Assembly (NCBI GenBank): GCA_963933035.1 | Contig: CAWVTP010000001.1 | Span: forward strand, 1-60,063 | Length of the DNA: 60,063 nt | Direction: 5' to 3' | Source: an uncultured Puniceicoccaceae bacterium | GTDB lineage: Bacteria; Verrucomicrobiota; Verrucomicrobiia; Opitutales; Coraliomargaritaceae | In this document: in pieces, positions 1 through 60,063 of the stretch | Layout of the letters: each line of letters begins with the position of its first letter | Numbering within the stretch: the stretch's first letter is position 1 | Position numbers and translations under genes: made by a program | The notes under the pieces: model-generated | What the model was told of the DNA's origin: nothing | Database searches by the model: none | The model's input: only the letters and a program-made list of their open reading frames with translations

Positions 1-132
1 ATCAAATTTGATAGATGTCGATTACATTATGAGAGGTCCTCGCTCGGACGCTTACTGTAGAAAAGCCATGCAACCGGAAGAAGACAAAGGGTAGCCCACA
101 GTGTTCTGGTGATGTATTTCATTCCTTTGTCT

Positions 133-172
<40 letters not shown>

Positions 173-186
173 CCTGGTTCGGTCTT

Positions 187-681
187 TCATTTTGTCTTCA
201 GGCTGAGGAAATCTCTGAGCTTACGCTCCTCGGTAGATTCCATCGGCTCAATTATTTCAGTGATATCGTTGTATTCCATCGGCAAGGAGTAGGCGTTGAA
301 CCAAAGATTATTTCTTTCGTTCAGGCGGCTGAAAACCACGTAATCTCTCCCCATCGTGAAGTCATAAAACTCTTTATGGATTGGTCCACTGACCACGCCT
401 CGGCTGAGCATGTAGAATGTCAAAATCTCTCCCGTGTCATTCTCACCTTTCCATTTTCTTTTAATGCGCAGCTTGGTTTCGACTGCACTCATATATTTGT
501 ATTCGAGAAAGGGTGCGGGCAAATACTTCTGCTCAATCACTGTTCCGATAACTACGGTGTCGGAGTGCTCCCACCGTTCTTCCAGTGTCGGATCTTTTCT
601 TTCCTCGTTCTCTTGGCTTGGCCAAGCTGCGAGCCCAACAGACACAAGAAATAGTGAGAGGAATGTTAAAGCACTTTTCAT
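187..681 (-). CDS. hypothetical exported protein (164 aa)
   Basis: ORF 187..783 trimmed to the internal ATG at 681. MKSALTFLSLFLVSVGLAAWP looks like a signal peptide, and the trim removes the overlap with the upstream gene. No family recognised. Confidence 0.5.
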   Translation of the reverse strand: MKSALTFLSLFLVSVGLAAWPSQENEERKDPTLEERWEHSDTVVIGTVIEQKYLPAPFLEYKYMSAVETKLRIKRKWKGENDTGEILTFYMLSRGVVSGPIHKEFYDFTMGRDYVVFSRLNERNNLWFNAYSLPMEYNDITEIIEPMESTEERKLRDFLSLKTK

Positions 682-711
682 TTTCTTACCGAACGTCGAG
701 CTCTGGCGCAA

Positions 712-1102
<391 letters not shown>

Positions 1103-1122
1103 TTCTTTCGCAGAACAGTGTT

Positions 1123-1147
1123 ATATCCGCGACTGAGTCGCGGATAT
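1123..1147. promoter_or_regulatory. perfect palindrome ATATCCGCGAC-TGA-GTCGCGGATAT, candidate operator or 5' UTR hairpin
   Basis: 11-bp arms with a 3-nt spacer, read directly. Lies 20 nt upstream of the start codon at 1102 on the minus strand. Confidence 0.3.
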
Positions 1148-1605
1148 CAAGGGAGCTCATTTTTTATTTTGCCTGTATTCGTCAGCGCTATTAAAATATT
1201 AAGTGGTTGACTATAAAGTTTATGCAGGCAATTTAACTCGGTCATTTTTTGTACCTGGATGGATCATTGATTTCTGCAAAAACATGATTCAAAGATGCTT
1301 GTGTGGTCAACGATTTATTCTTAACCACTTACTTGTAAAATTCACGGATAATGCGCCTGTATTTTCGTGGCTTATTACATTGCCAAAAACTCGATCGACC
1401 AAGCATGCTAATTCGGCTCATTCGCCCTTCAATTTCCGAATTCCTTGCCAGCTGATTGCTGAGTCCGAAATGTATGCCGTTGTCCTATTGGAGCCAATGC
1501 CATCCCTTGTAAAACGAATCGTGCCCCCAATTGCAAGCGGCTGGAAATGTACCATTAAGAAATTGGCAATGACTTAAATTTTAACCTTCTGTGCAACAAG
1601 CATCG

Positions 1606-3198
1606 CTAGCTTTCTTGCGCCCAACAAAAACGTAAAGATTGCGTCAACAAGTAGAGCCCTAGAGCAATCATGCCCATGGCAATACTACCCAGCAGGCTGA
1701 AAGGCCCATATTGATAACATAAAACACTCAGCCCCAGTAGTGGCATGGTCGCCATCATCAGCGCGGGCCACCAGACAAAGCCCGCTCGAATCCGCTCCTG
1801 TTTCAAATAAACCAGGAAGGTCATTAAGGCCAAGGCTGCCAAGAGTTGATTGGTGGCACCGAATAGCGGCCAAATCGCTTTCCATACCGGTAAAACCACT
1901 CCTTCAGGTGTGGTGTAGGTGCCGAATGCGGCGCAAGCAGGCGGAATCAGCACGATCAGGGTACCCAAATAACGACTACTGGAACTGCGCCACTGAAACA
2001 ACTCCTCCAACAAAAAGCGCGTTAAGCGAGTGCACGTGTCTAAGGTCGTCAACAAGAAGGTACTGACCGCGAGCGTGGCAAAGGCTAAACCGATGGATTG
2101 CGGAATGCCCAGACTGTCAAAGAAAACCGCCGCGCCGCGCGCAAAAGTAGCCACTGGGCCACCCTCGAGACCACCCACCACACCTACACAAGCAAGTGCA
2201 AACACGGCCAATAGGCCCTCGACCAACATCCCGCCATAACTAATCTTTTTAATATCCGCCTCCGATTGAATCTGTTTGGCGGTGGTGCCACTGCTGACAA
2301 TACTATGAAAGCCACTGCACGCACCACAGGCGACCGTTATAAACAAAAAGGGCACCAGGTAATTCAATTGACTGGGCTCAAACTGAGTAAAGGCCGGCAA
2401 GTCAAGGCCACCACCGCGCACAAAAACGCCAAGCAGCCCCAACAGCATAATGGCATACAAAAAAGTGGCGCTCAGAAAATCACGCGGCTGCATCAAAACC
2501 GCGACCGGCAAGATCGCAGCCACGTAACAGTAGATCAAAGCGGCCACCAAAAATGTGGACTTGGAGATACCTGTCAGCGGGAATTCCACCCCAAACCATA
2601 AACCCGCATACGTAAGGAGAATAAAACAGGGAATCAAAAGTAGCGAGGGCAAGCGCGTTTTCCGTATCAGCCATCCAAAGATGAAAGCCACGATCACGAA
2701 CCAGCCCGATGCCGTCGCGACCGCCGGCTGCTGTATGAATCCCGCAACCGTCAAATCTAGAAAAACAGCTAAGACATAGACCAAAGCCAAAATCACAAAA
2801 CACAGAAACAACTTGCCGGTACGCTCACCAATCAAACGGCGACAGGTCGCGGTGATCGACTGTCCACGCGAGCGCACTGATAAAAAAGTACTGCCAAAAT
2901 CATGCACCCCACCGACAAATATAGCGCCCAATAAAATCCACAAGCAGGTGGGCAACCACCCAAAAGCCGCTGCGGCAATGATCGGGCCGACAATCGGGCC
3001 GGCGCCTGCAATCGATGAGAAGTGATGTCCAAACAAGATGGAAGCCCGGGTAGGAACATAATCCACCCCATCCTCTAGCTGCTGCGCCGGTGTCGTGCGC
3101 TCAGGGTCCACTGCACAGCGGCGCTCTAAAAAGGCTCCGTAATAGCGATACGCCAACAATAAGACAGTGGCCGATAGGATAAATAACGCAATCAACAT
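1606..3198 (-). CDS. cstA: carbon starvation protein A family transporter
   Basis: Multi-TM protein with [14 protein letters not shown] and [18 protein letters not shown] motifs typical of CstA. Start moved from 3327 to the ATG at 3198 (MLIALFILS...) because the upstream 43 aa are not CstA-like. Confidence 0.85.
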
Positions 3199-3454
3199 TG
3201 GGCTAAGCAAAAAGGTATCTGCATTGTATTCAACCCTAATTATGCAATAGGCTGAGCATGGTGCTCGGCAACTGAAGGCAAAGGGAGCGTATAAATATAC
3301 GTGACTGCTGGCCTGAGAGGCAGCCATGTGCCTAATATATGGTAGGTTTTCAGAGCTGCCCTAATGCTCAAAAAATCCGTTTGCATAGTTGAGGTTCATG
3401 CTCGCAATCATATACCCTTGACAGTATATACTAAAAAAAGAATACATTAAAACA

Positions 3455-3841
3455 ATGGAAGCCACCGAACTGTACAAATGCCTTGCCGACCCCTATCGGC
3501 TACGCATCTTGAGCCTATTGGACCAAGGCCCACTCTGCGTGTGTCATTTGCAGGACTTATTGGCGGTGCCCCAAGTCAAAATGTCCAAACAATTAGCGAG
3601 CATGAAAGCAGTCGGCTTGATACATGCCGAGCGCTCGGGCACTTGGATGATCTACTCGCTAAAAAATCCGGCCCACCCACTGCTACAGCACAATTTCGAA
3701 TACCTACGAACATCTGCAAGCCCAGAAGCCGAGCGACTGCGCAGCGACTCGCAACAACGAGCGCAACTACTGACACAAATTGAAAAAGAGCAGAACCCCT
3801 GCCCTGCCGAAATTTACGCCTGCACTTGTGAGGCAAAATAG
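3455..3841 (+). CDS. arsR: ArsR/SmtB family metalloregulator
   Basis: LADPYRLRILSLL wHTH plus the LCVCHL metalloid-binding motif. First gene of the ars cluster. Confidence 0.9.
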   Translation: MEATELYKCLADPYRLRILSLLDQGPLCVCHLQDLLAVPQVKMSKQLASMKAVGLIHAERSGTWMIYSLKNPAHPLLQHNFEYLRTSASPEAERLRSDSQQRAQLLTQIEKEQNPCPAEIYACTCEAK

Positions 3842-3844
3842 CTT

Positions 3845-4015
3845 ATGAAAACCGACCCGACCAACAAAACACATACTGAGAAACTTGGATTCTTTCAACG
3901 AATTGTCAAAAAAGTCGATAGCGTCATGCAGGAAAAAGCGGCTGAACAAGCCAAAAACAGTGCCTGCTGCGCCCCGAATTCTGACGACAAAGATAAGGGC
4001 AACAAATGCTGCTAG
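3845..4015 (+). CDS. small cysteine-pair protein (56 aa), not in the ORF track
   Basis: ATG at 3845, 10 nt after a GAGG. Translates as [56 protein letters not shown], with TAG at 4013-4015. Overlaps the next gene's ATG (4006) by 10 nt. Confidence 0.5.
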
Positions 4016-4959
4016 AGGCCGTCCATTACTTGGTGTATGATCTACTCTCGCTGCCGGCGGATTCGAAATTGGGCGGCCTGATTCACTTTTTCCTCTACGA
4101 CTCCATAAAAATCTTTGGATTGCTCGCGATCATGATGCTCGCCATTAGCCTGATGCGCACATGGCTCCCAGAGCAGCGACTGCGAAAATGGATGAGTCGC
4201 GGCGGCGTGAGCGGCAACTTTCTGGCGGCCGCCTTTGGGGCCATCACGCCCTTTTGTTCCTGCTCCTCAATTCCCATTTTTATTAGCTTGCTGAAAGCGG
4301 GTGTCCCCCTGGGCATCGCTTTTTCCTTCCTGATCACCTCCCCCATCATCAACGAATATCTCGTCATCCTAATGATTGGGGAATTTGGAATGGCAGTGAG
4401 TCTCGCCTATGTCTGCAGTGGCTTGCTGATCGGCACATTAGCGGGCGCGCTCCTCGGTCGACTCAAGCTGGAAACAATGCTCGAGCCCGACATGGTGGAT
4501 ACAGCCGCAGATAGCACCCAGACATCCTATACGCATTTTGGCCAACGGATGCGCTATGCGGTGGTCGAAACATGGACCATGATACGGCAAATTTGGCTTT
4601 GGATCTTAGTGGGCGTGGGTATCGGGGCCTTCATTTACAATTATATACCAGAAGAAAGCTTGCATTCTCTCATGCAGGCAACGGGTATTTTCTCGGTGCC
4701 CTTGGCCACTTTGTTGGGCATTCCCATGTACGGAAGTTGCGCGGCCATTGTGCCCGTTGCCGTCGTGCTCTTTCAAAAAGGCATCCCACTGGGAACTGCC
4801 TTGGCATTTATGATGGCAATGGCGGCTCTTAGCCTACCCGAAGCCATTATGCTACGCCGCATCATGCGCCTTAAACTCATTGCCATCTACTTTGGCCTAA
4901 CAGCGCTCGCCATCATTTTTACCGGTTACCTGCTCAATCTAATAGCACAGTGGCTCTAA
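4006..4959 (+). CDS. ArsP-like permease (COG0701/DUF318 family)
   Basis: Multi-TM protein with the [13 protein letters not shown] motif characteristic of this permease family. Sits in the ars context. Confidence 0.8.
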
Positions 4960-4978
4960 ATACATCCACATCCTCACA

Positions 4979-5431
<453 letters not shown>

Positions 5432-5436
5432 GCCTT

Positions 5437-6093
5437 ATGCAAAACAAGCTGATCGCAGAATTTATCGGGACGTATTTTTTGTACCTACTGATTGCCCTTT
5501 GCGTGGTCCCACCCGGTATCGGGGCCTTCACCCCACTGGCCGTGGGGATTGGCCTGACGGCGCTGGTCTATTCCTGTGGTCATATCTCAAAAGCTCATTT
5601 CAACCCGGCGACCACCATCACCTATCTGTGCGCGGGCACCCATGCGCCCCGAGCATTCCTACCTTTCGTGCTAATTATTTTTACGGCCGCCAGCCTCGCT
5701 GCATGGACGATGCACGCACTCCAGCCTCAAGCTTTAATTGAAGTGCAGGCCTTGGAGATTGATTGGCTGAAGGTCATCATTGCCGAGGCCCTGTTTACCT
5801 TTGCGCTGATGTGGGTGATTCTTAATGTGGCCATCGCCAAGGGTACTGCTGGCAATCAGTTTTACGGTATCTCGATCGGCGCCATTGTGACCGCGGGCGC
5901 CTATGCGGTGGGTCCGATTTCCTTTGCCGCATTCAATCCCGCCGTCACACTGGCCCTGTGCATTAACGGATTCATTCCTTGGATCGCATTTCCCGTCTAC
6001 TGCCTAGTGCAAGCGCTTGCAGCAGCGAGTGCGGGCTACGTGTTTAAAAGTATGCGCATCACGAATCCAAGCGAATATCCAGCTAAGATTTAA
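5437..6093 (+). CDS. MIP-family channel (aquaporin/aquaglyceroporin)
   Basis: Two NPA boxes (HFNPATT, AFNPAVT) and a six-TM pattern. Last gene of the ars cluster. Confidence 0.85.
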
Positions 6094-6341
6094 GCCCTCA
6101 TCTATGCCGAACGGATGCCAGCATTCGCGGCAAGCAGCCCGTCAGCTCAGTTCTGCGTCAAAGGCAATTTCAGTTTTTTATTGCCACTCAGCCTCTACAG
6201 CATCTACTACACACTATTGATGTTTAGCAACTGGCTCTTATTTCTAAAAGAGCGACCATACAGTTTGCAGCATTTAATGAACGTTCGTAGCTACGGAGTG
6301 TTATAAGCAATCTCCAATGTGCGGAACACAATTTTGAAGGC

Positions 6342-7508
6342 ATGAGTCAAACCACACCGAATTCACAAACTAACGAGGTCCCCACACCAGATTCAGGATC
6401 GCAAAATATCGCTGTTGCGGGCATCTTGGAGCTACTACCAAACAAAACGGCGCGCATCATTGACCCTAGTCGCAATGGAAAGACGCGGCCAACAGACCCC
6501 TTTGTGCCGAAAGAACTGGTGAAACGCTTTCGGCTCAAAACCGGCAACTATGTGGAAGCGCAGGCACAAAGTAGTGCCCGCTTTCCCAATCCCAAAGTCT
6601 GCTACATCGAGAAAGTCGACGGTGCCAGCATGGAGGAGCGCAAGGGCCGCTACGCTTTTCAACAAATGATCTCGATCGCGCCCGACGAACAGATTAAATT
6701 AGAATCTAAGGATGGACGTCTGACGACGCGCATCATGGATCTTTTTTGCCCCATTGGTAAAGGAACCCGTGGCTTGATCGTGGCACCACCGCGTACCGGA
6801 AAAACCACTTTGTTGCACGACATGGCTACCGGGATTTTAGAAAATCATCCTGAATGCCACATGCTCGTGTTATTAATAGATGAAAGACCGGAAGAAGTCA
6901 CTGATTTCAAACGCAGCGTCTCTGCCGAAATCTATGCCTCTTCCAATGATGAAGAAATCAGCAATCACTTACGATTGGCTGAAATTACGTTAGAGCGCGC
7001 CAAACGCTTGGTCGAATCCGGCAAAGATGTCGTTTTGCTGCTAGACTCCATTACCCGCCTAGCCCGCGCCTACAACGCCGCTTCTGGAAAGGGAGGACGG
7101 ACTATGACCGGTGGACTCGATAGTCGCGCGCTAGAGAAACCGCGCCAATTATTTTCGGCTGCTCGCAACTGCGAAGATGGTGGCAGCCTAACGATTATCG
7201 GCACCGCACTCGTCCAGACGGGCAGTAAAATGGACGACCTCATCTTCCAAGAATTCAAAGGTACGGGTAACATGGAAATGGTGCTCGACCGCAAAGCCGC
7301 CGAATTGCGTCTATGGCCTGCCATCAACCTCAATGCCTCTGGGACTCGCAAAGAAGAGCTCCTATTGTCTGGAAAAACACTGCAGGCAGCCCAACTACTA
7401 CGGCGTGCCTTGGCTGGACAAAAAATTGAAGACGCAACCGAGTCGATGATAGAACGATTTTCGAGCACTCAAAGCAACGCAGAATTTTTACGACGCATAC
7501 AAGGCTGA
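6342..7508 (+). CDS. rho: transcription termination factor Rho
   Basis: PIGKGTRGLIVAPPRTGKTTLL Walker A, LLIDERPEEV, and an RNA-binding-domain-like N-terminal part. Confidence 0.95.
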   Translation: MSQTTPNSQTNEVPTPDSGSQNIAVAGILELLPNKTARIIDPSRNGKTRPTDPFVPKELVKRFRLKTGNYVEAQAQSSARFPNPKVCYIEKVDGASMEERKGRYAFQQMISIAPDEQIKLESKDGRLTTRIMDLFCPIGKGTRGLIVAPPRTGKTTLLHDMATGILENHPECHMLVLLIDERPEEVTDFKRSVSAEIYASSNDEEISNHLRLAEITLERAKRLVESGKDVVLLLDSITRLARAYNAASGKGGRTMTGGLDSRALEKPRQLFSAARNCEDGGSLTIIGTALVQTGSKMDDLIFQEFKGTGNMEMVLDRKAAELRLWPAINLNASGTRKEELLLSGKTLQAAQLLRRALAGQKIEDATESMIERFSSTQSNAEFLRRIQG

Positions 7509-7537
7509 TAAGCTGCTTCGACGTAAAGCGCTGAGTC

Positions 7538-8119
7538 ATGGCTAAAAAAACTGAGATAGCGCCCCCGGAAACATGGGTGGATCGCTATGGTGATTATTTG
7601 TATGGCTTTGCCATGTCGCGGCTACGCAACCCAGACGCGGCGCACGACTGCGTGCAGGATACTTTTTTGGCCGCCATCAAGGCACTTGACCGCTTCGATG
7701 GCAGTCGCGACATTAAATTTTGGCTGCGGGGCATTATGCGCAACAAAATAGTCGATCAAATTCGGCGCTCCGTCAAAGAAAACAAAGTCGATATTCAAGC
7801 GGAGGATGAGGCGCTGATCGAAAGTTTTTGGTTTAAGTACAGCGGGATCGCGACCACAAACCCAGACCCTTGGCAATTCAACCCCCGCAAACATTACGAC
7901 AACAGTGAATTTTGGGTAATTTTTGATCGTTGTATTCAACAAGTCAAAGAACCTGCCCGCCAAGCTTTTATCTTACGCGTGCTGGAAGACTTGAGCACGG
8001 AAGAAGTTTGTAAGGTCATGAATATTTCTTCGAACTATTTATGGGTGCTATTGCATCGCGCCCGCGCCCAACTCAAAACTTTGATCGAAGCCAACTGGAC
8101 TGGCTCCGACGCCAAATAA
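7538..8119 (+). CDS. ECF-type RNA polymerase sigma-70 factor
   Basis: Region 2 (DAAHDCVQDTFLAA) and region 4 (LSTEEVCKVMNISSNYLWVLLHRAR) patterns; 193 aa. Confidence 0.9.
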   Translation: MAKKTEIAPPETWVDRYGDYLYGFAMSRLRNPDAAHDCVQDTFLAAIKALDRFDGSRDIKFWLRGIMRNKIVDQIRRSVKENKVDIQAEDEALIESFWFKYSGIATTNPDPWQFNPRKHYDNSEFWVIFDRCIQQVKEPARQAFILRVLEDLSTEEVCKVMNISSNYLWVLLHRARAQLKTLIEANWTGSDAK

Positions 8120-8126
8120 TCTATTC

Positions 8127-8414
8127 ATGTTAACCTGCAAACAAGTCTCAGAGGCACTTGCCCACAAAAACTATTCGGAACTTCCGAGACTCAAACGTTG
8201 GGCCCTCTTACTTCACGTTAAATTATGCCCGATCTGCGGAAAATTCAACCAGCAGATCATGCGCTCTCAAGAGATGTTCTCACGCTACAAAGATCAGGAG
8301 TCCTCGGGATTACACAGCCAATACAATCTTGAGCGCGCCTCCAAAGGGCATCTAAAAAAGCAACTTCAGCAAGCTATGGAAGCGCAGTCCAAACAGCAGG
8401 CGCCCGAGCGCTAA
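8127..8414 (+). CDS. soluble zinc-binding anti-sigma factor (ZAS, zf-HC2)
   Basis: C4-x25-H30-x3-C34-x2-C37 motif and no TM segment. Starts 7 nt after the sigma gene. Confidence 0.7.
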
Positions 8415-9991
8415 GCTTTTATCAGCGAGCGCCCTGTCATGGCTTGCGGCTGCTCCAAATGCATCATGGCGAGCAATGTGGGCGCTATATCCGCTAAGCA
8501 TCCCTGCCTCTGCAGCTGCCCATCTTTGAACGCCTGCCCGTAAAGCACCACTTCCACGGGATTTAAAGTATGCGCGGTATGCGGGCCGTCGTTGTCAAAA
8601 TTCCACAATTGGTCGCAGTTTCCATGATCAGCTGTAATGAGTGCATTGCCCTCAATCGTATCCACCGCTTCCAGCAAATCAGCGACACAGCCATCCACAA
8701 TCTCGCAGGCACGCACACATGCCGGCACCACGCCAGTATGGCCGACCATATCCGGGTTGGCAAAGTTCACCACAACTAGGCCATATTTACCCGAACGAAT
8801 CGCCTGCACAGCGGCATCTCGAATCCCATAGGCCGACATTTCCGGCTTTTCGTCATAAGTCGCACAGTCTTTACGGCTCGGAATCAAGCAGCGCTCTTCA
8901 CCCGGAAAAGGTGCTTCACGATAGTCGTTAAAGAAGAAGGTCACATGCGGAAACTTCTCGGTTTCTGCACAGCGAAATTGCGGAATCCCTTGCTGCGACA
9001 CATAGGCCCCTAAGATCGATTCCATCGGCTGGGGCTTGCTGAAGACGACTTGATCACACAGCCCCTTTTGATATTCCGTCATGGTGCAAAACTGCAGGTC
9101 CAAACGAGGCCCACGATCAAAAGTGTCAAAATTCGCATCGATAAAAGCACGCGTCAACTCTCTGGGACGGTCGCCTCGAAAATTGTAAAATAAGACCGCA
9201 TCCCCCGACTGGATGGACCCAATGGCCGCTCCCTGCGCATCGACAATAGCGGTCGGCGGACAGAATTCATCGCCTTGCGTCCCCGCGGTTTCCGGCTGAT
9301 CGTACTGCGCCTGAATGGCCGCTTGTGCGCTGAGGGCAGTCCGCTCAATCGCGCGCCCCGTTAAGCAATCGTAGGCACGCTGCACCCGATCCCAGCGCTG
9401 ATCGCGGTCCATGGCCCAGTAGCGACCCGTAACGCTGGCAATCTGACCAAGCCCGATCTGCGCAAACTTGGCTTCCACTTGCTGAATAAAGCCCAGTCCG
9501 GTAAAAGGCCCAGTGTCACGTCCATCGGTAAACGCATGCAAGTAAAGGGTCTGCACCCCTGCAGCTTTGGCTACTTTGACCAAGCCATAGAGATGATCCA
9601 ACATGGCATGCACCCCCGCATCCGAGATTAACCCCATCAAATGAAGAGCCGAGCCCTGTTGCTGTACGTGGGAGATAGCGGACTGCAGACTCGGTAATTC
9701 CGCAACCGCTCCAGATGCGATCGATTTATTAATTCGCACAATTTCCTGATCCACGACTCTTCCGGCACCCATGTTTTGGTGCCCGACCTCGCTATTGCCC
9801 ATAATCCCCTCGGGAAGTCCCACCGCTAATCCGGCCGCTTCAATTTCGGTACGTGGCCAAGATTGTGTGAGTTGATCCGCACAGGGCGTCTGTGCCAGCT
9901 TAACCGCATTGTGCGCATCGAAGCGCGGATCTTTATTTTCACCCCATCCATCCCGAATAATCAGAACGCTTGTTTTATAAGTTTTTTCCAT
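8411..9991 (-). CDS. gpmI: 2,3-bisphosphoglycerate-independent phosphoglycerate mutase
   Basis: 526 aa with iPGM hallmarks ([24 protein letters not shown]). Confidence 0.95.
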
Positions 9992-10016
9992 CGTGAATCC
10001 TATTCGTTTTTTTAAA

Positions 10017-11021
10017 TTAACTCGAACGCATCCAAGCTGCCGCCAGCATAACCAACAAATAATACAGCACTAGACAGCCACCTTCTTTCCGCGTTACGGT
10101 GTGCCCAGTTTTGAAGAAGTAAACTAAGCCAAGCGTCAACACAATCAAGGCAGGCATCTCAAAGTAGAGCAATTCACGGGCTACTGGGATGGGATTGATC
10201 GCGGCCACCCCGCCACCAATTAAGAGCAAATTAAATAAATTTGAGCCGACTATATTGCCCGCACAAATACCACTGTGTCCAGCTCGTGCAGCTGCCACGC
10301 AGGCCGCGAGCTCAGGTAAACTCGTCCCAAAAGCTAGCACCGTCAAACCAATCAGGGTAGGACTTACTCCCATGCGTCCCGCTAATTCGACACTGGATTG
10401 CACCAAAATCTCGGCCCCCAAGCTTAAACCAATCACGCCAACGCTCAACAAAAAGAGCGCACTCCATGTTGAACGCTGCCCTTGAACAGCGATTTCCTCA
10501 TCGAATTCAGCACTTTCATCACCCGCCCCTTGGCGCACTTCAATCACAATATAAACTAAATATGACAGCAACAAGAGCAATAAAATCAATCCTTCCCAAC
10601 GAGCCAGCTGACCAAAACTAAAGCTATAAAATAAACAAGTCGCTCCTAAGAGAAGTGGTACCTCTCGCTGGATCAGCCTCAATTGGATCCGCAGCGGTAA
10701 GATGAGCGCTGTCACACCTAGGATCAACCCGGTATTGGCCAGATTGCTGCCGACGATAGTCCCCATCGCTAACCCGGGACTTTCGAAGGCCGCAAATAAA
10801 GATGTCAGCATTTCTGGCATAGAGGTCGCCATCGATACGATGGTCAAGCCGACCAATACCGGGCTCATCTTTAAATTTAAGGAAAGGGTTGCGGCTCCAG
10901 TCGTCAACCAGTCACCCCCAAAACTCAAAGCTAGCAAACCGAATAGCATCAATCCGCACAAGAGGAAGCCCGGAGAACCCACTATAAACTCATGAAACCC
11001 TGCAAGTGATAAAATCATCAT
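10017..11021 (-). CDS. Ca2+/Na+ antiporter, CaCA (YrbG-like) family
   Basis: Two alpha-repeats (ATSMPEM, GTSLPEL) plus GSNLAN/GSNLFN motifs; about 10 TM segments. Confidence 0.85.
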
Positions 11022-11158
11022 GTCTCACCATCCCACGCTAAAGTATAGGCTCAAGCATAGAGTCTCTGAAATGCGACAATTATCTCGGGCAGAATGCTTG
11101 ACTTAATAATCAAGCCACATAATCTCCGCCGATTTGATTCACACACGGCCCTCAAACA

Positions 11159-13975
11159 ATGGCGCAAGACTTAAAAGAAACGCTCAATTTACCACAAACG
11201 CATTTTCCCATGCGTGGCAATTTAGTCCAAAGAGAGCCAGAACGGCTCAAACATTGGGAGTCCAAGCATTGTTACCAAGCAATTCAGAAAAAGAATGCCA
11301 AAGGCCCGACTTTCACTTTACACGATGGCCCTCCCTTCACCAATGGCGATTTACACTTAGGGCATGCCCTCAACAAGACGCTAAAAGACACCATCTTGCG
11401 CTACAAATGGATGCGGGGCTACCGTGCGGCTTACATTCCAGGATGGGATAGCCACGGCCTGCCGATTGAACACAAGGTGGCTCAAAATCTACGCGCAGCT
11501 GGTAGAACAGACTACACTAGCTTAGAAGTACGCCAAGCTTGTAGTGAATTTGCCAGCCAGTACAAAAACCTACAAACTGAACAATTCAAACGTTTGGGCG
11601 TTTGCGCCAATTGGGATGCCGCCTATTGGACAATTGAGCCCAGCTACGAGGCCGCTGAACTCGAAACCTTCGCGCAATTTGTTGAGCAAGGGCTGGTCTA
11701 TCGTAGCAAAAAGCCCATCTACTGGTCTATCCCATGTAAAACGGCGCTCGCAGAGGCTGAGATTGAGTACCGTGCTCACAAAAGCATTTCTATCTATGTG
11801 CAACTGCCTCTGGAGACGGCATCACTGGAGGCGCTGGGCATGGATGCGGCGGCATCTTTACTCATCTGGACCACCACACCATGGACGCTGCCAGCCAATT
11901 TGGCGGTATCCGTGAATCCGGATACCCAATACGCGCTCATTGCCTGCGACAAAGGGCGTTTCATTATCGCCCATGACCTGATTGAAACCGTCAGCCAAGC
12001 CTGCGCATTTGAAAATGTGACTTGCCTGCACAGCTTCCCGGGTTCCAGCTTAGAAAATCAAGCGGCACGTCACCCTTTCATCGACCGTCCCAGCCCTGTT
12101 ACCATGGCGGACTACGTCACCACCGAGAGTGGCACTGGTTGCGTGCACACCGCGCCGGGTCACGGCCTGGATGACTACTTGACGGGGATGAAAAATGGCC
12201 TCGACATCTATTGCCCGATCGATGACAGCGGTTGCTATATGGATGACGGCCAAGTGCCCAGCGAACTGGTCGGCTTATCCGTACTCGAAAAAGACGGCCA
12301 AATTTCTGCCGCCAACAAGGGAGTCCTCAAAATCATTGCGCAAAACGGCAGCCTGATCGCAAAAAAGAAGATAGAACATTCCTATCCTCACTGCTGGCGC
12401 TCCAAGACACCTGTAATCTTTCGCGCAATGGACCAATGGTTCATCGATTTGCAAAAAAATCAAGTGCGCACCAAAACATTGCAAGCACTCGACAGCGTAG
12501 AATTCATTCCTGAATGGGGGAAAAATCGTATTCATGCTGCCGTTGCCAATCGCCCGGATTGGTGTATCAGTCGTCAAAGAACCTGGGGCTTACCCATTCC
12601 AGCCTTCTATGATGCAGCTGGCAAAGCCTACCTAGACGCCAACGTCATTCGATCGCTGGCAAATAAAATTGCGCAAACTGGGAGTGACCTGTGGTTCCAA
12701 AAAAGTGCCGCTAAGATATTGGATGGCATCGAAACACCTGCATCTTGGCCAGCGGCCAGCGAGTTGAGCCTGGGCACGGACACCTTAGATGTCTGGATCG
12801 ATTCCGGCAGCAGCCATCAGGCCGTCCTCAAAAAAAGCACTGAGCTGACATGGCCGGCCGACTTATACCTTGAAGGTAGCGACCAACACCGTGGATGGTT
12901 TCAGAGTTCACTCTGGACCGCACTGGTCTGCGAGCAGCAGGCTCCCTACAAGCAAGTTTTGACGCACGGATTTATCGTTAAAGAAGATGGGACTAAATTA
13001 TCTAAAAGTGATGGCGCTGCCCGTCCTTTGAATGAATGGATTCAGAAATACGGTGCCGATATTATTCGCTTATGGATTTGCTCGCAAGACTATCGGGGGG
13101 ATGTTCCCGTTTCCGATAAAATTGTGCAAAATCTAGCGAACAACTATCGCAACTTGCGCAATACGCTCCGCTACCAGTTGGGCAGCTTGCATGACTTTGA
13201 CCCTGCCAAAGACGCCGTCCCAGTCGATCAAATGCACCCACTGGATCGTTGGGCACTCCATGAACTGGGAGAACTGATCAAAAAAGTAAGCCAAGCTTAC
13301 GATGCCTATGAGTTTCACCGTGCGTTCAAAGAGTACATCGATCCATTTTGCTCCAACACACTATCGGCCACCTACCATGCCATCCTGAAAGATCGGCTCT
13401 ATACGATCGCCCCCAACCATCCCTTGCGCCGTTCCTCGCAAACAGCCATCGCCATCATATTTTCCAACTTTACCCGACTGATCGCGCCGCTGGTTCCATT
13501 TACCGCCGATGAAGCTTGGAGTCACGCCCAGCACGATGGAGATTTTTGCTCAGACTTGATTGCACTTGAAGATTGGCCCATCGCACAAAAAGCATGGAAA
13601 AATGAAGCGATCGCACAGGACATTAACGCTCTGCGGAGCTTCCTTTCCGAGCGCTTGAACGACCCCCTGGAAGCCCTCCGCCAGGATAAAGTGATCGGGC
13701 AAAGCCTAGACGCCAAGGCCATCATCCAAGGCCACCCAGCAGACTCGCAGTTTGCACGATTGCAACGCTATCAGTCAGATCTCCCAGAATTATTTATTCT
13801 CTCTCAAGTCGAAGTCATCGAAATGTCAGCACCCTGTCCGCTACAAGTGGACGTGGCGCACGCGGATGGTCAGCGCTGTCCACGCAGTTGGCGCTGGGTG
13901 GACCATCTAGTCGACACTGCAGAGTGGGGTCTCGTTTCGGAGCGCTGCCATGAGGCGCTCGTCGCTCGTTCATAA
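11159..13975 (+). CDS. ileS: isoleucine--tRNA ligase
   Basis: 938 aa with an HLGH (HIGH) motif, a KLSKS (KMSKS) motif and an editing-domain-sized insertion. Confidence 0.97.
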   Translation: MAQDLKETLNLPQTHFPMRGNLVQREPERLKHWESKHCYQAIQKKNAKGPTFTLHDGPPFTNGDLHLGHALNKTLKDTILRYKWMRGYRAAYIPGWDSHGLPIEHKVAQNLRAAGRTDYTSLEVRQACSEFASQYKNLQTEQFKRLGVCANWDAAYWTIEPSYEAAELETFAQFVEQGLVYRSKKPIYWSIPCKTALAEAEIEYRAHKSISIYVQLPLETASLEALGMDAAASLLIWTTTPWTLPANLAVSVNPDTQYALIACDKGRFIIAHDLIETVSQACAFENVTCLHSFPGSSLENQAARHPFIDRPSPVTMADYVTTESGTGCVHTAPGHGLDDYLTGMKNGLDIYCPIDDSGCYMDDGQVPSELVGLSVLEKDGQISAANKGVLKIIAQNGSLIAKKKIEHSYPHCWRSKTPVIFRAMDQWFIDLQKNQVRTKTLQALDSVEFIPEWGKNRIHAAVANRPDWCISRQRTWGLPIPAFYDAAGKAYLDANVIRSLANKIAQTGSDLWFQKSAAKILDGIETPASWPAASELSLGTDTLDVWIDSGSSHQAVLKKSTELTWPADLYLEGSDQHRGWFQSSLWTALVCEQQAPYKQVLTHGFIVKEDGTKLSKSDGAARPLNEWIQKYGADIIRLWICSQDYRGDVPVSDKIVQNLANNYRNLRNTLRYQLGSLHDFDPAKDAVPVDQMHPLDRWALHELGELIKKVSQAYDAYEFHRAFKEYIDPFCSNTLSATYHAILKDRLYTIAPNHPLRRSSQTAIAIIFSNFTRLIAPLVPFTADEAWSHAQHDGDFCSDLIALEDWPIAQKAWKNEAIAQDINALRSFLSERLNDPLEALRQDKVIGQSLDAKAIIQGHPADSQFARLQRYQSDLPELFILSQVEVIEMSAPCPLQVDVAHADGQRCPRSWRWVDHLVDTAEWGLVSERCHEALVARS

Positions 13976-14006
13976 ATTTTATTCAACACATATCTTATCA
14001 AATACT

Positions 14007-14810
14007 ATGTCACAGAAAAAAACGCTCATGCCCAAAGATTCATCCGCATCTGACAAAACCAAAAACACTCAGGTAAAACGTGCGACGACATCTGCCAACA
14101 ATAATGATAAGAAGAGCCAAGCAGTTCACTTTTCGCTTGATGATGTCGCTTCCATTGTCGCCCAGAAAAAAGTCTCTGAGCCCCAACAGGAGCCCAAGCA
14201 AAAGCCTTTAAAAACACCAAAATCGGTTACACCAAGTCCCGAAATTACATCCACTGCAACAGAAAAACGGGTCCATGTAGCCGCCTCTCTCTCCGATATT
14301 TTAGGCTTTAACCCAGCTGCAAAAAAATCCTCAGTTACGCTGGAAGCCGATGAGATTCCCGAAAAATGGAAACACTACTACGATTTACTTATTGATCTGC
14401 GCCGGCATCTAAATGACGAGCTCGACTTACACACAGCCGACACATTAAAACATTCTAGCCGAGAAGAGTCCGGCACGCAAGGAGGCGGATTTGGCAATCA
14501 CCAAGCAGACGCTGCGACGGATGCCTTTGATCGCGACTTCGCCTTGAGCCTCGTTTCCAGCGAGCAAGATGCCTTGTACGAGGTTGAAGAGGCCATTCAG
14601 CGTATCAAATTGGGTGAATATGGTCTGTGCGAAGTCACTGGTGAGCCGATTGCAGCGGAACGCCTAGAAGCGGTTCCGTTCACCCGCTTCTCACTCGAAG
14701 GCCAAGCAGAATACGAAAAGAAAAACCGTCGTAAAGTTGCGCGCGATGCCGGCGGTATTTTTGATGATAATGCCGACGCGCCGAAGCTGGAATCCAGTGA
14801 CGATGATTAG
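14007..14810 (+). CDS. DksA/TraR-family protein with long low-complexity N-terminal extension
   Basis: C-terminal DALYEVEEAIQRIKLGEYGLCEVTGEPIAAERLEAVPFTRFSLEGQ resembles the DksA coiled-coil tip and finger region. Start set at ATG 14007. Classic ileS-dksA-lspA position. Confidence 0.65.
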   Translation: MSQKKTLMPKDSSASDKTKNTQVKRATTSANNNDKKSQAVHFSLDDVASIVAQKKVSEPQQEPKQKPLKTPKSVTPSPEITSTATEKRVHVAASLSDILGFNPAAKKSSVTLEADEIPEKWKHYYDLLIDLRRHLNDELDLHTADTLKHSSREESGTQGGGFGNHQADAATDAFDRDFALSLVSSEQDALYEVEEAIQRIKLGEYGLCEVTGEPIAAERLEAVPFTRFSLEGQAEYEKKNRRKVARDAGGIFDDNADAPKLESSDDD

Positions 14811-15330
14811 GGCATTGGTGCCGTATCAGCGTTTTTGGTGGATCGCGCTGATTGTTTACGGCCTCGACCAGTGCACAAAGTGGTGGATTCTATCGCTGGA
14901 TACACTTCCCCTAGGAAGTTACTTTTCGCCGGACAGCATTGAGATTGTCCCGAACTTCTTCTACCTCGTCCACATCGGAAACGACGGTGCGGCTTGGGGA
15001 CTGCTTAGTGGACAGGGTCGACTGCTGGGATGTATCGCCCTCATAGCCCTAGTTTCGATCTACTATTTCAGACAGCAGCTAGAGCTTATAAAGCCCTCCA
15101 TTCAAATCTGTTTCGGACTGTTGACTGGTGGCATTTTGGGCAATGTCACCGATCGTATTGTACACGGACACGTCATTGACTTCCTCGACTTCCATCTTCC
15201 CTTTAGCCTGCCCTATCTATTCCCCAATGGGCGTTATCCCGCCTTTAACATTGCAGACTGTGGCATCGTCATCGGGGTATTTCTCTACTTAGTCCTCGGC
15301 TTCTTTGACAGGCAGCAACAAGCTGATTAA
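14803..15330 (+). CDS. lspA: lipoprotein signal peptidase II
   Basis: GNDGAAWG and FNIADCGIVIG motifs. ATG at 14803 overlaps the upstream stop (ATGATTAG). Confidence 0.9.
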   Translation: MIRALVPYQRFWWIALIVYGLDQCTKWWILSLDTLPLGSYFSPDSIEIVPNFFYLVHIGNDGAAWGLLSGQGRLLGCIALIALVSIYYFRQQLELIKPSIQICFGLLTGGILGNVTDRIVHGHVIDFLDFHLPFSLPYLFPNGRYPAFNIADCGIVIGVFLYLVLGFFDRQQQAD

Positions 15331-15369
15331 CTTTCATTCATAAACAGTTAACTGATCCCAAGACAGCTC

Positions 15370-15795
15370 ATGAGTTCCAAGGCCAAGCAATTTATATACA
15401 AAGCAGAAGTCTACTTTGATCAACTCGACGCCCTTGGTATTTTGCACCACACGCGCTACCTGCTATTCTTAGAACGGGCCCAACAAAAGTTTTTCCAACA
15501 CTTACTGGGCGTCGACGACTTTAATGCGGAACGTGATGAAGACATCTACGTCGTCGTACACAGTTTGAATACCCGCTACCGCCAACCGCTAAGTCAGCCT
15601 GGCCTAATCGAGATCCGCTATAGTCTGCAACGCATCCGCAGCGGCGGGGTGACCATGGCATTCGAAATTTACTGCCCGCGCACGCATGCCCTGCTGTGCA
15701 CTGGCGACCGAACAGTTTGTAAGCTTTCCGCCCAAACACAGCGCCCATGTCCTTGGACCCCAGCTTTCCAAGCCGCAATGGAAGCCTTCGGTTAA
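15370..15795 (+). CDS. 4HBT-fold acyl-CoA thioesterase (YbgC-like)
   Basis: 141 aa with the hot-dog thioesterase N-terminal pattern VYFDQLDALGILHHTRYLLFLERA. Confidence 0.7.
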   Translation: MSSKAKQFIYKAEVYFDQLDALGILHHTRYLLFLERAQQKFFQHLLGVDDFNAERDEDIYVVVHSLNTRYRQPLSQPGLIEIRYSLQRIRSGGVTMAFEIYCPRTHALLCTGDRTVCKLSAQTQRPCPWTPAFQAAMEAFG

Positions 15796-15807
15796 ACCCA
15801 ACCGATG

Positions 15808-16011
15808 CAAACAGACTTCTTGAGCAATCGAAACCGATTTGTTCACGTCTTTATATTTGCCACATGCTACATGCAGCGCATTCGGCATGTGCTCACTAAG
15901 ATGGTGCTCAAAAATTGCACCGCTCTGCTTCGCATCCAGTCTTTTCGTAATGCTCGGGAATTAGGCGGCCGAAGCACATGGATCCCTGTCATGTCAGCAT
16001 TCATTTATATT
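15808..16011 (+). repeat. copy A of a ~200-nt dispersed element, coincident with small ORF 15805..16014
   Basis: Aligns without gaps, codon for codon (67 codons), to 29307..29510. By my hand count about two-thirds nucleotide identity and about half amino-acid identity. Confidence 0.8.
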
Positions 16012-16101
16012 TAACGCTGCCTCAAGCTGCAATTTTCAAGCACTTGGCTTATCCTATGACATGAGCTCGGTTCAATGAGGACTCACAAAAACTTGAGAGC
16101 T

Positions 16102-17325
16102 TCACGACAAAATGTCCGCTAGGGGGCGCACGCACACACCATCGACCAAACTGCAAACATGTATCTCATGCCGAAACTGCGGATACGCGCGTGGATATGC
16201 GCGATCAATAGTTTGCCTAAGAGGCTCGACAGCATCTTGCTCAACCAGCGCACCACTAGCGCCTTTATCTCCGCCACCTAGCATCCGTTCGCCTAAAACG
16301 CCCGGAACGGTACGCGCTAGATCACACATCGTTTCAAGCTCAGGTCCGCTAATTTGATACTCGTCTCGCAGCCCCAGACCATCCGCGCGAAAGTTTGCCC
16401 CCACTTGTGCAAAATCGCCCTGTTTCCAAGCTGCAATCGTAGAGTGAATTCTAGACTGCGCAGCGTACAGATAGCGCAGTAAGGGCACACAATCTGGCAT
16501 CTCTAATAGCAACATCTGCTCGGCTGCTCGATAATGCCTTTCGTCTTGAAAAAGCTCTAGAAGCGATCTGCCCAATTGCGCCTGCAGGTAGGCATTCATA
16601 GCGTCACATTGTTGACGGCGGACCTTGTAAGTCGAAACTTCTAGCCCTGCACGCTTAGTCCCAGTATCCATACAGACCACGCGAAAGCGATCAATATCGC
16701 CTCCAAATTCAAAGTGCTCAATATGCTCATTAATAGGATTAAAGTAGGTCCCCATGCCAGCCTTGGCAAAATAGATCATCACTTGATCCAGCTTCCCGCA
16801 AGGGGAGCCGATGTAGTCCACCTCCACCATCTGAGCCAAGTTCACAATATCCATTCCCGGCACCTCTCTATAGCCATTCAGCTCCAATATCGACTCAATC
16901 AAATTGAGCGATAGCGAGGCCGAACGCGACATGCCACCACCAGGAATATTTCCGAATACGATGGCATCCATACCTATCTGAATCTGATAGCCTTCACGCT
17001 TCAGTACGCTCACGGCCCCTTTGGGAAAACGCGCCCAACCAGATGCCAAAGGGTTCGCCATCGTCGCATCAGCTAATGAAAAATCCACGACGCCTTCTTC
17101 TGGCATATTTTCACTATAAATTCGAATTCTACCAGAAGTATTCGGCTTATATGCAACCCATATAAAGCGATCCGTCCCGACGCCAAATAATTCCAAATTA
17201 TTGTAATCGCCATGCTCAACTCCAAAACAAAAACGAGATGAGGTACGCCGAACCATGCCCTCACTAATATCCAAATTCAAGAGTCTTGCTTGCAAAGCAA
17301 AACGGTTAGCCACAACTGCGTCCAT
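16102..17325 (-). CDS. galK: GHMP kinase, galactokinase-like
   Basis: GNIPGGGMSRSASLS GHMP motif and a degenerate galactokinase signature FGVEHGDYNN. Last gene of the galT-galE-galK string. Confidence 0.75.
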   Translation of the reverse strand: MDAVVANRFALQARLLNLDISEGMVRRTSSRFCFGVEHGDYNNLELFGVGTDRFIWVAYKPNTSGRIRIYSENMPEEGVVDFSLADATMANPLASGWARFPKGAVSVLKREGYQIQIGMDAIVFGNIPGGGMSRSASLSLNLIESILELNGYREVPGMDIVNLAQMVEVDYIGSPCGKLDQVMIYFAKAGMGTYFNPINEHIEHFEFGGDIDRFRVVCMDTGTKRAGLEVSTYKVRRQQCDAMNAYLQAQLGRSLLELFQDERHYRAAEQMLLLEMPDCVPLLRYLYAAQSRIHSTIAAWKQGDFAQVGANFRADGLGLRDEYQISGPELETMCDLARTVPGVLGERMLGGGDKGASGALVEQDAVEPLRQTIDRAYPRAYPQFRHEIHVCSLVDGVCVRPLADILS

Positions 17326-17349
17326 ATTTCTATATAAAAATAATATCGA

Positions 17350-18342
17350 TTAGTGTTCGTAACCGTTAGGATGATCACGATGCCAATCCCACGCGCTGGA
17401 CACGATCGATTCTAAATCTGGATACTTGGGTTGCCAATTTAATTCCTGGCTGATCTTGTCGCTGGCAGCAATGAGCACAGCTGGATCTCCAGCACGACGT
17501 GCTTGCACCTCGGCAGGAATCGCATGCCCGGTTACGCGGCGGGCCAAATCGATGACTTCTTTAACCGAATACCCTTTACCATTTCCCAAATTGTACACCC
17601 GGCTAGAAGAATCAATCGCGTTGAGTGCGAGAATATGCGCCTGAGCCAAATCCACGACATGAATATAATCCCGCACACAACTGCCATCAGCGGTGGGATA
17701 ATCGTCTCCAAAGATGAGCATTTTGTCTCTTTTTTTCAAAGCAACCTGTAAAATCAAGGGTATTAGATGTAACTCTGGACTGTGATCTTCTCCGCGCTCT
17801 GGAGTCGCGCCTGCCGCATTAAAATATCGAAGAGCGGCATAATTAAAAAATGGATAAATGCGCTCCATCCAATGTAAATAACGCTCGATGATATATTTAG
17901 ACTCCCCGTAGGGACTACCCGGAATAATGCACTCATTTTCCGCAATCGGGATGGTCTGCGGACGGTCAAAGAGATTGGCTGTGGAAGACAAAATAAAGCG
18001 TGGAACTTCAAATTCGACGACTGCTTGCAATAAATTCAAAGCATTACGGACATTATCACCAAGATACAAAAATGGCGACTGCATAGACTCTCCAACCAAA
18101 GACTTGGCCGCAAAATGCATAATCGCATCTGGACGAAAGCTGCGAATGGCCGCCCGAATGGCCTCAGCATCCGCAAGATCTCCCAAGATGAACTCTGCAT
18201 CGGGATGAACTGCCGCACGATGTCCCATCGATAGATTGTCAAACACCGCCACCTGGTAGTGGCTCTGTACCAATTGCTCAACGGCGACACTGCCAATATA
18301 ACCAGCCCCGCCTGTTACTAGAACTTTCATTTTACTTTTCAT
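17350..18342 (-). CDS. galE: UDP-glucose 4-epimerase
   Basis: [10 protein letters not shown] Rossmann motif and YGESK catalytic motif; 330 aa. Confidence 0.92.
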
Positions 18343-19384
18343 TGTTCAAATAATGCTGTTCTGAACAAGCACGCAAGCGCTCGGCAGCCTGTTCCGGTGT
18401 CAAATCGCGCTGAGCATTGGCCAACATTTCATAGCCAACCATAAACTTTTTGACCTTTGCAGACCTCAATAAGGGCGGATAAAAGTGTGCATGTAACTGC
18501 CAATGCTGCTCTGCTCCAGAAATATTTGGAGCACCATGCCAGCCCATAGAATACGGAAAAGAAGTCTGAAATAAATTATCGTAGCGAGTGAGAAACCGCT
18601 TCAAAATCGACGCAAGGGAAGCGCTTTGTTGGAGACTCAAATCTCGCAAGCGCGCAACTTTTGCACGCGGCAGAAGTAGAGTTTCAAAAGGCCAGGTCGC
18701 CCAGTAGGGAACCAGTACCAGCCAATCATCATTCTCGCAAACAATGCGGGAGCCCGCCTTCGCCTCCATAGTCACATAATCATGCAATAACAAACTTTTA
18801 TTCTGGGAGAAATAAGTCGCCTGGTTGCGATCTTCTTTTTCCACTTCATTCGGCAGAAAGTCACTGGCCCAGATTTGTCCATGCGGGTGTGGATTGGAAC
18901 AGCCCATCGCAGCACCTTTATTCTCAAAAATCTGTACCCAACGATACTGATGACTCAGTTCAGCTTCCTGATCCATCCAGGTCGACACCACCGCACCAAT
19001 CGCTTGCACAGACAGCTCAGGCAGCGTCAAGTCATGACGCGGAGAGAAGCAAATTACACGGCATTCCCCCTGCACCGCTTGAGCAGTAAACAAGGGATGC
19101 GACTCGGTATCGCTTCCGAATGAACCCGAAAGCTGCGAACTCAATAGTGCAGAAAAGTCATTTTTAAATACATAGGGTCCCGTGTAATTCGGATTTACTG
19201 CCCCCCCCATACGCTCATTGCCGGGACACAAGTAACAATTCGGGTCATAGGCAAGTTTTTCCTCCAATGGCTGCGCTTCCTGCGCTCCTTGCCATGGACG
19301 CTTTGAGCGATGAGGCGATACCAAAATCCATTCTTGAGTCAGCGGGTTCAAACGCCGATGCGGCTGTTCATTAAGTAAGTTCAC
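18332..19384 (-). CDS. galT: galactose-1-phosphate uridylyltransferase
   Basis: CYLCPGNER zinc site and NPHPHGQIW (HPH) active site; 350 aa. Confidence 0.92.
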
Positions 19385-19493
19385 TGCGAGCTATCTAATT
19401 GGATAAAACATTCAACACTTTATGAATATAGCACAGAAAACCTTTGATTTTTAGTCAAAAACAGATCTTATTTTTAATAAATTGAGTCAAAAA

Positions 19494-20633
19494 ATGTATA
19501 GAATCGCACTCATCGTGGAAACTTCGCTGGCCTCAGGACGTGAAATTGTGGCAGGAGTGGCCAAGTATTTGGAACAAAAAAGCGATTGGTCAGTAACCCA
19601 CATGCTGGCCCCCATGGGTCATATACATCCACAGCAACTTAACAATTGGCAAGGTGATGGCATTATTGTTCGCATTACTGAGCCCGCATTACTCGACTTA
19701 ATTGTCAGTAAACAACTACCGACTGTTGATGTCCTAGGAAATGTGTCAGAGAGTCCATTTCCACTTGTTCATAATGATCAACATGCCATCGGTCGCTCGG
19801 TGGCGGAACATTTTACCCGCAGCGCTCATGTACACTTTGGCTATATCGGCTTAAAGAATGAAATGTGGTCAAAGATGCGAGAAGCGGGCTTCAAAAATAC
19901 ACTCAAACAACAAAGGCAGGCCCCTTCCAGTTTTTATCTGGAGCCGAATAACACATCCCAAAATTCACTCACTTATGATTTTGAGGCACTCAAGAAATGG
20001 ATTTCACAAAGACCCACACCGTGCGGGCTGATGGTGTGCAGTGATCAATTTGCTCCCATCGTCTTTGAAGCCTGCCATGCCGTGCAGAGAAAAATCCCCG
20101 AACAAATAAGTATCGTAGGCGTAGACAATGACCCTCCATTTTATAAGTTATGCCGCCCTCAACTTAGCAGCGTAGAACCCTATCATGCCAAAGTCGGCTT
20201 CCAAGCAGCGAAAATCTTAGATCAACAAATCCAGGGAACTTCACATAACAAAAAAGAGTATACAATTCAGCAGCACAGTTTACATGTTCGGGTATCCAGC
20301 GATTGGCTCGCCATTGAAGACACCCACATCAGAAAAGCCCTGCGTATTATACAAAAAAATGCTTGTAATGGGATCCAAGTCGAGCAAATCGCACAAGAAG
20401 CTGGTATGTCACGCAGCACATTACAAAGACGCTTCAGGACACACTTACAGCGTAGCGTGCACCAAATCATATTAGACCAGAAGATCAAACAGGCATGTAA
20501 TCTACTCGGTGACCGCTCACTTTCGATCAGCCAAGTTGCAGAACAAAGCGGGCTGGGCAGCCAGGAATACCTAAACTATATTTTCAAAAAGCACTTAACA
20601 ATGACGCCACTGCGATATCGATCGAACCACTAA
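19494..20633 (+). CDS. XylR-like regulator (periplasmic-binding-fold sensor + AraC HTH)
   Basis: N-terminal PBP-like domain and C-terminal AraC-type HTH (IAQEAGMSRSTLQRRF, QVAEQSGLGSQEYLNYIFKKH). Divergent from galT. ATG 19494 preferred over TTG 19482. Confidence 0.8.
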   Translation: MYRIALIVETSLASGREIVAGVAKYLEQKSDWSVTHMLAPMGHIHPQQLNNWQGDGIIVRITEPALLDLIVSKQLPTVDVLGNVSESPFPLVHNDQHAIGRSVAEHFTRSAHVHFGYIGLKNEMWSKMREAGFKNTLKQQRQAPSSFYLEPNNTSQNSLTYDFEALKKWISQRPTPCGLMVCSDQFAPIVFEACHAVQRKIPEQISIVGVDNDPPFYKLCRPQLSSVEPYHAKVGFQAAKILDQQIQGTSHNKKEYTIQQHSLHVRVSSDWLAIEDTHIRKALRIIQKNACNGIQVEQIAQEAGMSRSTLQRRFRTHLQRSVHQIILDQKIKQACNLLGDRSLSISQVAEQSGLGSQEYLNYIFKKHLTMTPLRYRSNH

Positions 20634-20642
20634 GCCTGCGCA

Positions 20643-21587
20643 TCAAATGAGCCCCTTGAGTAAAGCTGGAAGCCGTTCGATACAGCCAAGAATATGAGCG
20701 CGCGCGTAGTTGAGTTCTACCGGGTTCTCTCCAAAGAAAATAGACCATGCCGGCAGTTGATCCCAACTTTCATACTCAATGGCTTGCACTGTTTCAAAAG
20801 GTGCCTCACAACCACCATAACGCACAATCATATCAGCTAACTGGACGACGGCGGCCAATTGCCCTCCATTTTGTGAGTGTTCGGGTGCATACTGATGTAA
20901 CACCGCATCGACGATCGATTCCGGCATAGAATTCAGCTCAAGGTAGAGCGCACCCAACTGCGCATGATGCCATCCGTAGCTGGCTACTTCCGCCTGCGAG
21001 AAAGCTTCGCGCGTAAGTGCCTGCAATGCGACTCTCGATCGTAACTGATTCGGAAACTCACGAAACATTAACAATTTCCCTACGTCCTTCAACAGGCCCG
21101 CAATATAAAATTCATCGGAATCGGATGTCGTGGAGGCTAAGGTTGACAACTCCTTACTGAGGATCGCAACACCAATGCTGTGGCGCCAGAAATCGGTCCA
21201 ATTAATGTCTAAACCTCTTTGAACATCGCCACTCATTGCCTCAATATCGTCAATTACTTGAGTCGTCATGGCTAATTGACGAATTTGTTTCAGCCCTAAA
21301 TAAAAGATGGCCTCCTCGATACTGGTCACCCGCATCGATAAGCCAGAAAAAACCGAATTCACTAACCTGAGCAAGCGAGTTGTCAGCGACAAATCGCGAC
21401 TGATTACATCCGCAATTTCACTCACCGAACCACTAGCATCGGCTGTTAAGCGGTTTAGATTGTCATTGATTCGACTTAAGGAAGCAATCGGCCTGCAGTC
21501 TTGAATCTTTTTATACAGCGTATCAAAGTCGCTGATTTCACTGGCGCAAAAATTATACGCTAACTGATCTATAAGACTATTTACCAT
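20643..21587 (-). CDS. HDOD domain protein
   Basis: FWRHSIGVAILSKEL, AGLLKDVGKLLM and WHHAQLGALYL are typical of the HDOD (HD-related output domain) fold. Start overlaps the upstream stop by 11 nt. Confidence 0.75.
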   Translation of the reverse strand: MVNSLIDQLAYNFCASEISDFDTLYKKIQDCRPIASLSRINDNLNRLTADASGSVSEIADVISRDLSLTTRLLRLVNSVFSGLSMRVTSIEEAIFYLGLKQIRQLAMTTQVIDDIEAMSGDVQRGLDINWTDFWRHSIGVAILSKELSTLASTTSDSDEFYIAGLLKDVGKLLMFREFPNQLRSRVALQALTREAFSQAEVASYGWHHAQLGALYLELNSMPESIVDAVLHQYAPEHSQNGGQLAAVVQLADMIVRYGGCEAPFETVQAIEYESWDQLPAWSIFFGENPVELNYARAHILGCIERLPALLKGLI

Positions 21588-22272
21588 GTAAGTGTGATAA
21601 TTTCTCCTGAATTATAGTATCACACTCATTGATTTTACTTTGGGCAAGCTTCTTTCGATCATACAATAACTGCTTCTTGACATCCCATACGCGTTTAATG
21701 CGCTCGTTTCGATCCTGAAACTGGTCGCTAACACGGGCAACAACTGGGCTAAAACTTTGTTTAGAAGCATTTCCTCGGGGAGAAAACATCAAACCAGCCA
21801 CAAAGCACGCCATTCCAGCCACAACATAGACGAAAACTGGCCGATCGCTCACAATAAAACCAATATAAAGCATCAAAATCCCTACAAAATATAAAACTAA
21901 GTATAGATGCCCCCCGCGTTTGCCTGAGCTTTTAGAGCCCGGTTTTTTCATGGCAATAACCTGACGAAGTTCTGCCTCCATTTCGGATAATTTTTTTTCT
22001 GAATCAGCCAGCTCCTGCATAACTTCATCGTAAATCGCTTTTTCCTGTTCCAGCCGTTGATTCAAAAGCTCCACCTCTTGCTTAAGCTTTGCGTCTTCTT
22101 TAGCTCGAAAATCAGCAACCTTAACGCGTAAAGACTCATAATCCTTAGCATCCATTGCCAAGGCATAAGCATCCACCAAGGAACGCAAATTACTTGCTAT
22201 CAAATGCCCATCATTCGAACGCTCGAAATATTCAGGATGTTGTTGTAGAAATTTTTTTAATTCTTGGTTCAT
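21577..22272 (-). CDS. coiled-coil membrane protein with two TM helices
   Basis: About 115 aa of E/K/L-rich heptad-like sequence, then LYLVLYFVGILMLYIGFIV and VFVYVVAGMACFVAGLMF, then a ~70-aa charged tail. No family recognised. Confidence 0.6.
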   Translation of the reverse strand: MNQELKKFLQQHPEYFERSNDGHLIASNLRSLVDAYALAMDAKDYESLRVKVADFRAKEDAKLKQEVELLNQRLEQEKAIYDEVMQELADSEKKLSEMEAELRQVIAMKKPGSKSSGKRGGHLYLVLYFVGILMLYIGFIVSDRPVFVYVVAGMACFVAGLMFSPRGNASKQSFSPVVARVSDQFQDRNERIKRVWDVKKQLLYDRKKLAQSKINECDTIIQEKLSHLHGK

Positions 22273-22275
22273 TCT

Positions 22276-23595
22276 TCAGCGACCAAAGACCTCGTTGAGT
22301 ACCTTCTCGGAAAAAGGTTGAATCGGTGATAACTGGCTTAGTAAATCACGATGGCGTCGTGATGGGACTTGTTTACTTAATGCATGCAGCAACTCTATTT
22401 TATCCTTGTAGCCAGCATGGCATAAAGGCTTTCGTTTTTTAGCTTGATGCAATACATCCGCCCGCAATTTTGTATTTAAACGAACACTCCATTCATCTGT
22501 ACTTTTAGCTGTTTCATAAGCTCGGTCCATTAGTGTTGGATCTTGCTGCAGCCAATCAATCGCATCTTGAGCTTCGCCTTTACCAATCAAAAGCTGCAAA
22601 GCCTCACGAGAACATTGCGCCTGCATAGCTGCTGCATGGAGCCAGCGGCGTTGCTTAGCTGAAAACTGAGCCAAGGAATCTGCATGCCGCGACTGGCGCA
22701 GATTTGTTAAAGTCCCCATGAAATCATCTTGCGCTAATAAGGCTTTGATTCTGGCGGGGACACCCTCCGTTTCTTCATAGAGCAAATCCACTAGATCACG
22801 ATCTGTATGCCCCAGCTCACTCAACCACTCCTGACAATCGCTGTAGCTCAGCCTTAGCAGCTCGATCTGTCGAAGTGCCGCAGGATGCACCTGCCAACTA
22901 TCTGCAAGGTCTCCTTGCTCCCAAGCTAAAGTTCCAGTTTGCAAATAAACACTTCCTTTGATGACTGTCGACTGCTTGAGTGACTCAAAAGCTTTGTAAA
23001 GCCCCGCTCCAATCCAACGCTTAATATTTTCAGGATAATGTGCAAACTGATCAAAATAAAAAAGAATCCGTGGGCAGGCGTTAGCTCCCAGCATAAAATA
23101 ATCTTTCTGTAACAAATCAGTCAGATTCTGTGCTAATCTCTGTGCCAATTCAACCTCTTCGGAATGAGACAAGGTCTTTACCGCCAATACGTCCGTGTAG
23201 GCCGCCCCATCCTCTCCATACAACTCACTCGCAGATGGCTCCGTGATGCTCGCCGTTGAGAACAAACGACTATTGTCCGGCTGCACATCGACTCGCGACA
23301 TCTTTATGCCACCGGGCCTCAAGCGCTTGATCGATTCCGACAAAAGATTAGAAAATGCAATCGTAGACGAACTTTGAGGGATTCCTTTATAAGCGATTAT
23401 AATGGTTTCGCCAACCCCAATTAGCTGGTGACGAATCAAATTTGTAAAATGCTCACACAATGCTGTTTTACCCACCCCCGTAATTCCGTGCACCAAAATA
23501 ACAGGAGAAAAATTAGGATTGATCTCATTGAATGTCTCTTCTTGCAAACGATCTAAGGCCAACAAACGACCGTATAATTGATTGTTGGACTTCAT
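22276..23595 (-). CDS. STAND/AAA_16-like P-loop NTPase (439 aa)
   Basis: Walker A GITGVGKT (nt 23464-23487), Walker-B-like RILFYFDQF, and helical-module patterns IELLRLSYSDCQEWL and EETEGVPARIKALL. No recognisable repeat sensor domain. Confidence 0.65.
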   Translation of the reverse strand: MKSNNQLYGRLLALDRLQEETFNEINPNFSPVILVHGITGVGKTALCEHFTNLIRHQLIGVGETIIIAYKGIPQSSSTIAFSNLLSESIKRLRPGGIKMSRVDVQPDNSRLFSTASITEPSASELYGEDGAAYTDVLAVKTLSHSEEVELAQRLAQNLTDLLQKDYFMLGANACPRILFYFDQFAHYPENIKRWIGAGLYKAFESLKQSTVIKGSVYLQTGTLAWEQGDLADSWQVHPAALRQIELLRLSYSDCQEWLSELGHTDRDLVDLLYEETEGVPARIKALLAQDDFMGTLTNLRQSRHADSLAQFSAKQRRWLHAAAMQAQCSREALQLLIGKGEAQDAIDWLQQDPTLMDRAYETAKSTDEWSVRLNTKLRADVLHQAKKRKPLCHAGYKDKIELLHALSKQVPSRRHRDLLSQLSPIQPFSEKVLNEVFGR

Positions 23596-23825
23596 ATTTT
23601 GGACAGTAATCTAAACACAGTGTTTACTACGACTGAGTCAAATGGATCTTTAGTACAAAAATCACTATTTTTTAAAAATCCTCAACACGCTCAAATCGGT
23701 TTTTTTGACCTCATACGTCGGCATCGAAGCATCCTGTGTAGAGGCCCAATTCAAATTTAGAGCAGCTCTTAAATTCAGCCACAGGCTGCAGCCGCAATAA
23801 GCTTATGCGCTTACAATAGTCAGCG

Positions 23826-24947
23826 CTAATTTGAGACTTCTATTGATCTATATTTTTGGGGTGATTGGCCAGCTCTCTTTTTAAACCAACTCGAAAAATG
23901 TGCTGCCTCCGAACATCCACAACGCTGAGCAATTTCACGAACGGGCAGACGAGACTGCGCCAAGAGTTGTTTTGCATGCTCAAATCGTAATTCGCCCAAA
24001 GTCTTATAGGGACTTGTCCCCAATTCATTTTTAAATGCCTGCTCCAGACTACGCCGAGAGATCCCGAGTCCACGCGCAAATTCAGTGACTTCAAATTGTG
24101 AGTTGGAAACTTGCGCATACAATCGGGACAGCGCTTTCTGCGCTAAGCCCGAACGCCCCGTAGACAATGAAGATTCATTTGGCATCAATTCTGCCCGCAG
24201 GTTTTGAACCCCCTCAGGGTACACACCAGATTGGATACGCTGGTGCAAGGCTGTCGCCGCCGCATAACCGAGGGCATGCGTCGGCAAGCGAAAACTACTA
24301 ATCCCAAGCCCTGCCAGAGCAGACTGAGTCGGATCATTGCCACTCCCCAGGATCAAGTAGTCCTGTCCGCATCGCCAACTCACTTGCTTTAATTGATGAA
24401 TCGCCAATCGGGCGTGACGATCTGATTCACATAAAATCCCCACCAGACCCCTGATATTTGAGCACTTTTGACATCTGCTGACTAGGTCATTTAAATGCGA
24501 AAGGTGCTCGACAGGTTCACTAAATCGGCATGATGAAAAGCCCGCAAATTGAAGCTGATTAGAGTACAGTCGATTTGAACCGAAGTATACAAAATGGCGA
24601 GCACCATTCTGATAAAGATGCTGAGCCGCCTGAACCCCAAGGTCTATCTGATCAAGGTTGATACTGGTGACAGAATGAATGTGAGAAATCGGCAACAAAT
24701 TAATCGCATGCAGACGATCATCAATTAAACCACTCAACCAAGTATCGCTAATAAAGGGTCCTATTGCGGCTAGCAGCTTTCCGGAACTGGCTAACTGCAC
24801 CAAGGTAGACTCAAATTCATAATTTAAGGGGATCACATCCCAACTTAAACCATGTTCTCGTACGTAATCTTGAAAACTGTTAAAAATTTCAGTGGCATCC
24901 CGTAATTGTCGATCTAAGGATACGGCTACAATGGAAGCCCGTCTCAT
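23826..24947 (-). CDS. XylR-like regulator (PBP-fold + AraC HTH)
   Basis: C-terminal AraC HTH pair (FARGLGISRRSLEQAF, IAQRCGCSEAAHFSSWFKK). Start set at ATG 24947. Divergent from gmd. Confidence 0.8.
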   Translation of the reverse strand: MRRASIVAVSLDRQLRDATEIFNSFQDYVREHGLSWDVIPLNYEFESTLVQLASSGKLLAAIGPFISDTWLSGLIDDRLHAINLLPISHIHSVTSINLDQIDLGVQAAQHLYQNGARHFVYFGSNRLYSNQLQFAGFSSCRFSEPVEHLSHLNDLVSRCQKCSNIRGLVGILCESDRHARLAIHQLKQVSWRCGQDYLILGSGNDPTQSALAGLGISSFRLPTHALGYAAATALHQRIQSGVYPEGVQNLRAELMPNESSLSTGRSGLAQKALSRLYAQVSNSQFEVTEFARGLGISRRSLEQAFKNELGTSPYKTLGELRFEHAKQLLAQSRLPVREIAQRCGCSEAAHFSSWFKKRAGQSPQKYRSIEVSN

Positions 24948-25018
24948 GCGCAAATATACAACAAAAAAATCGCAAATACGAAAGGACAAAATATTCTTTT
25001 TTTGTTAGTCTATGACTT

Positions 25019-26032
25019 ATGAAACGTGCACTTATTACTGGAATCACTGGACAAGATGGCTCTTATTTGGCCGAGCTACTACTAGAAAAAGGCTACGAAG
25101 TGCATGGCATTATACGCCGCTCCTCGAGTTTTAATACTGAGCGGATCGATCATTTGTACAGTGATCCGCATGTTATGGGCACAAAACTCTTTCTCCACTA
25201 TGGAGATTTGTCTGATGGCGTGATGTTAATGAAATTACTGTACTCGATCAAACCGAATGAAATTTATCATTTAGCGGCGCAAAGCCACGTACGCGTTTCC
25301 TTTGATGTCCCAGAATATACCGGTGATGTCACTGGATTGGGCACGGTACGGATTTTAGAGGCGATCCGTGAATTGGGGATGGGCAATGACTGTCGCTTCT
25401 ACCAAGCTTCTTCTTCAGAAATGTTTGGAATGGTGCAAGAGGTTCCCCAAACTGAAACAACACCTTTTTACCCCCGCTCCCCCTATGGCTGCGCTAAGGT
25501 ATATGCTTATTGGCTTACGGTTAACTACCGTGAGTCCTATAACATGCATGCGACCAATGGTATCTTATTTAATCACGAATCGCCACGCCGCGGCGAAACT
25601 TTCGTCACCCGAAAAATTACCCGAGCAGCGACCCGTATTAAGCTCGGACTGCAAGACAAACTTTATTTGGGAAACTTGGATGCGCAGCGCGATTGGGGCT
25701 ACGCCAAGGAATACGTTGAAGCGATGTGGCTAATGTTACAGCAAGATCAAGGAGATGACTATGTGATGGCCACCAATGAAACCCATTCCGTGCGTGAATT
25801 CGTCCAAAAGACTTTTGAATTGCTCGATCTCGACTGGGAACAGTATGTCGATTATGACCAACGCTATGAGCGTCCCACAGAAGTTGATCTCTTGATTGGT
25901 GATCCCGCCAAAGCCAAGCGCCAGCTAAATTGGGAGCCCAAAGTACGCTTCAAAGACCTCGTCAAAATCATGGTTGATGCCGACTTAGTGCTCGCAAAGC
26001 AAGAGCTCGCATATCAGCAAGCAACCAGATAA
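25019..26032 (+). CDS. gmd: GDP-mannose 4,6-dehydratase
   Basis: [24 protein letters not shown] and NHESPRRG motifs. Confidence 0.95.
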
Positions 26033-26070
26033 TACATCACTCACTCAGATAATTGTAAGGGGATAAAGCC

Positions 26071-27018
26071 ATGGATCTCTCAGCGAAAATATATGTAGCG
26101 GGCCATCGAGGCATGGTTGGATCTGCCGTAGTGCGCCACCTTCGCACGCTGGGCTATCACAACATTATCACCCGCAGCAGCCAAGAACTTGACCTGACAC
26201 AGCAGCAGGCGGTGCAAGATTTCATGCAATGCGAGCAGCCAGATGTGGCTGTGATCGCAGCAGCTAAAGTCGGGGGGATCCATGCCAACAATACCTATCC
26301 TGCCGAATTCATTTACCAGAATTTAGCCATTGCTCAAAACACCATTCACGCTGCCTATAAGGCGGGAACTGAGCGCTTGCTATTTTTAGGTAGCACATGC
26401 ATCTATCCTAAATTCGCCGAGCAACCGATGCAGGAAAGTTCTCTGCTAAATGGTGAGTTGGAAGCGACGAATGAAGCCTATGCGATCGCTAAAATCGCGG
26501 GGCTCAAACTGTGTCAATTCTATCGCAAGCAATACCAACTTTGCTACCATTCAGCCATGCCCACCAACTTGTACGGACCGGGCGACAACTACCACCCGGA
26601 GAATTCTCACGTATTGCCCGCCTTAATCAGACGCATGCACGCCGCCAAGCAAGCCCAAGATGCCGGTGTGACGATCTGGGGTAGCGGACGTCCGCTGCGC
26701 GAGTTTCTGCACGCGGATGATGCCGCCGCTGGGATTGTCCACCTGCTTCAAATAGAAAACCCACCAGATTGGGTCAACTTAGGCACTGGATCCGAAGTCT
26801 CCATTCGTGAATTAGCTGAGCTCATTAAAAAATGTGTCGGTTTTGAGGGGAGCCTGAAATTTGATTCCACCCAGCCCGACGGCACCCCTCGTAAGCTCAC
26901 TTGCAGCCAATTAATGAAGTCTACTGGCTGGCAAGCCAAAATCCCTCTCCAATCGGGGATACAAGATGCCTACGCAAGTTATCTGCAAGAATTAGCAGCT
27001 GGCGCCCTCCGCCAATAA
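26071..27018 (+). CDS. fcl: GDP-L-fucose synthase
   Basis: [11 protein letters not shown] Rossmann motif and YAIAK catalytic motif. Immediately downstream of gmd. Confidence 0.93.
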
Positions 27019-27086
27019 GCTACTTAAGAAGCTCACTCGGCAGACTAAAGTCGACTCTGCAACTTTTCATATTTGGCACTTTGGCT

Positions 27087-29165
27087 CTATCGAATGAATT
27101 TGAATTCTTGGCTATTAACCAGCGCCCAAATGGTGCGTTCGACCACTTTTTCGGGCTCATGGATCAGCAGCGGACGCAAAAAATCCAATTCTTCTTCCTG
27201 GGGTTGCCGAGATAAAAATCCCAGATAGAGCACCTCTAATTGTTGATCAATGTTGCTCATGCGGCTCGCCTTTCGGCCGAGCATCGATTGCTGTGCCAAT
27301 ATTTGATTTGTCTGGGGCGAATTCATCAGAAAGAGCGCCTGCGGAATGCTCGCAGCGCGATTCGCATTTTCAATCGAAAGTCGGTCGGACTGTCCGAAAA
27401 CTTCTAATGGGTGCCCATTGGCAGATGGTGAAGGCAATTCAGATGCTCGTCTGACTGCGAATCCTGCACCCTGTGTGCTATGACCAAAGCCAGCCTGTTT
27501 GCGGCGTGAACCCGAATTCATTCCCATGGATGCCCCCGCCATCGTATCGACTGCCATCTGTGTATTTTGCGCCTTCCTCAATGATCGCAATTGCGCCTGT
27601 AGGCGCTTGATCTCCTCTGGGCTCACGTTTTGGGAATTCCGTTTGGCGCTTTTTAATTGTTGACTCAGGTCCTTTATTTTTGGCTGCAAAACTGCTATTT
27701 CACCTAACAAATCGACGAGCTCGTCGACTGATTTTTCTGCTAGCAAATGCACCGTTTTGGGGGCTTGGCCTGACTGATAAGCAGCATACTGGGTTCGACT
27801 TTGGTAAGCAGAATTTTTCAGCTGATCGACATCATCGCGTAAAATGGAAACCAAACTATCCCAAATTTGCTCAGCACGCATCCTCTCTAAGCTTGGTCCA
27901 ACCAAATGCTCCGGTACAACCTGCTCCGTTGACTCGAAGATTGCCTTGCGCTGATAGAATTCTGTCGCGTAGAGAACACTAAGAAATGCTTTCAAGTCGT
28001 AATCCAACCATTGAATCGTCTTCGCCAAATACTGCAGCAACTCTGGATAAACCGCGTCTGTAACCTGCTGAAAATTATCGACGGGCTCGATCAATCCCTG
28101 CCCCATAACCTGCTTCCACATCCGATTAGCCACCACAATCGCAAAGCGCGGATTGGACTCAGAAGTCATCCATGCCGCAAATTGTTGCACCTTCGATTGA
28201 CTGGAATTCTCGGCGGCTAACTGCAAGACACCAGCTGGCACTTGCGGCTCAATGGCAGCAGATGCTGGCGCGTCCAGATTAGACTTTTCGGGTAGATACA
28301 GCATTCTGTCTGAATGATAAACTCCCCATCGTAAAGGATCTAACAACGTTCGAATGGCCCGTTGACGGTTCTTGCGATCACGGGTCGGATTTGCCCTCAA
28401 TGCTTGCAATAAAGCCAGCGCCTTGGGATCTTGAATGTCCTTTGGCTTGTACTGAGTTTCCACTCCCGCAGTAAAAGCTGCTAAATGGTAAAAATCTTTC
28501 TGCGTCCAAGCTGCGTATGGGTGATCGTGACACTGAGCACACTGTAGCTGAGTCCCCATAAAAATTTGCAAAGTCATCGCCATATTGTCTAAAGGCATTC
28601 CAAGATCACGCAAATAATACCCGCTAGCAGGGTTTTCCCAGGGGTAACCCTCCGCAGTCAGCAAGCTGCGCACAATTTGATCATAGGGAGTGTTCGCAAT
28701 AATGTGCTCTTTAAACCACTGAGCGTAATACACCCCACCTTTCAGACTCCCCTCTCGTCCAGTGGTCTTGATACGAAAGACATCCGCCCAAAAATTAAAC
28801 TGATGGCTGACGTATCCCGGTGAATCCAACAAATGATCAATCAGATCTGCGCGTTTATCGAGGTCCGTCCGAGCCAAGAAACTGCGAGCCTCCGACTCGG
28901 TTGGGATACGCCCAATAATCCTTAAATAACTGCGCCTTAAAAAGCTTGCATCATCCGTCAGTAGAGCCCCCTGCAGATTATTTTTCTCCCAATATTCCGC
29001 TAATAAGCGATCAACATTTTGACTCACGGCGCGCATGGCTTCCGGGCTCTGCACGGTCACTCCACTAGTGGAGGCCCCTGGCTCAAACTGTCTACCAGAA
29101 TTCGATGCAGCCCATGCCAACGTGCAAGCACAGAGCCAACACCCCAAATGCAATAAAATAGACAC
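27087..29165 (-). CDS. DUF1549/DUF1553 domain protein (PVC-type)
   Basis: 692 aa with a signal peptide, a CAQCHDHPY motif and the C-terminal DUF1553-like ending FKFIR. Confidence 0.8.
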   Translation of the reverse strand: MSILLHLGCWLCACTLAWAASNSGRQFEPGASTSGVTVQSPEAMRAVSQNVDRLLAEYWEKNNLQGALLTDDASFLRRSYLRIIGRIPTESEARSFLARTDLDKRADLIDHLLDSPGYVSHQFNFWADVFRIKTTGREGSLKGGVYYAQWFKEHIIANTPYDQIVRSLLTAEGYPWENPASGYYLRDLGMPLDNMAMTLQIFMGTQLQCAQCHDHPYAAWTQKDFYHLAAFTAGVETQYKPKDIQDPKALALLQALRANPTRDRKNRQRAIRTLLDPLRWGVYHSDRMLYLPEKSNLDAPASAAIEPQVPAGVLQLAAENSSQSKVQQFAAWMTSESNPRFAIVVANRMWKQVMGQGLIEPVDNFQQVTDAVYPELLQYLAKTIQWLDYDLKAFLSVLYATEFYQRKAIFESTEQVVPEHLVGPSLERMRAEQIWDSLVSILRDDVDQLKNSAYQSRTQYAAYQSGQAPKTVHLLAEKSVDELVDLLGEIAVLQPKIKDLSQQLKSAKRNSQNVSPEEIKRLQAQLRSLRKAQNTQMAVDTMAGASMGMNSGSRRKQAGFGHSTQGAGFAVRRASELPSPSANGHPLEVFGQSDRLSIENANRAASIPQALFLMNSPQTNQILAQQSMLGRKASRMSNIDQQLEVLYLGFLSRQPQEEELDFLRPLLIHEPEKVVERTIWALVNSQEFKFIR

Positions 29166-29306
29166 GAATTCAGACTAATGAAGCACTCCTAACATTCAAG
29201 CCTAAACGACTTAACGAAATCAACTTAAACAAATTCAGCGTGATCTGCATGGCATTAGAGAGGCCCAATCAAATAACGCTCAATCGCCGCTTTGATCCGA
29301 GCTATA

Positions 29307-29510
29307 CAAACAGACTTTTTTAGCAATAGGATTTTATCTGCCAGCAACTTTATATCAGGCACACTTTTGATGTATAGCATTAGATATGTGCTCAGCAAGT
29401 GGGTGCTCAAAAAGTTGTCCGATCTGCTGCGCATCCGGTCTTATGGCACCGCTCGATACCTAAGCGACCAAGGCACATGGTTGCCTATCAGGCCAGCAGT
29501 CTCGTACGTT
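29307..29510 (+). repeat. copy B of the ~200-nt dispersed element, N-terminal part of ORF 29292..29660
   Basis: Gapless 67-codon alignment to 15808..16011 in the same reading frame. Confidence 0.8.
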
Positions 29511-29731
29511 GATACCTTCCATCGGCCTTCAGTTGCCGAGCATCTGGCACATCCCCAATACTTCATACAGCATGAAGACTGCTGGATTCCAGGATTGCTA
29601 AGTTTAATGGCTACAGGCTTAGATCTAACGACTAAGCTAGGGCTGGAAGCGCTGTTTTGACAGCCACAGAGTGGCGCATCCGCAGGACAGTATCCAATCT
29701 TATCCGCGGCCGACCGCTTGCCAAAATCTAC

Positions 29732-30976
29732 CTAAAACTGAAAACGGTATGGGTGCAAGCGATCTGCAATCTCGCTAATAATCGCCCGCTCCGCAGCCTC
29801 ACCTTTGGCAGCAAAGGTAACAGAAAAGCGGACAAAGTGGCCGCAATTATCCCAAGGCACGGTGCTGATCAGCAACTCCGTGATCAACCATTGGCTAAAG
29901 GCCTCACCACTCTCAAATTCAATGCGCTCATCCCCCTTGGAAGCAGACTTTGGAGCCGCCACATACAGGAAAAAGCTACCTTTGGGCTTGCTCGCATCAA
30001 AGCCTGCCAGCTTGAGTGCATCCACCAACCAGTCCATCCTGCGGGAATATTTCGCAGCAATTTCCTCGGTAATCTGCGGATGCTCCAAAGCGGTCGCCGC
30101 AGCTTGCTGGATGGCTAAAAATTGACCCGAATCGGTATTATCCTTCATGTCACCGTAGGCCTTTACGATCAGCGGGTTGCCGACCACAAAACCAATACGC
30201 CATCCCGTCATGTTATAACTTTTAGATAAGGAATGCAGCTCAACAGCCACTTCCTTGGCTCCCGGTATTTGTAAAATTGACAGGGGCTGCCCTTCAAAGA
30301 TCAGGGATGCGTAGGCAGCATCTTGTACGATAATGAGATTGTTGGCTCGCGCAAAGGCTACCGCCTCTTCAAAGAATGCCCGAGTCGCCGATGCCCCCGT
30401 TGGATTGTTTGGGTAATTGAGCATCAGGATCTTGGCCTTGGACAAAACATCTTCAGGAATAGCCGTCAAATCTGGCAAGAATTCATTGTCTGCAGTAAGC
30501 GGCATGTTATACACCGAGCCCCCCAAGTAGCTCGCATGCGTCCCCAGTACCGGATAACCCGGCTCCGTCATCAAAACATAATCGCCAGGATTGATGAAAC
30601 AAGCAGGTAAAATCGAAAGCGCACTTTTAGATCCGATGGAATGGATGACATCGGTTTCCCAGTCGATGGATTCTACTTGAAAAACGGTCTGCATGTAGCG
30701 AGCAGCCGCTTGCTTAAAGCCGTCGCCCCCATTGTCCGCATACCCACGATTTTCAGCTTGCGCAGCGGCATTTTGCAAAGCCTCCACCACCACCGGAAAT
30801 GCCATCTCATCAGGCTCACCAACCCCCATGTCGATCAATGCGACATCTGGCTTCGCCAAGCTAGCCGCTTTTTTAGCGCGCTTGATTTTTTCAAACTTGT
30901 AAATGGCTGTCGATTTCCCGTACTGCGCGCCTCCGATGCGCTCGGCAAAAAGTTGTTGGATATAAGAGTCACTCAT
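29732..30976 (-). CDS. dapL: LL-diaminopimelate aminotransferase
   Basis: 414-aa class I aminotransferase (SLSKSYNMTGWR Lys site) with the DapL-type N-terminus YIQQLFAERIGG..YGKS...YKFEKIKRAK. Confidence 0.8.
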   Translation of the reverse strand: MSDSYIQQLFAERIGGAQYGKSTAIYKFEKIKRAKKAASLAKPDVALIDMGVGEPDEMAFPVVVEALQNAAAQAENRGYADNGGDGFKQAAARYMQTVFQVESIDWETDVIHSIGSKSALSILPACFINPGDYVLMTEPGYPVLGTHASYLGGSVYNMPLTADNEFLPDLTAIPEDVLSKAKILMLNYPNNPTGASATRAFFEEAVAFARANNLIIVQDAAYASLIFEGQPLSILQIPGAKEVAVELHSLSKSYNMTGWRIGFVVGNPLIVKAYGDMKDNTDSGQFLAIQQAAATALEHPQITEEIAAKYSRRMDWLVDALKLAGFDASKPKGSFFLYVAAPKSASKGDERIEFESGEAFSQWLITELLISTVPWDNCGHFVRFSVTFAAKGEAAERAIISEIADRLHPYRFQF

Positions 30977-31063
30977 GATGGATCAATATGGGTTTATTTG
31001 ATAAGCAGTGGTTAAGATAAGAAATTTGGTTGCGGTCGATAAAATAATTTTTATGCAAACACT

Positions 31064-31909
31064 ATGCTGATCATACATACGGTTGAGGAAATGCAAGCTT
31101 GGGCACGCAACATGCGTGTGCATGGCCACTCAATTAGCTTGGTCCCCACGATGGGCAGTCTTCACGCAGGGCACCTATCGCTCATTGATCAAGCGCAAGC
31201 CAAGGCAGACAAAGTCATCCTGTCAATTTTTGTCAATCCAACTCAATTTGGACCCAACGAAGACTTTGAAAAATACCCGCGGGTTCTGAAAACGGATATC
31301 GAAAAATGCCAAGCCAAACAGCTTGCGGTTGTGTTTGCACCGAATGAAGAGGCGCTCTACCCCGACGGTTATTCCACCTTTGTGGAGGAGACGGCTGTTA
31401 GCGCTGGCTTATGCGGGCTATCGCGCCCCCAACATTTTCGTGGCGTGGCGACCATTTGCTTAAAACTATTCAATATCATCCAACCAGATTATGCCATTTT
31501 CGGACAAAAAGATGCCCAACAATGTGCAGTGATCCAAAAGCTCGTTCGCGACCTACATGTAGACTTAGAAATTGTCGTGGCTCCGATTGTGCGAGACACG
31601 GATGGCCTCGCTTTAAGTTCTCGCAATGCTTACCTAAGTCCATCGCAACGGGAAGAGGCTCGAACACTTTATCGCTCACTGAAAATTGCGAAAGCCATGG
31701 TGGACGAACAAAACATCCGCAGCGTTGATCGCGTCGTGGCGGAAGTGACGCATCACCTCACAAAAGCCCGACGTATTCGAGTGATCTACGTGGAGTTGGT
31801 CGATCGCAAAACGCTGCAACCGGCTAAAGCAATCCACCCAGGACAGCAAGTGCTGCTACTAGCGACTTGGCTGGAACAGGTTCGATTAATTGACAATATT
31901 CTGATCTAG
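31064..31909 (+). CDS. panC: pantoate--beta-alanine ligase
   Basis: PTMGSLHAGHLSL and FGQKDAQQ motifs. Confidence 0.93.
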   Translation: MLIIHTVEEMQAWARNMRVHGHSISLVPTMGSLHAGHLSLIDQAQAKADKVILSIFVNPTQFGPNEDFEKYPRVLKTDIEKCQAKQLAVVFAPNEEALYPDGYSTFVEETAVSAGLCGLSRPQHFRGVATICLKLFNIIQPDYAIFGQKDAQQCAVIQKLVRDLHVDLEIVVAPIVRDTDGLALSSRNAYLSPSQREEARTLYRSLKIAKAMVDEQNIRSVDRVVAEVTHHLTKARRIRVIYVELVDRKTLQPAKAIHPGQQVLLLATWLEQVRLIDNILI

Positions 31910-31957
31910 GGCAGCTTGAAAATCCTAGCATCACCAAGAGGAGAACAAATTTATAAT

Positions 31958-33598
31958 ATGCGTCAGGACTATGATGTATTAGTCATCGGCAGTGGTATCG
32001 CGGGCTTGAGCTTTGCGCTTAAATTGGCAGAAGCGGGCAAACGCGTCGCGATCATCACCAAAAAAGATTCCGCCGAATCAAACACAAATTACGCTCAAGG
32101 AGGCATTGCAGCAGTCACGTCGCAAAGTGATGATGTGGCCATGCATGTTGCCGACACATTAGATGCCGGCGACGGGCTCTGCGACCCAGCAGTGGTAGAC
32201 GCAATCCTGTGCGACGGGGCATCTAGCATCGCAACCTTGGTGCAACGCGGTGTGGCCTTCACCCAACTAAATGATGGCCGTGTCTCTCTCGGCAAAGAGG
32301 GAGGGCATTCAAAACGGCGCATTTTGCATGTGCAAGATATGACGGGCAACGCGATTGAAACCGCACTATTAGCGGGGATTGCGAAGTCGGACTCCATCGA
32401 CACGCTCGAGCACTACTTCGCAATGGATCTCATCACGCGTAAAAAATTGGCCCACTTATCCCAACAAGCTCCACCAGCTGAAGATCGAGTTTTAGGGCTG
32501 TACGCATACAATACGCAAAACGGTCAAGTGGAAACCTTCCGCGCACGCTGCATTTTGCTCGCCACCGGTGGGATCGGGCAAATCTATCAATATTCGACCA
32601 ATCCATCTATTGCGACGGGCGATGGGCTGGCAATGGCCTTTCGCGCTGGCGTCGAAGTTCGCAATATGGAATTTGTGCAATTTCATCCGACCGCTTTTTA
32701 CAGTAGCGATTCAGGGCGTTTTTTGATTAGTGAAGCGGTTCGCGGTGAGGGTGCAGTCTTACGTAACCTCAAAGGCGAGGCTTTTATGGAACGCTATGAT
32801 CGACGCAAAGATTTGGCGCCTCGTGATATCGTGGCACGTGCCATCGACGCAGAAATGAAACAGTCGGGAGCCACTCACGTATGGTTGGATATCCGCGGAC
32901 AATCAGCAGAATCCTTGCGAAAACGGTTCCCCGGCATTTACCAACACTGCGCCGATCGGGGCATTTTCATTGAACGCGACCTCATTCCAGTTGTGCCAGC
33001 TGCCCACTATTTGTGCGGAGGAGTCACCACAAACCTAGCAGCCCAAACCAGTTTGACCGGACTCTATGCATGCGGCGAAGTTGCCTGCACGGGCCTACAT
33101 GGAGCCAATCGCTTAGCCAGCAACTCGTTATTGGAAGCTGTCGTGCTGGCCCACAACGCAGCGGATAAAGTATTGCACGAGCTGGATACAGCTGAAGCCA
33201 GCAGTCCAGATTTGCCCGGCTGGGTAAATGGCAATGCCCGGAACTCAGATGAGCAAGTGGTGCTGGCGCATAATCTCGACGAACTCAAACGAACACTTTG
33301 GGACTATGTTGGAATTGTTCGCACCAGCAAACGCCTCAACCGGGCACGCCGCCGGGTTGAAAACTTAGAAGCGGAGATTAACCAATACTATTGGGATTTT
33401 AAAATCGATGAACGCTTATTGGAGCTCCGCAATATGGTGCTGGTCGCTAAAATGGTCATTGATTGCGCCCTGCAGCGTTCTGAAAGCCGCGGACTGCATT
33501 ACACCTTGGACTTTCCAAACAAATTGAATCACGCGCACGATACAAAAGTACAGATTGCCCATGCCGAGCCAGCGGCGATGACTGTGGGCATGGAATAG
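31958..33598 (+). CDS. nadB: L-aspartate oxidase
   Basis: DVLVIGSGIAGL FAD motif and RGEGA and HYxCGG motifs. ATG 31958 preferred over TTG 31916. Confidence 0.93.
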   Translation: MRQDYDVLVIGSGIAGLSFALKLAEAGKRVAIITKKDSAESNTNYAQGGIAAVTSQSDDVAMHVADTLDAGDGLCDPAVVDAILCDGASSIATLVQRGVAFTQLNDGRVSLGKEGGHSKRRILHVQDMTGNAIETALLAGIAKSDSIDTLEHYFAMDLITRKKLAHLSQQAPPAEDRVLGLYAYNTQNGQVETFRARCILLATGGIGQIYQYSTNPSIATGDGLAMAFRAGVEVRNMEFVQFHPTAFYSSDSGRFLISEAVRGEGAVLRNLKGEAFMERYDRRKDLAPRDIVARAIDAEMKQSGATHVWLDIRGQSAESLRKRFPGIYQHCADRGIFIERDLIPVVPAAHYLCGGVTTNLAAQTSLTGLYACGEVACTGLHGANRLASNSLLEAVVLAHNAADKVLHELDTAEASSPDLPGWVNGNARNSDEQVVLAHNLDELKRTLWDYVGIVRTSKRLNRARRRVENLEAEINQYYWDFKIDERLLELRNMVLVAKMVIDCALQRSESRGLHYTLDFPNKLNHAHDTKVQIAHAEPAAMTVGME

Positions 33599-33610
33599 AC
33601 GCAAACGGCC

Positions 33611-34561
33611 ATGAAGATCGGATTGATCGGTCCAGGCGCAATAGGGCTTCACTATGCTGGCCTATTAGCAAGCGCTGGCGCCAAACTACATATTTTGGCC
33701 CGCTCGGATTATGCAGCTCTCATGCGTAATGGGATTCAGCTGGTACGAGTCGACGCCCAGCAGCCCAATAAGCTGCTAGAACAGCGTTGCGTTCAGCCCG
33801 CACAAATCAGTCGCTTGGCACCAGAAATCGGGCCTATGGACTGGGTTATTGTCGCCGCTAAATCAACCTATAATAGAGCCTTATTGAGTGACTTGCAGCA
33901 TTTAGTTCAACCCAGGAAGACCATCATCCTCTCCTTGCAAAATGGCATGGGAAATGCCGAATACTTTGCCTCTCATTTCCCTAACAATCCGATTGTTTGT
34001 GGCTTGTGCTTTATTTGCGTCAATCGCACGGCGCCGGGAGTCGTCGAAAACTACCATCCCGGACAAGTGGAGTTCGGTTCATTCCAAGATACGTGGCCAA
34101 GTGCGGTACGAACGATTATAACTGCTTTTCAATTAGCCGGCGTTAAAACAATCCTATCTCAGCAATTAGAGGCTTCGCTTTGGCGTAAATTATGTTGGAA
34201 TATTCCCTTTAATGGACTATCGATCGTTGCCGGTGGCTGCACCACGGATCAAATACTCGCCAATCCTGATGTATGTGCCAGAGCGCGTATTTTGATGCAG
34301 GAAGTGCAAACCGCGGCCAGCCTAGCAGGCCATCAAATCAGCGATGACTTCCTGCAACAACAATTTGAGATCACGCGCGGCATGGGGGCCTACAGACCTT
34401 CATCGCTAATTGACTTTCAGGCAGGACGTGCCGTAGAAATCGCAGCCATTTGGGAGATCCCCTTACAGCGTGGAGAAAAATTGGGAGCAGCGATGCCAGA
34501 ATTAACACAGTTGGTACAGGAGCTTCGAGATACTTGCTCGCAAGCAACTGGCAAAACTTGA
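33611..34561 (+). CDS. panE: 2-dehydropantoate 2-reductase
   Basis: KIGLIGPGAIG Rossmann motif, ApbA/PanE length and a C-terminal domain pattern; pan-gene context. Confidence 0.85.
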   Translation: MKIGLIGPGAIGLHYAGLLASAGAKLHILARSDYAALMRNGIQLVRVDAQQPNKLLEQRCVQPAQISRLAPEIGPMDWVIVAAKSTYNRALLSDLQHLVQPRKTIILSLQNGMGNAEYFASHFPNNPIVCGLCFICVNRTAPGVVENYHPGQVEFGSFQDTWPSAVRTIITAFQLAGVKTILSQQLEASLWRKLCWNIPFNGLSIVAGGCTTDQILANPDVCARARILMQEVQTAASLAGHQISDDFLQQQFEITRGMGAYRPSSLIDFQAGRAVEIAAIWEIPLQRGEKLGAAMPELTQLVQELRDTCSQATGKT

Positions 34562-34648
34562 GGATCAATGCTCAACATTGATCGACATCAGTTTAATTAT
34601 GCCACGAAAAATTGGCTTCAAACTTGTTCAGTCAGCGAACTCACATTA

Positions 34649-34922
34649 GGGCACCTCTGAAAACCTACCAAGACCGAGACGAATACAATTTTGATTTTGA
34701 GCAAGGCGATTCTGTGCACAGGAGGGCTGGAAGCCCTTCGTGCGCAGATCAACGCAGCTCAGAACCAAAAGTGTTTCGGCTTGAAAAACTTGCCGCTTTC
34801 TGTGCGCTGGCGGCGTTGATCTCGCCTAGGCAGGGCTTCCAGCCCAACCGTTGGCGAGAGAGCCTTGCCTGCATCACAGCAAATCGGCAATCTCGACACA
34901 TGGGAGGTTTTCAGAGGTGCCC
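34649..34922. repeat. 274-nt imperfect palindrome (rod-like hairpin): candidate structured RNA or MITE
   Basis: Nested perfect helices read directly: 18 bp (34649-34666 with 34905-34922), 13 bp (34724-34736 with 34833-34845) and 10 bp (34746-34755 with 34813-34822). The intervening segments are of near-equal length on both arms. Confidence 0.8.
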
Positions 34923-34934
34923 ATAACACTCAAC

Positions 34935-35123
34935 TCAGCGAAATTGCTTAACATCCGCTTGATAACGATAGTCGGCTTTTTCTAAATGCTGACACAAAGC
35001 GACTCGATCAATCGCATGGTATTGGCACAGCGCATGGAGCGAATCGAAATAATTTCTTAACTCTGTATTCACCACCCCGAGTAATAAATGAGGATCCATG
35101 CTAGCAAATTGAGACCAGTCCAT
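34935..35123 (-). CDS. DUF4250-like small protein
   Basis: MDWSQFASMDPHLLLGVVNTELRNYFDSLHALC... matches my memory of the DUF4250 pattern (MDP..LL..VN..LR). ATG at 35123. Confidence 0.55.
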   Translation of the reverse strand: MDWSQFASMDPHLLLGVVNTELRNYFDSLHALCQYHAIDRVALCQHLEKADYRYQADVKQFR

Positions 35124-35436
35124 AATATACAAAATAATACTGTGAATGAAATTATAGGATTATTTTTTGACAGTGAATCATGTGAGAAGCAATTTAATTG
35201 CACACTCCTCGGATCGCTCGACAGCATGGTTTCAGGAGGCCTGTCTTACATAAATCAACCTAGCTATGCATGCGAGATAGGATCCCATAGCAGTTGATAA
35301 AGGAATCGACTTGCCCTGATGATCACTTGTAGCTTTCAATACAACAGATATTGGAGACGATGGGCTCATGATACTCGACTCTCAATGCTACAATATGCTA
35401 GCTTCGCACATTTAAACACCAAAGTATTCTAAATTT

Positions 35437-36189
35437 ATGTCAGGACATAGTAAGTGGGCAACGATTAAACGGGCAAAAGGCGCGGCAGATGCTAAGCGCG
35501 GAAAACTGTTTAGTGTCATCAGTAAAGATTTAACGCTGGCGGCGCGAGATGGTGGCGGTGACCCCAGCTTTAATCCTCGCTTGCGCACAGTTATTGCGAA
35601 GGCAAAACAAGCCAACATGCCCGCTGACAATGTTGAGCGTGCCATCAAAAAAGGAACCGGTGAGCTTCCAGGTGTCGTCTACGAGGAAAATGTTTACGAA
35701 GGCTATGCTGCAGGTGGGGTGGGCTTAATCGTGGAGGTCACCACCGATAATAAAAATCGTTCCGCCTCAGAAGTACGCAGTACCATGAGCAAAAATGGTG
35801 GTAATTTAGCTGGCGTTGGGGCCGTGGCCTTTCAATTCGATCGCAAGGGACAGTTTATTATTGATGCCAGTGCCGTTACCGAAGAAGTTCTGATGGAACT
35901 GGCTCTCGAGGCAGGCGCAGAAGATGTTCTCGAGAGGGGAGACCACTTTGAGGTCTTGTGTACACTGGCAGAATACGACGCCCTTTCACAAGCGCTATCC
36001 GATCAAGCGATCACTGTTGAGTCTTCGGAATTAGCTTATTTAGCCAACGTTCACGTACCGGTAGATGATGCAGATGTTGCGCGTAAAGTACTCCACTTAG
36101 TGAGTGCTCTAGATGCACTGGAAGATGTTAAGGCCGTGCACTCAAATATGCAGCTTGCCGATGCTTTATTAAATGATATTGAGGCCTAG
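35437..36189 (+). CDS. yebC: YebC/PmpR family transcriptional regulator
   Basis: MSGHSKWATIKRAKGAADAKRGKLF N-terminus; 250 aa. Confidence 0.93.
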   Translation: MSGHSKWATIKRAKGAADAKRGKLFSVISKDLTLAARDGGGDPSFNPRLRTVIAKAKQANMPADNVERAIKKGTGELPGVVYEENVYEGYAAGGVGLIVEVTTDNKNRSASEVRSTMSKNGGNLAGVGAVAFQFDRKGQFIIDASAVTEEVLMELALEAGAEDVLERGDHFEVLCTLAEYDALSQALSDQAITVESSELAYLANVHVPVDDADVARKVLHLVSALDALEDVKAVHSNMQLADALLNDIEA

Positions 36190-36267
36190 CAGCCAGTTTT
36201 TGTTAAAACCGGCTTGCCAATGTACCTAGGACGCCTGTAACACTGTAGCGTTCACTACTTAATTATT

Positions 36268-36522
36268 ATGAAATTTAAAATCCCCACTTTACTCTCTTGC
36301 TTAACCGTTATGTGCTTACTGTCCGCCTGCGGCAGCAAACAGACACAGCATGCCCCGAAAAGCACGAACATTTTGGGCATCTACAAGTCTGAACCAGCTG
36401 CTTACTCTGCCGAGAAGTCGAATACCATTCCATTGTCGACGACTGAAATCATGGGGCGGGACAACATTACAGGAAATAAGGTTACCTTATTTTGGGGCTT
36501 AATTACCCTAAAGGACTACTAG
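36268..36522 (+). CDS. small lipoprotein
   Basis: Signal peptide with lipobox LLSAC at residues 17-21; 84 aa. Confidence 0.55.
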   Translation: MKFKIPTLLSCLTVMCLLSACGSKQTQHAPKSTNILGIYKSEPAAYSAEKSNTIPLSTTEIMGRDNITGNKVTLFWGLITLKDY

Positions 36523-36866
36523 TTTAGCGGCCCCATCCCTACAGCAATTGCGTTAGCCTCCCGGGTGAGTCCCAGGATGCAGATTCAGCATTTATTTGCT
36601 TACGCAGTGCATTCACCTAAAGTTGGCCTTCAAGGGGTCACTCCAAATTAGCCCCATAACGGCGACTCCACTAATTTAGTTGTATACGAGTCTGTCGGCA
36701 TGCATGTTCTCGGTTAGAGTGGAACAGTCACAGATCACATAATTCAGCTCCCTAGTGACGACTTCGCCGCATGCCGCACCGGTTCCCTGGCGAGGTGATA
36801 CAACATTGCCTAAAATCTCACCGCAGCTTATCTTGACTTTCTTAGTTCATAACTAAAGATAAGAAA

Positions 36867-37580
36867 ATGATGCATGCCGTAAGCAGTCTAGATGAGGCAC
36901 AAATTGAGGCCGCACCAGCCGAGGAGCGCATTCGCTTAGCCTACCAACACTATGGGGAGCGTTTGGTCCTCAGTACCAGCTTTGGCGTACAAAGTGCGGT
37001 CATGCTGCACATGGTCACCCAAATTGTGCCTCAAATACCCATTCTGTTTATCGATACTGGCTATTTATTTCCAGAAACCTATCGCTTTGCGGCTGAATTG
37101 GGGCAACGCCTAAGTCTCAACCTGAAAACATTCCGATCCCAGCAATCTGCAGCCCAGCAGGAGGCGCTTTATGGTAAATTATGGGAACAAGGGCTGGATG
37201 GGCTCAAGCGATACAATGAGCTCAATAAAGTGGAACCCATGAATCGCGCAATCACTCAATTAGGCGCGCAGGCATGGATTTCCGGCTTAAGACGAGTACA
37301 GTCAAACTCCCGAAAAAAACGTCCCGCAATCGAAAAACAGAATAAAATCGTCAAACTCTACCCGATCATCGATTGGTCGGACAAAGCCATTTACGACTAC
37401 CTCACACAACATGACCTCCCCTATCACCCACTCTGGGATCAAGGTTATGTATCGGTCGGCGATTGGCATAGCACAAGCAAATTGAGTGCTGGCATGCACG
37501 CTGAAGATACCCGATTTGGTGGGATCAAACGCGAATGCGGGCTGCATGAAAGCAGTGCAGCCGACAATTATCAGATTTAG
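36867..37580 (+). CDS. cysH: phosphoadenosine phosphosulfate reductase family
   Basis: PAPS-reductase fold pattern with the C-terminal KRECGLHE motif. No CC..CxxC Fe-S cysteines, so PAPS-type rather than APS-type. Confidence 0.88.
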
Positions 37581-37603
37581 GGGCGGCCTCGCCCTACAAC
37601 TAA

Positions 37604-38401
37604 ATGAGCGAAGTCAATGTGAGCACTCGTAGTTCCAAACCCAAGCGCGGCAAACCCCAACATGTTGCGATCATTATGGACGGCAACGGGCGTTGGGCAA
37701 AAGCCAAAAATCGGCCGCGAATCGAAGGGCATCGCCAAGGAGCTGAAGCCGTTAAAAGAACTTTAACCGCAGCCCAAAAAAACGGAATCCCCTACATCAC
37801 ACTGTATGCCTTTAGCGTCGAAAACTGGAATCGACCCGCCGCAGAGGTTGCAGATCTCATGCAGCTGCTGGAACACTTTCTGAGCACCCAACTGAAACAA
37901 CTGATCGAGCAGAGAATTCGTTTCCGCGTCATTGGTCGCACCAAGCATCTATCGGAGAAACTACAGGTAAAAATTAAGGACACTGTAGCAGCGACGGCTC
38001 ATTTTTCTGACTACACCCTCACCCTAGCTCTCAACTATGGTGCTCGCACGGAACTTGTTGATGCCCTCCAAGCTATCGGCATAAAACTCCAGAACGGCAC
38101 ACTGGACTTAGCAGATGTGGACTATGATTGTATCCAACAGCACCTCTACACGGCCGAACTTCCCGATCCAGATTTGATCATTCGCAGCTCGGGGGAATAT
38201 CGGCTCAGCAATTTTTTGCTATTACAGAGCGCTTACGCAGAAATCTACTTTACACCAACCCTGTGGCCTGATTTCAAGGAGGCGGATTTCGAAGCTGCAC
38301 TGGCCGATTTTAAGCAGCGAGAACGTCGGTTTGGGAATACACAAGATACTGGTAACGAAACTCCCTTAACAGCCATAGACAACCACCCCCTCTCATCCTG
38401 A
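37604..38401 (+). CDS. uppS: undecaprenyl diphosphate synthase
   Basis: HVAIIMDGNGRWA and RSSGEYRLSNFLLLQSAYAE motifs. Confidence 0.95.
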   Translation: MSEVNVSTRSSKPKRGKPQHVAIIMDGNGRWAKAKNRPRIEGHRQGAEAVKRTLTAAQKNGIPYITLYAFSVENWNRPAAEVADLMQLLEHFLSTQLKQLIEQRIRFRVIGRTKHLSEKLQVKIKDTVAATAHFSDYTLTLALNYGARTELVDALQAIGIKLQNGTLDLADVDYDCIQQHLYTAELPDPDLIIRSSGEYRLSNFLLLQSAYAEIYFTPTLWPDFKEADFEAALADFKQRERRFGNTQDTGNETPLTAIDNHPLSS

Positions 38402-38422
38402 AGATTTTAATTAAACTCAACC

Positions 38423-39253
38423 ATGCAAAAAAGAATTCTCAGCTTTGCGATTCTTTGGATTAGCCTTGCGCTCTTACTCACCCTATTTGGTGTGCACGCC
38501 GGCGTACTTTTAATCACGATTCTCGCTTTTTTGACCCAACTAGAGTTGTACCGTCTGTTTGAAAAAATGGAACTGCACCCTCAAAAGACACTGGGATTGG
38601 CTTGTGGCGTCGTACTCTGCTTGGGCTCTTATTACTGGGGTGGACCGGAATCAGGTAGCGATCTCTTCCTGATTGCTTTTATCGTTTTGACCCTTTCGAT
38701 CATTCGACTCGACTTGCAGGCAGGGCGACTGCGTAGCTTTATGCCCACTCTGTTTGGCCTTATTTACGTCCCATTTCTGCTACATTATTTGATCAAGATC
38801 GTCAAGATGGCGGAATTTCATGATGCCTCCACGCAGACGGGACTCTTCTTGGCCGTCTGGCTGATCGCGGTCGCCAAATGCTCCGATGTTGGAGGTTTAC
38901 TGATTGGGATGCGACTAGGAAAGACACCGCTCTCCATCATTAGCCCCAAAAAAACTTACGAAGGCGCTGCTGGCGGAATCTTATTTTCGATGCTTATCGG
39001 CTGGCTACTGGTCGTCCTATTTCATCCGATCGCACCCGACAATTTTGCCTGGTGGATGAGTCTACTGTTTGCGATCCCAATTGGAATCGCCTCCATCGCA
39101 TCGGATCTGGTGGAATCTGCTTTTAAACGCCAAGCAAACGTTAAAGATTCTGGAAAAATCATTCCCGGCATTGGGGGTATTTTTGACCTTACAGATAGTT
39201 TGATTCTAACAGCACCGCTCGGCTATCTCTTATTCAAATACGCCCTTTTCTAA
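38423..39253 (+). CDS. cdsA: phosphatidate cytidylyltransferase
   Basis: Multi-TM protein with a C-terminal SDLVESAFKRQANVKDSGKIIPGIGGIFDLTDS signature region. uppS-cdsA-dxr synteny. Confidence 0.9.
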   Translation: MQKRILSFAILWISLALLLTLFGVHAGVLLITILAFLTQLELYRLFEKMELHPQKTLGLACGVVLCLGSYYWGGPESGSDLFLIAFIVLTLSIIRLDLQAGRLRSFMPTLFGLIYVPFLLHYLIKIVKMAEFHDASTQTGLFLAVWLIAVAKCSDVGGLLIGMRLGKTPLSIISPKKTYEGAAGGILFSMLIGWLLVVLFHPIAPDNFAWWMSLLFAIPIGIASIASDLVESAFKRQANVKDSGKIIPGIGGIFDLTDSLILTAPLGYLLFKYALF

Positions 39254-39257
39254 ACAA

Positions 39258-40421
39258 ATGTCTGCTCCGAAAAAGAAAATCGTCTTACTCGGAGCCACTG
39301 GCTCGATTGGTCTGAATACGCTGCGCGTGATTCGCCAGCATGCAGACAAATTAGAGCTGATCGCTGTCTCTGCGCATCGCAATAGCAAACAACTCGCCAG
39401 TATCTGCCAGGAGTTTGCGATACCCCATGCAGTCATTACCGATGATGCGGCTGGCCGCCAAGCGATCGACCGCCAAGACTTCCCCTCCAAGACGCAGCTT
39501 AGCTTAGGCTCCAGCGCACTGCAAGCAATTTGTGAACTAGAGGCTGCTGACTGCGTTTTGGTAGCTGTGGTGGGCGCTTGCGGCTTAATGCCGGCGCTGG
39601 CTGCAATTGATGCCGGTAAAGACCTCTTGCTCGCCAATAAAGAACTTTTAGTCATGGGCGGAGCGCTCGTCATTGAAGCGGCCCAAAAAAAAGGCGTGCA
39701 GCTGCTCCCTGTCGACAGCGAACACAACGCAATTTTTCAATGCTTGCAAGGATGTCAGCGCTGTGAAGTGGATCAATTGATTCTCACCGCTTCAGGCGGC
39801 CAATTTCGGGACTGGCCAATCGAGCAATTAGAGCAAGTCACCCCACAAGCGGCCACTCAACACCCCAATTGGAAAATGGGGCCCAAGATTACAGTGGATT
39901 CTGCCACCATGGCCAACAAGGGACTGGAATTAATCGAAGCGCACTGGTTATTTGGCCTGAGCAGTGAGCGGCTAAAAGTCGTCATCCACCCGCAAAGTAT
40001 TGTGCACTCATGCGTGCAGTTAATCGATGGCTCCATTTTGGCGCAGATGAGTCCCCCGAGCATGACCTTCGCCATCCAACACTGCTTGCTCTATCCGCAA
40101 CGTGCAGCTGCTCCCGAAGCCACACTCGATTTCACCCAAGCCATACAGTTCGAATTCCGCCCCCCCGAACTGATGCGATACCCTTGCCTAGAGCTAGCCT
40201 ACACCGCACTGCAACAGGGCGGTAGCGCGCCTGTCATCTACAACGCTGCCAATGAAGTGGCCGTCGCTCAATTTCTAAAGCAACAAATTCCCTTTCTCCG
40301 TATTCCGGAGATCATTGAAAAAAGCCTGCACCAGCTCGGCAGCTCGCCAATCGACTGCTTAGAGACGCTCTACGAGGTCGATGCGGCCGCGCGCCAGTCC
40401 GCGCGACAACTTGCGGGATAA
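39258..40421 (+). CDS. dxr: 1-deoxy-D-xylulose 5-phosphate reductoisomerase
   Basis: LGATGSIG, LANKE and DSEHNAIFQC motifs. Confidence 0.95.
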   Translation: MSAPKKKIVLLGATGSIGLNTLRVIRQHADKLELIAVSAHRNSKQLASICQEFAIPHAVITDDAAGRQAIDRQDFPSKTQLSLGSSALQAICELEAADCVLVAVVGACGLMPALAAIDAGKDLLLANKELLVMGGALVIEAAQKKGVQLLPVDSEHNAIFQCLQGCQRCEVDQLILTASGGQFRDWPIEQLEQVTPQAATQHPNWKMGPKITVDSATMANKGLELIEAHWLFGLSSERLKVVIHPQSIVHSCVQLIDGSILAQMSPPSMTFAIQHCLLYPQRAAAPEATLDFTQAIQFEFRPPELMRYPCLELAYTALQQGGSAPVIYNAANEVAVAQFLKQQIPFLRIPEIIEKSLHQLGSSPIDCLETLYEVDAAARQSARQLAG

Positions 40422-40449
40422 AACCTCCATCGCACCCACCAATACCCAT

Positions 40450-40482
40450 GAACAAATAGTGAACTAATGGACACTATTTGTT
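40450..40482. promoter_or_regulatory. palindrome AACAAATAGTG-N10-CACTATTTGTT containing GAAC-N7-GAAC, candidate operator
   Basis: 11-bp perfect arms (40451-40461 with 40472-40482). GAACAAATAGTGAAC lies at 40450-40464. The palindrome ends 34 nt upstream of the Y-family polymerase ATG. Confidence 0.3.
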
Positions 40483-40516
40483 TGCTTAAATGAATCCTTG
40501 CTGTTGGCTAGCAGCT

Positions 40517-41758
40517 ATGGCCTTGCGGTACCTCTTTATAGATTTTGATAGTTTTTTTGCCTCGGTCGAACAGCAATTTCAGCCCCATCTGCGTGGTAAG
40601 GCGGTGGGTATTGTCCCAAAAATTGGAGTGGAGACCACTTGCTGTATTGCTGCCAGCTACGAAGCCAAAGCGCAGGGCGTCAAAACTGGAACCCCCGTAC
40701 GCGAAGCTCGCTACCTATGCCCGGGGATTCACTTCATTGCCGCCAACAATCGTCGCTATATTGAAACCCATCAACGCATCCAAAACTGCATTCATCAACG
40801 CCTGTATATCGAAGCGGTGCTCTCCATAGATGAACTCTACGGCCGCCTACCGCCAGCGTGGCAAAGCCCACAAGTTGCTCACGACAAGGCGCTTGAAATC
40901 AAGCAAGCACTAGCGGATGAAATCGGCCCCTACATAACGGGATCGATCGGTATGGCCCCCAACCCATTTTTGGCAAAAATGGCCAGCAAACGTCACAAGC
41001 CCAATGGACTAGTCGCCATCGATTTTGCCGATCTACCACAAGCCTTGTACGCCTTTGAGCTACGTGATATTACCGGCATTGGAGCCAGAATTGAGCAGCG
41101 TTTGCGGTGTCGACGGATCACGGACATGGAAACGCTGTGCCAAGCTTCGCGCCAACAACTCAAACGCGCCTGGGGCTCCGTCGAAGGCGAGCGTATGTGG
41201 AGCAAGCTGCGAGGAATCGATATCCCTCCGCTGAGCACTAAAAAGACCACCATTGGGCACTCACATGTACTCCCACCACCCTTACGCAGCCAAGAAGGCG
41301 CCTATGCAACCTTGCATCGAATGCTGCAAAAAGCCTGCCGTCGCTTACGGGCGGAAGCTTACTTTGCCGGTGCCCTGCAATTGCAGATCAAATTTGGATT
41401 CGAACGCTGGGGCTATTGGCGCAAGGAACTCAGCTGCTTCCCCAGTCAAGACAATGGCGTGCTGGCACAATGCTTAGAGCATTTATGGCAACAGCGCCCG
41501 CAGACGGCCCCCGAACCCGTGAAAGTCGCCATCAGTCTATTTAAATTAATTCACCAAAACAGCCATACACCCGATTTATTTACCCCTGCAGACGCAACAA
41601 GGCGCGCTCAATTGCTGCGAACCATGGACCAAATCAATCAGCGCTATGGTGATCGCAGTATTTATTATGCGCCCTCCATGCCAGCCCAAAAAAGTGTGGA
41701 TGCTGCGCCATTACGGATCGCATTTCATCATATCCCGACACTGGACGATAGCCCTTAA
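40517..41758 (+). CDS. Y-family DNA polymerase (DinB/UmuC-like, catalytic residues present)
   Basis: FIDFDSFFASVEQ and SIDELYG keep the catalytic Asp/Asp/Glu. GIG..R HhH region present. ATG 40517 preferred over 40490. Confidence 0.85.
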   Translation: MALRYLFIDFDSFFASVEQQFQPHLRGKAVGIVPKIGVETTCCIAASYEAKAQGVKTGTPVREARYLCPGIHFIAANNRRYIETHQRIQNCIHQRLYIEAVLSIDELYGRLPPAWQSPQVAHDKALEIKQALADEIGPYITGSIGMAPNPFLAKMASKRHKPNGLVAIDFADLPQALYAFELRDITGIGARIEQRLRCRRITDMETLCQASRQQLKRAWGSVEGERMWSKLRGIDIPPLSTKKTTIGHSHVLPPPLRSQEGAYATLHRMLQKACRRLRAEAYFAGALQLQIKFGFERWGYWRKELSCFPSQDNGVLAQCLEHLWQQRPQTAPEPVKVAISLFKLIHQNSHTPDLFTPADATRRAQLLRTMDQINQRYGDRSIYYAPSMPAQKSVDAAPLRIAFHHIPTLDDSP

Positions 41759-41788
41759 GGCACCGCAAAGGACTGTACCAACCAAACG

Positions 41789-42373
41789 CTAGCGATCAGC
41801 AGAAGTCCGTAAAGCCATCGGCGCCTCTAAAATTTCTTTATAGATGACAGCTCGCCGCGCCAACAGCGGATTTTTCAAAGATTTCCGCAAAGACGACTGC
41901 AACGCTCCCAGTGTACGCTTAGCGGTTATTGAAGGTTCTTCAGACGAGCCTGGCCGCGCGACTCCCTTTTGTAAAGCGGCCGCCTGCGCTTTGGTGGCCT
42001 CAATACGCCGCAACTGAGCTTCCATCAGCGTCTCGTAAGTCGAAGTCGGTGCCGGCGATACTGACGGCTGACGGGGCATCACAACTGGCTCTGACTCAAT
42101 CCTCGGCTTCGGGGCCTGCTGCTGCGGTTCTGCTTGCGGATTGGTAGGTTGGGCCGCCGCCGGCTCACCCGTGGCTTGCCGCCGCTCCTGAATCTTGCGG
42201 CGGATTTGGTCGCGAATTTCCTGCTCACGCGCCAAGATCTCCGGATCCGGCCGCCCGGGACGGTGCCCAGGAGCCGGATCTTCTTTCTGCGAGCCCTTCG
42301 AAAAGAACTGACTCAACAGATAGACCGCGCCGACGATGATCGGGACCAAATATTCTAGTAACTCACCCATCAA
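41789..42373 (-). CDS. single-TM protein with Pro/Gln/Arg-rich disordered tail
   Basis: N-terminal TM LEYLVPIIVGAVYLLSQFF followed by low-complexity sequence. Last gene of the nfeD-floA string. Confidence 0.5.
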   Translation of the reverse strand: MMGELLEYLVPIIVGAVYLLSQFFSKGSQKEDPAPGHRPGRPDPEILAREQEIRDQIRRKIQERRQATGEPAAAQPTNPQAEPQQQAPKPRIESEPVVMPRQPSVSPAPTSTYETLMEAQLRRIEATKAQAAALQKGVARPGSSEEPSITAKRTLGALQSSLRKSLKNPLLARRAVIYKEILEAPMALRTSADR

Positions 42374-42415
42374 GCTGCTTCTAAGTGCGGTGCAGACAGC
42401 TGCCGCGCGCTAAAA

Positions 42416-43453
42416 TTATGCTGGATTGTCCTCTCCCTTCGAGATGGAATCACGCATATCGGTATCGGCCTTAATGTTATTCAGACGATAGTAATCCATT
42501 ACCCCCAAATTACCGCTGCGGAAAGCTTCTGCCAGCGCCAAGGGCACTTGCGCTTCCGCTTCCACCACTTTAGCGTTCATTTCTTCGACCTTCGCCTTCA
42601 TTTCTTGCTCCAGCGCAACCGCAGCCGCCCGCCGCATTTCGGCCTTAGCTTGCGCCACATTTTTGTCAGCCTCAGCTTGTGACTCTTGCAACTTGGCGCC
42701 GATATTTTCGCCGACGTCAACGTCCGCAATGTCGATGGATAAAATCTCGAATGCGGTACCCACATCCAATCCACGCTCCAGCACCACCTTAGAAATCGTA
42801 TCTGGCGATTCCAAAACTGTCTTGTAAGAATCAGCCGATCCAATGGTGGTCACGATGCCCTCTCCCACACGAGCAATAATCGTCTCTTCCAAAGCACTGC
42901 CTACATAATTGTCCAAATTAGAACGAACTGTCACTCGAGCACGCGCTTTTACCTGAATCCCGTCTTTAGCCACCCCATCAATGGTGGCACGTCCACCGGA
43001 ACTGGCAGGACACTCAATCACCTTAGGGTTGATCGACGTGCGCACCGCCTCCAATACCGACTTGCCGGTCCCCTTGGTGGCCAAATCAATCGCACAGGCA
43101 CGTTGCCAATTTAAAGTAATGTTGGCCTTATCCGCAGCGATCAAAGATTGCACCGTCTGAATCACATTACCCTCCGCCAAGTAGTGCGCTTCCAAATCGT
43201 TCGCATCCATAGTGATGCCCGCTTTGACCGAGGTAATCCGCGCATCCACCACTAGGGAGGCCGGCACACCCCGTAAGCGCATGGCAATCAAAGTGGGGAA
43301 GCCTACCGGAGCACCCGATAGCAAAGCGCGCAACCATATGCTGAAAAAGTTGATAATCACGAAGGCCACCACCAAAAGAAATAATGCGACAACTGCGAAC
43401 AAGGCGATCTGCCATGTGGCGACACCGAGAGAGAAAAAAGAAGGTAAACTCAT
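42416..43453 (-). CDS. floA: flotillin-like protein FloA (UPF0365/YqfA family, SPFH domain)
   Basis: N-terminal TM, then [21 protein letters not shown] and an SPFH core with an A/E-rich C-terminal coiled coil. 4-nt overlap with the upstream NfeD gene. Confidence 0.85.
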
Positions 43454-43914
43454 GATTTTTTAATGATTAGTCCAAAATTGTTGTGGTCGATGACTTCAAT
43501 GCGAACACCTTGATCAATGTAACCGTCCCGAGAATAGGCATCATAAACTTGGGAAGCAATCAACACTTTTCCACTCGGATTGAGGGCTGTCAGACTTTCT
43601 CCGCCTTGTCCCAACAACTGAGCTTGGGGCTGTGATGGCGAAGACCCCGCCCTCAGACTCGTTTTGAGCATGAAACCTTTCGCTAAAGGCGACCGCACCC
43701 AATATTTGAACCCGAATATAACAAGAAATAAATTGCTCACCAAAAGTCCGGCCCCCATTAGAACGGCTGTCAGCCCACCAAACAACTGATAAGTATGCCA
43801 AACCGCATACGAGCCCAAGCCAAAAGCCAAAATCCCAAGGATGCCGCCCGGCAATAAGAGCTCGCAAAAGACCAAAAACCAGGTGGCCAGGATGAGCGCA
43901 ACTAAGAGCATCAT
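43450..43914 (-). CDS. NfeD-like membrane protein (short form, C-terminal OB domain)
   Basis: Three TM helices followed by the [15 protein letters not shown]....[16 protein letters not shown] beta-barrel pattern. Confidence 0.75.
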
Positions 43915-45350
43915 GCCGCAGGCGCCTCCACTACAACCAGTCCAAAGTCGCTCTCGGACACCACACGTACCGCTGCCCCATGTGCGATCGGCCCCAGCTC
44001 GCTGCGAGCTTCGTAACGCTGGCCAGCCAGCTCGATGCGGCCACTCGGGTACAGATCGGTGACGGCATGACCCAGCTGCCCCACCAATGAAGCTCTCGAC
44101 GAAGACGTGGTGACTGCGGCTGGTTCTGTCGAGCCCACCACCCGCTCTAAAACCAATAAGCGCTCAAATAAAGAGCCCTGGAAAAAGCGTCCCAATAAAA
44201 CCGCCCCCACAATAGCCATCAGCAATGCGAGCAGCAAATTGAGCGCTGGATCAAACAAGAGATCTGCATTGAAATCAAACCCCTCGTTGGGCCACAGATC
44301 GACCATCGCCCACAGCAGTGACCCAAAAATGAATGCCAATCCACTCAGGGCTGCAATCAGTGTGCCAGGAAAGAAGAAGAGCTCGAGCAAGACCAACAAC
44401 ACCCCTAAAATAAAAAATAAAATCACCTCGTTGCCCGCCAGTCCTGCGATGTACTGACTCGCAAAAAAGATCGCTATACAAGCAATCCCCAAACCACCAA
44501 ATAGACCAAATCCGGGTGTTTTGAATTCCAAGAATAAAAACAGTAAACCGATCCCCATTAATGCGGGCGCAAAGGTATTCATCCATTTTGCCAATGATTC
44601 TGAATAAGTAATTTCGTAGTAGCGAACCGTGTGGTTACCAGCTCCAAATCGTGCATCCAACAGCGCATCCATCGACTCGTAAATACCACTTGCTAGCAAT
44701 GCTTGAGGCGGCTCCCCATAGCGCTGCATCGCCTCTTTAGCCGTCAGCGTCAACAGCTCGCCTGCAGGCTTTATCACCTCATCTCCGATCTTAAACTCAA
44801 AATCGGCATCCAACATGGCGCGCAAGACATCTGCACGATACGGAATGTCCTCGGTTAAGGCACGTAGATTTGCCCGCAAATAACTCTCAATCTTCATGGC
44901 CGCCGTTTCTGGAACCTCGGCACCACCGCTCTGAATGACTGCCGAAGCTCCCATCTTTCCAGTGGGCGCAAAATAAATCGACTCGGTAGCCGCCGCAATA
45001 AAGGACCCAGCCGAGATGGCATCTACATTAACATAGGTTGCCGTTTGCCCCTCAAAACGAGCCAACATTTCCATCATTTCCAAAGTTACATCCAAACGCC
45101 CACCAGGGGTGTCCATATCCAGAATCACACAGTCAACCTGATCGCTGATCGCCTGCTTCAATGCCCTCCGTAAAATAAACAAGTTTGCTTTGTCGATCGC
45201 TTCATTGATTGGAATCACCACTACAGAAGTTGGGGCAGACTGCAGCGCGGTTGCGACGGCAGCATTGTCCAAACTCGGCCGCTCGAGTGCGTCGGCAGTG
45301 ACTACCGTGAGACACAATAGGACCAGTAGGGGTATAGAGCGCATGATCAT
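43911..45350 (-). CDS. NfeD-family membrane-bound ClpP-class serine protease
   Basis: Periplasmic ClpP-like domain (ILDMDTPGG, SAGSFIA), TM block and C-terminal NfeD OB domain (GRIELAGQRYEARS). ATG 45350 or 45344 preferred over the ORF start at 45386. Confidence 0.8.
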   Translation of the reverse strand: MIMRSIPLLVLLCLTVVTADALERPSLDNAAVATALQSAPTSVVVIPINEAIDKANLFILRRALKQAISDQVDCVILDMDTPGGRLDVTLEMMEMLARFEGQTATYVNVDAISAGSFIAAATESIYFAPTGKMGASAVIQSGGAEVPETAAMKIESYLRANLRALTEDIPYRADVLRAMLDADFEFKIGDEVIKPAGELLTLTAKEAMQRYGEPPQALLASGIYESMDALLDARFGAGNHTVRYYEITYSESLAKWMNTFAPALMGIGLLFLFLEFKTPGFGLFGGLGIACIAIFFASQYIAGLAGNEVILFFILGVLLVLLELFFFPGTLIAALSGLAFIFGSLLWAMVDLWPNEGFDFNADLLFDPALNLLLALLMAIVGAVLLGRFFQGSLFERLLVLERVVGSTEPAAVTTSSSRASLVGQLGHAVTDLYPSGRIELAGQRYEARSELGPIAHGAAVRVVSESDFGLVVVEAPAA

Positions 45351-45521
45351 ACCAAAAAAACTTAAACGGATATATGTGAATTGCAAGCTATCAGCCCGAT
45401 GTCCGCAAGTTGATTCTTGGAGCTATTTAGCCCCAAAAATGAACACATTCCTGCGCAAAGTTTTTTTAATTTTTTATTGCGCTCCAGTGTCACGAACTCC
45501 AAATATGCAGACTGCTGACAC

Positions 45522-45606
45522 GGTCGAATGGTGGAATTGGCAGACACGCATGATTAAGGGTCATGTGCCGCGAGGCGTGGGGGTTCAAGTCCCCCTTCGA
45601 CCACCA
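45522..45606 (+). tRNA. tRNA-Leu, anticodon reads AAG, CCA encoded
   Basis: Hand fold. Acceptor: GGTCGAA with TTCGACC. D arm: GTG-GAATTGGCAGA-CAC. Anticodon stem: CATGA with TCATG. Loop: TTAAGGG. Long 13-nt variable arm. T arm: GGGGG-TTCAAGT-CCCCC. Discriminator A followed by CCA. Confidence 0.9.
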
Positions 45607-45696
45607 GCTCCATTCATCCGAGCATTTATTTGCTGCAAACGCAGGGGCCTAACAACAGGCATCGCCGTGATCAAACTTAAGGTATAGCTTAACACC

Positions 45697-46449
45697 ATGC
45701 TAAAAAAAATTTTACTCATCGCGCTGATTTCGGCCATCGCGCTTTTTGCCGCAGTGTACCTGTTTGGTTCTAAAATTTTAAACGCCGCACTCAAACAAGT
45801 CATCCAAAGCGGAGCCCCCCTAGTCACCCAATGCGAAGTCGCGATCGATCAGCTGGAACTTTCGTTATTTTCCGGCGAAGGCCAAGTACGCGGTTTTGAA
45901 TTAAAAAATCCCACTGGCTTTAGTGAACAGAATTTATTTGCGCTAGACCAAATCAGTGTATCGGTTGATCCAGAATCGCTCCTCTCGCAAGAAATTCACA
46001 TCCATTCGATTGTGATTGATCAACCCAAGTTCTGTTTTGAACAGGCAATGAGTGGCTCCAACTGGCAAAAGCTGATCCAGAACCTGCAAGCATTTTCAGC
46101 GAACAGCGCTAATACCCAGCAGCCATCCAGCAATGCAGAGAGCAGCAATGCCGATACCCCAATGCCCAAAATTCGGATCGATTCCCTCTCGATCCAAGAG
46201 GCACAAGTCGCACTCTCCCTCCTTGGCGTTGAGAAAGTCTTAGAGCTTCCGAGTATCCACATTACCGACTTAAACCCACAAGGCCAAGCTCTCGACGCGC
46301 ATGAACTGCTAATTCAAGTCAGCGAGCGAATTTTGCAAGAAATCACCAAACTGTCCCTACCCACCAACTTAAAGGGATCCGACATAAAATCGCTGGTCCC
46401 CGCCAATGCGCTTAAAGGTCTGCGCCAAGCGATTGAAGGCGCTCTGTAG
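45697..46449 (+). CDS. membrane-anchored AsmA/DUF748-like protein
   Basis: N-terminal anchor, then a beta-rich pattern (VAIDQLELSLFSGEGQVRGFELKNP, ISVSVDPESLL) reminiscent of AsmA-family N-termini. Confidence 0.5.
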   Translation: MLKKILLIALISAIALFAAVYLFGSKILNAALKQVIQSGAPLVTQCEVAIDQLELSLFSGEGQVRGFELKNPTGFSEQNLFALDQISVSVDPESLLSQEIHIHSIVIDQPKFCFEQAMSGSNWQKLIQNLQAFSANSANTQQPSSNAESSNADTPMPKIRIDSLSIQEAQVALSLLGVEKVLELPSIHITDLNPQGQALDAHELLIQVSERILQEITKLSLPTNLKGSDIKSLVPANALKGLRQAIEGAL

Positions 46450-46586
46450 CCTGGCCACGCAAGCCTCCTGAAAAAAGCCCCCAAGCAGGCTTTATGCATC
46501 ATGCGCCATCGCCCTACCTCTAGAAAGGCCAGCAGGTCAACCCGACACCCATAGCCTGTGTGTCGCTTGCTTGCAGCACCCTACAC

Positions 46587-47402
46587 TCAATCAACAGACT
46601 CACGATCCCGACACAGATCACAAATACACTCGGCAACACCATTGCGCATACGATAACGAAACTCGCGCTCGGGTGCATTCAAATCAGTCGCATCGCATAA
46701 ACTGCAGACATGCCTTGGTTGTGACTGCTCAATACGTTGTTTTTTTTCAAACTCCACCCGTCGACGCTGACTCTGGATCGACTGTTGCATGGCATCTCGA
46801 AAGAACAAAAAGAAGTTCAGCAGGGGCGCCAACATCGCAATCCGATCCCCTATGGTTGGCGCTAAGATAAAGGAGAAGGCACAAAAGCCAGCAATAATCC
46901 AGGCCAGCCACTTCACCTTCATCGGGATCACTAAAAAGATCAAAAACTGCACATTTGGATTCAGGGTCGCAAAAGCAAAGAAAACACTTAAGTACAGAAA
47001 ATTGGGACTCACCACAATCGTCGAACTTGGTGAAACCAATTGCCCCAACATCGCGCCCACAATGGTGAACAAAATACCCGCCAATAAGAAGACATTGAGC
47101 CGAAAAACCGACCATGCCGCCTCCAGCGCTGAACTCATCATCCAAAAAACATACCAAAAAAAGGCTAAAAAGAGTGCTTGAAACAAGCTAGTCGCCACCG
47201 ATGGCGGTGCTAACAAAAAGGAGACCAGCCGCCACCACTCCCCGCCCAACACCGCCTTGGGCACCAGTAGCATGGACCCATAGTCCACCCTCCCGATAAT
47301 GATACAGGCATACAGCACCAGCTGGGCAATGATGAGAATGAGAACCACGTTGGGAACAGCCCAGTGGCCAAATCGCCTTTCGGCACGATCGAGTAAGCGC
47401 AT
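46587..47402 (-). CDS. polytopic membrane protein, rhomboid-like N-terminal motif plus C-terminal CxxC..CxxC zinc ribbon
   Basis: GGEWWRLVSFLL resembles the rhomboid TM2 motif, but I see no GxSG or catalytic His. The tail has CSLC and CDLC pairs. Confidence 0.5.
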   Translation of the reverse strand: MRLLDRAERRFGHWAVPNVVLILIIAQLVLYACIIIGRVDYGSMLLVPKAVLGGEWWRLVSFLLAPPSVATSLFQALFLAFFWYVFWMMSSALEAAWSVFRLNVFLLAGILFTIVGAMLGQLVSPSSTIVVSPNFLYLSVFFAFATLNPNVQFLIFLVIPMKVKWLAWIIAGFCAFSFILAPTIGDRIAMLAPLLNFFLFFRDAMQQSIQSQRRRVEFEKKQRIEQSQPRHVCSLCDATDLNAPEREFRYRMRNGVAECICDLCRDRESVD

Positions 47403-47432
47403 GCTTGGATGAATAAAGAGTTGAAAATACAG

Positions 47433-47873
47433 TTAATTTGAAATTTCAGAATCGAAGGCCTTCATCAAGGTCTGCCAGGGCAGCGTGGCGCAGGCGATCC
47501 GTCCAGGAAATTTGCGCACTTCAGCGAGTGCCGCCAGCGGATCCGTCCCCGCAGCTGCCGCCCCATCGGAAGCTTCCGCCGCGATGCGGGCTTGCAAATG
47601 CTCAAAACACTGCTGCGCATCCTGCAGCGACTTTCCCTGCAACTCATTCGCCATCATTGAGGCCGAGGCGGTGGTGATGGCACAGGCGGCGGCCTTGAAA
47701 CTAAGCGACTCAATCCACTGGCCCTGTAGCTGCAAAAAAATCTCCACATGGTCGCCACACAAGGGGTTGTAGCCTTCCGCTGTATGCGTTGGCTGCTGCA
47801 AAGCACCATAGTGTCGGGGCTGCTTGCTGTGCTCCAAAATAATAGATTGATACAAATCACTGACAGCGGACAT
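47433..47873 (-). CDS. sufU: SufU/IscU-like Fe-S scaffold / sulfur acceptor
   Basis: YNPLCGDHV and the AAACAITTASASMM cysteine motif. Directly downstream of sufS. Confidence 0.85.
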   Translation of the reverse strand: MSAVSDLYQSIILEHSKQPRHYGALQQPTHTAEGYNPLCGDHVEIFLQLQGQWIESLSFKAAACAITTASASMMANELQGKSLQDAQQCFEHLQARIAAEASDGAAAAGTDPLAALAEVRKFPGRIACATLPWQTLMKAFDSEISN

Positions 47874-47877
47874 CTGA

Positions 47878-49104
47878 CTATAGAAAAAATTGTTTGAGTT
47901 TCAAAATTCCGGCCCGCAAACGATCGACTTCTGCCAAGGTATTGTAAAACGCAAAAGATGCGCGTGCAGTCGCCGGCAGCCCGAAACGCTTCAAGAGCGG
48001 CTGGGTGCAGTGATGGCCTGCGCGAATGGCGATGCCGTCGGCATTGAGAAAAGTGCTCATATCGTGGGGGTGGATGCCATCTATGGTGAAGGAGAGCACA
48101 GAGGCTTTGTCGGGTGCCTGCCCCCAAATACGCAAGCCCTCGATCGAGCCTAACTGCTCCGTCGCGTAGGTGAGCAATTCCGTTTCATGCTGCAGTGCTC
48201 CCGCGCGGTCGAGACCATTCAGATAATCGATGGCAGCCCCTAGGCCAATCACCCCTGCAATATGAGGTGTTCCCGCCTCAAACTTGCTGGGAATCGGCTT
48301 GTACGTGGTCCCTTCAAAGTCCACCTGCTCAATCATATCCCCCCCACTCTGATAGTAGGGCATCGCCTCTAAGTAAGCACGCTTACCCCATAGCACGCCA
48401 ATGCCAGTGGGCCCAAATAGCTTATGCCCCGAAAAGACAAAAAAGTCGCATCCCAGTGCTTGCACATCGATTGGCATATGCGGCACAGATTGCGCCCCAT
48501 CCAACAGTACCGGAATATTTTTCGCATGCGCCTTTTCGATCAACTGCTTAACTGGGTTAATCGTCCCCAAGGAATTTGAGACATGCGTGAGCGCCAGTAA
48601 GCGGGTGGACGCCCCCAAGAGTGCATCGAATGCTTCCAGGTCCAAAACCCCTCGCTCATCGACCGGAATCACTTTCAATACTGCCCCGGTACGCTCAGCC
48701 GCAATTTGCCAAGGAACAATATTGGCATGATGTTCCATATGGGTGATCAAAATCTCATCCCCGGCCTTCAGGCCGGACTGCGTCCATCCGTGCGCAATCA
48801 AATTAATGGCCTCGGTCGCCCCACGCACAAAAATAACTTCGTCTGGATCCGGAGCCTGTATAAAATCGGCCACTTTGTGACGTACCTGCTCATAGGCCTC
48901 GGTGGCCTGTTCACTCAAATGATGCAGTCCGCGATGAATGTTGGCATTCTGCTTGCGGTAATACTGCTCCAGGGCGTCGATCACAGACTGCGGTTTTTGC
49001 GCCGTGGCCGCATTGTCCAGATAGGTCAAGGGCTGGCCATTGACCTCGGTCTGAAGAATCGGAAAGTCTGCGCGAACGGCATCTAAGTTGAATGGTACTG
49101 GCAT
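47878..49104 (-). CDS. sufS: cysteine desulfurase, SufS type
   Basis: [15 protein letters not shown], the SGHK PLP lysine and [10 protein letters not shown] active-site Cys loop. Start set at ATG 49104 ([10 protein letters not shown]). Confidence 0.93.
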
Positions 49105-49309
49105 AAGCGACCTAACTTCGACTAAAACACACAGAATCTCAATTGAAATAATTGCTTTTTGCGGGCGATACGAACAATTTCTGTGCACGCGCAGCGCCCA
49201 AAGCCATTTTTCGTGCCGCATGGCCACTTGCGAATGCGCTAAACATGCCTTCTTCGGGATGCTGCCCACCCGCTGAGCTCCCGTTTGATCGCATCAGCGC
49301 AATCACTCA

Positions 49310-50989
49310 CTAGCTAGGGATCGCCGCAGATTCTGCCAGTAAGACTTCGGCATGCGCGCGCGCAGAGGCGGAATGTCGATCCCCCAGCATGCGTGCCAAC
49401 TCCAGCTTGCGTGCCTCGGCATCCTCCTCTAGCGCCTGCATGCTCACCACCGTTTGCTCCTGCTGCATCTCTTTGCTCACCAGAACATGAGCAGTCGCCT
49501 GCGCCGCAACTTGGGGCAAGTGCGTCACACAGAACACCTGATGTTTGGCCGACAAACGCAGCAGCTCCGCGCCCACCGCGCGCCCCACTTCGCCGCCCAC
49601 ATTGGCATCCACCTCATCAAAGACCAAAATAGGGGTGGCATCAGCGTCAGCCAACACCGTCTTGAGCGCCAGCATCACCCGCGCCGTCTCGCCACTGGAG
49701 GCAATTTTATTGAGCGGCTGCATGGTATGCCCAGCATTGGAGGAAAAATACATCTGACATTGACTCGAACCCGCTTCGGAGAGCGTCTGCAATGCGCTAA
49801 CTTGAATCTCAAATTTAGCATATTTGAAACCCAGTGAGCGCAAAAGTTTCACTACTTGCTGGGACAGGAATTCAGCCGCTTGCTCACGCGCCTGGGTGAT
49901 GGCCTTGGCCTCGGACCACAGGCTCGCCTCCAACTGTTTGGCCTGTGCACGCTTTTCGGCCACAATCCCCTCAAGATCCCCCTGCAAGGCTAGACTGCGC
50001 GCCAGCTCCTCACGCTTGCTCAAAACGGCCGCCACACTGCCCCCATATTTGCGCCGCAATTCTTGCCACAGATTCATGTGCTCTTTAAGCTGCTCAATCA
50101 ACTCCGGTTCAAATTCGAATTGCCCCGACAGACGCTGCAACTCATCCCCCAAATCCTGTAATTCGATGGCCGCACTCTGCAAGCGAGCATCGATGGCCTC
50201 AAAGTCTGGATCCATCTGGACCAGTTCGTTGACTGATCCCTGCAGACGGTCCACTTGCTGAGTCAAACCAGCATCTCCCAGCAATGAATCCGCACAGTGC
50301 GCACTGAGTTGGGCTAAAGATTCCGCCTGCGAACAACGACGAAAATCGCGCTCTAGGCGCTCAATGCTGTCCTCACAAGGCGCCAACAAATCGATCCGAT
50401 CCAATTGTGCCTGATAGAAAGCGATGGTATCCTCATCCAAGCGCTCCCCCTGCTCCAATTCACTAATTTCTTGCACTTGATCACGCCACTGGGCATAGCG
50501 CTGCTGATAAGCGCTGAGTGCTGCGCTTTGTTCGGCATAAGCATCTAACAAGCGCAGTTGATTGCGTTCCACAAATAACTTTTGCGGTTCATGCGGACCA
50601 TGAAAATCGATCCACTGCTCACCCAGTGCCTGCAGTTGACTCAGCGTCGCCAACTGTCCATTGACCCAGATCTTCGGCACCTTGCTTTGATGCAGCGTGC
50701 GACGCAGTAGCAGCACCCCCTCCTCGCAGAGCGGCAGTTCCAACTGGGCCAGCTGCCGGTCGATGCGCTCAACGTTGGCAAAATACAGCGCGGCATCCAG
50801 CGACAATTGATCGGCCCCCTCGCGAATCAGGCGCTTGTTTGCACGCGCGCCCGCCAACAAACCCAGCGCCCCCAGGAGCACGCTTTTACCAGCTCCCGTC
50901 TCACCGGTCAGTGCCGTCAACCCAGCAGAAAAATCGAGTGTCACCTGCTCCAATAAAGCAAAATTCTGAATCTGTAAGTACTGTAGCAT
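49310..50989 (-). CDS. recN: DNA repair protein RecN
   Basis: LQIQNFAL, GETGAGKS Walker A, long coiled coil and C-terminal FDEVDANVGG. Start at ATG 50989. Confidence 0.93.
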   Translation of the reverse strand: MLQYLQIQNFALLEQVTLDFSAGLTALTGETGAGKSVLLGALGLLAGARANKRLIREGADQLSLDAALYFANVERIDRQLAQLELPLCEEGVLLLRRTLHQSKVPKIWVNGQLATLSQLQALGEQWIDFHGPHEPQKLFVERNQLRLLDAYAEQSAALSAYQQRYAQWRDQVQEISELEQGERLDEDTIAFYQAQLDRIDLLAPCEDSIERLERDFRRCSQAESLAQLSAHCADSLLGDAGLTQQVDRLQGSVNELVQMDPDFEAIDARLQSAAIELQDLGDELQRLSGQFEFEPELIEQLKEHMNLWQELRRKYGGSVAAVLSKREELARSLALQGDLEGIVAEKRAQAKQLEASLWSEAKAITQAREQAAEFLSQQVVKLLRSLGFKYAKFEIQVSALQTLSEAGSSQCQMYFSSNAGHTMQPLNKIASSGETARVMLALKTVLADADATPILVFDEVDANVGGEVGRAVGAELLRLSAKHQVFCVTHLPQVAAQATAHVLVSKEMQQEQTVVSMQALEEDAEARKLELARMLGDRHSASARAHAEVLLAESAAIPS

Positions 50990-51206
50990 GCCAGCAGCAT
51001 CATTAAACAAATCACACAGGATTCAAACAAGAATCGAGCTTTTGTGAGAAAAGGCATTCGCCAGTTGGCTGGGAGCACATGTCAAGCCTCCGACATCCAA
51101 CAGTACCTTTGTTTGGGTGCTTTAGCCTTGCATGAAAGGGGCAATCCACTACACAGTTAGCAAAAATTGTAGCCGACAATCTTGCGACCGCCGCCACAAT
51201 CGATCG

Positions 51207-51626
51207 ATGCCTCGTAGAAAACGCACAGCCCTAGAGCCCGAAGATTTTGCGATGACGCCGATGATCGACATGGTCTTCCTGCTATTGGTCTTTTTTATGA
51301 CAGTGAGTACCCTTGCCCAAGCCGACAAAAAGCTCGACTTGGACTTGGCCGAGTCGAACAGCAGCCAAGTCCCCAAACAATTAGAAGATCGCGGGGCCCT
51401 CTCCATCGATGAGACGGGCAAAATTTACCTCGGACAACGCTTGGTCTCACTCAAAGAAATGCAGCGGACGATCAAAGGGGAACTGCAAGCCAACCCTGAG
51501 CTTAAAATTCAAATCCGCGCTGATGCCCAAACCCCTTATCGCTCAATCGAGCCAGTCTTGAATGCCTGCTCAGAAGTCGGTGCCTACTCGATCATCTATT
51601 CCACCTATCAAGTCCGCAAGCCATGA
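51207..51626 (+). CDS. exbD: ExbD/TolR family protein
   Basis: TPMIDMVFLLLVFFM TM motif. Start at ATG 51207. Confidence 0.85.
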   Translation: MPRRKRTALEPEDFAMTPMIDMVFLLLVFFMTVSTLAQADKKLDLDLAESNSSQVPKQLEDRGALSIDETGKIYLGQRLVSLKEMQRTIKGELQANPELKIQIRADAQTPYRSIEPVLNACSEVGAYSIIYSTYQVRKP

Positions 51627-52066
51627 GTACCCGGCGCCGCAAACCAGCCATCCCGCGCGCGCAGCTACAGATCGCGCCCATGATAGACGTGGTCTTCCTA
51701 CTACTCATTTACTTCATGGTGAGTGCTTCGCTGGCTCGTCAAGAGGCCGACCTCAGCTTCCAACTGCCCGGCTCCTTGATCCAAAGCACACCACTCGACA
51801 TCCCCGACGAGCCCATCATTGTCATTGCCGCAGATGGCCAAGTCTCGGTCAACGACTACCCCTACGATTCCCCAGATGCAGCGACCTTACCGCAACTCAC
51901 CCATATGCTCAAACGCTATCACCACAGTTGCCTAGGCAACCAAGTGACGGCATCCGTCACACTAGCGCCCGCAGCCGCCGTGCGGCAACAAAGGATCGTC
52001 GAGGTGATGGATGCCTGCGCCCAAGCCGGCATCTCCGGCTTGAGCTTTGCCAGTGATCGCAAGTAA
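51623..52066 (+). CDS. exbD: ExbD/TolR family protein (second copy)
   Basis: APMIDVVFLLLIYFM TM motif. 4-nt overlap with the first exbD. Confidence 0.85.
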   Translation: MSTRRRKPAIPRAQLQIAPMIDVVFLLLIYFMVSASLARQEADLSFQLPGSLIQSTPLDIPDEPIIVIAADGQVSVNDYPYDSPDAATLPQLTHMLKRYHHSCLGNQVTASVTLAPAAAVRQQRIVEVMDACAQAGISGLSFASDRK

Positions 52067-52067
52067 G

Positions 52068-52286
52068 CCGGCCTAGCCGGCGACCGCTAATGCTCGATGT
52101 TGGAAAACGATATTAAACATTACCGTTAAAACAGTATTTCTATTAGCATAGATGAGCGCACATAAGCGGTGTCCAGCTGTGCTGGATTGACGGCATTTTT
52201 GTCTATTTTGGACGTTTTTTTTTGAGCGCAATAAATTTCATTAAATTTCTCCTATTTAGTACCTTATGGTAAAAGCATGAAAACTT
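52068..52286 (+). repeat. left copy of a ~219-bp direct repeat
   Basis: 52068-52214 aligns to 55245-55391 without indels, with 6 mismatches in 147 nt by my count. The next ~70 nt are more diverged, and both copies end in AAAAGCATGAAAACTT. Confidence 0.9.
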
Positions 52287-52329
52287 GGACAGGCCCCTTC
52301 AGTACTCGTTCTTTTTGGGCATGGTTCAC

Positions 52330-53427
52330 TTAATCTTTTGATTCGTTGTGCAGCGCTGCATGCATGTAGAAATAAGCTTCGGCGTTGATGGATTTTATTC
52401 CGTCGAGCCAGCTTAGATCGCGGCCGTTGAGGCTGGCGGCTTTGAGTGCTTCGAGTTGCGCTGGGGTTTGCTCGTAGCGGACGAGGTCTTTGCCATTTTT
52501 TATAGCCGTCGTGAGGTAAGCTGTTCTGGCTGCGAGGGTGCGCTGGTCGTTTGGTTTAAAGTTTGGCCATGTGAGGTGCCCCTTAAGTTTTCCAAATCCA
52601 TCCAACAACAAATCTGTATCTTTGTAGGCCTGTTGTATCTTAGGCTTGGTGGCGATGATACCGATGGAGGCATTGAATGTGTCTTCGAGGGATTCATCTC
52701 TGCTAACTTTGCGGCCGAGTGTTTCTTCGCGGTAGGCGGCCTCTTGCTCCTGCACTTCGTTGTAGGTCTTGGCAACGGCTGCGAAATCTTCGGCATGCTC
52801 GAAGAGAATGCCCACATCGAAGAGCTGTTTGGCGACCTGCATGACTTCGCCGACGGTGCCATCGTCTTTCCTCAGCGGCACTCCGGTGGTTGTCGGCGCA
52901 AAGGCCGTGAGCTTGTCGCCAAGGAGGCTTTCAATTGTGGGCAGCTCGACTTCGATCTCTTCTTCGGGTGTTAAGAAGGATGTTTGGATTGGTTTCTTAG
53001 TGCAGCCGTGGACGATGTCTTGCTCCTGCACCACATCGAGTAGCACCGCACTCTTGCTTCTGGTGTCGAAGGGAGAGTTGAAGAAGAATTTGAAATGCCG
53101 CCGCTGTGGAAGGCCCCGTGCGCCGCGATCATCTTCTTCGTGGCCGATGAAGGGAGTTGTCTGCCCGATTTGGGCGACGACGCGCTCCAGTTCGGCATCT
53201 CCGGCGGGGCTGACTATATCGATGTCAATCGAGAGCCGCTGGATCTTTGGTAGGTGGAGCATCAAGCTGGTGCCACCCTTGAAGATGAAGGGTAGCCCGC
53301 TGCGGCTGAGCTGCCCAAGCAGGGTCAGGGCGTAGATTGACTTTTCCAGCAGGGCTGGATCGCAGTTTCCCAAGCCCTTTCGCTGCTGGTTAATCCAGCC
53401 TTTCTCGTAAACTTCAGGGTGAAACAT
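52330..53427 (-). CDS. nucleotidyltransferase AbiEii/AbiGii toxin family (DUF1814)
   Basis: FKGGTSLMLHL...RLSIDIDIV nucleotidyltransferase motif; 365 aa. Follows an AbiEi-like gene. Confidence 0.85.
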   Translation of the reverse strand: MFHPEVYEKGWINQQRKGLGNCDPALLEKSIYALTLLGQLSRSGLPFIFKGGTSLMLHLPKIQRLSIDIDIVSPAGDAELERVVAQIGQTTPFIGHEEDDRGARGLPQRRHFKFFFNSPFDTRSKSAVLLDVVQEQDIVHGCTKKPIQTSFLTPEEEIEVELPTIESLLGDKLTAFAPTTTGVPLRKDDGTVGEVMQVAKQLFDVGILFEHAEDFAAVAKTYNEVQEQEAAYREETLGRKVSRDESLEDTFNASIGIIATKPKIQQAYKDTDLLLDGFGKLKGHLTWPNFKPNDQRTLAARTAYLTTAIKNGKDLVRYEQTPAQLEALKAASLNGRDLSWLDGIKSINAEAYFYMHAALHNESKD

Positions 53428-53468
53428 GGGGCATATTTATTGAGTTAACTATTGTCACTATAGCGCGT

Positions 53469-54188
53469 CTAGTGACGTTGGTTAACTGATAAAAATTCTT
53501 CGATTTTGACCTTCCTACTCTCTGCATAGCGTTGCATTCCTGATACTTGCATTAGATTTGAATGAATTGATTTCTTGGCGGCGTCTCGCGCCTCGCTGCT
53601 GTCCATGAGGCCGCAGTGCGGGTTTTCCGACAGTAGATCGACGAGCATTTGCTCGATGGGCGCTTGCCGCTTCTCCGCAGCAGGCTGACGGCTGAGCGTC
53701 GGGCGAAGCACGACCATCTTCTCGCCGGGGCGGACCACTTGACGGGCTGCGCTGGGTGGTGGATCGATAGCGACCTCCCAACCGCTATCGCGAAGCGTGT
53801 CGCCGATGGTTTCGAGCGCATCCTTGGGTGCATTGAGGAAATGAACGGGCTGGGCCAGCAGATGGTGCATCCACGGATTAAGTTGGGTGGTGCTCCAGAC
53901 GGAAAAATCCAGCAAGGGAAAAGCCTTCTCCACGGCGCGGATCAACTTCGCAACCTGTTTCGAATCAATCTGAGCAGGTTCGCTGAGACGGGAATACCAG
54001 TCCCGCCCTGCATCGTGAATGATGCCTCGATGCACCGCCTCATTGATGTATTGCTTGAGGGAGCCGTCAGTGATTTCAAGCTCGGCTTCATTGACAGCCG
54101 TCTGGATGGCCGAGAAGCGGAAATAGCTGTGCGCCTCCTTGAGCTTGGGAAGCAGGTTTTCGAAGAATCTATCCTTGTTTGAAGACAT
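53469..54188 (-). CDS. AbiEi-like antitoxin / transcriptional regulator
   Basis: 239 aa. N-terminal wHTH-like segment ending LKQYINEAVHRGIIHDAGRDWYS (resembles the AbiEi ..G.l.r..rG.Y pattern). Lies 41 nt upstream of the AbiEii gene. Confidence 0.6.
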   Translation of the reverse strand: MSSNKDRFFENLLPKLKEAHSYFRFSAIQTAVNEAELEITDGSLKQYINEAVHRGIIHDAGRDWYSRLSEPAQIDSKQVAKLIRAVEKAFPLLDFSVWSTTQLNPWMHHLLAQPVHFLNAPKDALETIGDTLRDSGWEVAIDPPPSAARQVVRPGEKMVVLRPTLSRQPAAEKRQAPIEQMLVDLLSENPHCGLMDSSEARDAAKKSIHSNLMQVSGMQRYAESRKVKIEEFLSVNQRH

Positions 54189-54213
54189 CGTGCTAGTACG
54201 ATATTTACCAGTG

Positions 54214-54754
54214 TTATGATTCTGAATTTAACAGAGCCTCTTCAATCAGGTTCTTCGCGTTAACGGTAAGCCGTTTCGTTTCAAAGATCTCTAAGATACG
54301 TTTACAATGCTCAGCCAAGTGGAATGCACAAGCGTATAATTCCAAGTCCTCAGCCTTTAGGCCCGATCCAGTTTTGGCTGCGGCGAAACTCACCTGGAGT
54401 CTTGGTGCATTCACCACCTCGGACATCTTTGAGCAGGATCTCATGCAGCTCTTTGATCAGACGAGTGGAAATCGGAAGCTCAGCAATACGCTGGAGGCCG
54501 TATTCGAGAGCTCGGACGTAGTTGGCCACTTCGCGCACGTCGGAAACAGGCTCGTCATCTTCGTCTTCTTGCTCGAAGAGTGCGAGTTGCCCCATATCCG
54601 CATGGGTGTCTTCAATGCGCGAACTCAGGATCGCCTCGCGTCGTAAATAAGGCCGTATCAGTAGGTGCGGATTTGGGAGAAGTTGACCTGCGCCGGAGAG
54701 TTCGCCCAATGCCTGATCGGCCTCGGAAATCAGCCGAATCAAGTTCCAGTCCAA
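54214..54754 (-). pseudogene. fic: decayed Fic-family gene (Fic_N part intact, frameshift, HPFxxGNGR core missing)
   Basis: ORF 54350..54754 encodes a Fic_N-like segment (LLPNPHLLIRPYLRREAILSSRIEDT...PGEFRRSQNWIG) and then stops. A second frame (54214..54444) adds only ~50 aa. No HPFxxGNGR motif is present in any frame. Confidence 0.7.
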
Positions 54755-55244
54755 GCTTAGATCTGGCGGGAGCGGAGCAGGTGTATAAGAAAATAGCCTT
54801 CAAGTGCCTTATGGCAGTTTCCTGGGCTTTTCGCAGTAAATTGATCAGGGCTCATCGCGGTTTAGAGGCATTTGGCGTAAATAAACGGGTTTTTATTTTT
54901 GTTTAATTGATTTCGCAATAATAAAGAGAGCCTTGTTTCTGCGAAAAGGAGCTAATCGATGTTGGGCTAAATGACTTTCCAGCGAATAGTGAAGCGTGTT
55001 TCGGATTCGGTATTTTTGTGTGAGCTTGGTTTCGCGAAATCGATGACATCGGTGGTAGCTTTTTGCCTTCCATTGCGACGGCATAATCAATGTGAGCAAA
55101 TCGTTGATTTCGGTGCAGTACTCTCACAGAGTAGGATTTCGCTTTTAAGTCGTCCAGGAGTAACTGAATCTTCTCAGTCTCATCTAATTCTCGTAGCATG
55201 AGCACAAGCATACCTAGGGGCAGGTTCTTATGCCCCATTGAGAA

Positions 55245-55459
55245 CCGGTCTGGCCGGCGACCGCTGATGCTCGATGTTGGAAAACGATATTAAACATTAC
55301 CGTTAAAACAGTATTTTTATTAGCATAGATGAGCGCACATAAGCGCTGTCCAGCTGTGCTGGATTGACGGCAGTTTTGTCTATTTTGGACGATTTTCTGA
55401 ACGCAATGTATTTGATAATATACTCATTTTTAGTTTCTTGTGGAAAAGCATGAAAACTT
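55245..55459 (+). repeat. right copy of the ~219-bp direct repeat, immediately upstream of hsdR
   Basis: See the left copy. Ends 98 nt before the hsdR start codon. Confidence 0.9.
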
Positions 55460-55557
55460 TTCTGTAGTCCTATTGTCGCTTAAATCCTGGCTCGTAATTA
55501 CTCCGCAAAGGATAACATTAACCTTTACGAAAATCTAACGGCCCATAAAAAGGAGGC

Positions 55558-58500
55558 GTGTTATTCAACGAAGATTCCAGAGTTAAAATCCCGGCCCTGC
55601 TACACCTAACACGCTTAGGATACCGCTACCTCTCACTGAAAGGCGCTGACTGGGACCCTAGCTGCAACATCTTTCCCGGGCTATTCAAAGAGGCACTCAG
55701 ACGTATCAACCCGGATCCGAATCCCGATGAGATTGAACGCACACTCCGCGAGATTAACCTCTCACTAGATAATGAGGACCTGGGCCGCGCTTTCTACAAG
55801 CGCCTGCTGGAGAAGCCTGGCCTCCGACTCATCGACTTTGATAACTTCGATAACAACAGCTTCCACGTTGTCACCGAGCTCCCCTGCATCAACGAAGACG
55901 AAGAGTTCCGCCCAGACATCACACTGTTGATCAACGGCATGCCGCTCGTCTTCATCGAGGTCAAAAAGCCCAACAATCGCGAAGGCATCCTCGCAGAGCG
56001 CAAACGGATAAACACCCGCTTTCAGAATCCCAAATTCCGCCGCTTCATCAACATCACCCAGCTGATGGTCTTCTCCAATAATATGGAGTATGACGACAGC
56101 TCGCCGGAACCACTCGAAGGTGCATTCTACGCAACGACCGCCCAGAAGGAGCCCACGTTCAACTACTTCCGCGAAGAGCCTGACTCTGCCCTGCCTGCAC
56201 TTCAGAACCTGCATCCGGATGCCGAGGCTGGGATTCTTTGCGATAACAATCTTCAGTCGATCCAGCACACCGCAGAGTTCGCCACCAATAAGGATCCGAA
56301 CTCACCGACAAATCGCATCTGTACCTCGCTATTCAGCCGAGAGCGCCTCGCCTTTTTGCTTCGCTACGGCTTCGCCTATGTTCGCGCCGAGCATGGCTTG
56401 AAAAAACACATCATGCGCTACCCGCAGCTGTTTGCGACCAAGGCGATTGAAGCTCATCTGGAGGCTGATAAACGCAGCGGTATCATTTGGCACACCCAAG
56501 GCAGTGGCAAGACCGCCCTCGCCTACTACAACGTCAAGCACCTAAAGGACTACTACACAAAACGGAAGGTCATTCCTAAGTTCTACTTCATAGTCGACCG
56601 CCTTGATTTGCTCATTCAGGCCGCCCGCGAATTCCGCAGTCGTGGCCTGACGGTGCATGAGGTCAACTCTCGCGAAGAGTTTGCAAATGACATCCGATCC
56701 ACCGCCGCGATTCACAACAATCACGGCCAAATCGAAATCACGGTCGTCAATATACAGAAATTCGAGAACGACCCCAAGGTCGCCCGCAGCAACGATTATA
56801 ACATCGACCTCCAGCGCGTCTACTTCCTCGACGAAGTTCATCGCAGCTACAATCCCAAGGGCAGCTTCCTGGCCAACCTCAAGGAGTCCGACCCCAACGC
56901 CATCCGCATCGGCCTCACCGGCACACCGCTCCTTGGTGACGCCTACAACTCCAAATCCCTCTTCGGCGGTTATATCCACAAATACTATTACAACGCCTCA
57001 ATCAAAGACGGCTACACCCTCCGCCTTATCCGCGAAGATATTGAGACTGAATACAAGCTGACACTCGCCAAAACCTTAGAGGAAATCAATCTGCTCAAGG
57101 GCAGCGGCAATCGTGAGTTCGTTTACGCACACCCGAAATTCGTCGAGCCCATGCTCGATTACATTATTAAAGATTTTGAGAATGCCCGCCTCACTCAAAA
57201 CGACACCAGTATCGGCGCGATGGTCATCTGCGATTCCGCAGCCCAAGCCAAGGAGATGGCCAAAATCTTCGAGGCCAAATACATGCCGAAAAGTGCTCAC
57301 ATCGATAAGCCGTTACCATTTATTGCTCCGGAAGATCTTAAAGCGGCTGAAGGCAGTCCGGGCGCTTACAACTTGCAGCAGCAGGCCAAACGAGCAGTCG
57401 ACTCTTACGCATTGATCCTGCACGACGTCGGTACCAAGCAAGAGCGCAAGGATAAGGTCGAAGACTTTAAGGAAGGCAAAATCGACATCCTATTTGTCTT
57501 CAACATGCTTCTCACCGGCTTCGATGCGCCGCGTCTCAAGAAGCTCTACCTCGGCCGCGTCATAAAAGCGCACAACCTCCTGCAGGCGCTCACCCGTGTC
57601 AATCGCACCTACAAAGACTTCCGCTACGGCACCATCGTTGACTTCGCTGACATCGAATCCGAGTTCGAAAAGACCAACCAAGCCTATTTTGACGAGCTTC
57701 AGTCCGAACTGGGCGACGAGCTGGAGAGCTACTCCGATCTCTTCAAAACCGAAGCCGAGATCGAAACCGAGATCGAGCAGATCAAGGACACTCTCTGGCA
57801 CTACGACACCCAAAATGCGGAGGCTTTCTCCCAGCAGATTACACAAATTCAAGACCGCGCCCAGATGCTGGAGATCGTCAAAGCCCTCCAAGGCGCACGC
57901 GAACTCTACAACCTCATACGCCAGTCCGGACGCTATGAACTGCTCGAGAAGCTCGATTTTAAAAAGCTCAACACCCTTGCTCGCGTAGCAAATGAACGAC
58001 TTTCGCTGATCAACCAGAAGATCGCCCTCGAAGACGGCCACGATAATACTAATATCCTCAACGTCGCCCTCGAAGACGTGCTCTTCACCTTCCGCAAGGT
58101 CAACGAAGAGGAGCTCCGCATCGCCGACGAACTCAAAGACCAGCTCCGCAAGACCCGCGAAACCCTCGGCGGCAACTTCGACCCGCGCGATCCCGAATTC
58201 ATTTCCCTCAAGGAAGAACTCGAGCGCCTCTTCAAAAAGAAGAACCTCAGTGAAGTCACCAAAAAGGAGATGGCGTCCAACATCGAAGCGCTCAACTCCC
58301 TCGAAGCCAAAGCCCGCGAGCTCAACCGCGAAAACGAACTGCTTCGCGCCAAATACGCCAACGACGCCAAATACGCACGCCTGCACAAGCGTCTACTGGA
58401 AAAATACCCGCTCACGGACAAAGAACGCAAACTCTGCGAAGCTCTCAATGCGCTCAAAGCGCACATCGACGCCAAAGTTAAGCAGAACGCCCAACTCCTC

Positions 58501-58659
58501 GAAAACGACGGCTACGCCCAGAGCGAACTCCTCCGCCTCTCTGTCGAGCAGCTCAAAAAAGCCCACGACTTCGACTTCAACGCCACCGACCTCAAGGCCA
58601 TCAATCGCCTGATCATGAAAGAATACCTCGACGAGTTTAACGGAAAGGTACCCGCGTAG
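55558..58659 (+). CDS. hsdR: type I restriction endonuclease subunit R
   Basis: N-terminal PD-(D/E)xK nuclease (RPDITLLINGMPLVFIEVKK) and SF2 helicase motifs (HTQGSGKTALAY, FLDEVHRS, GLTGTP, QALTRVNR), with a long helical C-terminus. GTG start sits 1 nt after AGGAGG, so the exact start is uncertain. Confidence 0.92.
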   Translation: MLFNEDSRVKIPALLHLTRLGYRYLSLKGADWDPSCNIFPGLFKEALRRINPDPNPDEIERTLREINLSLDNEDLGRAFYKRLLEKPGLRLIDFDNFDNNSFHVVTELPCINEDEEFRPDITLLINGMPLVFIEVKKPNNREGILAERKRINTRFQNPKFRRFINITQLMVFSNNMEYDDSSPEPLEGAFYATTAQKEPTFNYFREEPDSALPALQNLHPDAEAGILCDNNLQSIQHTAEFATNKDPNSPTNRICTSLFSRERLAFLLRYGFAYVRAEHGLKKHIMRYPQLFATKAIEAHLEADKRSGIIWHTQGSGKTALAYYNVKHLKDYYTKRKVIPKFYFIVDRLDLLIQAAREFRSRGLTVHEVNSREEFANDIRSTAAIHNNHGQIEITVVNIQKFENDPKVARSNDYNIDLQRVYFLDEVHRSYNPKGSFLANLKESDPNAIRIGLTGTPLLGDAYNSKSLFGGYIHKYYYNASIKDGYTLRLIREDIETEYKLTLAKTLEEINLLKGSGNREFVYAHPKFVEPMLDYIIKDFENARLTQNDTSIGAMVICDSAAQAKEMAKIFEAKYMPKSAHIDKPLPFIAPEDLKAAEGSPGAYNLQQQAKRAVDSYALILHDVGTKQERKDKVEDFKEGKIDILFVFNMLLTGFDAPRLKKLYLGRVIKAHNLLQALTRVNRTYKDFRYGTIVDFADIESEFEKTNQAYFDELQSELGDELESYSDLFKTEAEIETEIEQIKDTLWHYDTQNAEAFSQQITQIQDRAQMLEIVKALQGARELYNLIRQSGRYELLEKLDFKKLNTLARVANERLSLINQKIALEDGHDNTNILNVALEDVLFTFRKVNEEELRIADELKDQLRKTRETLGGNFDPRDPEFISLKEELERLFKKKNLSEVTKKEMASNIEALNSLEAKARELNRENELLRAKYANDAKYARLHKRLLEKYPLTDKERKLCEALNALKAHIDAKVKQNAQLLENDGYAQSELLRLSVEQLKKAHDFDFNATDLKAINRLIMKEYLDEFNGKVPA

Positions 58660-58978
58660 TTCGACGGAGCTTGCCACGAGTGATGCCACTGTTCAGCTTC
58701 ATGCCCATCATTCGCGCCATGCACCTTGTTCCACCCATCCGAAAAATGCACATATTAGGCGCGTTTTTTAATTTCACCGTGAGCGAATCAGCGAAAAATA
58801 GTAAAAAGCACCCAAGTAATTTGTCAGACATGTCATACATCTCGGTATTGACAAATCATACTTTTTCCTACTTTGTATATCCAACAACACCCCTCACGCC
58901 TATCCACGATGCGCACCAGAGGGGTTACTCGTATCTAAGGGGCACGTTCCCGATTTTTGGTAGAAAGCGAAGTGCGCA

Positions 58979-59887
58979 TTGAGTAAACAACTCATTGACT
59001 ATCATGCTCAGTTAGAGCGCCTCAAAGCTCGAGGCTTACAGGTCCGCGATGAGCCTTTCGCGCTACATTGCCTTGCGCATCACAACGACTACAGGCTGTC
59101 CGCATATAGTTTTCCGTTCACCATTCAGGGCGATCCGGATACCTTTCTGCCTGGAACAGGCTTTGAGCAAATATGGGAACTCTACAACTTCGACTGCGAA
59201 CTTCGCAAATTGATCATCGAAGCCTGCAAGCACGTCGAGATTTCCGTTCGCTCCCGCTGGGCCTATGAAGTGGGGCGCCAACTAGGGCCGCAAGCCTACG
59301 AAGACCCCACGAACTTCCCGCGTTTCAGAGACCATGCGGGTTCACTGCAAAAGCTTGACGATGAAATAACCCGCTCACGCGAGACTTTCATCACACATTA
59401 TCAGACCAATTACCAAACCGCTCGTCCCGAGGTCTGGGTCATGATTGAAGTTGCTTCCTTTGGTACCATTTCAAAACTCCTCAAGTTTACCCATCCGCCT
59501 CGCTTACGTCAGGACATCGCAGACAGCTACCAGCTTGACGAGAAAACACTCTGCTCACTGTTCCACCACCTGAGTATTCTCCGTAACACAGCTGCACATC
59601 ACAGCCGCATCTGGAACCGCAAATTCACTTTTCAGGTTCAATTACCGCGCAGAAAACCCGCAGGGCTTTATCCCAACTTTTATGAGACAGCAGCCGATAG
59701 AGAGAGCAGTACACGCAAAATCTACAATACCCTGGTGCTACTCATTCACTGCCTACAAATCATCGAGCCACGCGGCGACTGGCCACAGCGCTTGCAGGCA
59801 CACTTGCAAACCCTTCCGCCAAATCGACTGCCTGACATGGGCTTTCCTGCCGACTGGCAACAACGCCCCATCTGGGAAAACCTTTAA
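58979..59887 (+). CDS. Abi_2 (AbiD/AbiF-like) abortive-infection protein with HEPN Rx4H motif
   Basis: N-terminal QLERLKARGLQV..E..A...L...NDYRLSAY pattern of the Abi_2 family. RNTAAH (R202-H207, nt 59582-59599) matches the HEPN Rx4-6H motif. TTG start. Confidence 0.8.
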   Translation: MSKQLIDYHAQLERLKARGLQVRDEPFALHCLAHHNDYRLSAYSFPFTIQGDPDTFLPGTGFEQIWELYNFDCELRKLIIEACKHVEISVRSRWAYEVGRQLGPQAYEDPTNFPRFRDHAGSLQKLDDEITRSRETFITHYQTNYQTARPEVWVMIEVASFGTISKLLKFTHPPRLRQDIADSYQLDEKTLCSLFHHLSILRNTAAHHSRIWNRKFTFQVQLPRRKPAGLYPNFYETAADRESSTRKIYNTLVLLIHCLQIIEPRGDWPQRLQAHLQTLPPNRLPDMGFPADWQQRPIWENL

Positions 59888-60063
59888 ATCGCCACCACGC
59901 ACTCTGTGCTTAAACAAATTTCTTAATTCTAGTTTCCTAATTCTTAATTCCACACCGTGACCACACTCCAATTTCAAACCGACGCCAAAGCGCTGATCGA
60001 CGATCTCAAGCCCATCTTTAACAATTCGCTTCTAAAACAAGCAAAAAATTGATTAATTTTGCT

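What the first reader, a model, noticed from the sequence alone, without database searches (positions are those of the whole stretch)
20643..23595. STAND-like NTPase + coiled-coil 2-TM protein + HDOD protein: compact uncharacterised operon wedged between two sugar-metabolism units
This is my best candidate for an undescribed system. Three minus-strand genes are packed tightly, with a 3-nt gap at 22273-22275 and an 11-nt overlap at 21577-21587. (i) The first is a 439-aa P-loop NTPase. It has Walker A GITGVGKT, Walker-B-like RILFYFDQF, and the helical module seen in AAA_16/STAND NTPases (IELLRLSYSDCQEWL; EETEGVPARIKALL, resembling the GNPLFL-type helix). Its ~130-aa helical C-terminus has no TPR/WD/LRR sensor repeats that I can see. 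(ii) The second is a 231-aa protein with a ~115-aa coiled coil, two adjacent TM helices and a charged tail. (iii) The third is a 314-aa HDOD-domain protein. By eye the block is AT-richer than its flanks. It interrupts two functionally unrelated units that each carry their own XylR/AraC regulator (galTEK on the left, gmd-fcl on the right), which is what an acquired module looks like. A nucleotide-switch NTPase coupled to a small membrane-spanning partner is a recurrent layout of abortive-infection and conflict systems. To my knowledge an HDOD partner has not been described in that context, so alternatively this is a novel signalling module.
Basis: partly seen in the sequence, partly recalled or inferred. 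Interest (0 to 1): 0.7.

Follow-up and report, generated by a model that had tools for sequence, protein, structure and literature searches.

The report
Motility-regulon NTPase–HDOD operon, not defence
The three genes are a vertically inherited operon of Opitutales bacteria that elsewhere sits inside flagellar and chemotaxis gene clusters; it encodes a two-piece membrane-anchored ATPase switch plus a non-catalytic HDOD adaptor, which points to an undescribed motility regulator and not to an acquired anti-phage system.

Summary
All three minus-strand ORFs, their 3-nt gap, their 11-nt overlap and the quoted motifs are real. The composition and "acquired island" claims do not hold.

- **NTPase:** its fold is AAA+ of the ORC/Cdc6–STAND type (nucleotide-binding domain, lid, winged helix).
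- **231-aa protein:** it is the detached C-terminal half of the NTPase. In at least 50 related protein clusters the two are one polypeptide: NTPase, winged helix, winged helix, coiled coil, two TM helices, coiled coil.
- **Conservation:** the trio is colinear in all 19 Opitutales/Puniceicoccaceae loci recovered.
- **Context:** nine of those loci have flagellin-flbT-flaF immediately downstream. Six have cheW or an MCP gene immediately upstream.
- **Fused relatives:** two of six sampled also lie in flagellar/chemotaxis clusters beside HDOD genes.
- **Promoter:** a σ28-like motif (TAAAG-N14-GYCGTWR) lies 31 nt before the window's NTPase start (1 match, 0.02 expected). It is conserved in front of the operon in relatives and also precedes cheW genes.
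- **Defence:** no defence-profile hits. The real defence islet is at 52–60 kb.

Best reading: a late-class motility/chemotaxis accessory module. The specific mechanism is inferred, not shown.

The parts
23627..23652 (-). σ28-like promoter: TAAAG (-35), 14-nt spacer, GTCGTAG (-10). It ends 31 nt before the NTPase ATG.
   Evidence: It is the only match in the 60-kb window, with 0.02 expected. The same motif sits at the same place in L001-L009, L012, L013, L017, L024 and L027. It is the only conserved block in the intergenic alignment of the window clade. The same motif precedes cheW in L014, L017 (identical -10 GTCGTAG), L082 and L102. The layout matches the published σ28 promoter, TCTAAAG-N14-GCCGATAA (PMC12784957).
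23653..23675 (-). Conserved A-rich/TGTGATT block directly upstream of the -35 element (AAAAAATAGTGATTTTTGTAC). It may be an UP-like element or a regulator site.
   Evidence: Conserved in the window, L001 and L003, and recognisable in L012, while the rest of the intergenic region is not conserved.
22276..23595 (-). AAA+ (ORC/Cdc6–STAND-like) P-loop NTPase, 439 aa: nucleotide-binding domain with a disordered insert at residues 94-139, helical lid, winged helix and C-terminal helices.
   Evidence: Pfam AAA_16 at threshold. Invariant Walker A, Walker B, GxP and RRWLHA motifs. AlphaFold model pLDDT 70. Foldseek hits to CED-4, ORC4, Cdc6, NRC2 and Avs3 at E 7e-8 to 1e-5.
21577..22272 (-). Detached C-terminal half of the NTPase, 231 aa: winged-helix-like N-terminal domain (hPEYF motif), coiled coil, TM hairpin (122-142 and 147-166, both ends cytoplasmic) and a C-terminal helix.
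   Evidence: It aligns to residues 399-565 of the fused P0051 (E = 5e-14) and 426-591 of P0100 (E = 2e-12). The window NTPase and middle protein hit consecutive parts of a single ORF in L018, L020, L021, L101 and L102. Fifty of 162 family representatives are fusions. Fused model. Topology.
20643..21587 (-). Stand-alone HDOD protein, 314 aa, with a conserved C-terminal extension of about 80 aa. The HD metal dyad is not conserved, so it is predicted to be non-catalytic.
   Evidence: Pfam HDOD E = 7e-44. It is the best-conserved gene of the trio (44-55% identity against 28-37% for the NTPase). The HD position reads KD, QD, HD, HE or YG across orthologues. More than 420 orthologue loci were found in metagenomes.

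Best explanation
The block is one operon driven by a σ28-type (late flagellar class) promoter.

**Components.** Genes 1 and 2 together encode a single functional protein that has been split in this lineage. It is an inner-membrane-anchored AAA+ NTPase of the ORC/Cdc6–STAND type: nucleotide-binding domain, lid, winged helix, second winged helix, coiled coil, TM hairpin, coiled coil. All soluble parts face the cytoplasm. Gene 3 encodes a non-catalytic HDOD protein.

**Origin.** The module is vertically inherited in Opitutales/Puniceicoccaceae (Verrucomicrobiota) and belongs to the flagellar/chemotaxis gene set. In the window's clade it has moved away from the flagellin locus but has kept its promoter.

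**Proposed mechanism.**
1. The NTPase docks on its membrane-anchor half.
2. Nucleotide binding or exchange drives oligomerisation at the membrane, as in ORC and STAND proteins.
3. This platform binds or releases the HDOD adaptor.
4. The HDOD adaptor then acts by protein-protein contact on chemotaxis signalling or flagellar motor output.

**Shown:** gene structure, fold class, the split/fusion relationship, conserved synteny, flagellar/chemotaxis context, the conserved promoter motif, and loss of the HD catalytic dyad.

**Inferred:** σ28 dependence, NTPase–anchor–HDOD physical interactions, oligomerisation, and the target of the HDOD protein.

I put about 0.75 on 'motility/chemotaxis-regulon accessory module' and about 0.3 on the specific recruit-and-release mechanism.
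For: 1. **Colinear trio.** It is found in all 19 distinct loci, down to 28% NTPase identity, all from Opitutales, Puniceicoccaceae, Oceanipulchritudo or Verrucomicrobia MAGs.
2. **Flagellar context.** Flagellin-flbT-flaF lies directly downstream in L002, L004, L009, L012, L013, L017, L022, L024 and L027. The run flgG/A/H/I/N/K/L-cheW lies directly upstream in L002, L012 and L024. cheW-mcp lies upstream in L014, L017 and L025. CheD and a σ54 response regulator lie downstream in L017 and L027.
3. **Fusion evidence.** Fifty family representatives are single polypeptides covering the NTPase, the middle protein and the TM region.
4. **Fused forms beside HDOD genes.** L018 has the fused gene followed by HDOD. 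L101 and L102/L103 have mcp-fused NTPase-cheD-HDOD-HDOD-…-cheW within a flg cluster.
5. **Promoter.** TAAAG-N14-GYCGTWR occurs once in the window against 0.02 expected. It is conserved in front of the operon across relatives and is the only conserved intergenic block. It also precedes cheW, HDOD orthologues (11 of 64 upstream regions against 0.7% of background windows), HDOD paralogues, CheY-domain proteins and a CheX-like ORF. The -35 element and spacer are identical to the published σ28 fliC promoter.
6. **Fold.**
7. **HDOD precedents.** HDOD proteins affect swimming without catalysis in other bacteria: PSPTO_4229 has a che-like fitness profile and depends on R84/R85; SadB is an adaptor and needs no ligand binding; GsmR, Cj0248 and PFL_0554/5871 also affect motility.
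8. **Not an island.** Housekeeping neighbours, no compositional boundary, and no defence-profile hits.
Against:
- The -10 element in the marine clade (GYCGTWR) has T where the σ28 consensus GCCGATAA has the flipped-out A at -11. The sigma factor could therefore be a different one.
- Flagellin genes, the classic σ28 target, carry σ54-type promoters here, so the positive control I first chose failed.
- Three of six fused relatives (L019-L021) have neither HDOD nor motility genes nearby.
- Most HDOD orthologues (L028-L100) have no NTPase partner, so the HDOD protein does not need the NTPase.
- No interaction, nucleotide or phenotype data exist.
Confidence: 0.6

Rival explanations
1. Spatial organiser. 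The membrane-anchored NTPase, with HDOD as a client, is a landmark or positioning system for the chemoreceptor array or the flagellum. It would be analogous to ParC/ParP, PpfA, FlhF/FlhG/HubP or TipN/TipF, and would not modulate signalling output.
For: The operon lies directly after cheW or mcp in six loci and after mcp in L102. A coiled coil plus a 2-TM anchor with no periplasmic domain suits a scaffold. Positioning systems for arrays and flagella typically use a nucleotide switch and are encoded inside che or flagellar clusters (established knowledge of those systems).
Against: Known positioning ATPases and GTPases are of the ParA/MinD or SRP class, not AAA+/STAND. Late-class (σ28-like) expression fits array positioning but not flagellar placement. 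Nothing here addresses localisation.
Confidence: 0.2
2. Membrane-tethered gene-expression control. The tandem winged-helix domains bind DNA or a regulator. The module would then control late flagellar gene expression, for example flagellin through FlbT/FlaF or an anti-sigma-like checkpoint. HDOD would act as a SadB-like proteolysis adaptor.
For: There are two winged-helix domains, and the closest folds are the DNA-binding proteins ORC/Cdc6 and DnaA. The operon is adjacent to flagellin-flbT-flaF in nine loci. SadB is an HDOD adaptor for AmrZ degradation.
Against: Winged helices in STAND and ORC NOD modules mostly serve nucleotide-dependent conformational switching. No HTH family hit was found. 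In the window clade the operon is no longer next to flagellin.
Confidence: 0.1
3. Generic signalling module with no dedicated motility role in the window's lineage. After relocation next to sugar-metabolism regulators it would serve another output, or be a relic in a non-motile organism.
For: The window clade (window, L001, L003, L011) has the trio away from any motility gene. Three fused relatives are in non-motility contexts.
Against: The σ28-like promoter is the only conserved intergenic block within the window clade. All catalytic and structural motifs remain invariant. Proteins are 67-96% identical among clade members with intact reading frames.
Confidence: 0.07
4. One reading: an acquired abortive-infection or conflict system in which a STAND NTPase senses invasion and the 2-TM protein damages the membrane.
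For: The fold is STAND-like, with Avs3 and NLRs among the Foldseek hits. There are weak sub-threshold PADLOC hits on family members: PDC-S27 on the P-loop only, and RTasSLATT at 7.5e-4 on the TM region of P0048.
Against: There are no PADLOC hits for the window's NTPase or HDOD protein, no sensor repeats and no effector domain. The 2-TM protein is the NTPase's own anchor, with a loop of about 5 aa. Synteny is strict and vertical, within flagellar clusters and housekeeping neighbourhoods. There is no compositional boundary. The genuine defence genes of the window lie elsewhere, at 52-60 kb.
Confidence: 0.03

Closest known systems
STAND NTPases (AAA_16 / NB-ARC / NACHT; for example CED-4, plant NLRs, bacterial Avs, MalT)
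   Same: P-loop nucleotide-binding domain, helical lid and winged-helix module. Walker A, an hhhhD Walker B, a TGR-like sensor-1 position and a GxP motif (ETEGVP). The best Foldseek hit is CED-4.
   Different: It has no C-terminal TPR/WD/LRR sensor and no N-terminal effector. Pfam STAND families other than AAA_16 are below threshold. It is tethered to the membrane by a coiled coil and TM hairpin, here on a separate polypeptide. It is encoded in motility clusters, not defence islands.
ORC/Cdc6 and archaeal ATPase_2 (PF01637, PABY2304) AAA+ proteins
   Same: The overall AAA+ plus lid plus winged-helix architecture. They dominate the Foldseek lists for both models. The fused relatives P0051 and P0058 hit ATPase_2.
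   Different: TIGR02928 scores 14.5 bits against a cutoff of 181. The protein is membrane-anchored, has no replication context, and has a second winged helix followed by a coiled coil and TM hairpin.
HDOD proteins that influence motility: PSPTO_4229 (P. syringae), SadB (Pseudomonas), GsmR (Xanthomonas), Cj0248 (C. jejuni)
   Same: The HDOD domain, a link to flagellar motility, and action apparently through protein-protein contacts and not hydrolysis.
   Different: None of these is reported with an AAA+/STAND partner or inside a flagellar cluster under a σ28-type promoter. SadB carries a YbaK-like domain and GsmR a receiver domain. The protein here is stand-alone with its own conserved C-terminal extension. 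Direct orthology to these proteins was not tested.
Nucleotide-switch organisers of flagella and chemoreceptor arrays (FlhF/FlhG, ParC/ParP, PpfA, TipN/TipF)
   Same: They are encoded within flagellar or che clusters and combine an NTPase with a membrane or coiled-coil anchor. TipF is a degenerate c-di-GMP-family domain protein, as HDOD is a degenerate HD-GYP relative (own knowledge; analogy only).
   Different: They belong to different NTPase classes (SIMIBI/ParA versus AAA+). There is no sequence or fold relationship.
Tmn / KAP-type transmembrane NTPase defence proteins
   Same: A P-loop NTPase joined to TM helices (PMC13001434, listed).
   Different: No PADLOC hit to Tmn or KAP models. The fold class, context and conservation pattern are different.

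Membership tests
STAND NTPase superfamily | P-loop nucleotide-binding domain with Walker A and Walker B, followed by a helical lid and a winged helix (NOD module) | tested here: met
   Invariant GxxGxGKT and hhhhD. The model shows nucleotide-binding domain, lid and winged helix. Foldseek hits CED-4, NRC2, Avs3 and Sr35 at E of 1e-5 or better.
STAND NTPase superfamily | Significant match to a curated STAND profile (AAA_16, NB-ARC, NACHT, nSTAND1-6) | tested here: inconclusive
   AAA_16 scores 32.6 bits, exactly the gathering cutoff. NACHT, nSTAND6 and NPHP3_N are below their cutoffs. Relatives give sub-threshold NB-ARC, NACHT and nSTAND hits.
STAND NTPase superfamily | Multidomain layout with C-terminal sensor repeats and/or an N-terminal effector | tested here: not met
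   No repeat or effector domain by Pfam. The C-terminus is a winged helix plus helices. The continuation in fused forms is winged helix, coiled coil and two TM helices.
ORC/Cdc6 initiator family | Match to the family model TIGR02928 / Cdc6 profiles | tested here: not met
   14.5 bits against a cutoff of 181.3. The PDB sequence search matches the P-loop only. There is fold-level similarity only.
HDOD (PF08668) | Profile match above the curated threshold | tested here: met
   150.2 bits against a cutoff of 22.9, covering 196 of 196 profile positions.
Catalytic HD / HD-GYP phosphohydrolases | Conserved H…HD…D metal-binding residues | tested here: not met
   The HD position is KD in the window and QD, HD, HE or YG in orthologues. 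The first His is replaced by Gln in L017 and L018. The HD profile scores 18.2 bits, below its cutoff of 22.
Known anti-phage defence systems (PADLOC-DB 2.0) | Any component matching a defence-system profile | tested here: not met
   Zero families for the NTPase and HDOD protein. The middle protein gives only E of 0.13 or worse. Ten family members give only weak hits confined to the P-loop or TM region.
Known anti-phage defence systems | Patchy distribution in variable, defence-rich neighbourhoods | tested here: not met
   The trio is syntenic in all relatives. Its neighbours are flagellar/che genes or housekeeping genes.
σ28 (FliA) late flagellar regulon | Promoter TAAA(G)-N14/15-GCCGATAA upstream of the operon | tested here: inconclusive
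   The -35 CTAAAG and the 14-nt spacer are exact. The -10 is GTCGTAGT, matching 3 of 8 positions of GCCGATAA, with T at -11. The lineage variant GYCGTTA/GYCGTAG is shared with cheW promoters. Canonical GCCGATA occurs in front of HDOD orthologues in other lineages.
σ28 (FliA) late flagellar regulon | Dependence on FliA; fliA present in the genome | not testable with these tools
SLATT-type 2-TM effector | Match to SLATT profiles | tested here: not met
   No Pfam SLATT hit for the middle protein at E of 1 or better. The only hit is a 17-bit RTasSLATT match on the TM region of the distant P0048.

The most novel reading that the evidence does not exclude
A previously undescribed family of inner-membrane-anchored ORC/STAND-type AAA+ switches, split into two genes in Puniceicoccaceae, works with HDOD adaptors as a dedicated late-class regulator of chemotaxis signalling or flagellar motor output in Verrucomicrobiota. 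This would be the first STAND-like NTPase assigned to the motility apparatus and not to immunity, apoptosis or transcription. It would also give the enigmatic HDOD domain a defined partner.
Probability: 0.35. Interest if true: 0.7.

Novelty: new variant of a known kind. Interest (0 to 1): 0.55.

Why it matters
HDOD is a widespread signalling domain whose mode of action is unknown, although mutants in several bacteria change motility. Here an HDOD orthologue group is tied to flagellar and chemotaxis clusters by gene order, gene fusion patterns and a shared promoter motif. In some lineages it is also tied to a specific membrane-anchored AAA+/STAND-like NTPase. That yields a concrete, testable partner and a regulon for HDOD. 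It extends the known roles of STAND/ORC-like ATPases beyond defence and replication. It adds conserved accessory genes to the barely studied flagellar systems of Verrucomicrobiota. It is also a caution for defence-system mining: the layout 'STAND NTPase plus small 2-TM protein' is not in itself evidence of abortive infection.

Tried and rejected
- **PDB sequence search** with the NTPase profile found only P-loop-local matches.
- **NCBIfam** gave nothing useful.
- **Word-indexed protein search with the fused-form alignment** returned almost nothing beyond P0051. The metagenome scan with that alignment failed for lack of a conserved stretch.
- **Flagellin as a σ28 positive control:** I expected flagellin genes to carry the same σ28-like motif. 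They do not; they have σ54-type TGGCA-N6-TTGC promoters in 8 of 9 loci. cheW promoters served as the control instead.
- **Requiring the NTPase next to every HDOD orthologue:** rejected. Most orthologues (L028-L100) stand alone, so HDOD is the older and broader component.
- **Composition or codon usage as evidence of horizontal transfer:** rejected.
- **SLATT, Tmn or KAP affinities of the TM part:** only a 17-bit hit on one distant relative.
- **Flagellar status of the window's own genome:** could not be determined.
- **Taxonomy** of assemblies GCA_028285755.1, GCA_964593675.1 and GCA_050331595.1 could not be looked up.


Full report
**1. Observation**

- 22276-23595 (439 aa)
- 21577-22272 (231 aa)
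- 20643-21587 (314 aa)

They are separated by a 3-nt gap and an 11-nt overlap. Pfam gives AAA_16 for the first at exactly the gathering score (32.6 bits). The second has no significant family. The third has a full-length HDOD match (E = 7e-44).

The quoted motifs are real and matter. Walker A (G37, G40, G42, K43, T44), Walker B (F179, F181, D182, F184), ETEGVP (E274, T276, G278, P280) and an RRWLHA motif are invariant in 12 homologues down to 28% identity. The flanks are also as described: a GHMP kinase, a GalE-like epimerase, GalT and a XylR-like regulator on one side, and a XylR-like regulator, gmd and an fcl-like gene on the other.

The composition claim does not hold as a boundary. The trio is 41-47% GC against a window gene mean of 50.3% (sd 3.2). 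Both flanking regulators, gmd and galE are equally low, and codon usage is unremarkable.

**2. The NTPase and the 2-TM protein are two halves of one protein**

The NTPase model (pLDDT 70) has a P-loop domain with a disordered insert at residues 94-139, a helical lid and a winged helix. Foldseek against the PDB returns CED-4, ORC subunits, Cdc6/Orc1, NRC2, Avs3 and Sr35 at E of 7e-8 to 1e-5. The fold is therefore AAA+ at the ORC/Cdc6–STAND boundary.

A profile search of 1.84 billion representative proteins found 342 relatives. About 20 are ~430-aa proteins like the window's. A larger tier is 620-746 aa long. Those long proteins continue past the NTPase core into four elements:
- an hPEYF motif
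- a coiled coil
- two TM helices
- a charged helical tail

The window's 231-aa protein aligns to that continuation: P0051 residues 399-565 (E = 5e-14) and P0100 residues 426-591 (E = 2e-12). The window's NTPase and middle protein also hit consecutive segments of single ORFs in five loci. Of 162 family representatives, 50 are NTPase + middle-like + TM fusions, and 19 more are NTPase + TM.

The model of the fused P0051 (pLDDT 81.6) has this layout:
- nucleotide-binding domain: 1-230
- lid: 231-274
- first winged helix: 278-346
- second winged helix: 388-437, which corresponds to the N-terminus of the window's middle protein
- long helix: 444-503
- TM helices: 518-540 and 545-562
- long helix: 569-627

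In the window protein the TM hairpin (122-142 and 147-166) has a loop of about 5 residues and positively charged flanks. Both ends are therefore cytoplasmic and there is no periplasmic sensor. The '2-TM partner' is an anchor, not an independent effector.

**3. Distribution and synteny**

The word-indexed search found only 14 NTPase clusters, all unnamed metagenome proteins. The genome scan found the gene only in Opitutales, Puniceicoccaceae, Oceanipulchritudo and 'Verrucomicrobia' MAGs.

In every locus long enough to judge, the three genes are colinear. That covers 19 distinct loci, down to 28% NTPase identity. HDOD is the best-conserved gene of the three, at 44-55% identity against 28-37% for the NTPase.

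**4. Context is flagellar and chemotactic**

- Flagellin-flbT-flaF follows the HDOD gene directly in L002, L004, L009, L012, L013, L017, L022, L024 and L027.
- The run flgG-A-H-I-x-N-K-L-cheW precedes the NTPase in L002, L012 and L024.
- cheW-mcp precedes it in L014, L017 and L025.
- L017 additionally has a CheY-like response regulator plus a second HDOD gene, CheD, and a σ54 response-regulator activator nearby.

Fused relatives repeat the theme. In L102/L103 (GCA_050331595.1) the order is flgA-H-I-J-N-K-L-fliW-csrA-mcp-[fused NTPase]-cheD-HDOD-HDOD-x-cheW. L101 has the same core. L018 has the fused gene followed 10 nt later by HDOD, in a housekeeping context. Three other fused loci (L019-L021) have neither HDOD nor motility genes nearby.

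Searching from the HDOD side found more than 420 metagenome loci. In most of the best 80 (L028-L100) the orthologue stands without the NTPase. Some of these lie near a σ54 response regulator, a CheY-like gene or cheW. HDOD is therefore the older and broader component, and the NTPase is a lineage-restricted partner.

**5. The window clade**

In the window and its close relatives (67-96% identity; L001, L003, L011) the trio lies beside a XylR-like regulator, gmd, fcl and a PSCyt2/PSD1 gene instead of flagellin.

In L003 the HDOD gene is followed directly by 4HBT-LspA-DksA. In the window, DksA and LspA lie at 13.9-15.3 kb, on the far side of the gal cassette. The galKET-XylR cassette (16.1-20.6 kb) is therefore the indel between relatives, not the trio.

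The rest of the window is housekeeping: Rho, IleRS, LspA, PanC/PanE, Dxr, UppS, CdsA, RecN, FloA/NfeD and others. A genuine defence islet lies at 52-60 kb: AbiEii plus DUF6577, type I HsdR and Abi_2, with elevated GC3.

**6. A conserved σ28-like promoter**

Thirty-one nucleotides upstream of the NTPase ATG lies TAAAGATCCATTTGACTCAGTCGTAG (23627-23652, minus strand). The pattern TAAAG-N14-GYCGTWR occurs once in the 60-kb window, against 0.02 expected; 2 of 100 shuffles gave at least one match.

The same motif sits immediately upstream of the NTPase gene in L001-L009, L012, L013, L017, L024 and L027. Within the window clade it is the only conserved block of the intergenic region, together with an adjacent A-rich/TGTGATT block.

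Its -35 element and 14-nt spacer equal those of the P. aeruginosa σ28 fliC promoter, TCTAAAG-N14-GCCGATAA (PMC12784957). The -10 element differs: it is GYCGTTA or GYCGTAG, with T at -11.

The same lineage variant precedes cheW in L014 and L017 (the latter with an identical GTCGTAG), and related forms precede cheW in L082 and L102. Canonical TAAAG-N14-GCCGATA forms precede stand-alone HDOD orthologues: 11 of 64 upstream regions against 0.7% of background windows. They also precede HDOD paralogues, CheY-domain proteins and a CheX-like ORF.

Flagellin genes instead carry σ54-type promoters in 8 of 9 loci. The trio is therefore its own transcription unit.

I read the motif as the promoter of a late motility regulon that the window's operon has retained despite relocation. 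The identity of the sigma factor is inferred.

**7. The HDOD protein is probably non-catalytic**

The HD dyad position reads KD in the window and QD, HD, HE or YG in orthologues. The first histidine is also replaced in some. The HD profile is below threshold.

The literature gives precedents for HDOD proteins acting on motility through protein contacts:
- PSPTO_4229, a 273-aa stand-alone HDOD protein, has a che-like fitness profile. Overexpression abolishes swimming, and this depends on R84/R85 (PMC11813219).
- SadB is an adaptor for AmrZ proteolysis and needs no pocket ligand (PMC12075610).
- GsmR, Cj0248 and PFL_0554/5871 also affect swimming (PMC11004494).

No paper retrieved combines HDOD with a STAND-type NTPase.

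**8. Defence reading**

- PADLOC finds nothing for the NTPase or the HDOD protein. It finds only noise for the middle protein.
- Ten family members give only weak hits confined to the P-loop or the TM region.
- There are no sensor repeats and no effector domain.
- Inheritance is vertical, and neighbourhoods are motility or housekeeping.

I consider the abortive-infection interpretation essentially refuted.

**9. Mechanism**

Best supported, at about 0.75: the operon is an accessory module of the flagellar/chemotaxis regulon. It encodes a membrane-anchored AAA+ nucleotide switch in two pieces, plus an HDOD adaptor.

The specific model has about 0.3 confidence. Nucleotide-dependent assembly of the NTPase on its anchor at the inner membrane would bind or release HDOD. 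HDOD would then modulate chemotaxis signalling or motor output by protein-protein contact.

The rivals are:
- a positioning or landmark role for chemoreceptor arrays or flagella (0.2)
- membrane-tethered control of late gene expression or proteolysis (0.1)
- a non-motility role in the relocated window clade (0.07)
- defence (0.03)

The main open points are:
- whether the window's genome has flagella and fliA
- which sigma factor reads the motif
- all physical interactions

**10. Verdict**

The defence and 'acquired island' interpretation is not. What is there is an undescribed, conserved motility-cluster module of Verrucomicrobiota that gives HDOD a candidate partner. It is of moderate interest (0.55), and I rate it a new variant of a known kind.

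Noticed in passing
window 52330-59887: A genuine defence-like islet: AbiEii toxin (52330-53427, minus strand) with a DUF6577 partner (53469-54188, minus strand), a type I restriction HsdR (55558-58659; GC3 0.70, z = 2.5) and an Abi_2 protein (58979-59887). This region, not the trio, looks like the acquired or variable part of the window.
   Followed up: partly
window 16102-20633, compared with L003 10959-14015: The galK/galE/galT plus XylR-like cassette is absent in relative L003, where the HDOD gene abuts 4HBT-LspA-DksA. The gal unit is therefore the insertion/deletion between relatives.
   Followed up: partly
L002 11160, L004 3760, L009 3200, L012 13097, L017 13054, L022 1785, L024 8004, L027 3532: Flagellin genes in Opitutales clusters carry σ54-type TGGCA-N6-TTGC elements only about 27 nt before the called start codon, so those starts are probably miscalled. 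Together with FlbT/FlaF and a σ54 response regulator nearby, this resembles Caulobacter-style flagellin control.
   Followed up: partly
L002 8001-8040; L006 3814-3870: The called starts of P0011 and P0012 lie upstream of, or across, the σ28-like promoter motif. Their N-terminal extensions in the alignment are likely annotation artefacts.
   Followed up: partly
L017 5171-6547 (minus strand); L028, L039, L084, L092; L101 6089-6943; L102 10518-11366: A second HDOD paralogue group ('HDOD2', about 280 aa) recurs next to the orthologue. It is often divergently transcribed with its own σ28-like motif. In L017 it shares an operon with a CheY-like receiver, and in L101 and L102 it follows cheD.
   Followed up: partly
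L041 ~1800 (minus strand), L062 ~4200 (minus strand), L065 ~6780 (minus strand); L051 ~1660, L063 ~8465, L098 ~8420 (minus strand): The σ28-like motif also precedes uncharacterised TPR-like proteins of about 592 aa (MSHAQYQRLLQ…) and 130-145-aa proteins beginning MSNRLLSLL…. These are candidate further members of the same regulon.
   Followed up: no
window 22276-23595, residues 94-139 of the NTPase: A ~45-residue insert with low confidence (pLDDT below 50) and poor conservation lies between the first strands of the P-loop domain. It contains one invariant Tyr-x3-Gly (Y126, G130).
   Followed up: no
window 42416-45386 (minus strand): A FloA flotillin-like gene with two NfeD-family genes, forming a membrane-microdomain operon.
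   Followed up: no
window 4006-6093: An ArsP-type permease, a low-molecular-weight phosphatase (ArsC-like) and a MIP channel in a row. This is probably an arsenic/antimonite resistance cluster.
   Followed up: no
window 41816-41840 (minus strand): A looser σ28-like match (TAAAGAAATTTTAGAGGCGCCGATG) lies inside the 3' end of ORF 41789-42373 with no gene downstream. It is probably a chance match.
   Followed up: partly
L006 3288-3845 (also L007, L008): Two small conserved ORFs (59 and 84 aa, no Pfam hits) lie between sdhB and the trio in one marine lineage.
   Followed up: no

Follow-up and report, generated by a model that had tools for sequence, protein, structure and literature searches.

The build-up of defence islands outside integrons and integrase-borne islands is usually attributed to unexplained hot spots. 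A 60,063-nt stretch of DNA from an uncultured Puniceicoccaceae bacterium (hereafter the window) raises the question of how such an assemblage might exchange its genes. Between exbD2 and hsdR, two direct repeats bracket 3 kb of accessory sequence and, as was first reported, no recombinase domain is present in any of the enclosed genes. The preliminary description of the locus saw in these repeats the attL and attR of one imported segment. Judged by their sequence, the repeats are instead members of a dispersed, previously undescribed family of ~240-bp repeats (hereafter units) in marine Opitutales.

The repeat pair and its surroundings

The pair had been placed at 52068-52286 and 55245-55459, and these boundaries hold to the base, in direct orientation. 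A direct-repeat search of the window returned one family only (52068-52219 against 55245-55396, 95%, ungapped), self-BLAST aligned the repeat at 89% over 219 nt (E = 4e-77), and no third copy was detected by BLAST across the 60 kb. Direct counting of the first 147 nt reproduces the six mismatches reported, at repeat positions 5, 8, 22, 73, 102 and 129, with the next at position 148. The tail is diverged as described, except for an identical last 16 nt, both copies terminating in AAAAGCATGAAAACTT. The left copy begins 1 nt past the exbD2 stop (TAA ends at 52066, the repeat starts at 52068), and the right copy ends 98 nt before hsdR, measured from 55459 to the GTG start, again in agreement with the earlier account. 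The repeat was nevertheless marked too short, because other copies of the family, when compared, run longer. The true start of the right copy is ATTGAGAA at 55237-55244, whose place is occupied in the left copy by the exbD2 stop region, and comparison with other copies extends the unit ~26 nt beyond AAAACTT. The left unit spans 52068-52312 on the plus strand (profile match 52068-52284, nhmmer E = 4e-66, followed by the ~26-nt tail, TTGGACAGGCCCCTTCAGTACTCGTTC), and the right unit spans 55237-55485 on the same strand, with the ATTGAGAA start, a profile match at 55245-55457 and a diverged tail.

On its left the variable array is anchored by the conserved gene exbD2 (51623-52066, plus strand; Pfam ExbD), which adjoins the first unit in all strains examined. 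The cargo between the units is as originally listed, entirely on the minus strand: the abiEii toxin gene for a nucleotidyltransferase (52330-53427; Pfam AbiEii; PADLOC AbiEii, E = 4e-94), the abiEi antitoxin/regulator gene (53469-54188; Pfam DUF6577; PADLOC AbiEi, E = 4e-29), a broken fic with the Fic_N domain only (54350-54754; Pfam Fic_N; PADLOC SoFic, profile positions 24-149 of 361), and a segment at about 54831-55236, here called ORF111, whose ORF (54903-55238) has no Pfam, NCBIfam or PADLOC match. An intact 378-aa Fic cassette adjoins units in L023 and L031 (L numbers label related metagenomic loci). To the right lie, on the plus strand, hsdR, encoding a type I restriction R subunit (55558-58659; Pfam HSDR_N, ResIII and T1R_D3; PADLOC REase_I), an abiF RNA motif (58890-58925; Rfam RF03085, 37.4 bits against a gathering score of 37) and an Abi_2/AbiD gene (58979-59887; Pfam Abi_2; PADLOC AbiD, E = 3e-65).

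The 3-kb interval, initially taken for one cassette, is composite. The ORF111 segment is found as a module of its own in L013, where it carries a 94-nt deletion and has a unit on either side. Also in L013, the hsdR-AbiD block stands downstream of tmRNA together with its own unit, and a unit identical to the window's right unit is found 5' of hsdR in L013 and L014; hsdR/AbiD is a movable block in its own right. By eye, the stretch separating the fic fragment from ORF111 seemed to contain a vestigial unit, but nhmmer and a shuffle test did not support this. A foreign base composition of the cargo was likewise rejected, since cargo and flanks both have a GC content of 0.50-0.57; the units alone are AT-richer, at 0.44-0.48. 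The suggestion that the repeat contains the hsdR promoter, firing antisense into abiEii from the left copy, found no support either, given that sigma-70-like matches are absent from the plus strand of both copies; promoter-like matches in the repeat region are not above those in shuffled sequences.

A family of co-oriented units

The repeat had been interpreted as a diverged copy of the hsdR upstream region; instead, it is one of a multi-copy family whose members also occur elsewhere, at further loci and in the genomes of other Opitutales. We identified 36 copies in 17 non-redundant related metagenomic loci, with unit lengths of ~236-250 bp. Within every locus the units are co-directed, without exception, and 192 kb of control loci from related genomes contain none. 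The arrays lie beside exbD2/uvrB, radD, tRNA-Pro and tmRNA, and the units in them are separated by AbiE, Fic, HipBA, VapBC, ParE, AAA ATPase or hsdR/AbiD cassettes, or by no cargo at all. For example, L010 holds six units in 5.2 kb, between an AAA_14/DUF4143 ATPase, VapBC and HipBA. The L031 array, upstream of radD, consists of a ParE toxin pair, three tandem units, a 289-aa ORF, a unit with an internal deletion of positions 37-171, Fic, a unit, a broken hipA, a partial unit, a further unit and HsdR. TAATAC stands at both ends of this deletion in the family consensus, which we read by eye as microhomology. Cargo-free head-to-tail units, with periods of 216-236 nt, occur in L007, L008/L010 and L031, and the unit ends are sharp and reproducible across copies.

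A profile search with unit translations retrieved only 19 proteins among 5.8 billion non-redundant proteins, the exact 24-nt core pattern has matches in five metagenome contigs, and a 20-nt pattern has one true match among 185,579 species genomes. A phage or plasmid origin of the unit was rejected because 50,697 phage records, 72,556 plasmid records and IMG/VR contain no match to it, and a hidden small protein gene because the reading frames are broken and inconsistent between copies.

The anatomy of the unit comprises defined ends, a terminal hairpin, phased sequence repeats forming an imperfect palindrome, and a nearly invariant block. In the left unit, the terminal hairpin CCGGC-CTA-GCCGG lies at 52068-52080 (plus strand), and its closing pair, in which A or G precedes CCGG and T or C follows GCCGG, undergoes a compensatory change from A-T to G-C in the family. 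The imperfect palindrome of ~90 nt follows at 52082-52170 (plus strand), with a left arm (GACCGCTAAT...), an AT-rich spacer and an inverted arm (TATTAGCA / AGATGAGCG / ACATAAGCG) phased at 10-11 nt. This region, unit positions ~15-105, gives reverse-strand self-hits of the profile and single-strand DNA folds with z = -3 to -4; covariation does not add to the case for the fold, because the paired positions are almost all invariant. The nearly invariant block, AAGCGGTGTCCAGC-NNN-GCTGGATTG across the family, occupies 52164-52189 of the plus strand in the left unit (AAGCGGTGTCCAGC-TGT-GCTGGATTG, with the palindrome TCCAGC-NNN-GCTGGA at 52172-52186) and 55341-55366 of the plus strand in the right unit (palindrome at 55349-55363). 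Across 20 distinct full copies the arms of the palindrome do not vary, and only the central 3 nt do. In a more distant genome, whose RecN is 61% identical, a unit-like element carries matching changes in both arms, and the two observations together speak for a sequence-specific constraint. Both window units carry a lineage-specific arm variant.

Several familiar identities for such a sequence were tried and rejected. A structured non-coding RNA is not indicated: the units match no Rfam family, whether the window is judged by the gathering score or L010 and L009 by E <= 1, and RNAalifold found compensatory change in 2 of 13-25 pairs, both in the first small hairpin. A MITE with terminal inverted repeats was discarded because the best inverted alignments between the first and last 60 nt score 5-8, against a shuffle mean of ~6.8, in seven units; nor is CATTGAGAAC at the unit start, paired with CATGAAAAC near the end, significant as a terminal direct repeat. 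The attC boxes RYYYAAC and GTTRRRY are absent from both strands of seven unit regions (10 copies) with their flanks, so the unit is not an attC site. Finally, derivation from the 3' end of a target gene was rejected, as no tRNA or tmRNA lies inside or overlaps the units, there is no significant similarity to the L013 tmRNA, and the unit begins past the exbD2 stop.

Strain variation and breakpoints

Alternative cargo between the repeats, which the preliminary description proposed to look for, was found. In the window's own species at least four arrangements follow exbD2, seen in strains with an identical ExbD1 or ExbD2 protein and in one further strain with a 95%-identical RecN; three of them stand in contigs with identical ExbD1, and the L015 type in the strain with the 95%-identical RecN. 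In the window the order is exbD2, unit, AbiE with the broken fic, ORF111 module, unit and hsdR-AbiD block, and in L001 it is exbD2, AbiE-ORF111, a truncated unit and uvrB. In L015 and L030, unit positions 1-144 follow exbD2 and then give way to different sequence, and L027 has unit positions 1-77, a degraded ATPase, a unit, an HTH gene and another unit. On this comparison the stable right-hand neighbour of the array is uvrB, not hsdR. The differing strain cargo supports the proposal that a hypervariable exchange spot for defence and toxin-antitoxin genes, lacking a recombinase in cis, follows exbD2. Four loci (L008, L023, L031 and L032) have the region upstream of radD occupied; in L024 and L034-L042 it is empty. 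Among related contigs no single-copy empty site was found, either as exbD-repeat-hsdR or as exbD-repeat-uvrB, and more distant genomes offer no readable ancestral empty site because recN there is not beside exbD. All comparison data are short metagenomic contigs, which are prone to break at repeats.

The window contains no recombinase gene, and neither do the array flanks in L001, L007, L008, L011, L013, L031, L032 and L033; no examined flank holds an integrase or transposase. The L001 array is complete, bounded by exbD2 and uvrB, and has no integrase at either end.

The breakpoints are mosaic. Recombination had been envisaged within the near-identical 147-nt core, but the window and uvrB arrangements are separated by a crossover within ORF111, where SNPs in the window switch from L001-like to L013-like inside a 19-nt interval. 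An assembly chimera at the ORF111-hsdR join is unlikely, because identity between the L001-like and L013-like sequences is limited to 19 nt at the switch and because the join recurs in independent assemblies. L015 and L030 have both flanks in common and differ in a ~30-nt patch in the unit's left arm. Breaks occur at unit positions 0, ~20 and ~145 as well as once inside cargo (ORF111), and in two independent cases similarity ends at positions 145-148, immediately 3' of the invariant block. Units are truncated at positions 16, 36, 77, 78, ~97-102, 144, ~160 and ~168, and half-units (1 to ~150-168, or ~97-215) overlap only in the central block. Apparent breakpoints at the edges of units carry no information, since a crossover within near-identical units leaves no visible trace.

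Possible routes of exchange and known relatives

The picture of one imported 3-kb island, recombined with the region upstream of hsdR and now bounded by the window's repeats as attL and attR, is very improbable. It has in its favour that direct repeats flank the accessory genes and that their first 147 nt are near-identical; yet the unit family is present at many other places, inside other arrays, hsdR and its unit are found elsewhere too, the interval is composite, and what comes after the AbiE segment in L001 is a different, truncated unit with uvrB behind it. What survives of the original proposal is a hot spot at which exchange may proceed via the repeat without a cis integrase. We favour, with about even confidence, the reading that units are junction elements in cassette arrays and that their cargo is reshuffled by general homologous recombination and gene conversion. 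Units separate the toxin-antitoxin, abortive-infection and restriction cassettes of arrays that lie at a few hot spots on the chromosomes of a clade of marine Opitutales (Puniceicoccaceae-like Verrucomicrobiota) and, with any duplicated cargo, would serve as portable homology through which recombination gains, loses and shuffles cargo. The enzymes would most likely be those of the cell's general RecA-type homologous recombination and gene conversion, not a cassette-borne integrase. The breakpoints and sequence patches point to such processes, and the arm variant common to both window units and the internal unit deletion in L031 count as further signs; as at core-flanked hot spots, the same flanks hold different cargo, and crossovers fall in homology without a fixed site. 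A specific protein may also bind the unit, a prediction made because the end hairpins, phased sequence repeats and invariant palindrome are conserved, and such binding could insulate neighbouring cassettes or focus recombination.

Against homologous recombination stand the sharp, reproducible unit ends and the lack of an empty exbD site or excised circle among the short metagenomic contigs. Moreover, homologous recombination between flanking units deletes the cargo and leaves one hybrid, so cargo-free tandem units are not easily produced. Both these tandem units and the conservation of the architecture allow for a site-specific system, and it is possible, if clearly doubtful, that a dedicated integron-like cassette system uses units as its recombination sites, with the recombinase gene lying elsewhere in the genome. 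Cassettes would then excise and insert by exchange between units, each resembling a lambda-type attP or cer/psi-type site of ~240 bp, with TCCAGC-NNN-GCTGGA or GTCCAGC-TGTGCTG-GATTGAC as its core and with putative binding repeats in its arms (three in direct and three in inverted orientation, plus a further one, GCGTAATA, in the right arm). Discrete ends, strict co-orientation within loci, palindrome arms that are invariant around a variable centre, and the 10-11-nt phasing of the putative binding repeats in both orientations are consistent with this, as are half-units that share the central block alone, as attL and attR would, and the two independent breaks beside the invariant block. In addition, two arrays adjoin tRNA-Pro and tmRNA, and the cargo is rich in toxin-antitoxin genes, like that of chromosomal integrons. 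However, no recombinase lies in the examined flanks, including both ends of the L001 array, truncation points are scattered along the unit, and breakpoints are found also at position 0, at ~20 and in cargo. The terminal unit on the exbD side is of full length, whereas an attL-type end should miss one arm. We advance only tentatively a new integron-like system of marine Opitutales with a ~240-bp composite site and a recombinase or single-strand transposase encoded elsewhere; the same caution attaches to its possible working, in which a hairpin-bounded site, with arm repeats around TCCAGC-NNN-GCTGGA, would reshuffle toxin-antitoxin and anti-phage cassettes at several loci.

Alternatively, the unit might be a small mobile element, non-autonomous and dependent on a transposase gene elsewhere, such as one for a single-strand enzyme of IS200/IS605- or IS91-like type with recognition of subterminal hairpins. 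The element would land preferentially beside earlier copies, defence and toxin-antitoxin genes would pile up in the same permissive intergenic spots, and the repeats would be incidental homology. We consider this unlikely. Defined ends with subterminal hairpins at both, cargo-free head-to-tail copies, and copies at the unrelated loci exbD2, radD, tRNA-Pro and tmRNA all argue for it, as does L017, in which a solo unit-like element is flanked by a ~12-20-nt direct repeat. Nevertheless, the unit lacks terminal inverted repeats, a direct repeat at its ends is not significant, no transposase was found in the examined flanks, copy number looks low in the protein, metagenome and species-genome searches, and units were not seen apart from variable cargo or array ends.

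Arrays of this kind share features with several known systems. Clusters of attC sites without an integrase are known as CALINs (Cury et al. 2016, PMC4889954). Like sedentary chromosomal integrons and CALINs, unit arrays have similar, co-oriented repeats between short accessory cassettes rich in toxin-antitoxin genes, and the repeat holds a long imperfect palindrome; as in CALINs, no integrase stands beside the array. In contrast, units are ~240 bp long, palindromic in their left half only and devoid of RYYYAAC or GTTRRRY boxes, their cassettes commonly hold several genes, face either way and reach >4.5 kb, tandem units may be cargo-free, and no IntI was seen. Neisseria minimal mobile elements and the defence hot spots of E. 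coli and Pseudomonas are flanked by core genes and exchanged by homologous recombination. They have in common with the unit arrays fixed core anchors (here exbD2/uvrB and radD), strain-specific cargo, crossovers in common sequence and no cis recombinase, but the unit differs as a dedicated conserved repeat between every cassette, common to unrelated loci and lineages.

Tycheposons of Prochlorococcus are tandem integrative elements or satellites flanked by partial tRNA repeats. Their marine host, the tandem recombinase-free cargo modules between direct repeats and the position of some arrays at tRNA or tmRNA genes are shared, whereas units are ~240 bp, not derived from tRNA or tmRNA and equipped with internal repeats resembling binding sites, and no tyrosine recombinase or replicase element was seen near them. 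Lambda attP (~240 bp) and the cer/psi Xer sites are complex recombination sites with accessory arms. The unit is similar in length and in its short phased repeats in both orientations around a short palindromic core, but its crossovers are not confined to the core, and the resemblance is architectural only. Acinetobacter pdif sites are 28 bp long and alternate in orientation. Their modules, too, are small, often toxin-antitoxin cassettes between repeated sites, with a recombinase supplied in trans; units are ~240 bp, all co-oriented and chromosomal.

At the Opitutales hot spots there is visible conserved DNA between every cassette, the same piece at unrelated loci and in different lineages, and this shared unit therefore makes defence-island assembly testable in a poorly studied marine phylum. 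It provides a marker by which metagenomes can be searched for such arrays and for new defence cargo, a candidate protein-binding site for pull-down, and a natural substrate with which to ask if general recombination alone can run a cassette system; a dedicated enzyme, if there is one, would represent a new recombination system of possible use as a tool.

The repeat family and its specificity

The repeat is present at 52068-52286 and 55245-55459, as the preliminary description had stated, and nowhere else in the window. A repeat search aligned them at 95% identity, ungapped, over 152 nt, and BLAST of the window against itself gave 89% over 219 nt (E = 4e-77) and detected no further copy in the 60 kb. 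A base-by-base count reproduced the 6 mismatches reported for the first 147 nt as well as the shared ends, the last 16 nt (AAAAGCATGAAAACTT) being identical in both copies. The left copy begins 1 base after the exbD2 stop, and the right copy lies 98 nt before the start of hsdR. Domain searches also bore out the gene content proposed for the intervening segment, which comprises AbiEii, AbiEi (Pfam DUF6577), a Fic_N-only fragment corresponding to the broken fic, and ORF111 (54903-55238), the 111-codon orphan ORF without a family, all on the minus strand. No recombinase domain was found among the window ORFs scanned against Pfam, in agreement with the reported lack of a recombinase inside the segment. 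To the right of the right copy are hsdR, an abiF RNA motif (58890-58925; Rfam RF03085, scoring 37.4 bits where the gathering score is 37) and, just 3′ of this motif, an Abi_2/AbiD gene. The GC content of the cargo is that of its flanks, and the remaining genes of the window are housekeeping genes. For three sizeable ORFs in an otherwise ordinary housekeeping region (16102-17325, 21577-22272 and 22276-23595; 407, 231 and 439 aa), Pfam gave no match at E <= 1e-8, and neither exbB nor tonB lies beside the two exbD genes.

The preliminary description interpreted the two copies as a single attL/attR pair. However, the repeat, hereafter termed the unit, belongs to a multi-locus family. The first additional members were found with an exact 20-24-nt pattern from its conserved centre, which matched an Opitutales MAG (L006) and five contigs from two JGI metagenomes (L007-L011; L handles denote loci or contigs compared with the window). 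An nhmmer profile seeded with both window copies, with one iteration, then identified 36 copies in 17 non-redundant loci, with uniform orientation inside every locus. This profile had no match in 192 kb of control loci of related genomes, and the unit had none in phage, plasmid or IMG/VR collections. Because the translated unit, as spuriously called ORFs, yielded only 19 matches among 5.8 billion non-redundant proteins, the family looks narrow and rare. Full-text literature searches yielded no account of a repeat of this kind from Verrucomicrobia; the RptR operators of a type I restriction island are a different, 9-bp repeat. On evidence from short metagenomic contigs throughout, the units are an undescribed junction-repeat family that organises arrays of defence and toxin-antitoxin cassettes, a more interesting finding than one attL/attR pair.

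One metagenomic protein is 95% identical to the window's RecN, whose identity to RecN of named relatives (Opitutales, Puniceicoccaceae, Coraliomargarita, Lentimonas) is at most 61%; stretches identical to the window are also present in marine assemblies, TARA among them. By these comparisons, the window derives from an uncultured marine member of the Opitutales (Verrucomicrobiota).

Anatomy of the unit

A full unit spans ~236-250 bp. It starts with (C)ATTGAGAA and a small GC hairpin (CCGGC-CTA-GCCGG), followed by a left arm of three GCTAATA-like repeats at 10-11-nt spacing, an AT-rich spacer, and three inverted copies (TATAAGCG, AGATGAGCG and ACATAAGCG) that create an imperfect palindrome at positions ~15-105. 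Next come a nearly invariant block, AAGCGGTGTCCAGC-NNN-GCTGGATTG, whose three middle bases are its only variable positions, and a right arm that is less well conserved, at 71% mean pairwise identity. The tail is of two types, one reading GCATGAAAAC-TTGGACAGACCCCTT...GGGAC. The other, GCATGGACCTCTTTCAGGCCCC, runs straight into the ATTGAGAA of the next unit, so that head-to-tail units without cargo are possible; these are present in L007, L008/L010 and L031, with periods of 216-236 nt. Both window copies carry a lineage-specific left-arm variant, GCTCGATGTTGGAAAACGATA. A distant genome (RecN 61% identical) harbors a unit-like element of the same layout with GCTTAA/TTAAGC arms, both arms having changed together. 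This element (L017:9110-9440, likewise in L018) has imperfect direct repeats on both sides (AGTTGTTTGTTG- and GATTCGATTC-containing stretches), and looks like a small insertion with a duplicated target sequence.

Within the unit, covariation was limited to the closing base pair of the first hairpin. The unit matches no Rfam family of described non-coding RNAs, and has no consistent reading frame that would indicate a hidden coding sequence. On the minus strand its tail presents a hairpin and then a T-rich run, and on the plus strand its starting hairpin comes directly after upstream genes; the unit may act as a transcriptional insulator. A promoter scan revealed no plus-strand sigma-70-like site in either window copy, and promoter-like matches in the repeat region (6, versus 3.9 +/- 1.9 in shuffles) were not in excess. 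The antisense promoter into abiEii that had been suggested for the left copy is thus unsupported, though possible.

Variation after exbD2 and the route of exchange

We compared contigs encoding an identical ExbD1 or ExbD2 protein, together with L015, which was included through its 95%-identical RecN. Four arrangements follow exbD2 in these window-species contigs, and hence alternative cargo, the key check of the preliminary description, does exist at this site. The window type occurs in several independent assemblies. In L001, a different unit, truncated and 75-79% identical, separates the same AbiE-fic-ORF111 segment from uvrB. L015 and L030 carry unit positions 1-144 and then unrelated sequence, and L027 has unit positions 1-77, a degraded ATPase gene, a unit, an HTH gene and another unit. 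The fixed right neighbour is not hsdR, as had been supposed: uvrB holds that place, and the hsdR-AbiD block is cargo. Neither an empty site nor a circular intermediate was seen in the metagenomic contigs examined. All contigs with the AbiD gene, from several assemblies, end 176-240 nt past it (window 59888-60063 and the ends of L012-L014), which suggests that repeated or variable sequence follows, perhaps hsdS/hsdM or another unit. No hsdM or hsdS accompanies hsdR within the contigs in view.

Informative SNPs in the window are L001-like up to ~55196 and L013-like from ~55214, with the switch falling within a 19-nt identical stretch of ORF111, ~30-50 nt left of the unit. A homologous crossover took place here, in duplicated cargo and not in the repeat, whose 147-nt core had been proposed as the place of recombination. 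An assembler error is unlikely as the cause of this join, since the shared 19 nt are too short. L015 and L030 have both flanks in common and differ in a ~30-nt patch of the left arm of the unit, a signature of gene conversion. Other breaks in similarity lie at unit position 0 when the window is compared with L001, at ~20 in L027 and at ~145-148 (L015; left versus right window copy), and truncated units start or stop at positions 16, 36, 77, 78, 97-102, 144, ~160 and ~168.

Such scattered breakpoints, together with lineage-specific homogenisation of units, fit general homologous recombination and gene conversion. In our preferred model, to which we give an even chance, cargo is exchanged by recombination that involves junction units and duplicated cargo, mostly through the homologous recombination machinery of the host. 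However, when two flanking units recombine by homology a single hybrid unit remains, a process that does not readily give rise to precisely bounded tandem units lacking cargo, and the strong conservation of hairpins, phased repeats and palindrome does not fit homologous recombination alone. The main rival, a site-specific recombination system acting in trans, is possible and distinctly less probable than host-mediated exchange. Ranked after it, a self-mobile small element is improbable.

In function, the closest parallels to unit arrays are CALINs (chromosomal integron arrays without integrase; PMC4889954) and core-gene-flanked defence hot spots, and in architecture the unit is closest to long composite sites of the lambda attP or cer type. 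Among known classes tested, integrons were rejected because attC boxes are absent from the unit and IntI from the array flanks examined, MITEs because the units have no terminal inverted repeats, and tRNA-targeting islands because the units do not derive from tRNA or tmRNA.

Cargo, anchors and neighbouring elements

The main cargo between units consists of toxin-antitoxin, abortive-infection and restriction genes, and the arrays sit beside a handful of anchors: exbD2/uvrB, radD, tRNA-Pro and tmRNA. Six units in the 5.2-kb L010 are interspersed with an AAA_14/DUF4143 ATPase, VapBC and HipBA. Upstream of radD, the L031 array runs from a ParE/YafQ pair through three empty units, a 289-aa ORF, an internally deleted unit, Fic, a unit, a broken hipA, a half-unit and a unit to HsdR, beyond which lies a larger island with LmuB, an SLFN-like ATPase and RhuM; L023 has an intact Fic, a unit and radD. 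At the tmRNA site (L013), the gene and a second copy of its 3′ end are followed by a GIY-YIG gene, a unit, ORF111 shortened by a 94-nt deletion, another unit that is identical to the right copy in the window, hsdR and AbiD; the abiF RNA motif is also present in L013. L011 covers one side of a tRNA-Pro site and L007 the other, and the TARA scaffold L033 bridges them over about two units.

Two of the four array sites are next to DNA-repair genes, with recN and uvrB flanking the exbD pair (49310-52066; L001:14257-16311) and radD at the other (L008:6268-8004), an adjacency that could be due to chance. Short duplicates of the tmRNA (L013:3251-3400) and tRNA-Pro (L033:6260-6620) 3′ ends, ~100 nt downstream of the genes and beside the arrays, are typical scars of integrase-type elements. 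Beside radD-proximal units, a 1177-aa ORF (L032:1382-4915) with no precomputed Pfam match and no PADLOC match is a candidate for undescribed defence cargo.

A second conserved, non-coding repeat of ~280 nt, unrelated to the unit and 75-88% identical among its copies, occurs once inside the array cargo of a window-species strain (L027:3478-3780) and three times in Coraliomargarita-like contigs (L011:6698-6983, L031:1010-1269 and L007:4929-5197), where it lies by pheA, by tRNA-Leu and within a defence island. No Rfam family matched this repeat in L027 or L011, and it contains the hairpin CACATTTCTAAT-GCGATG-ATTAGAAATGTG.
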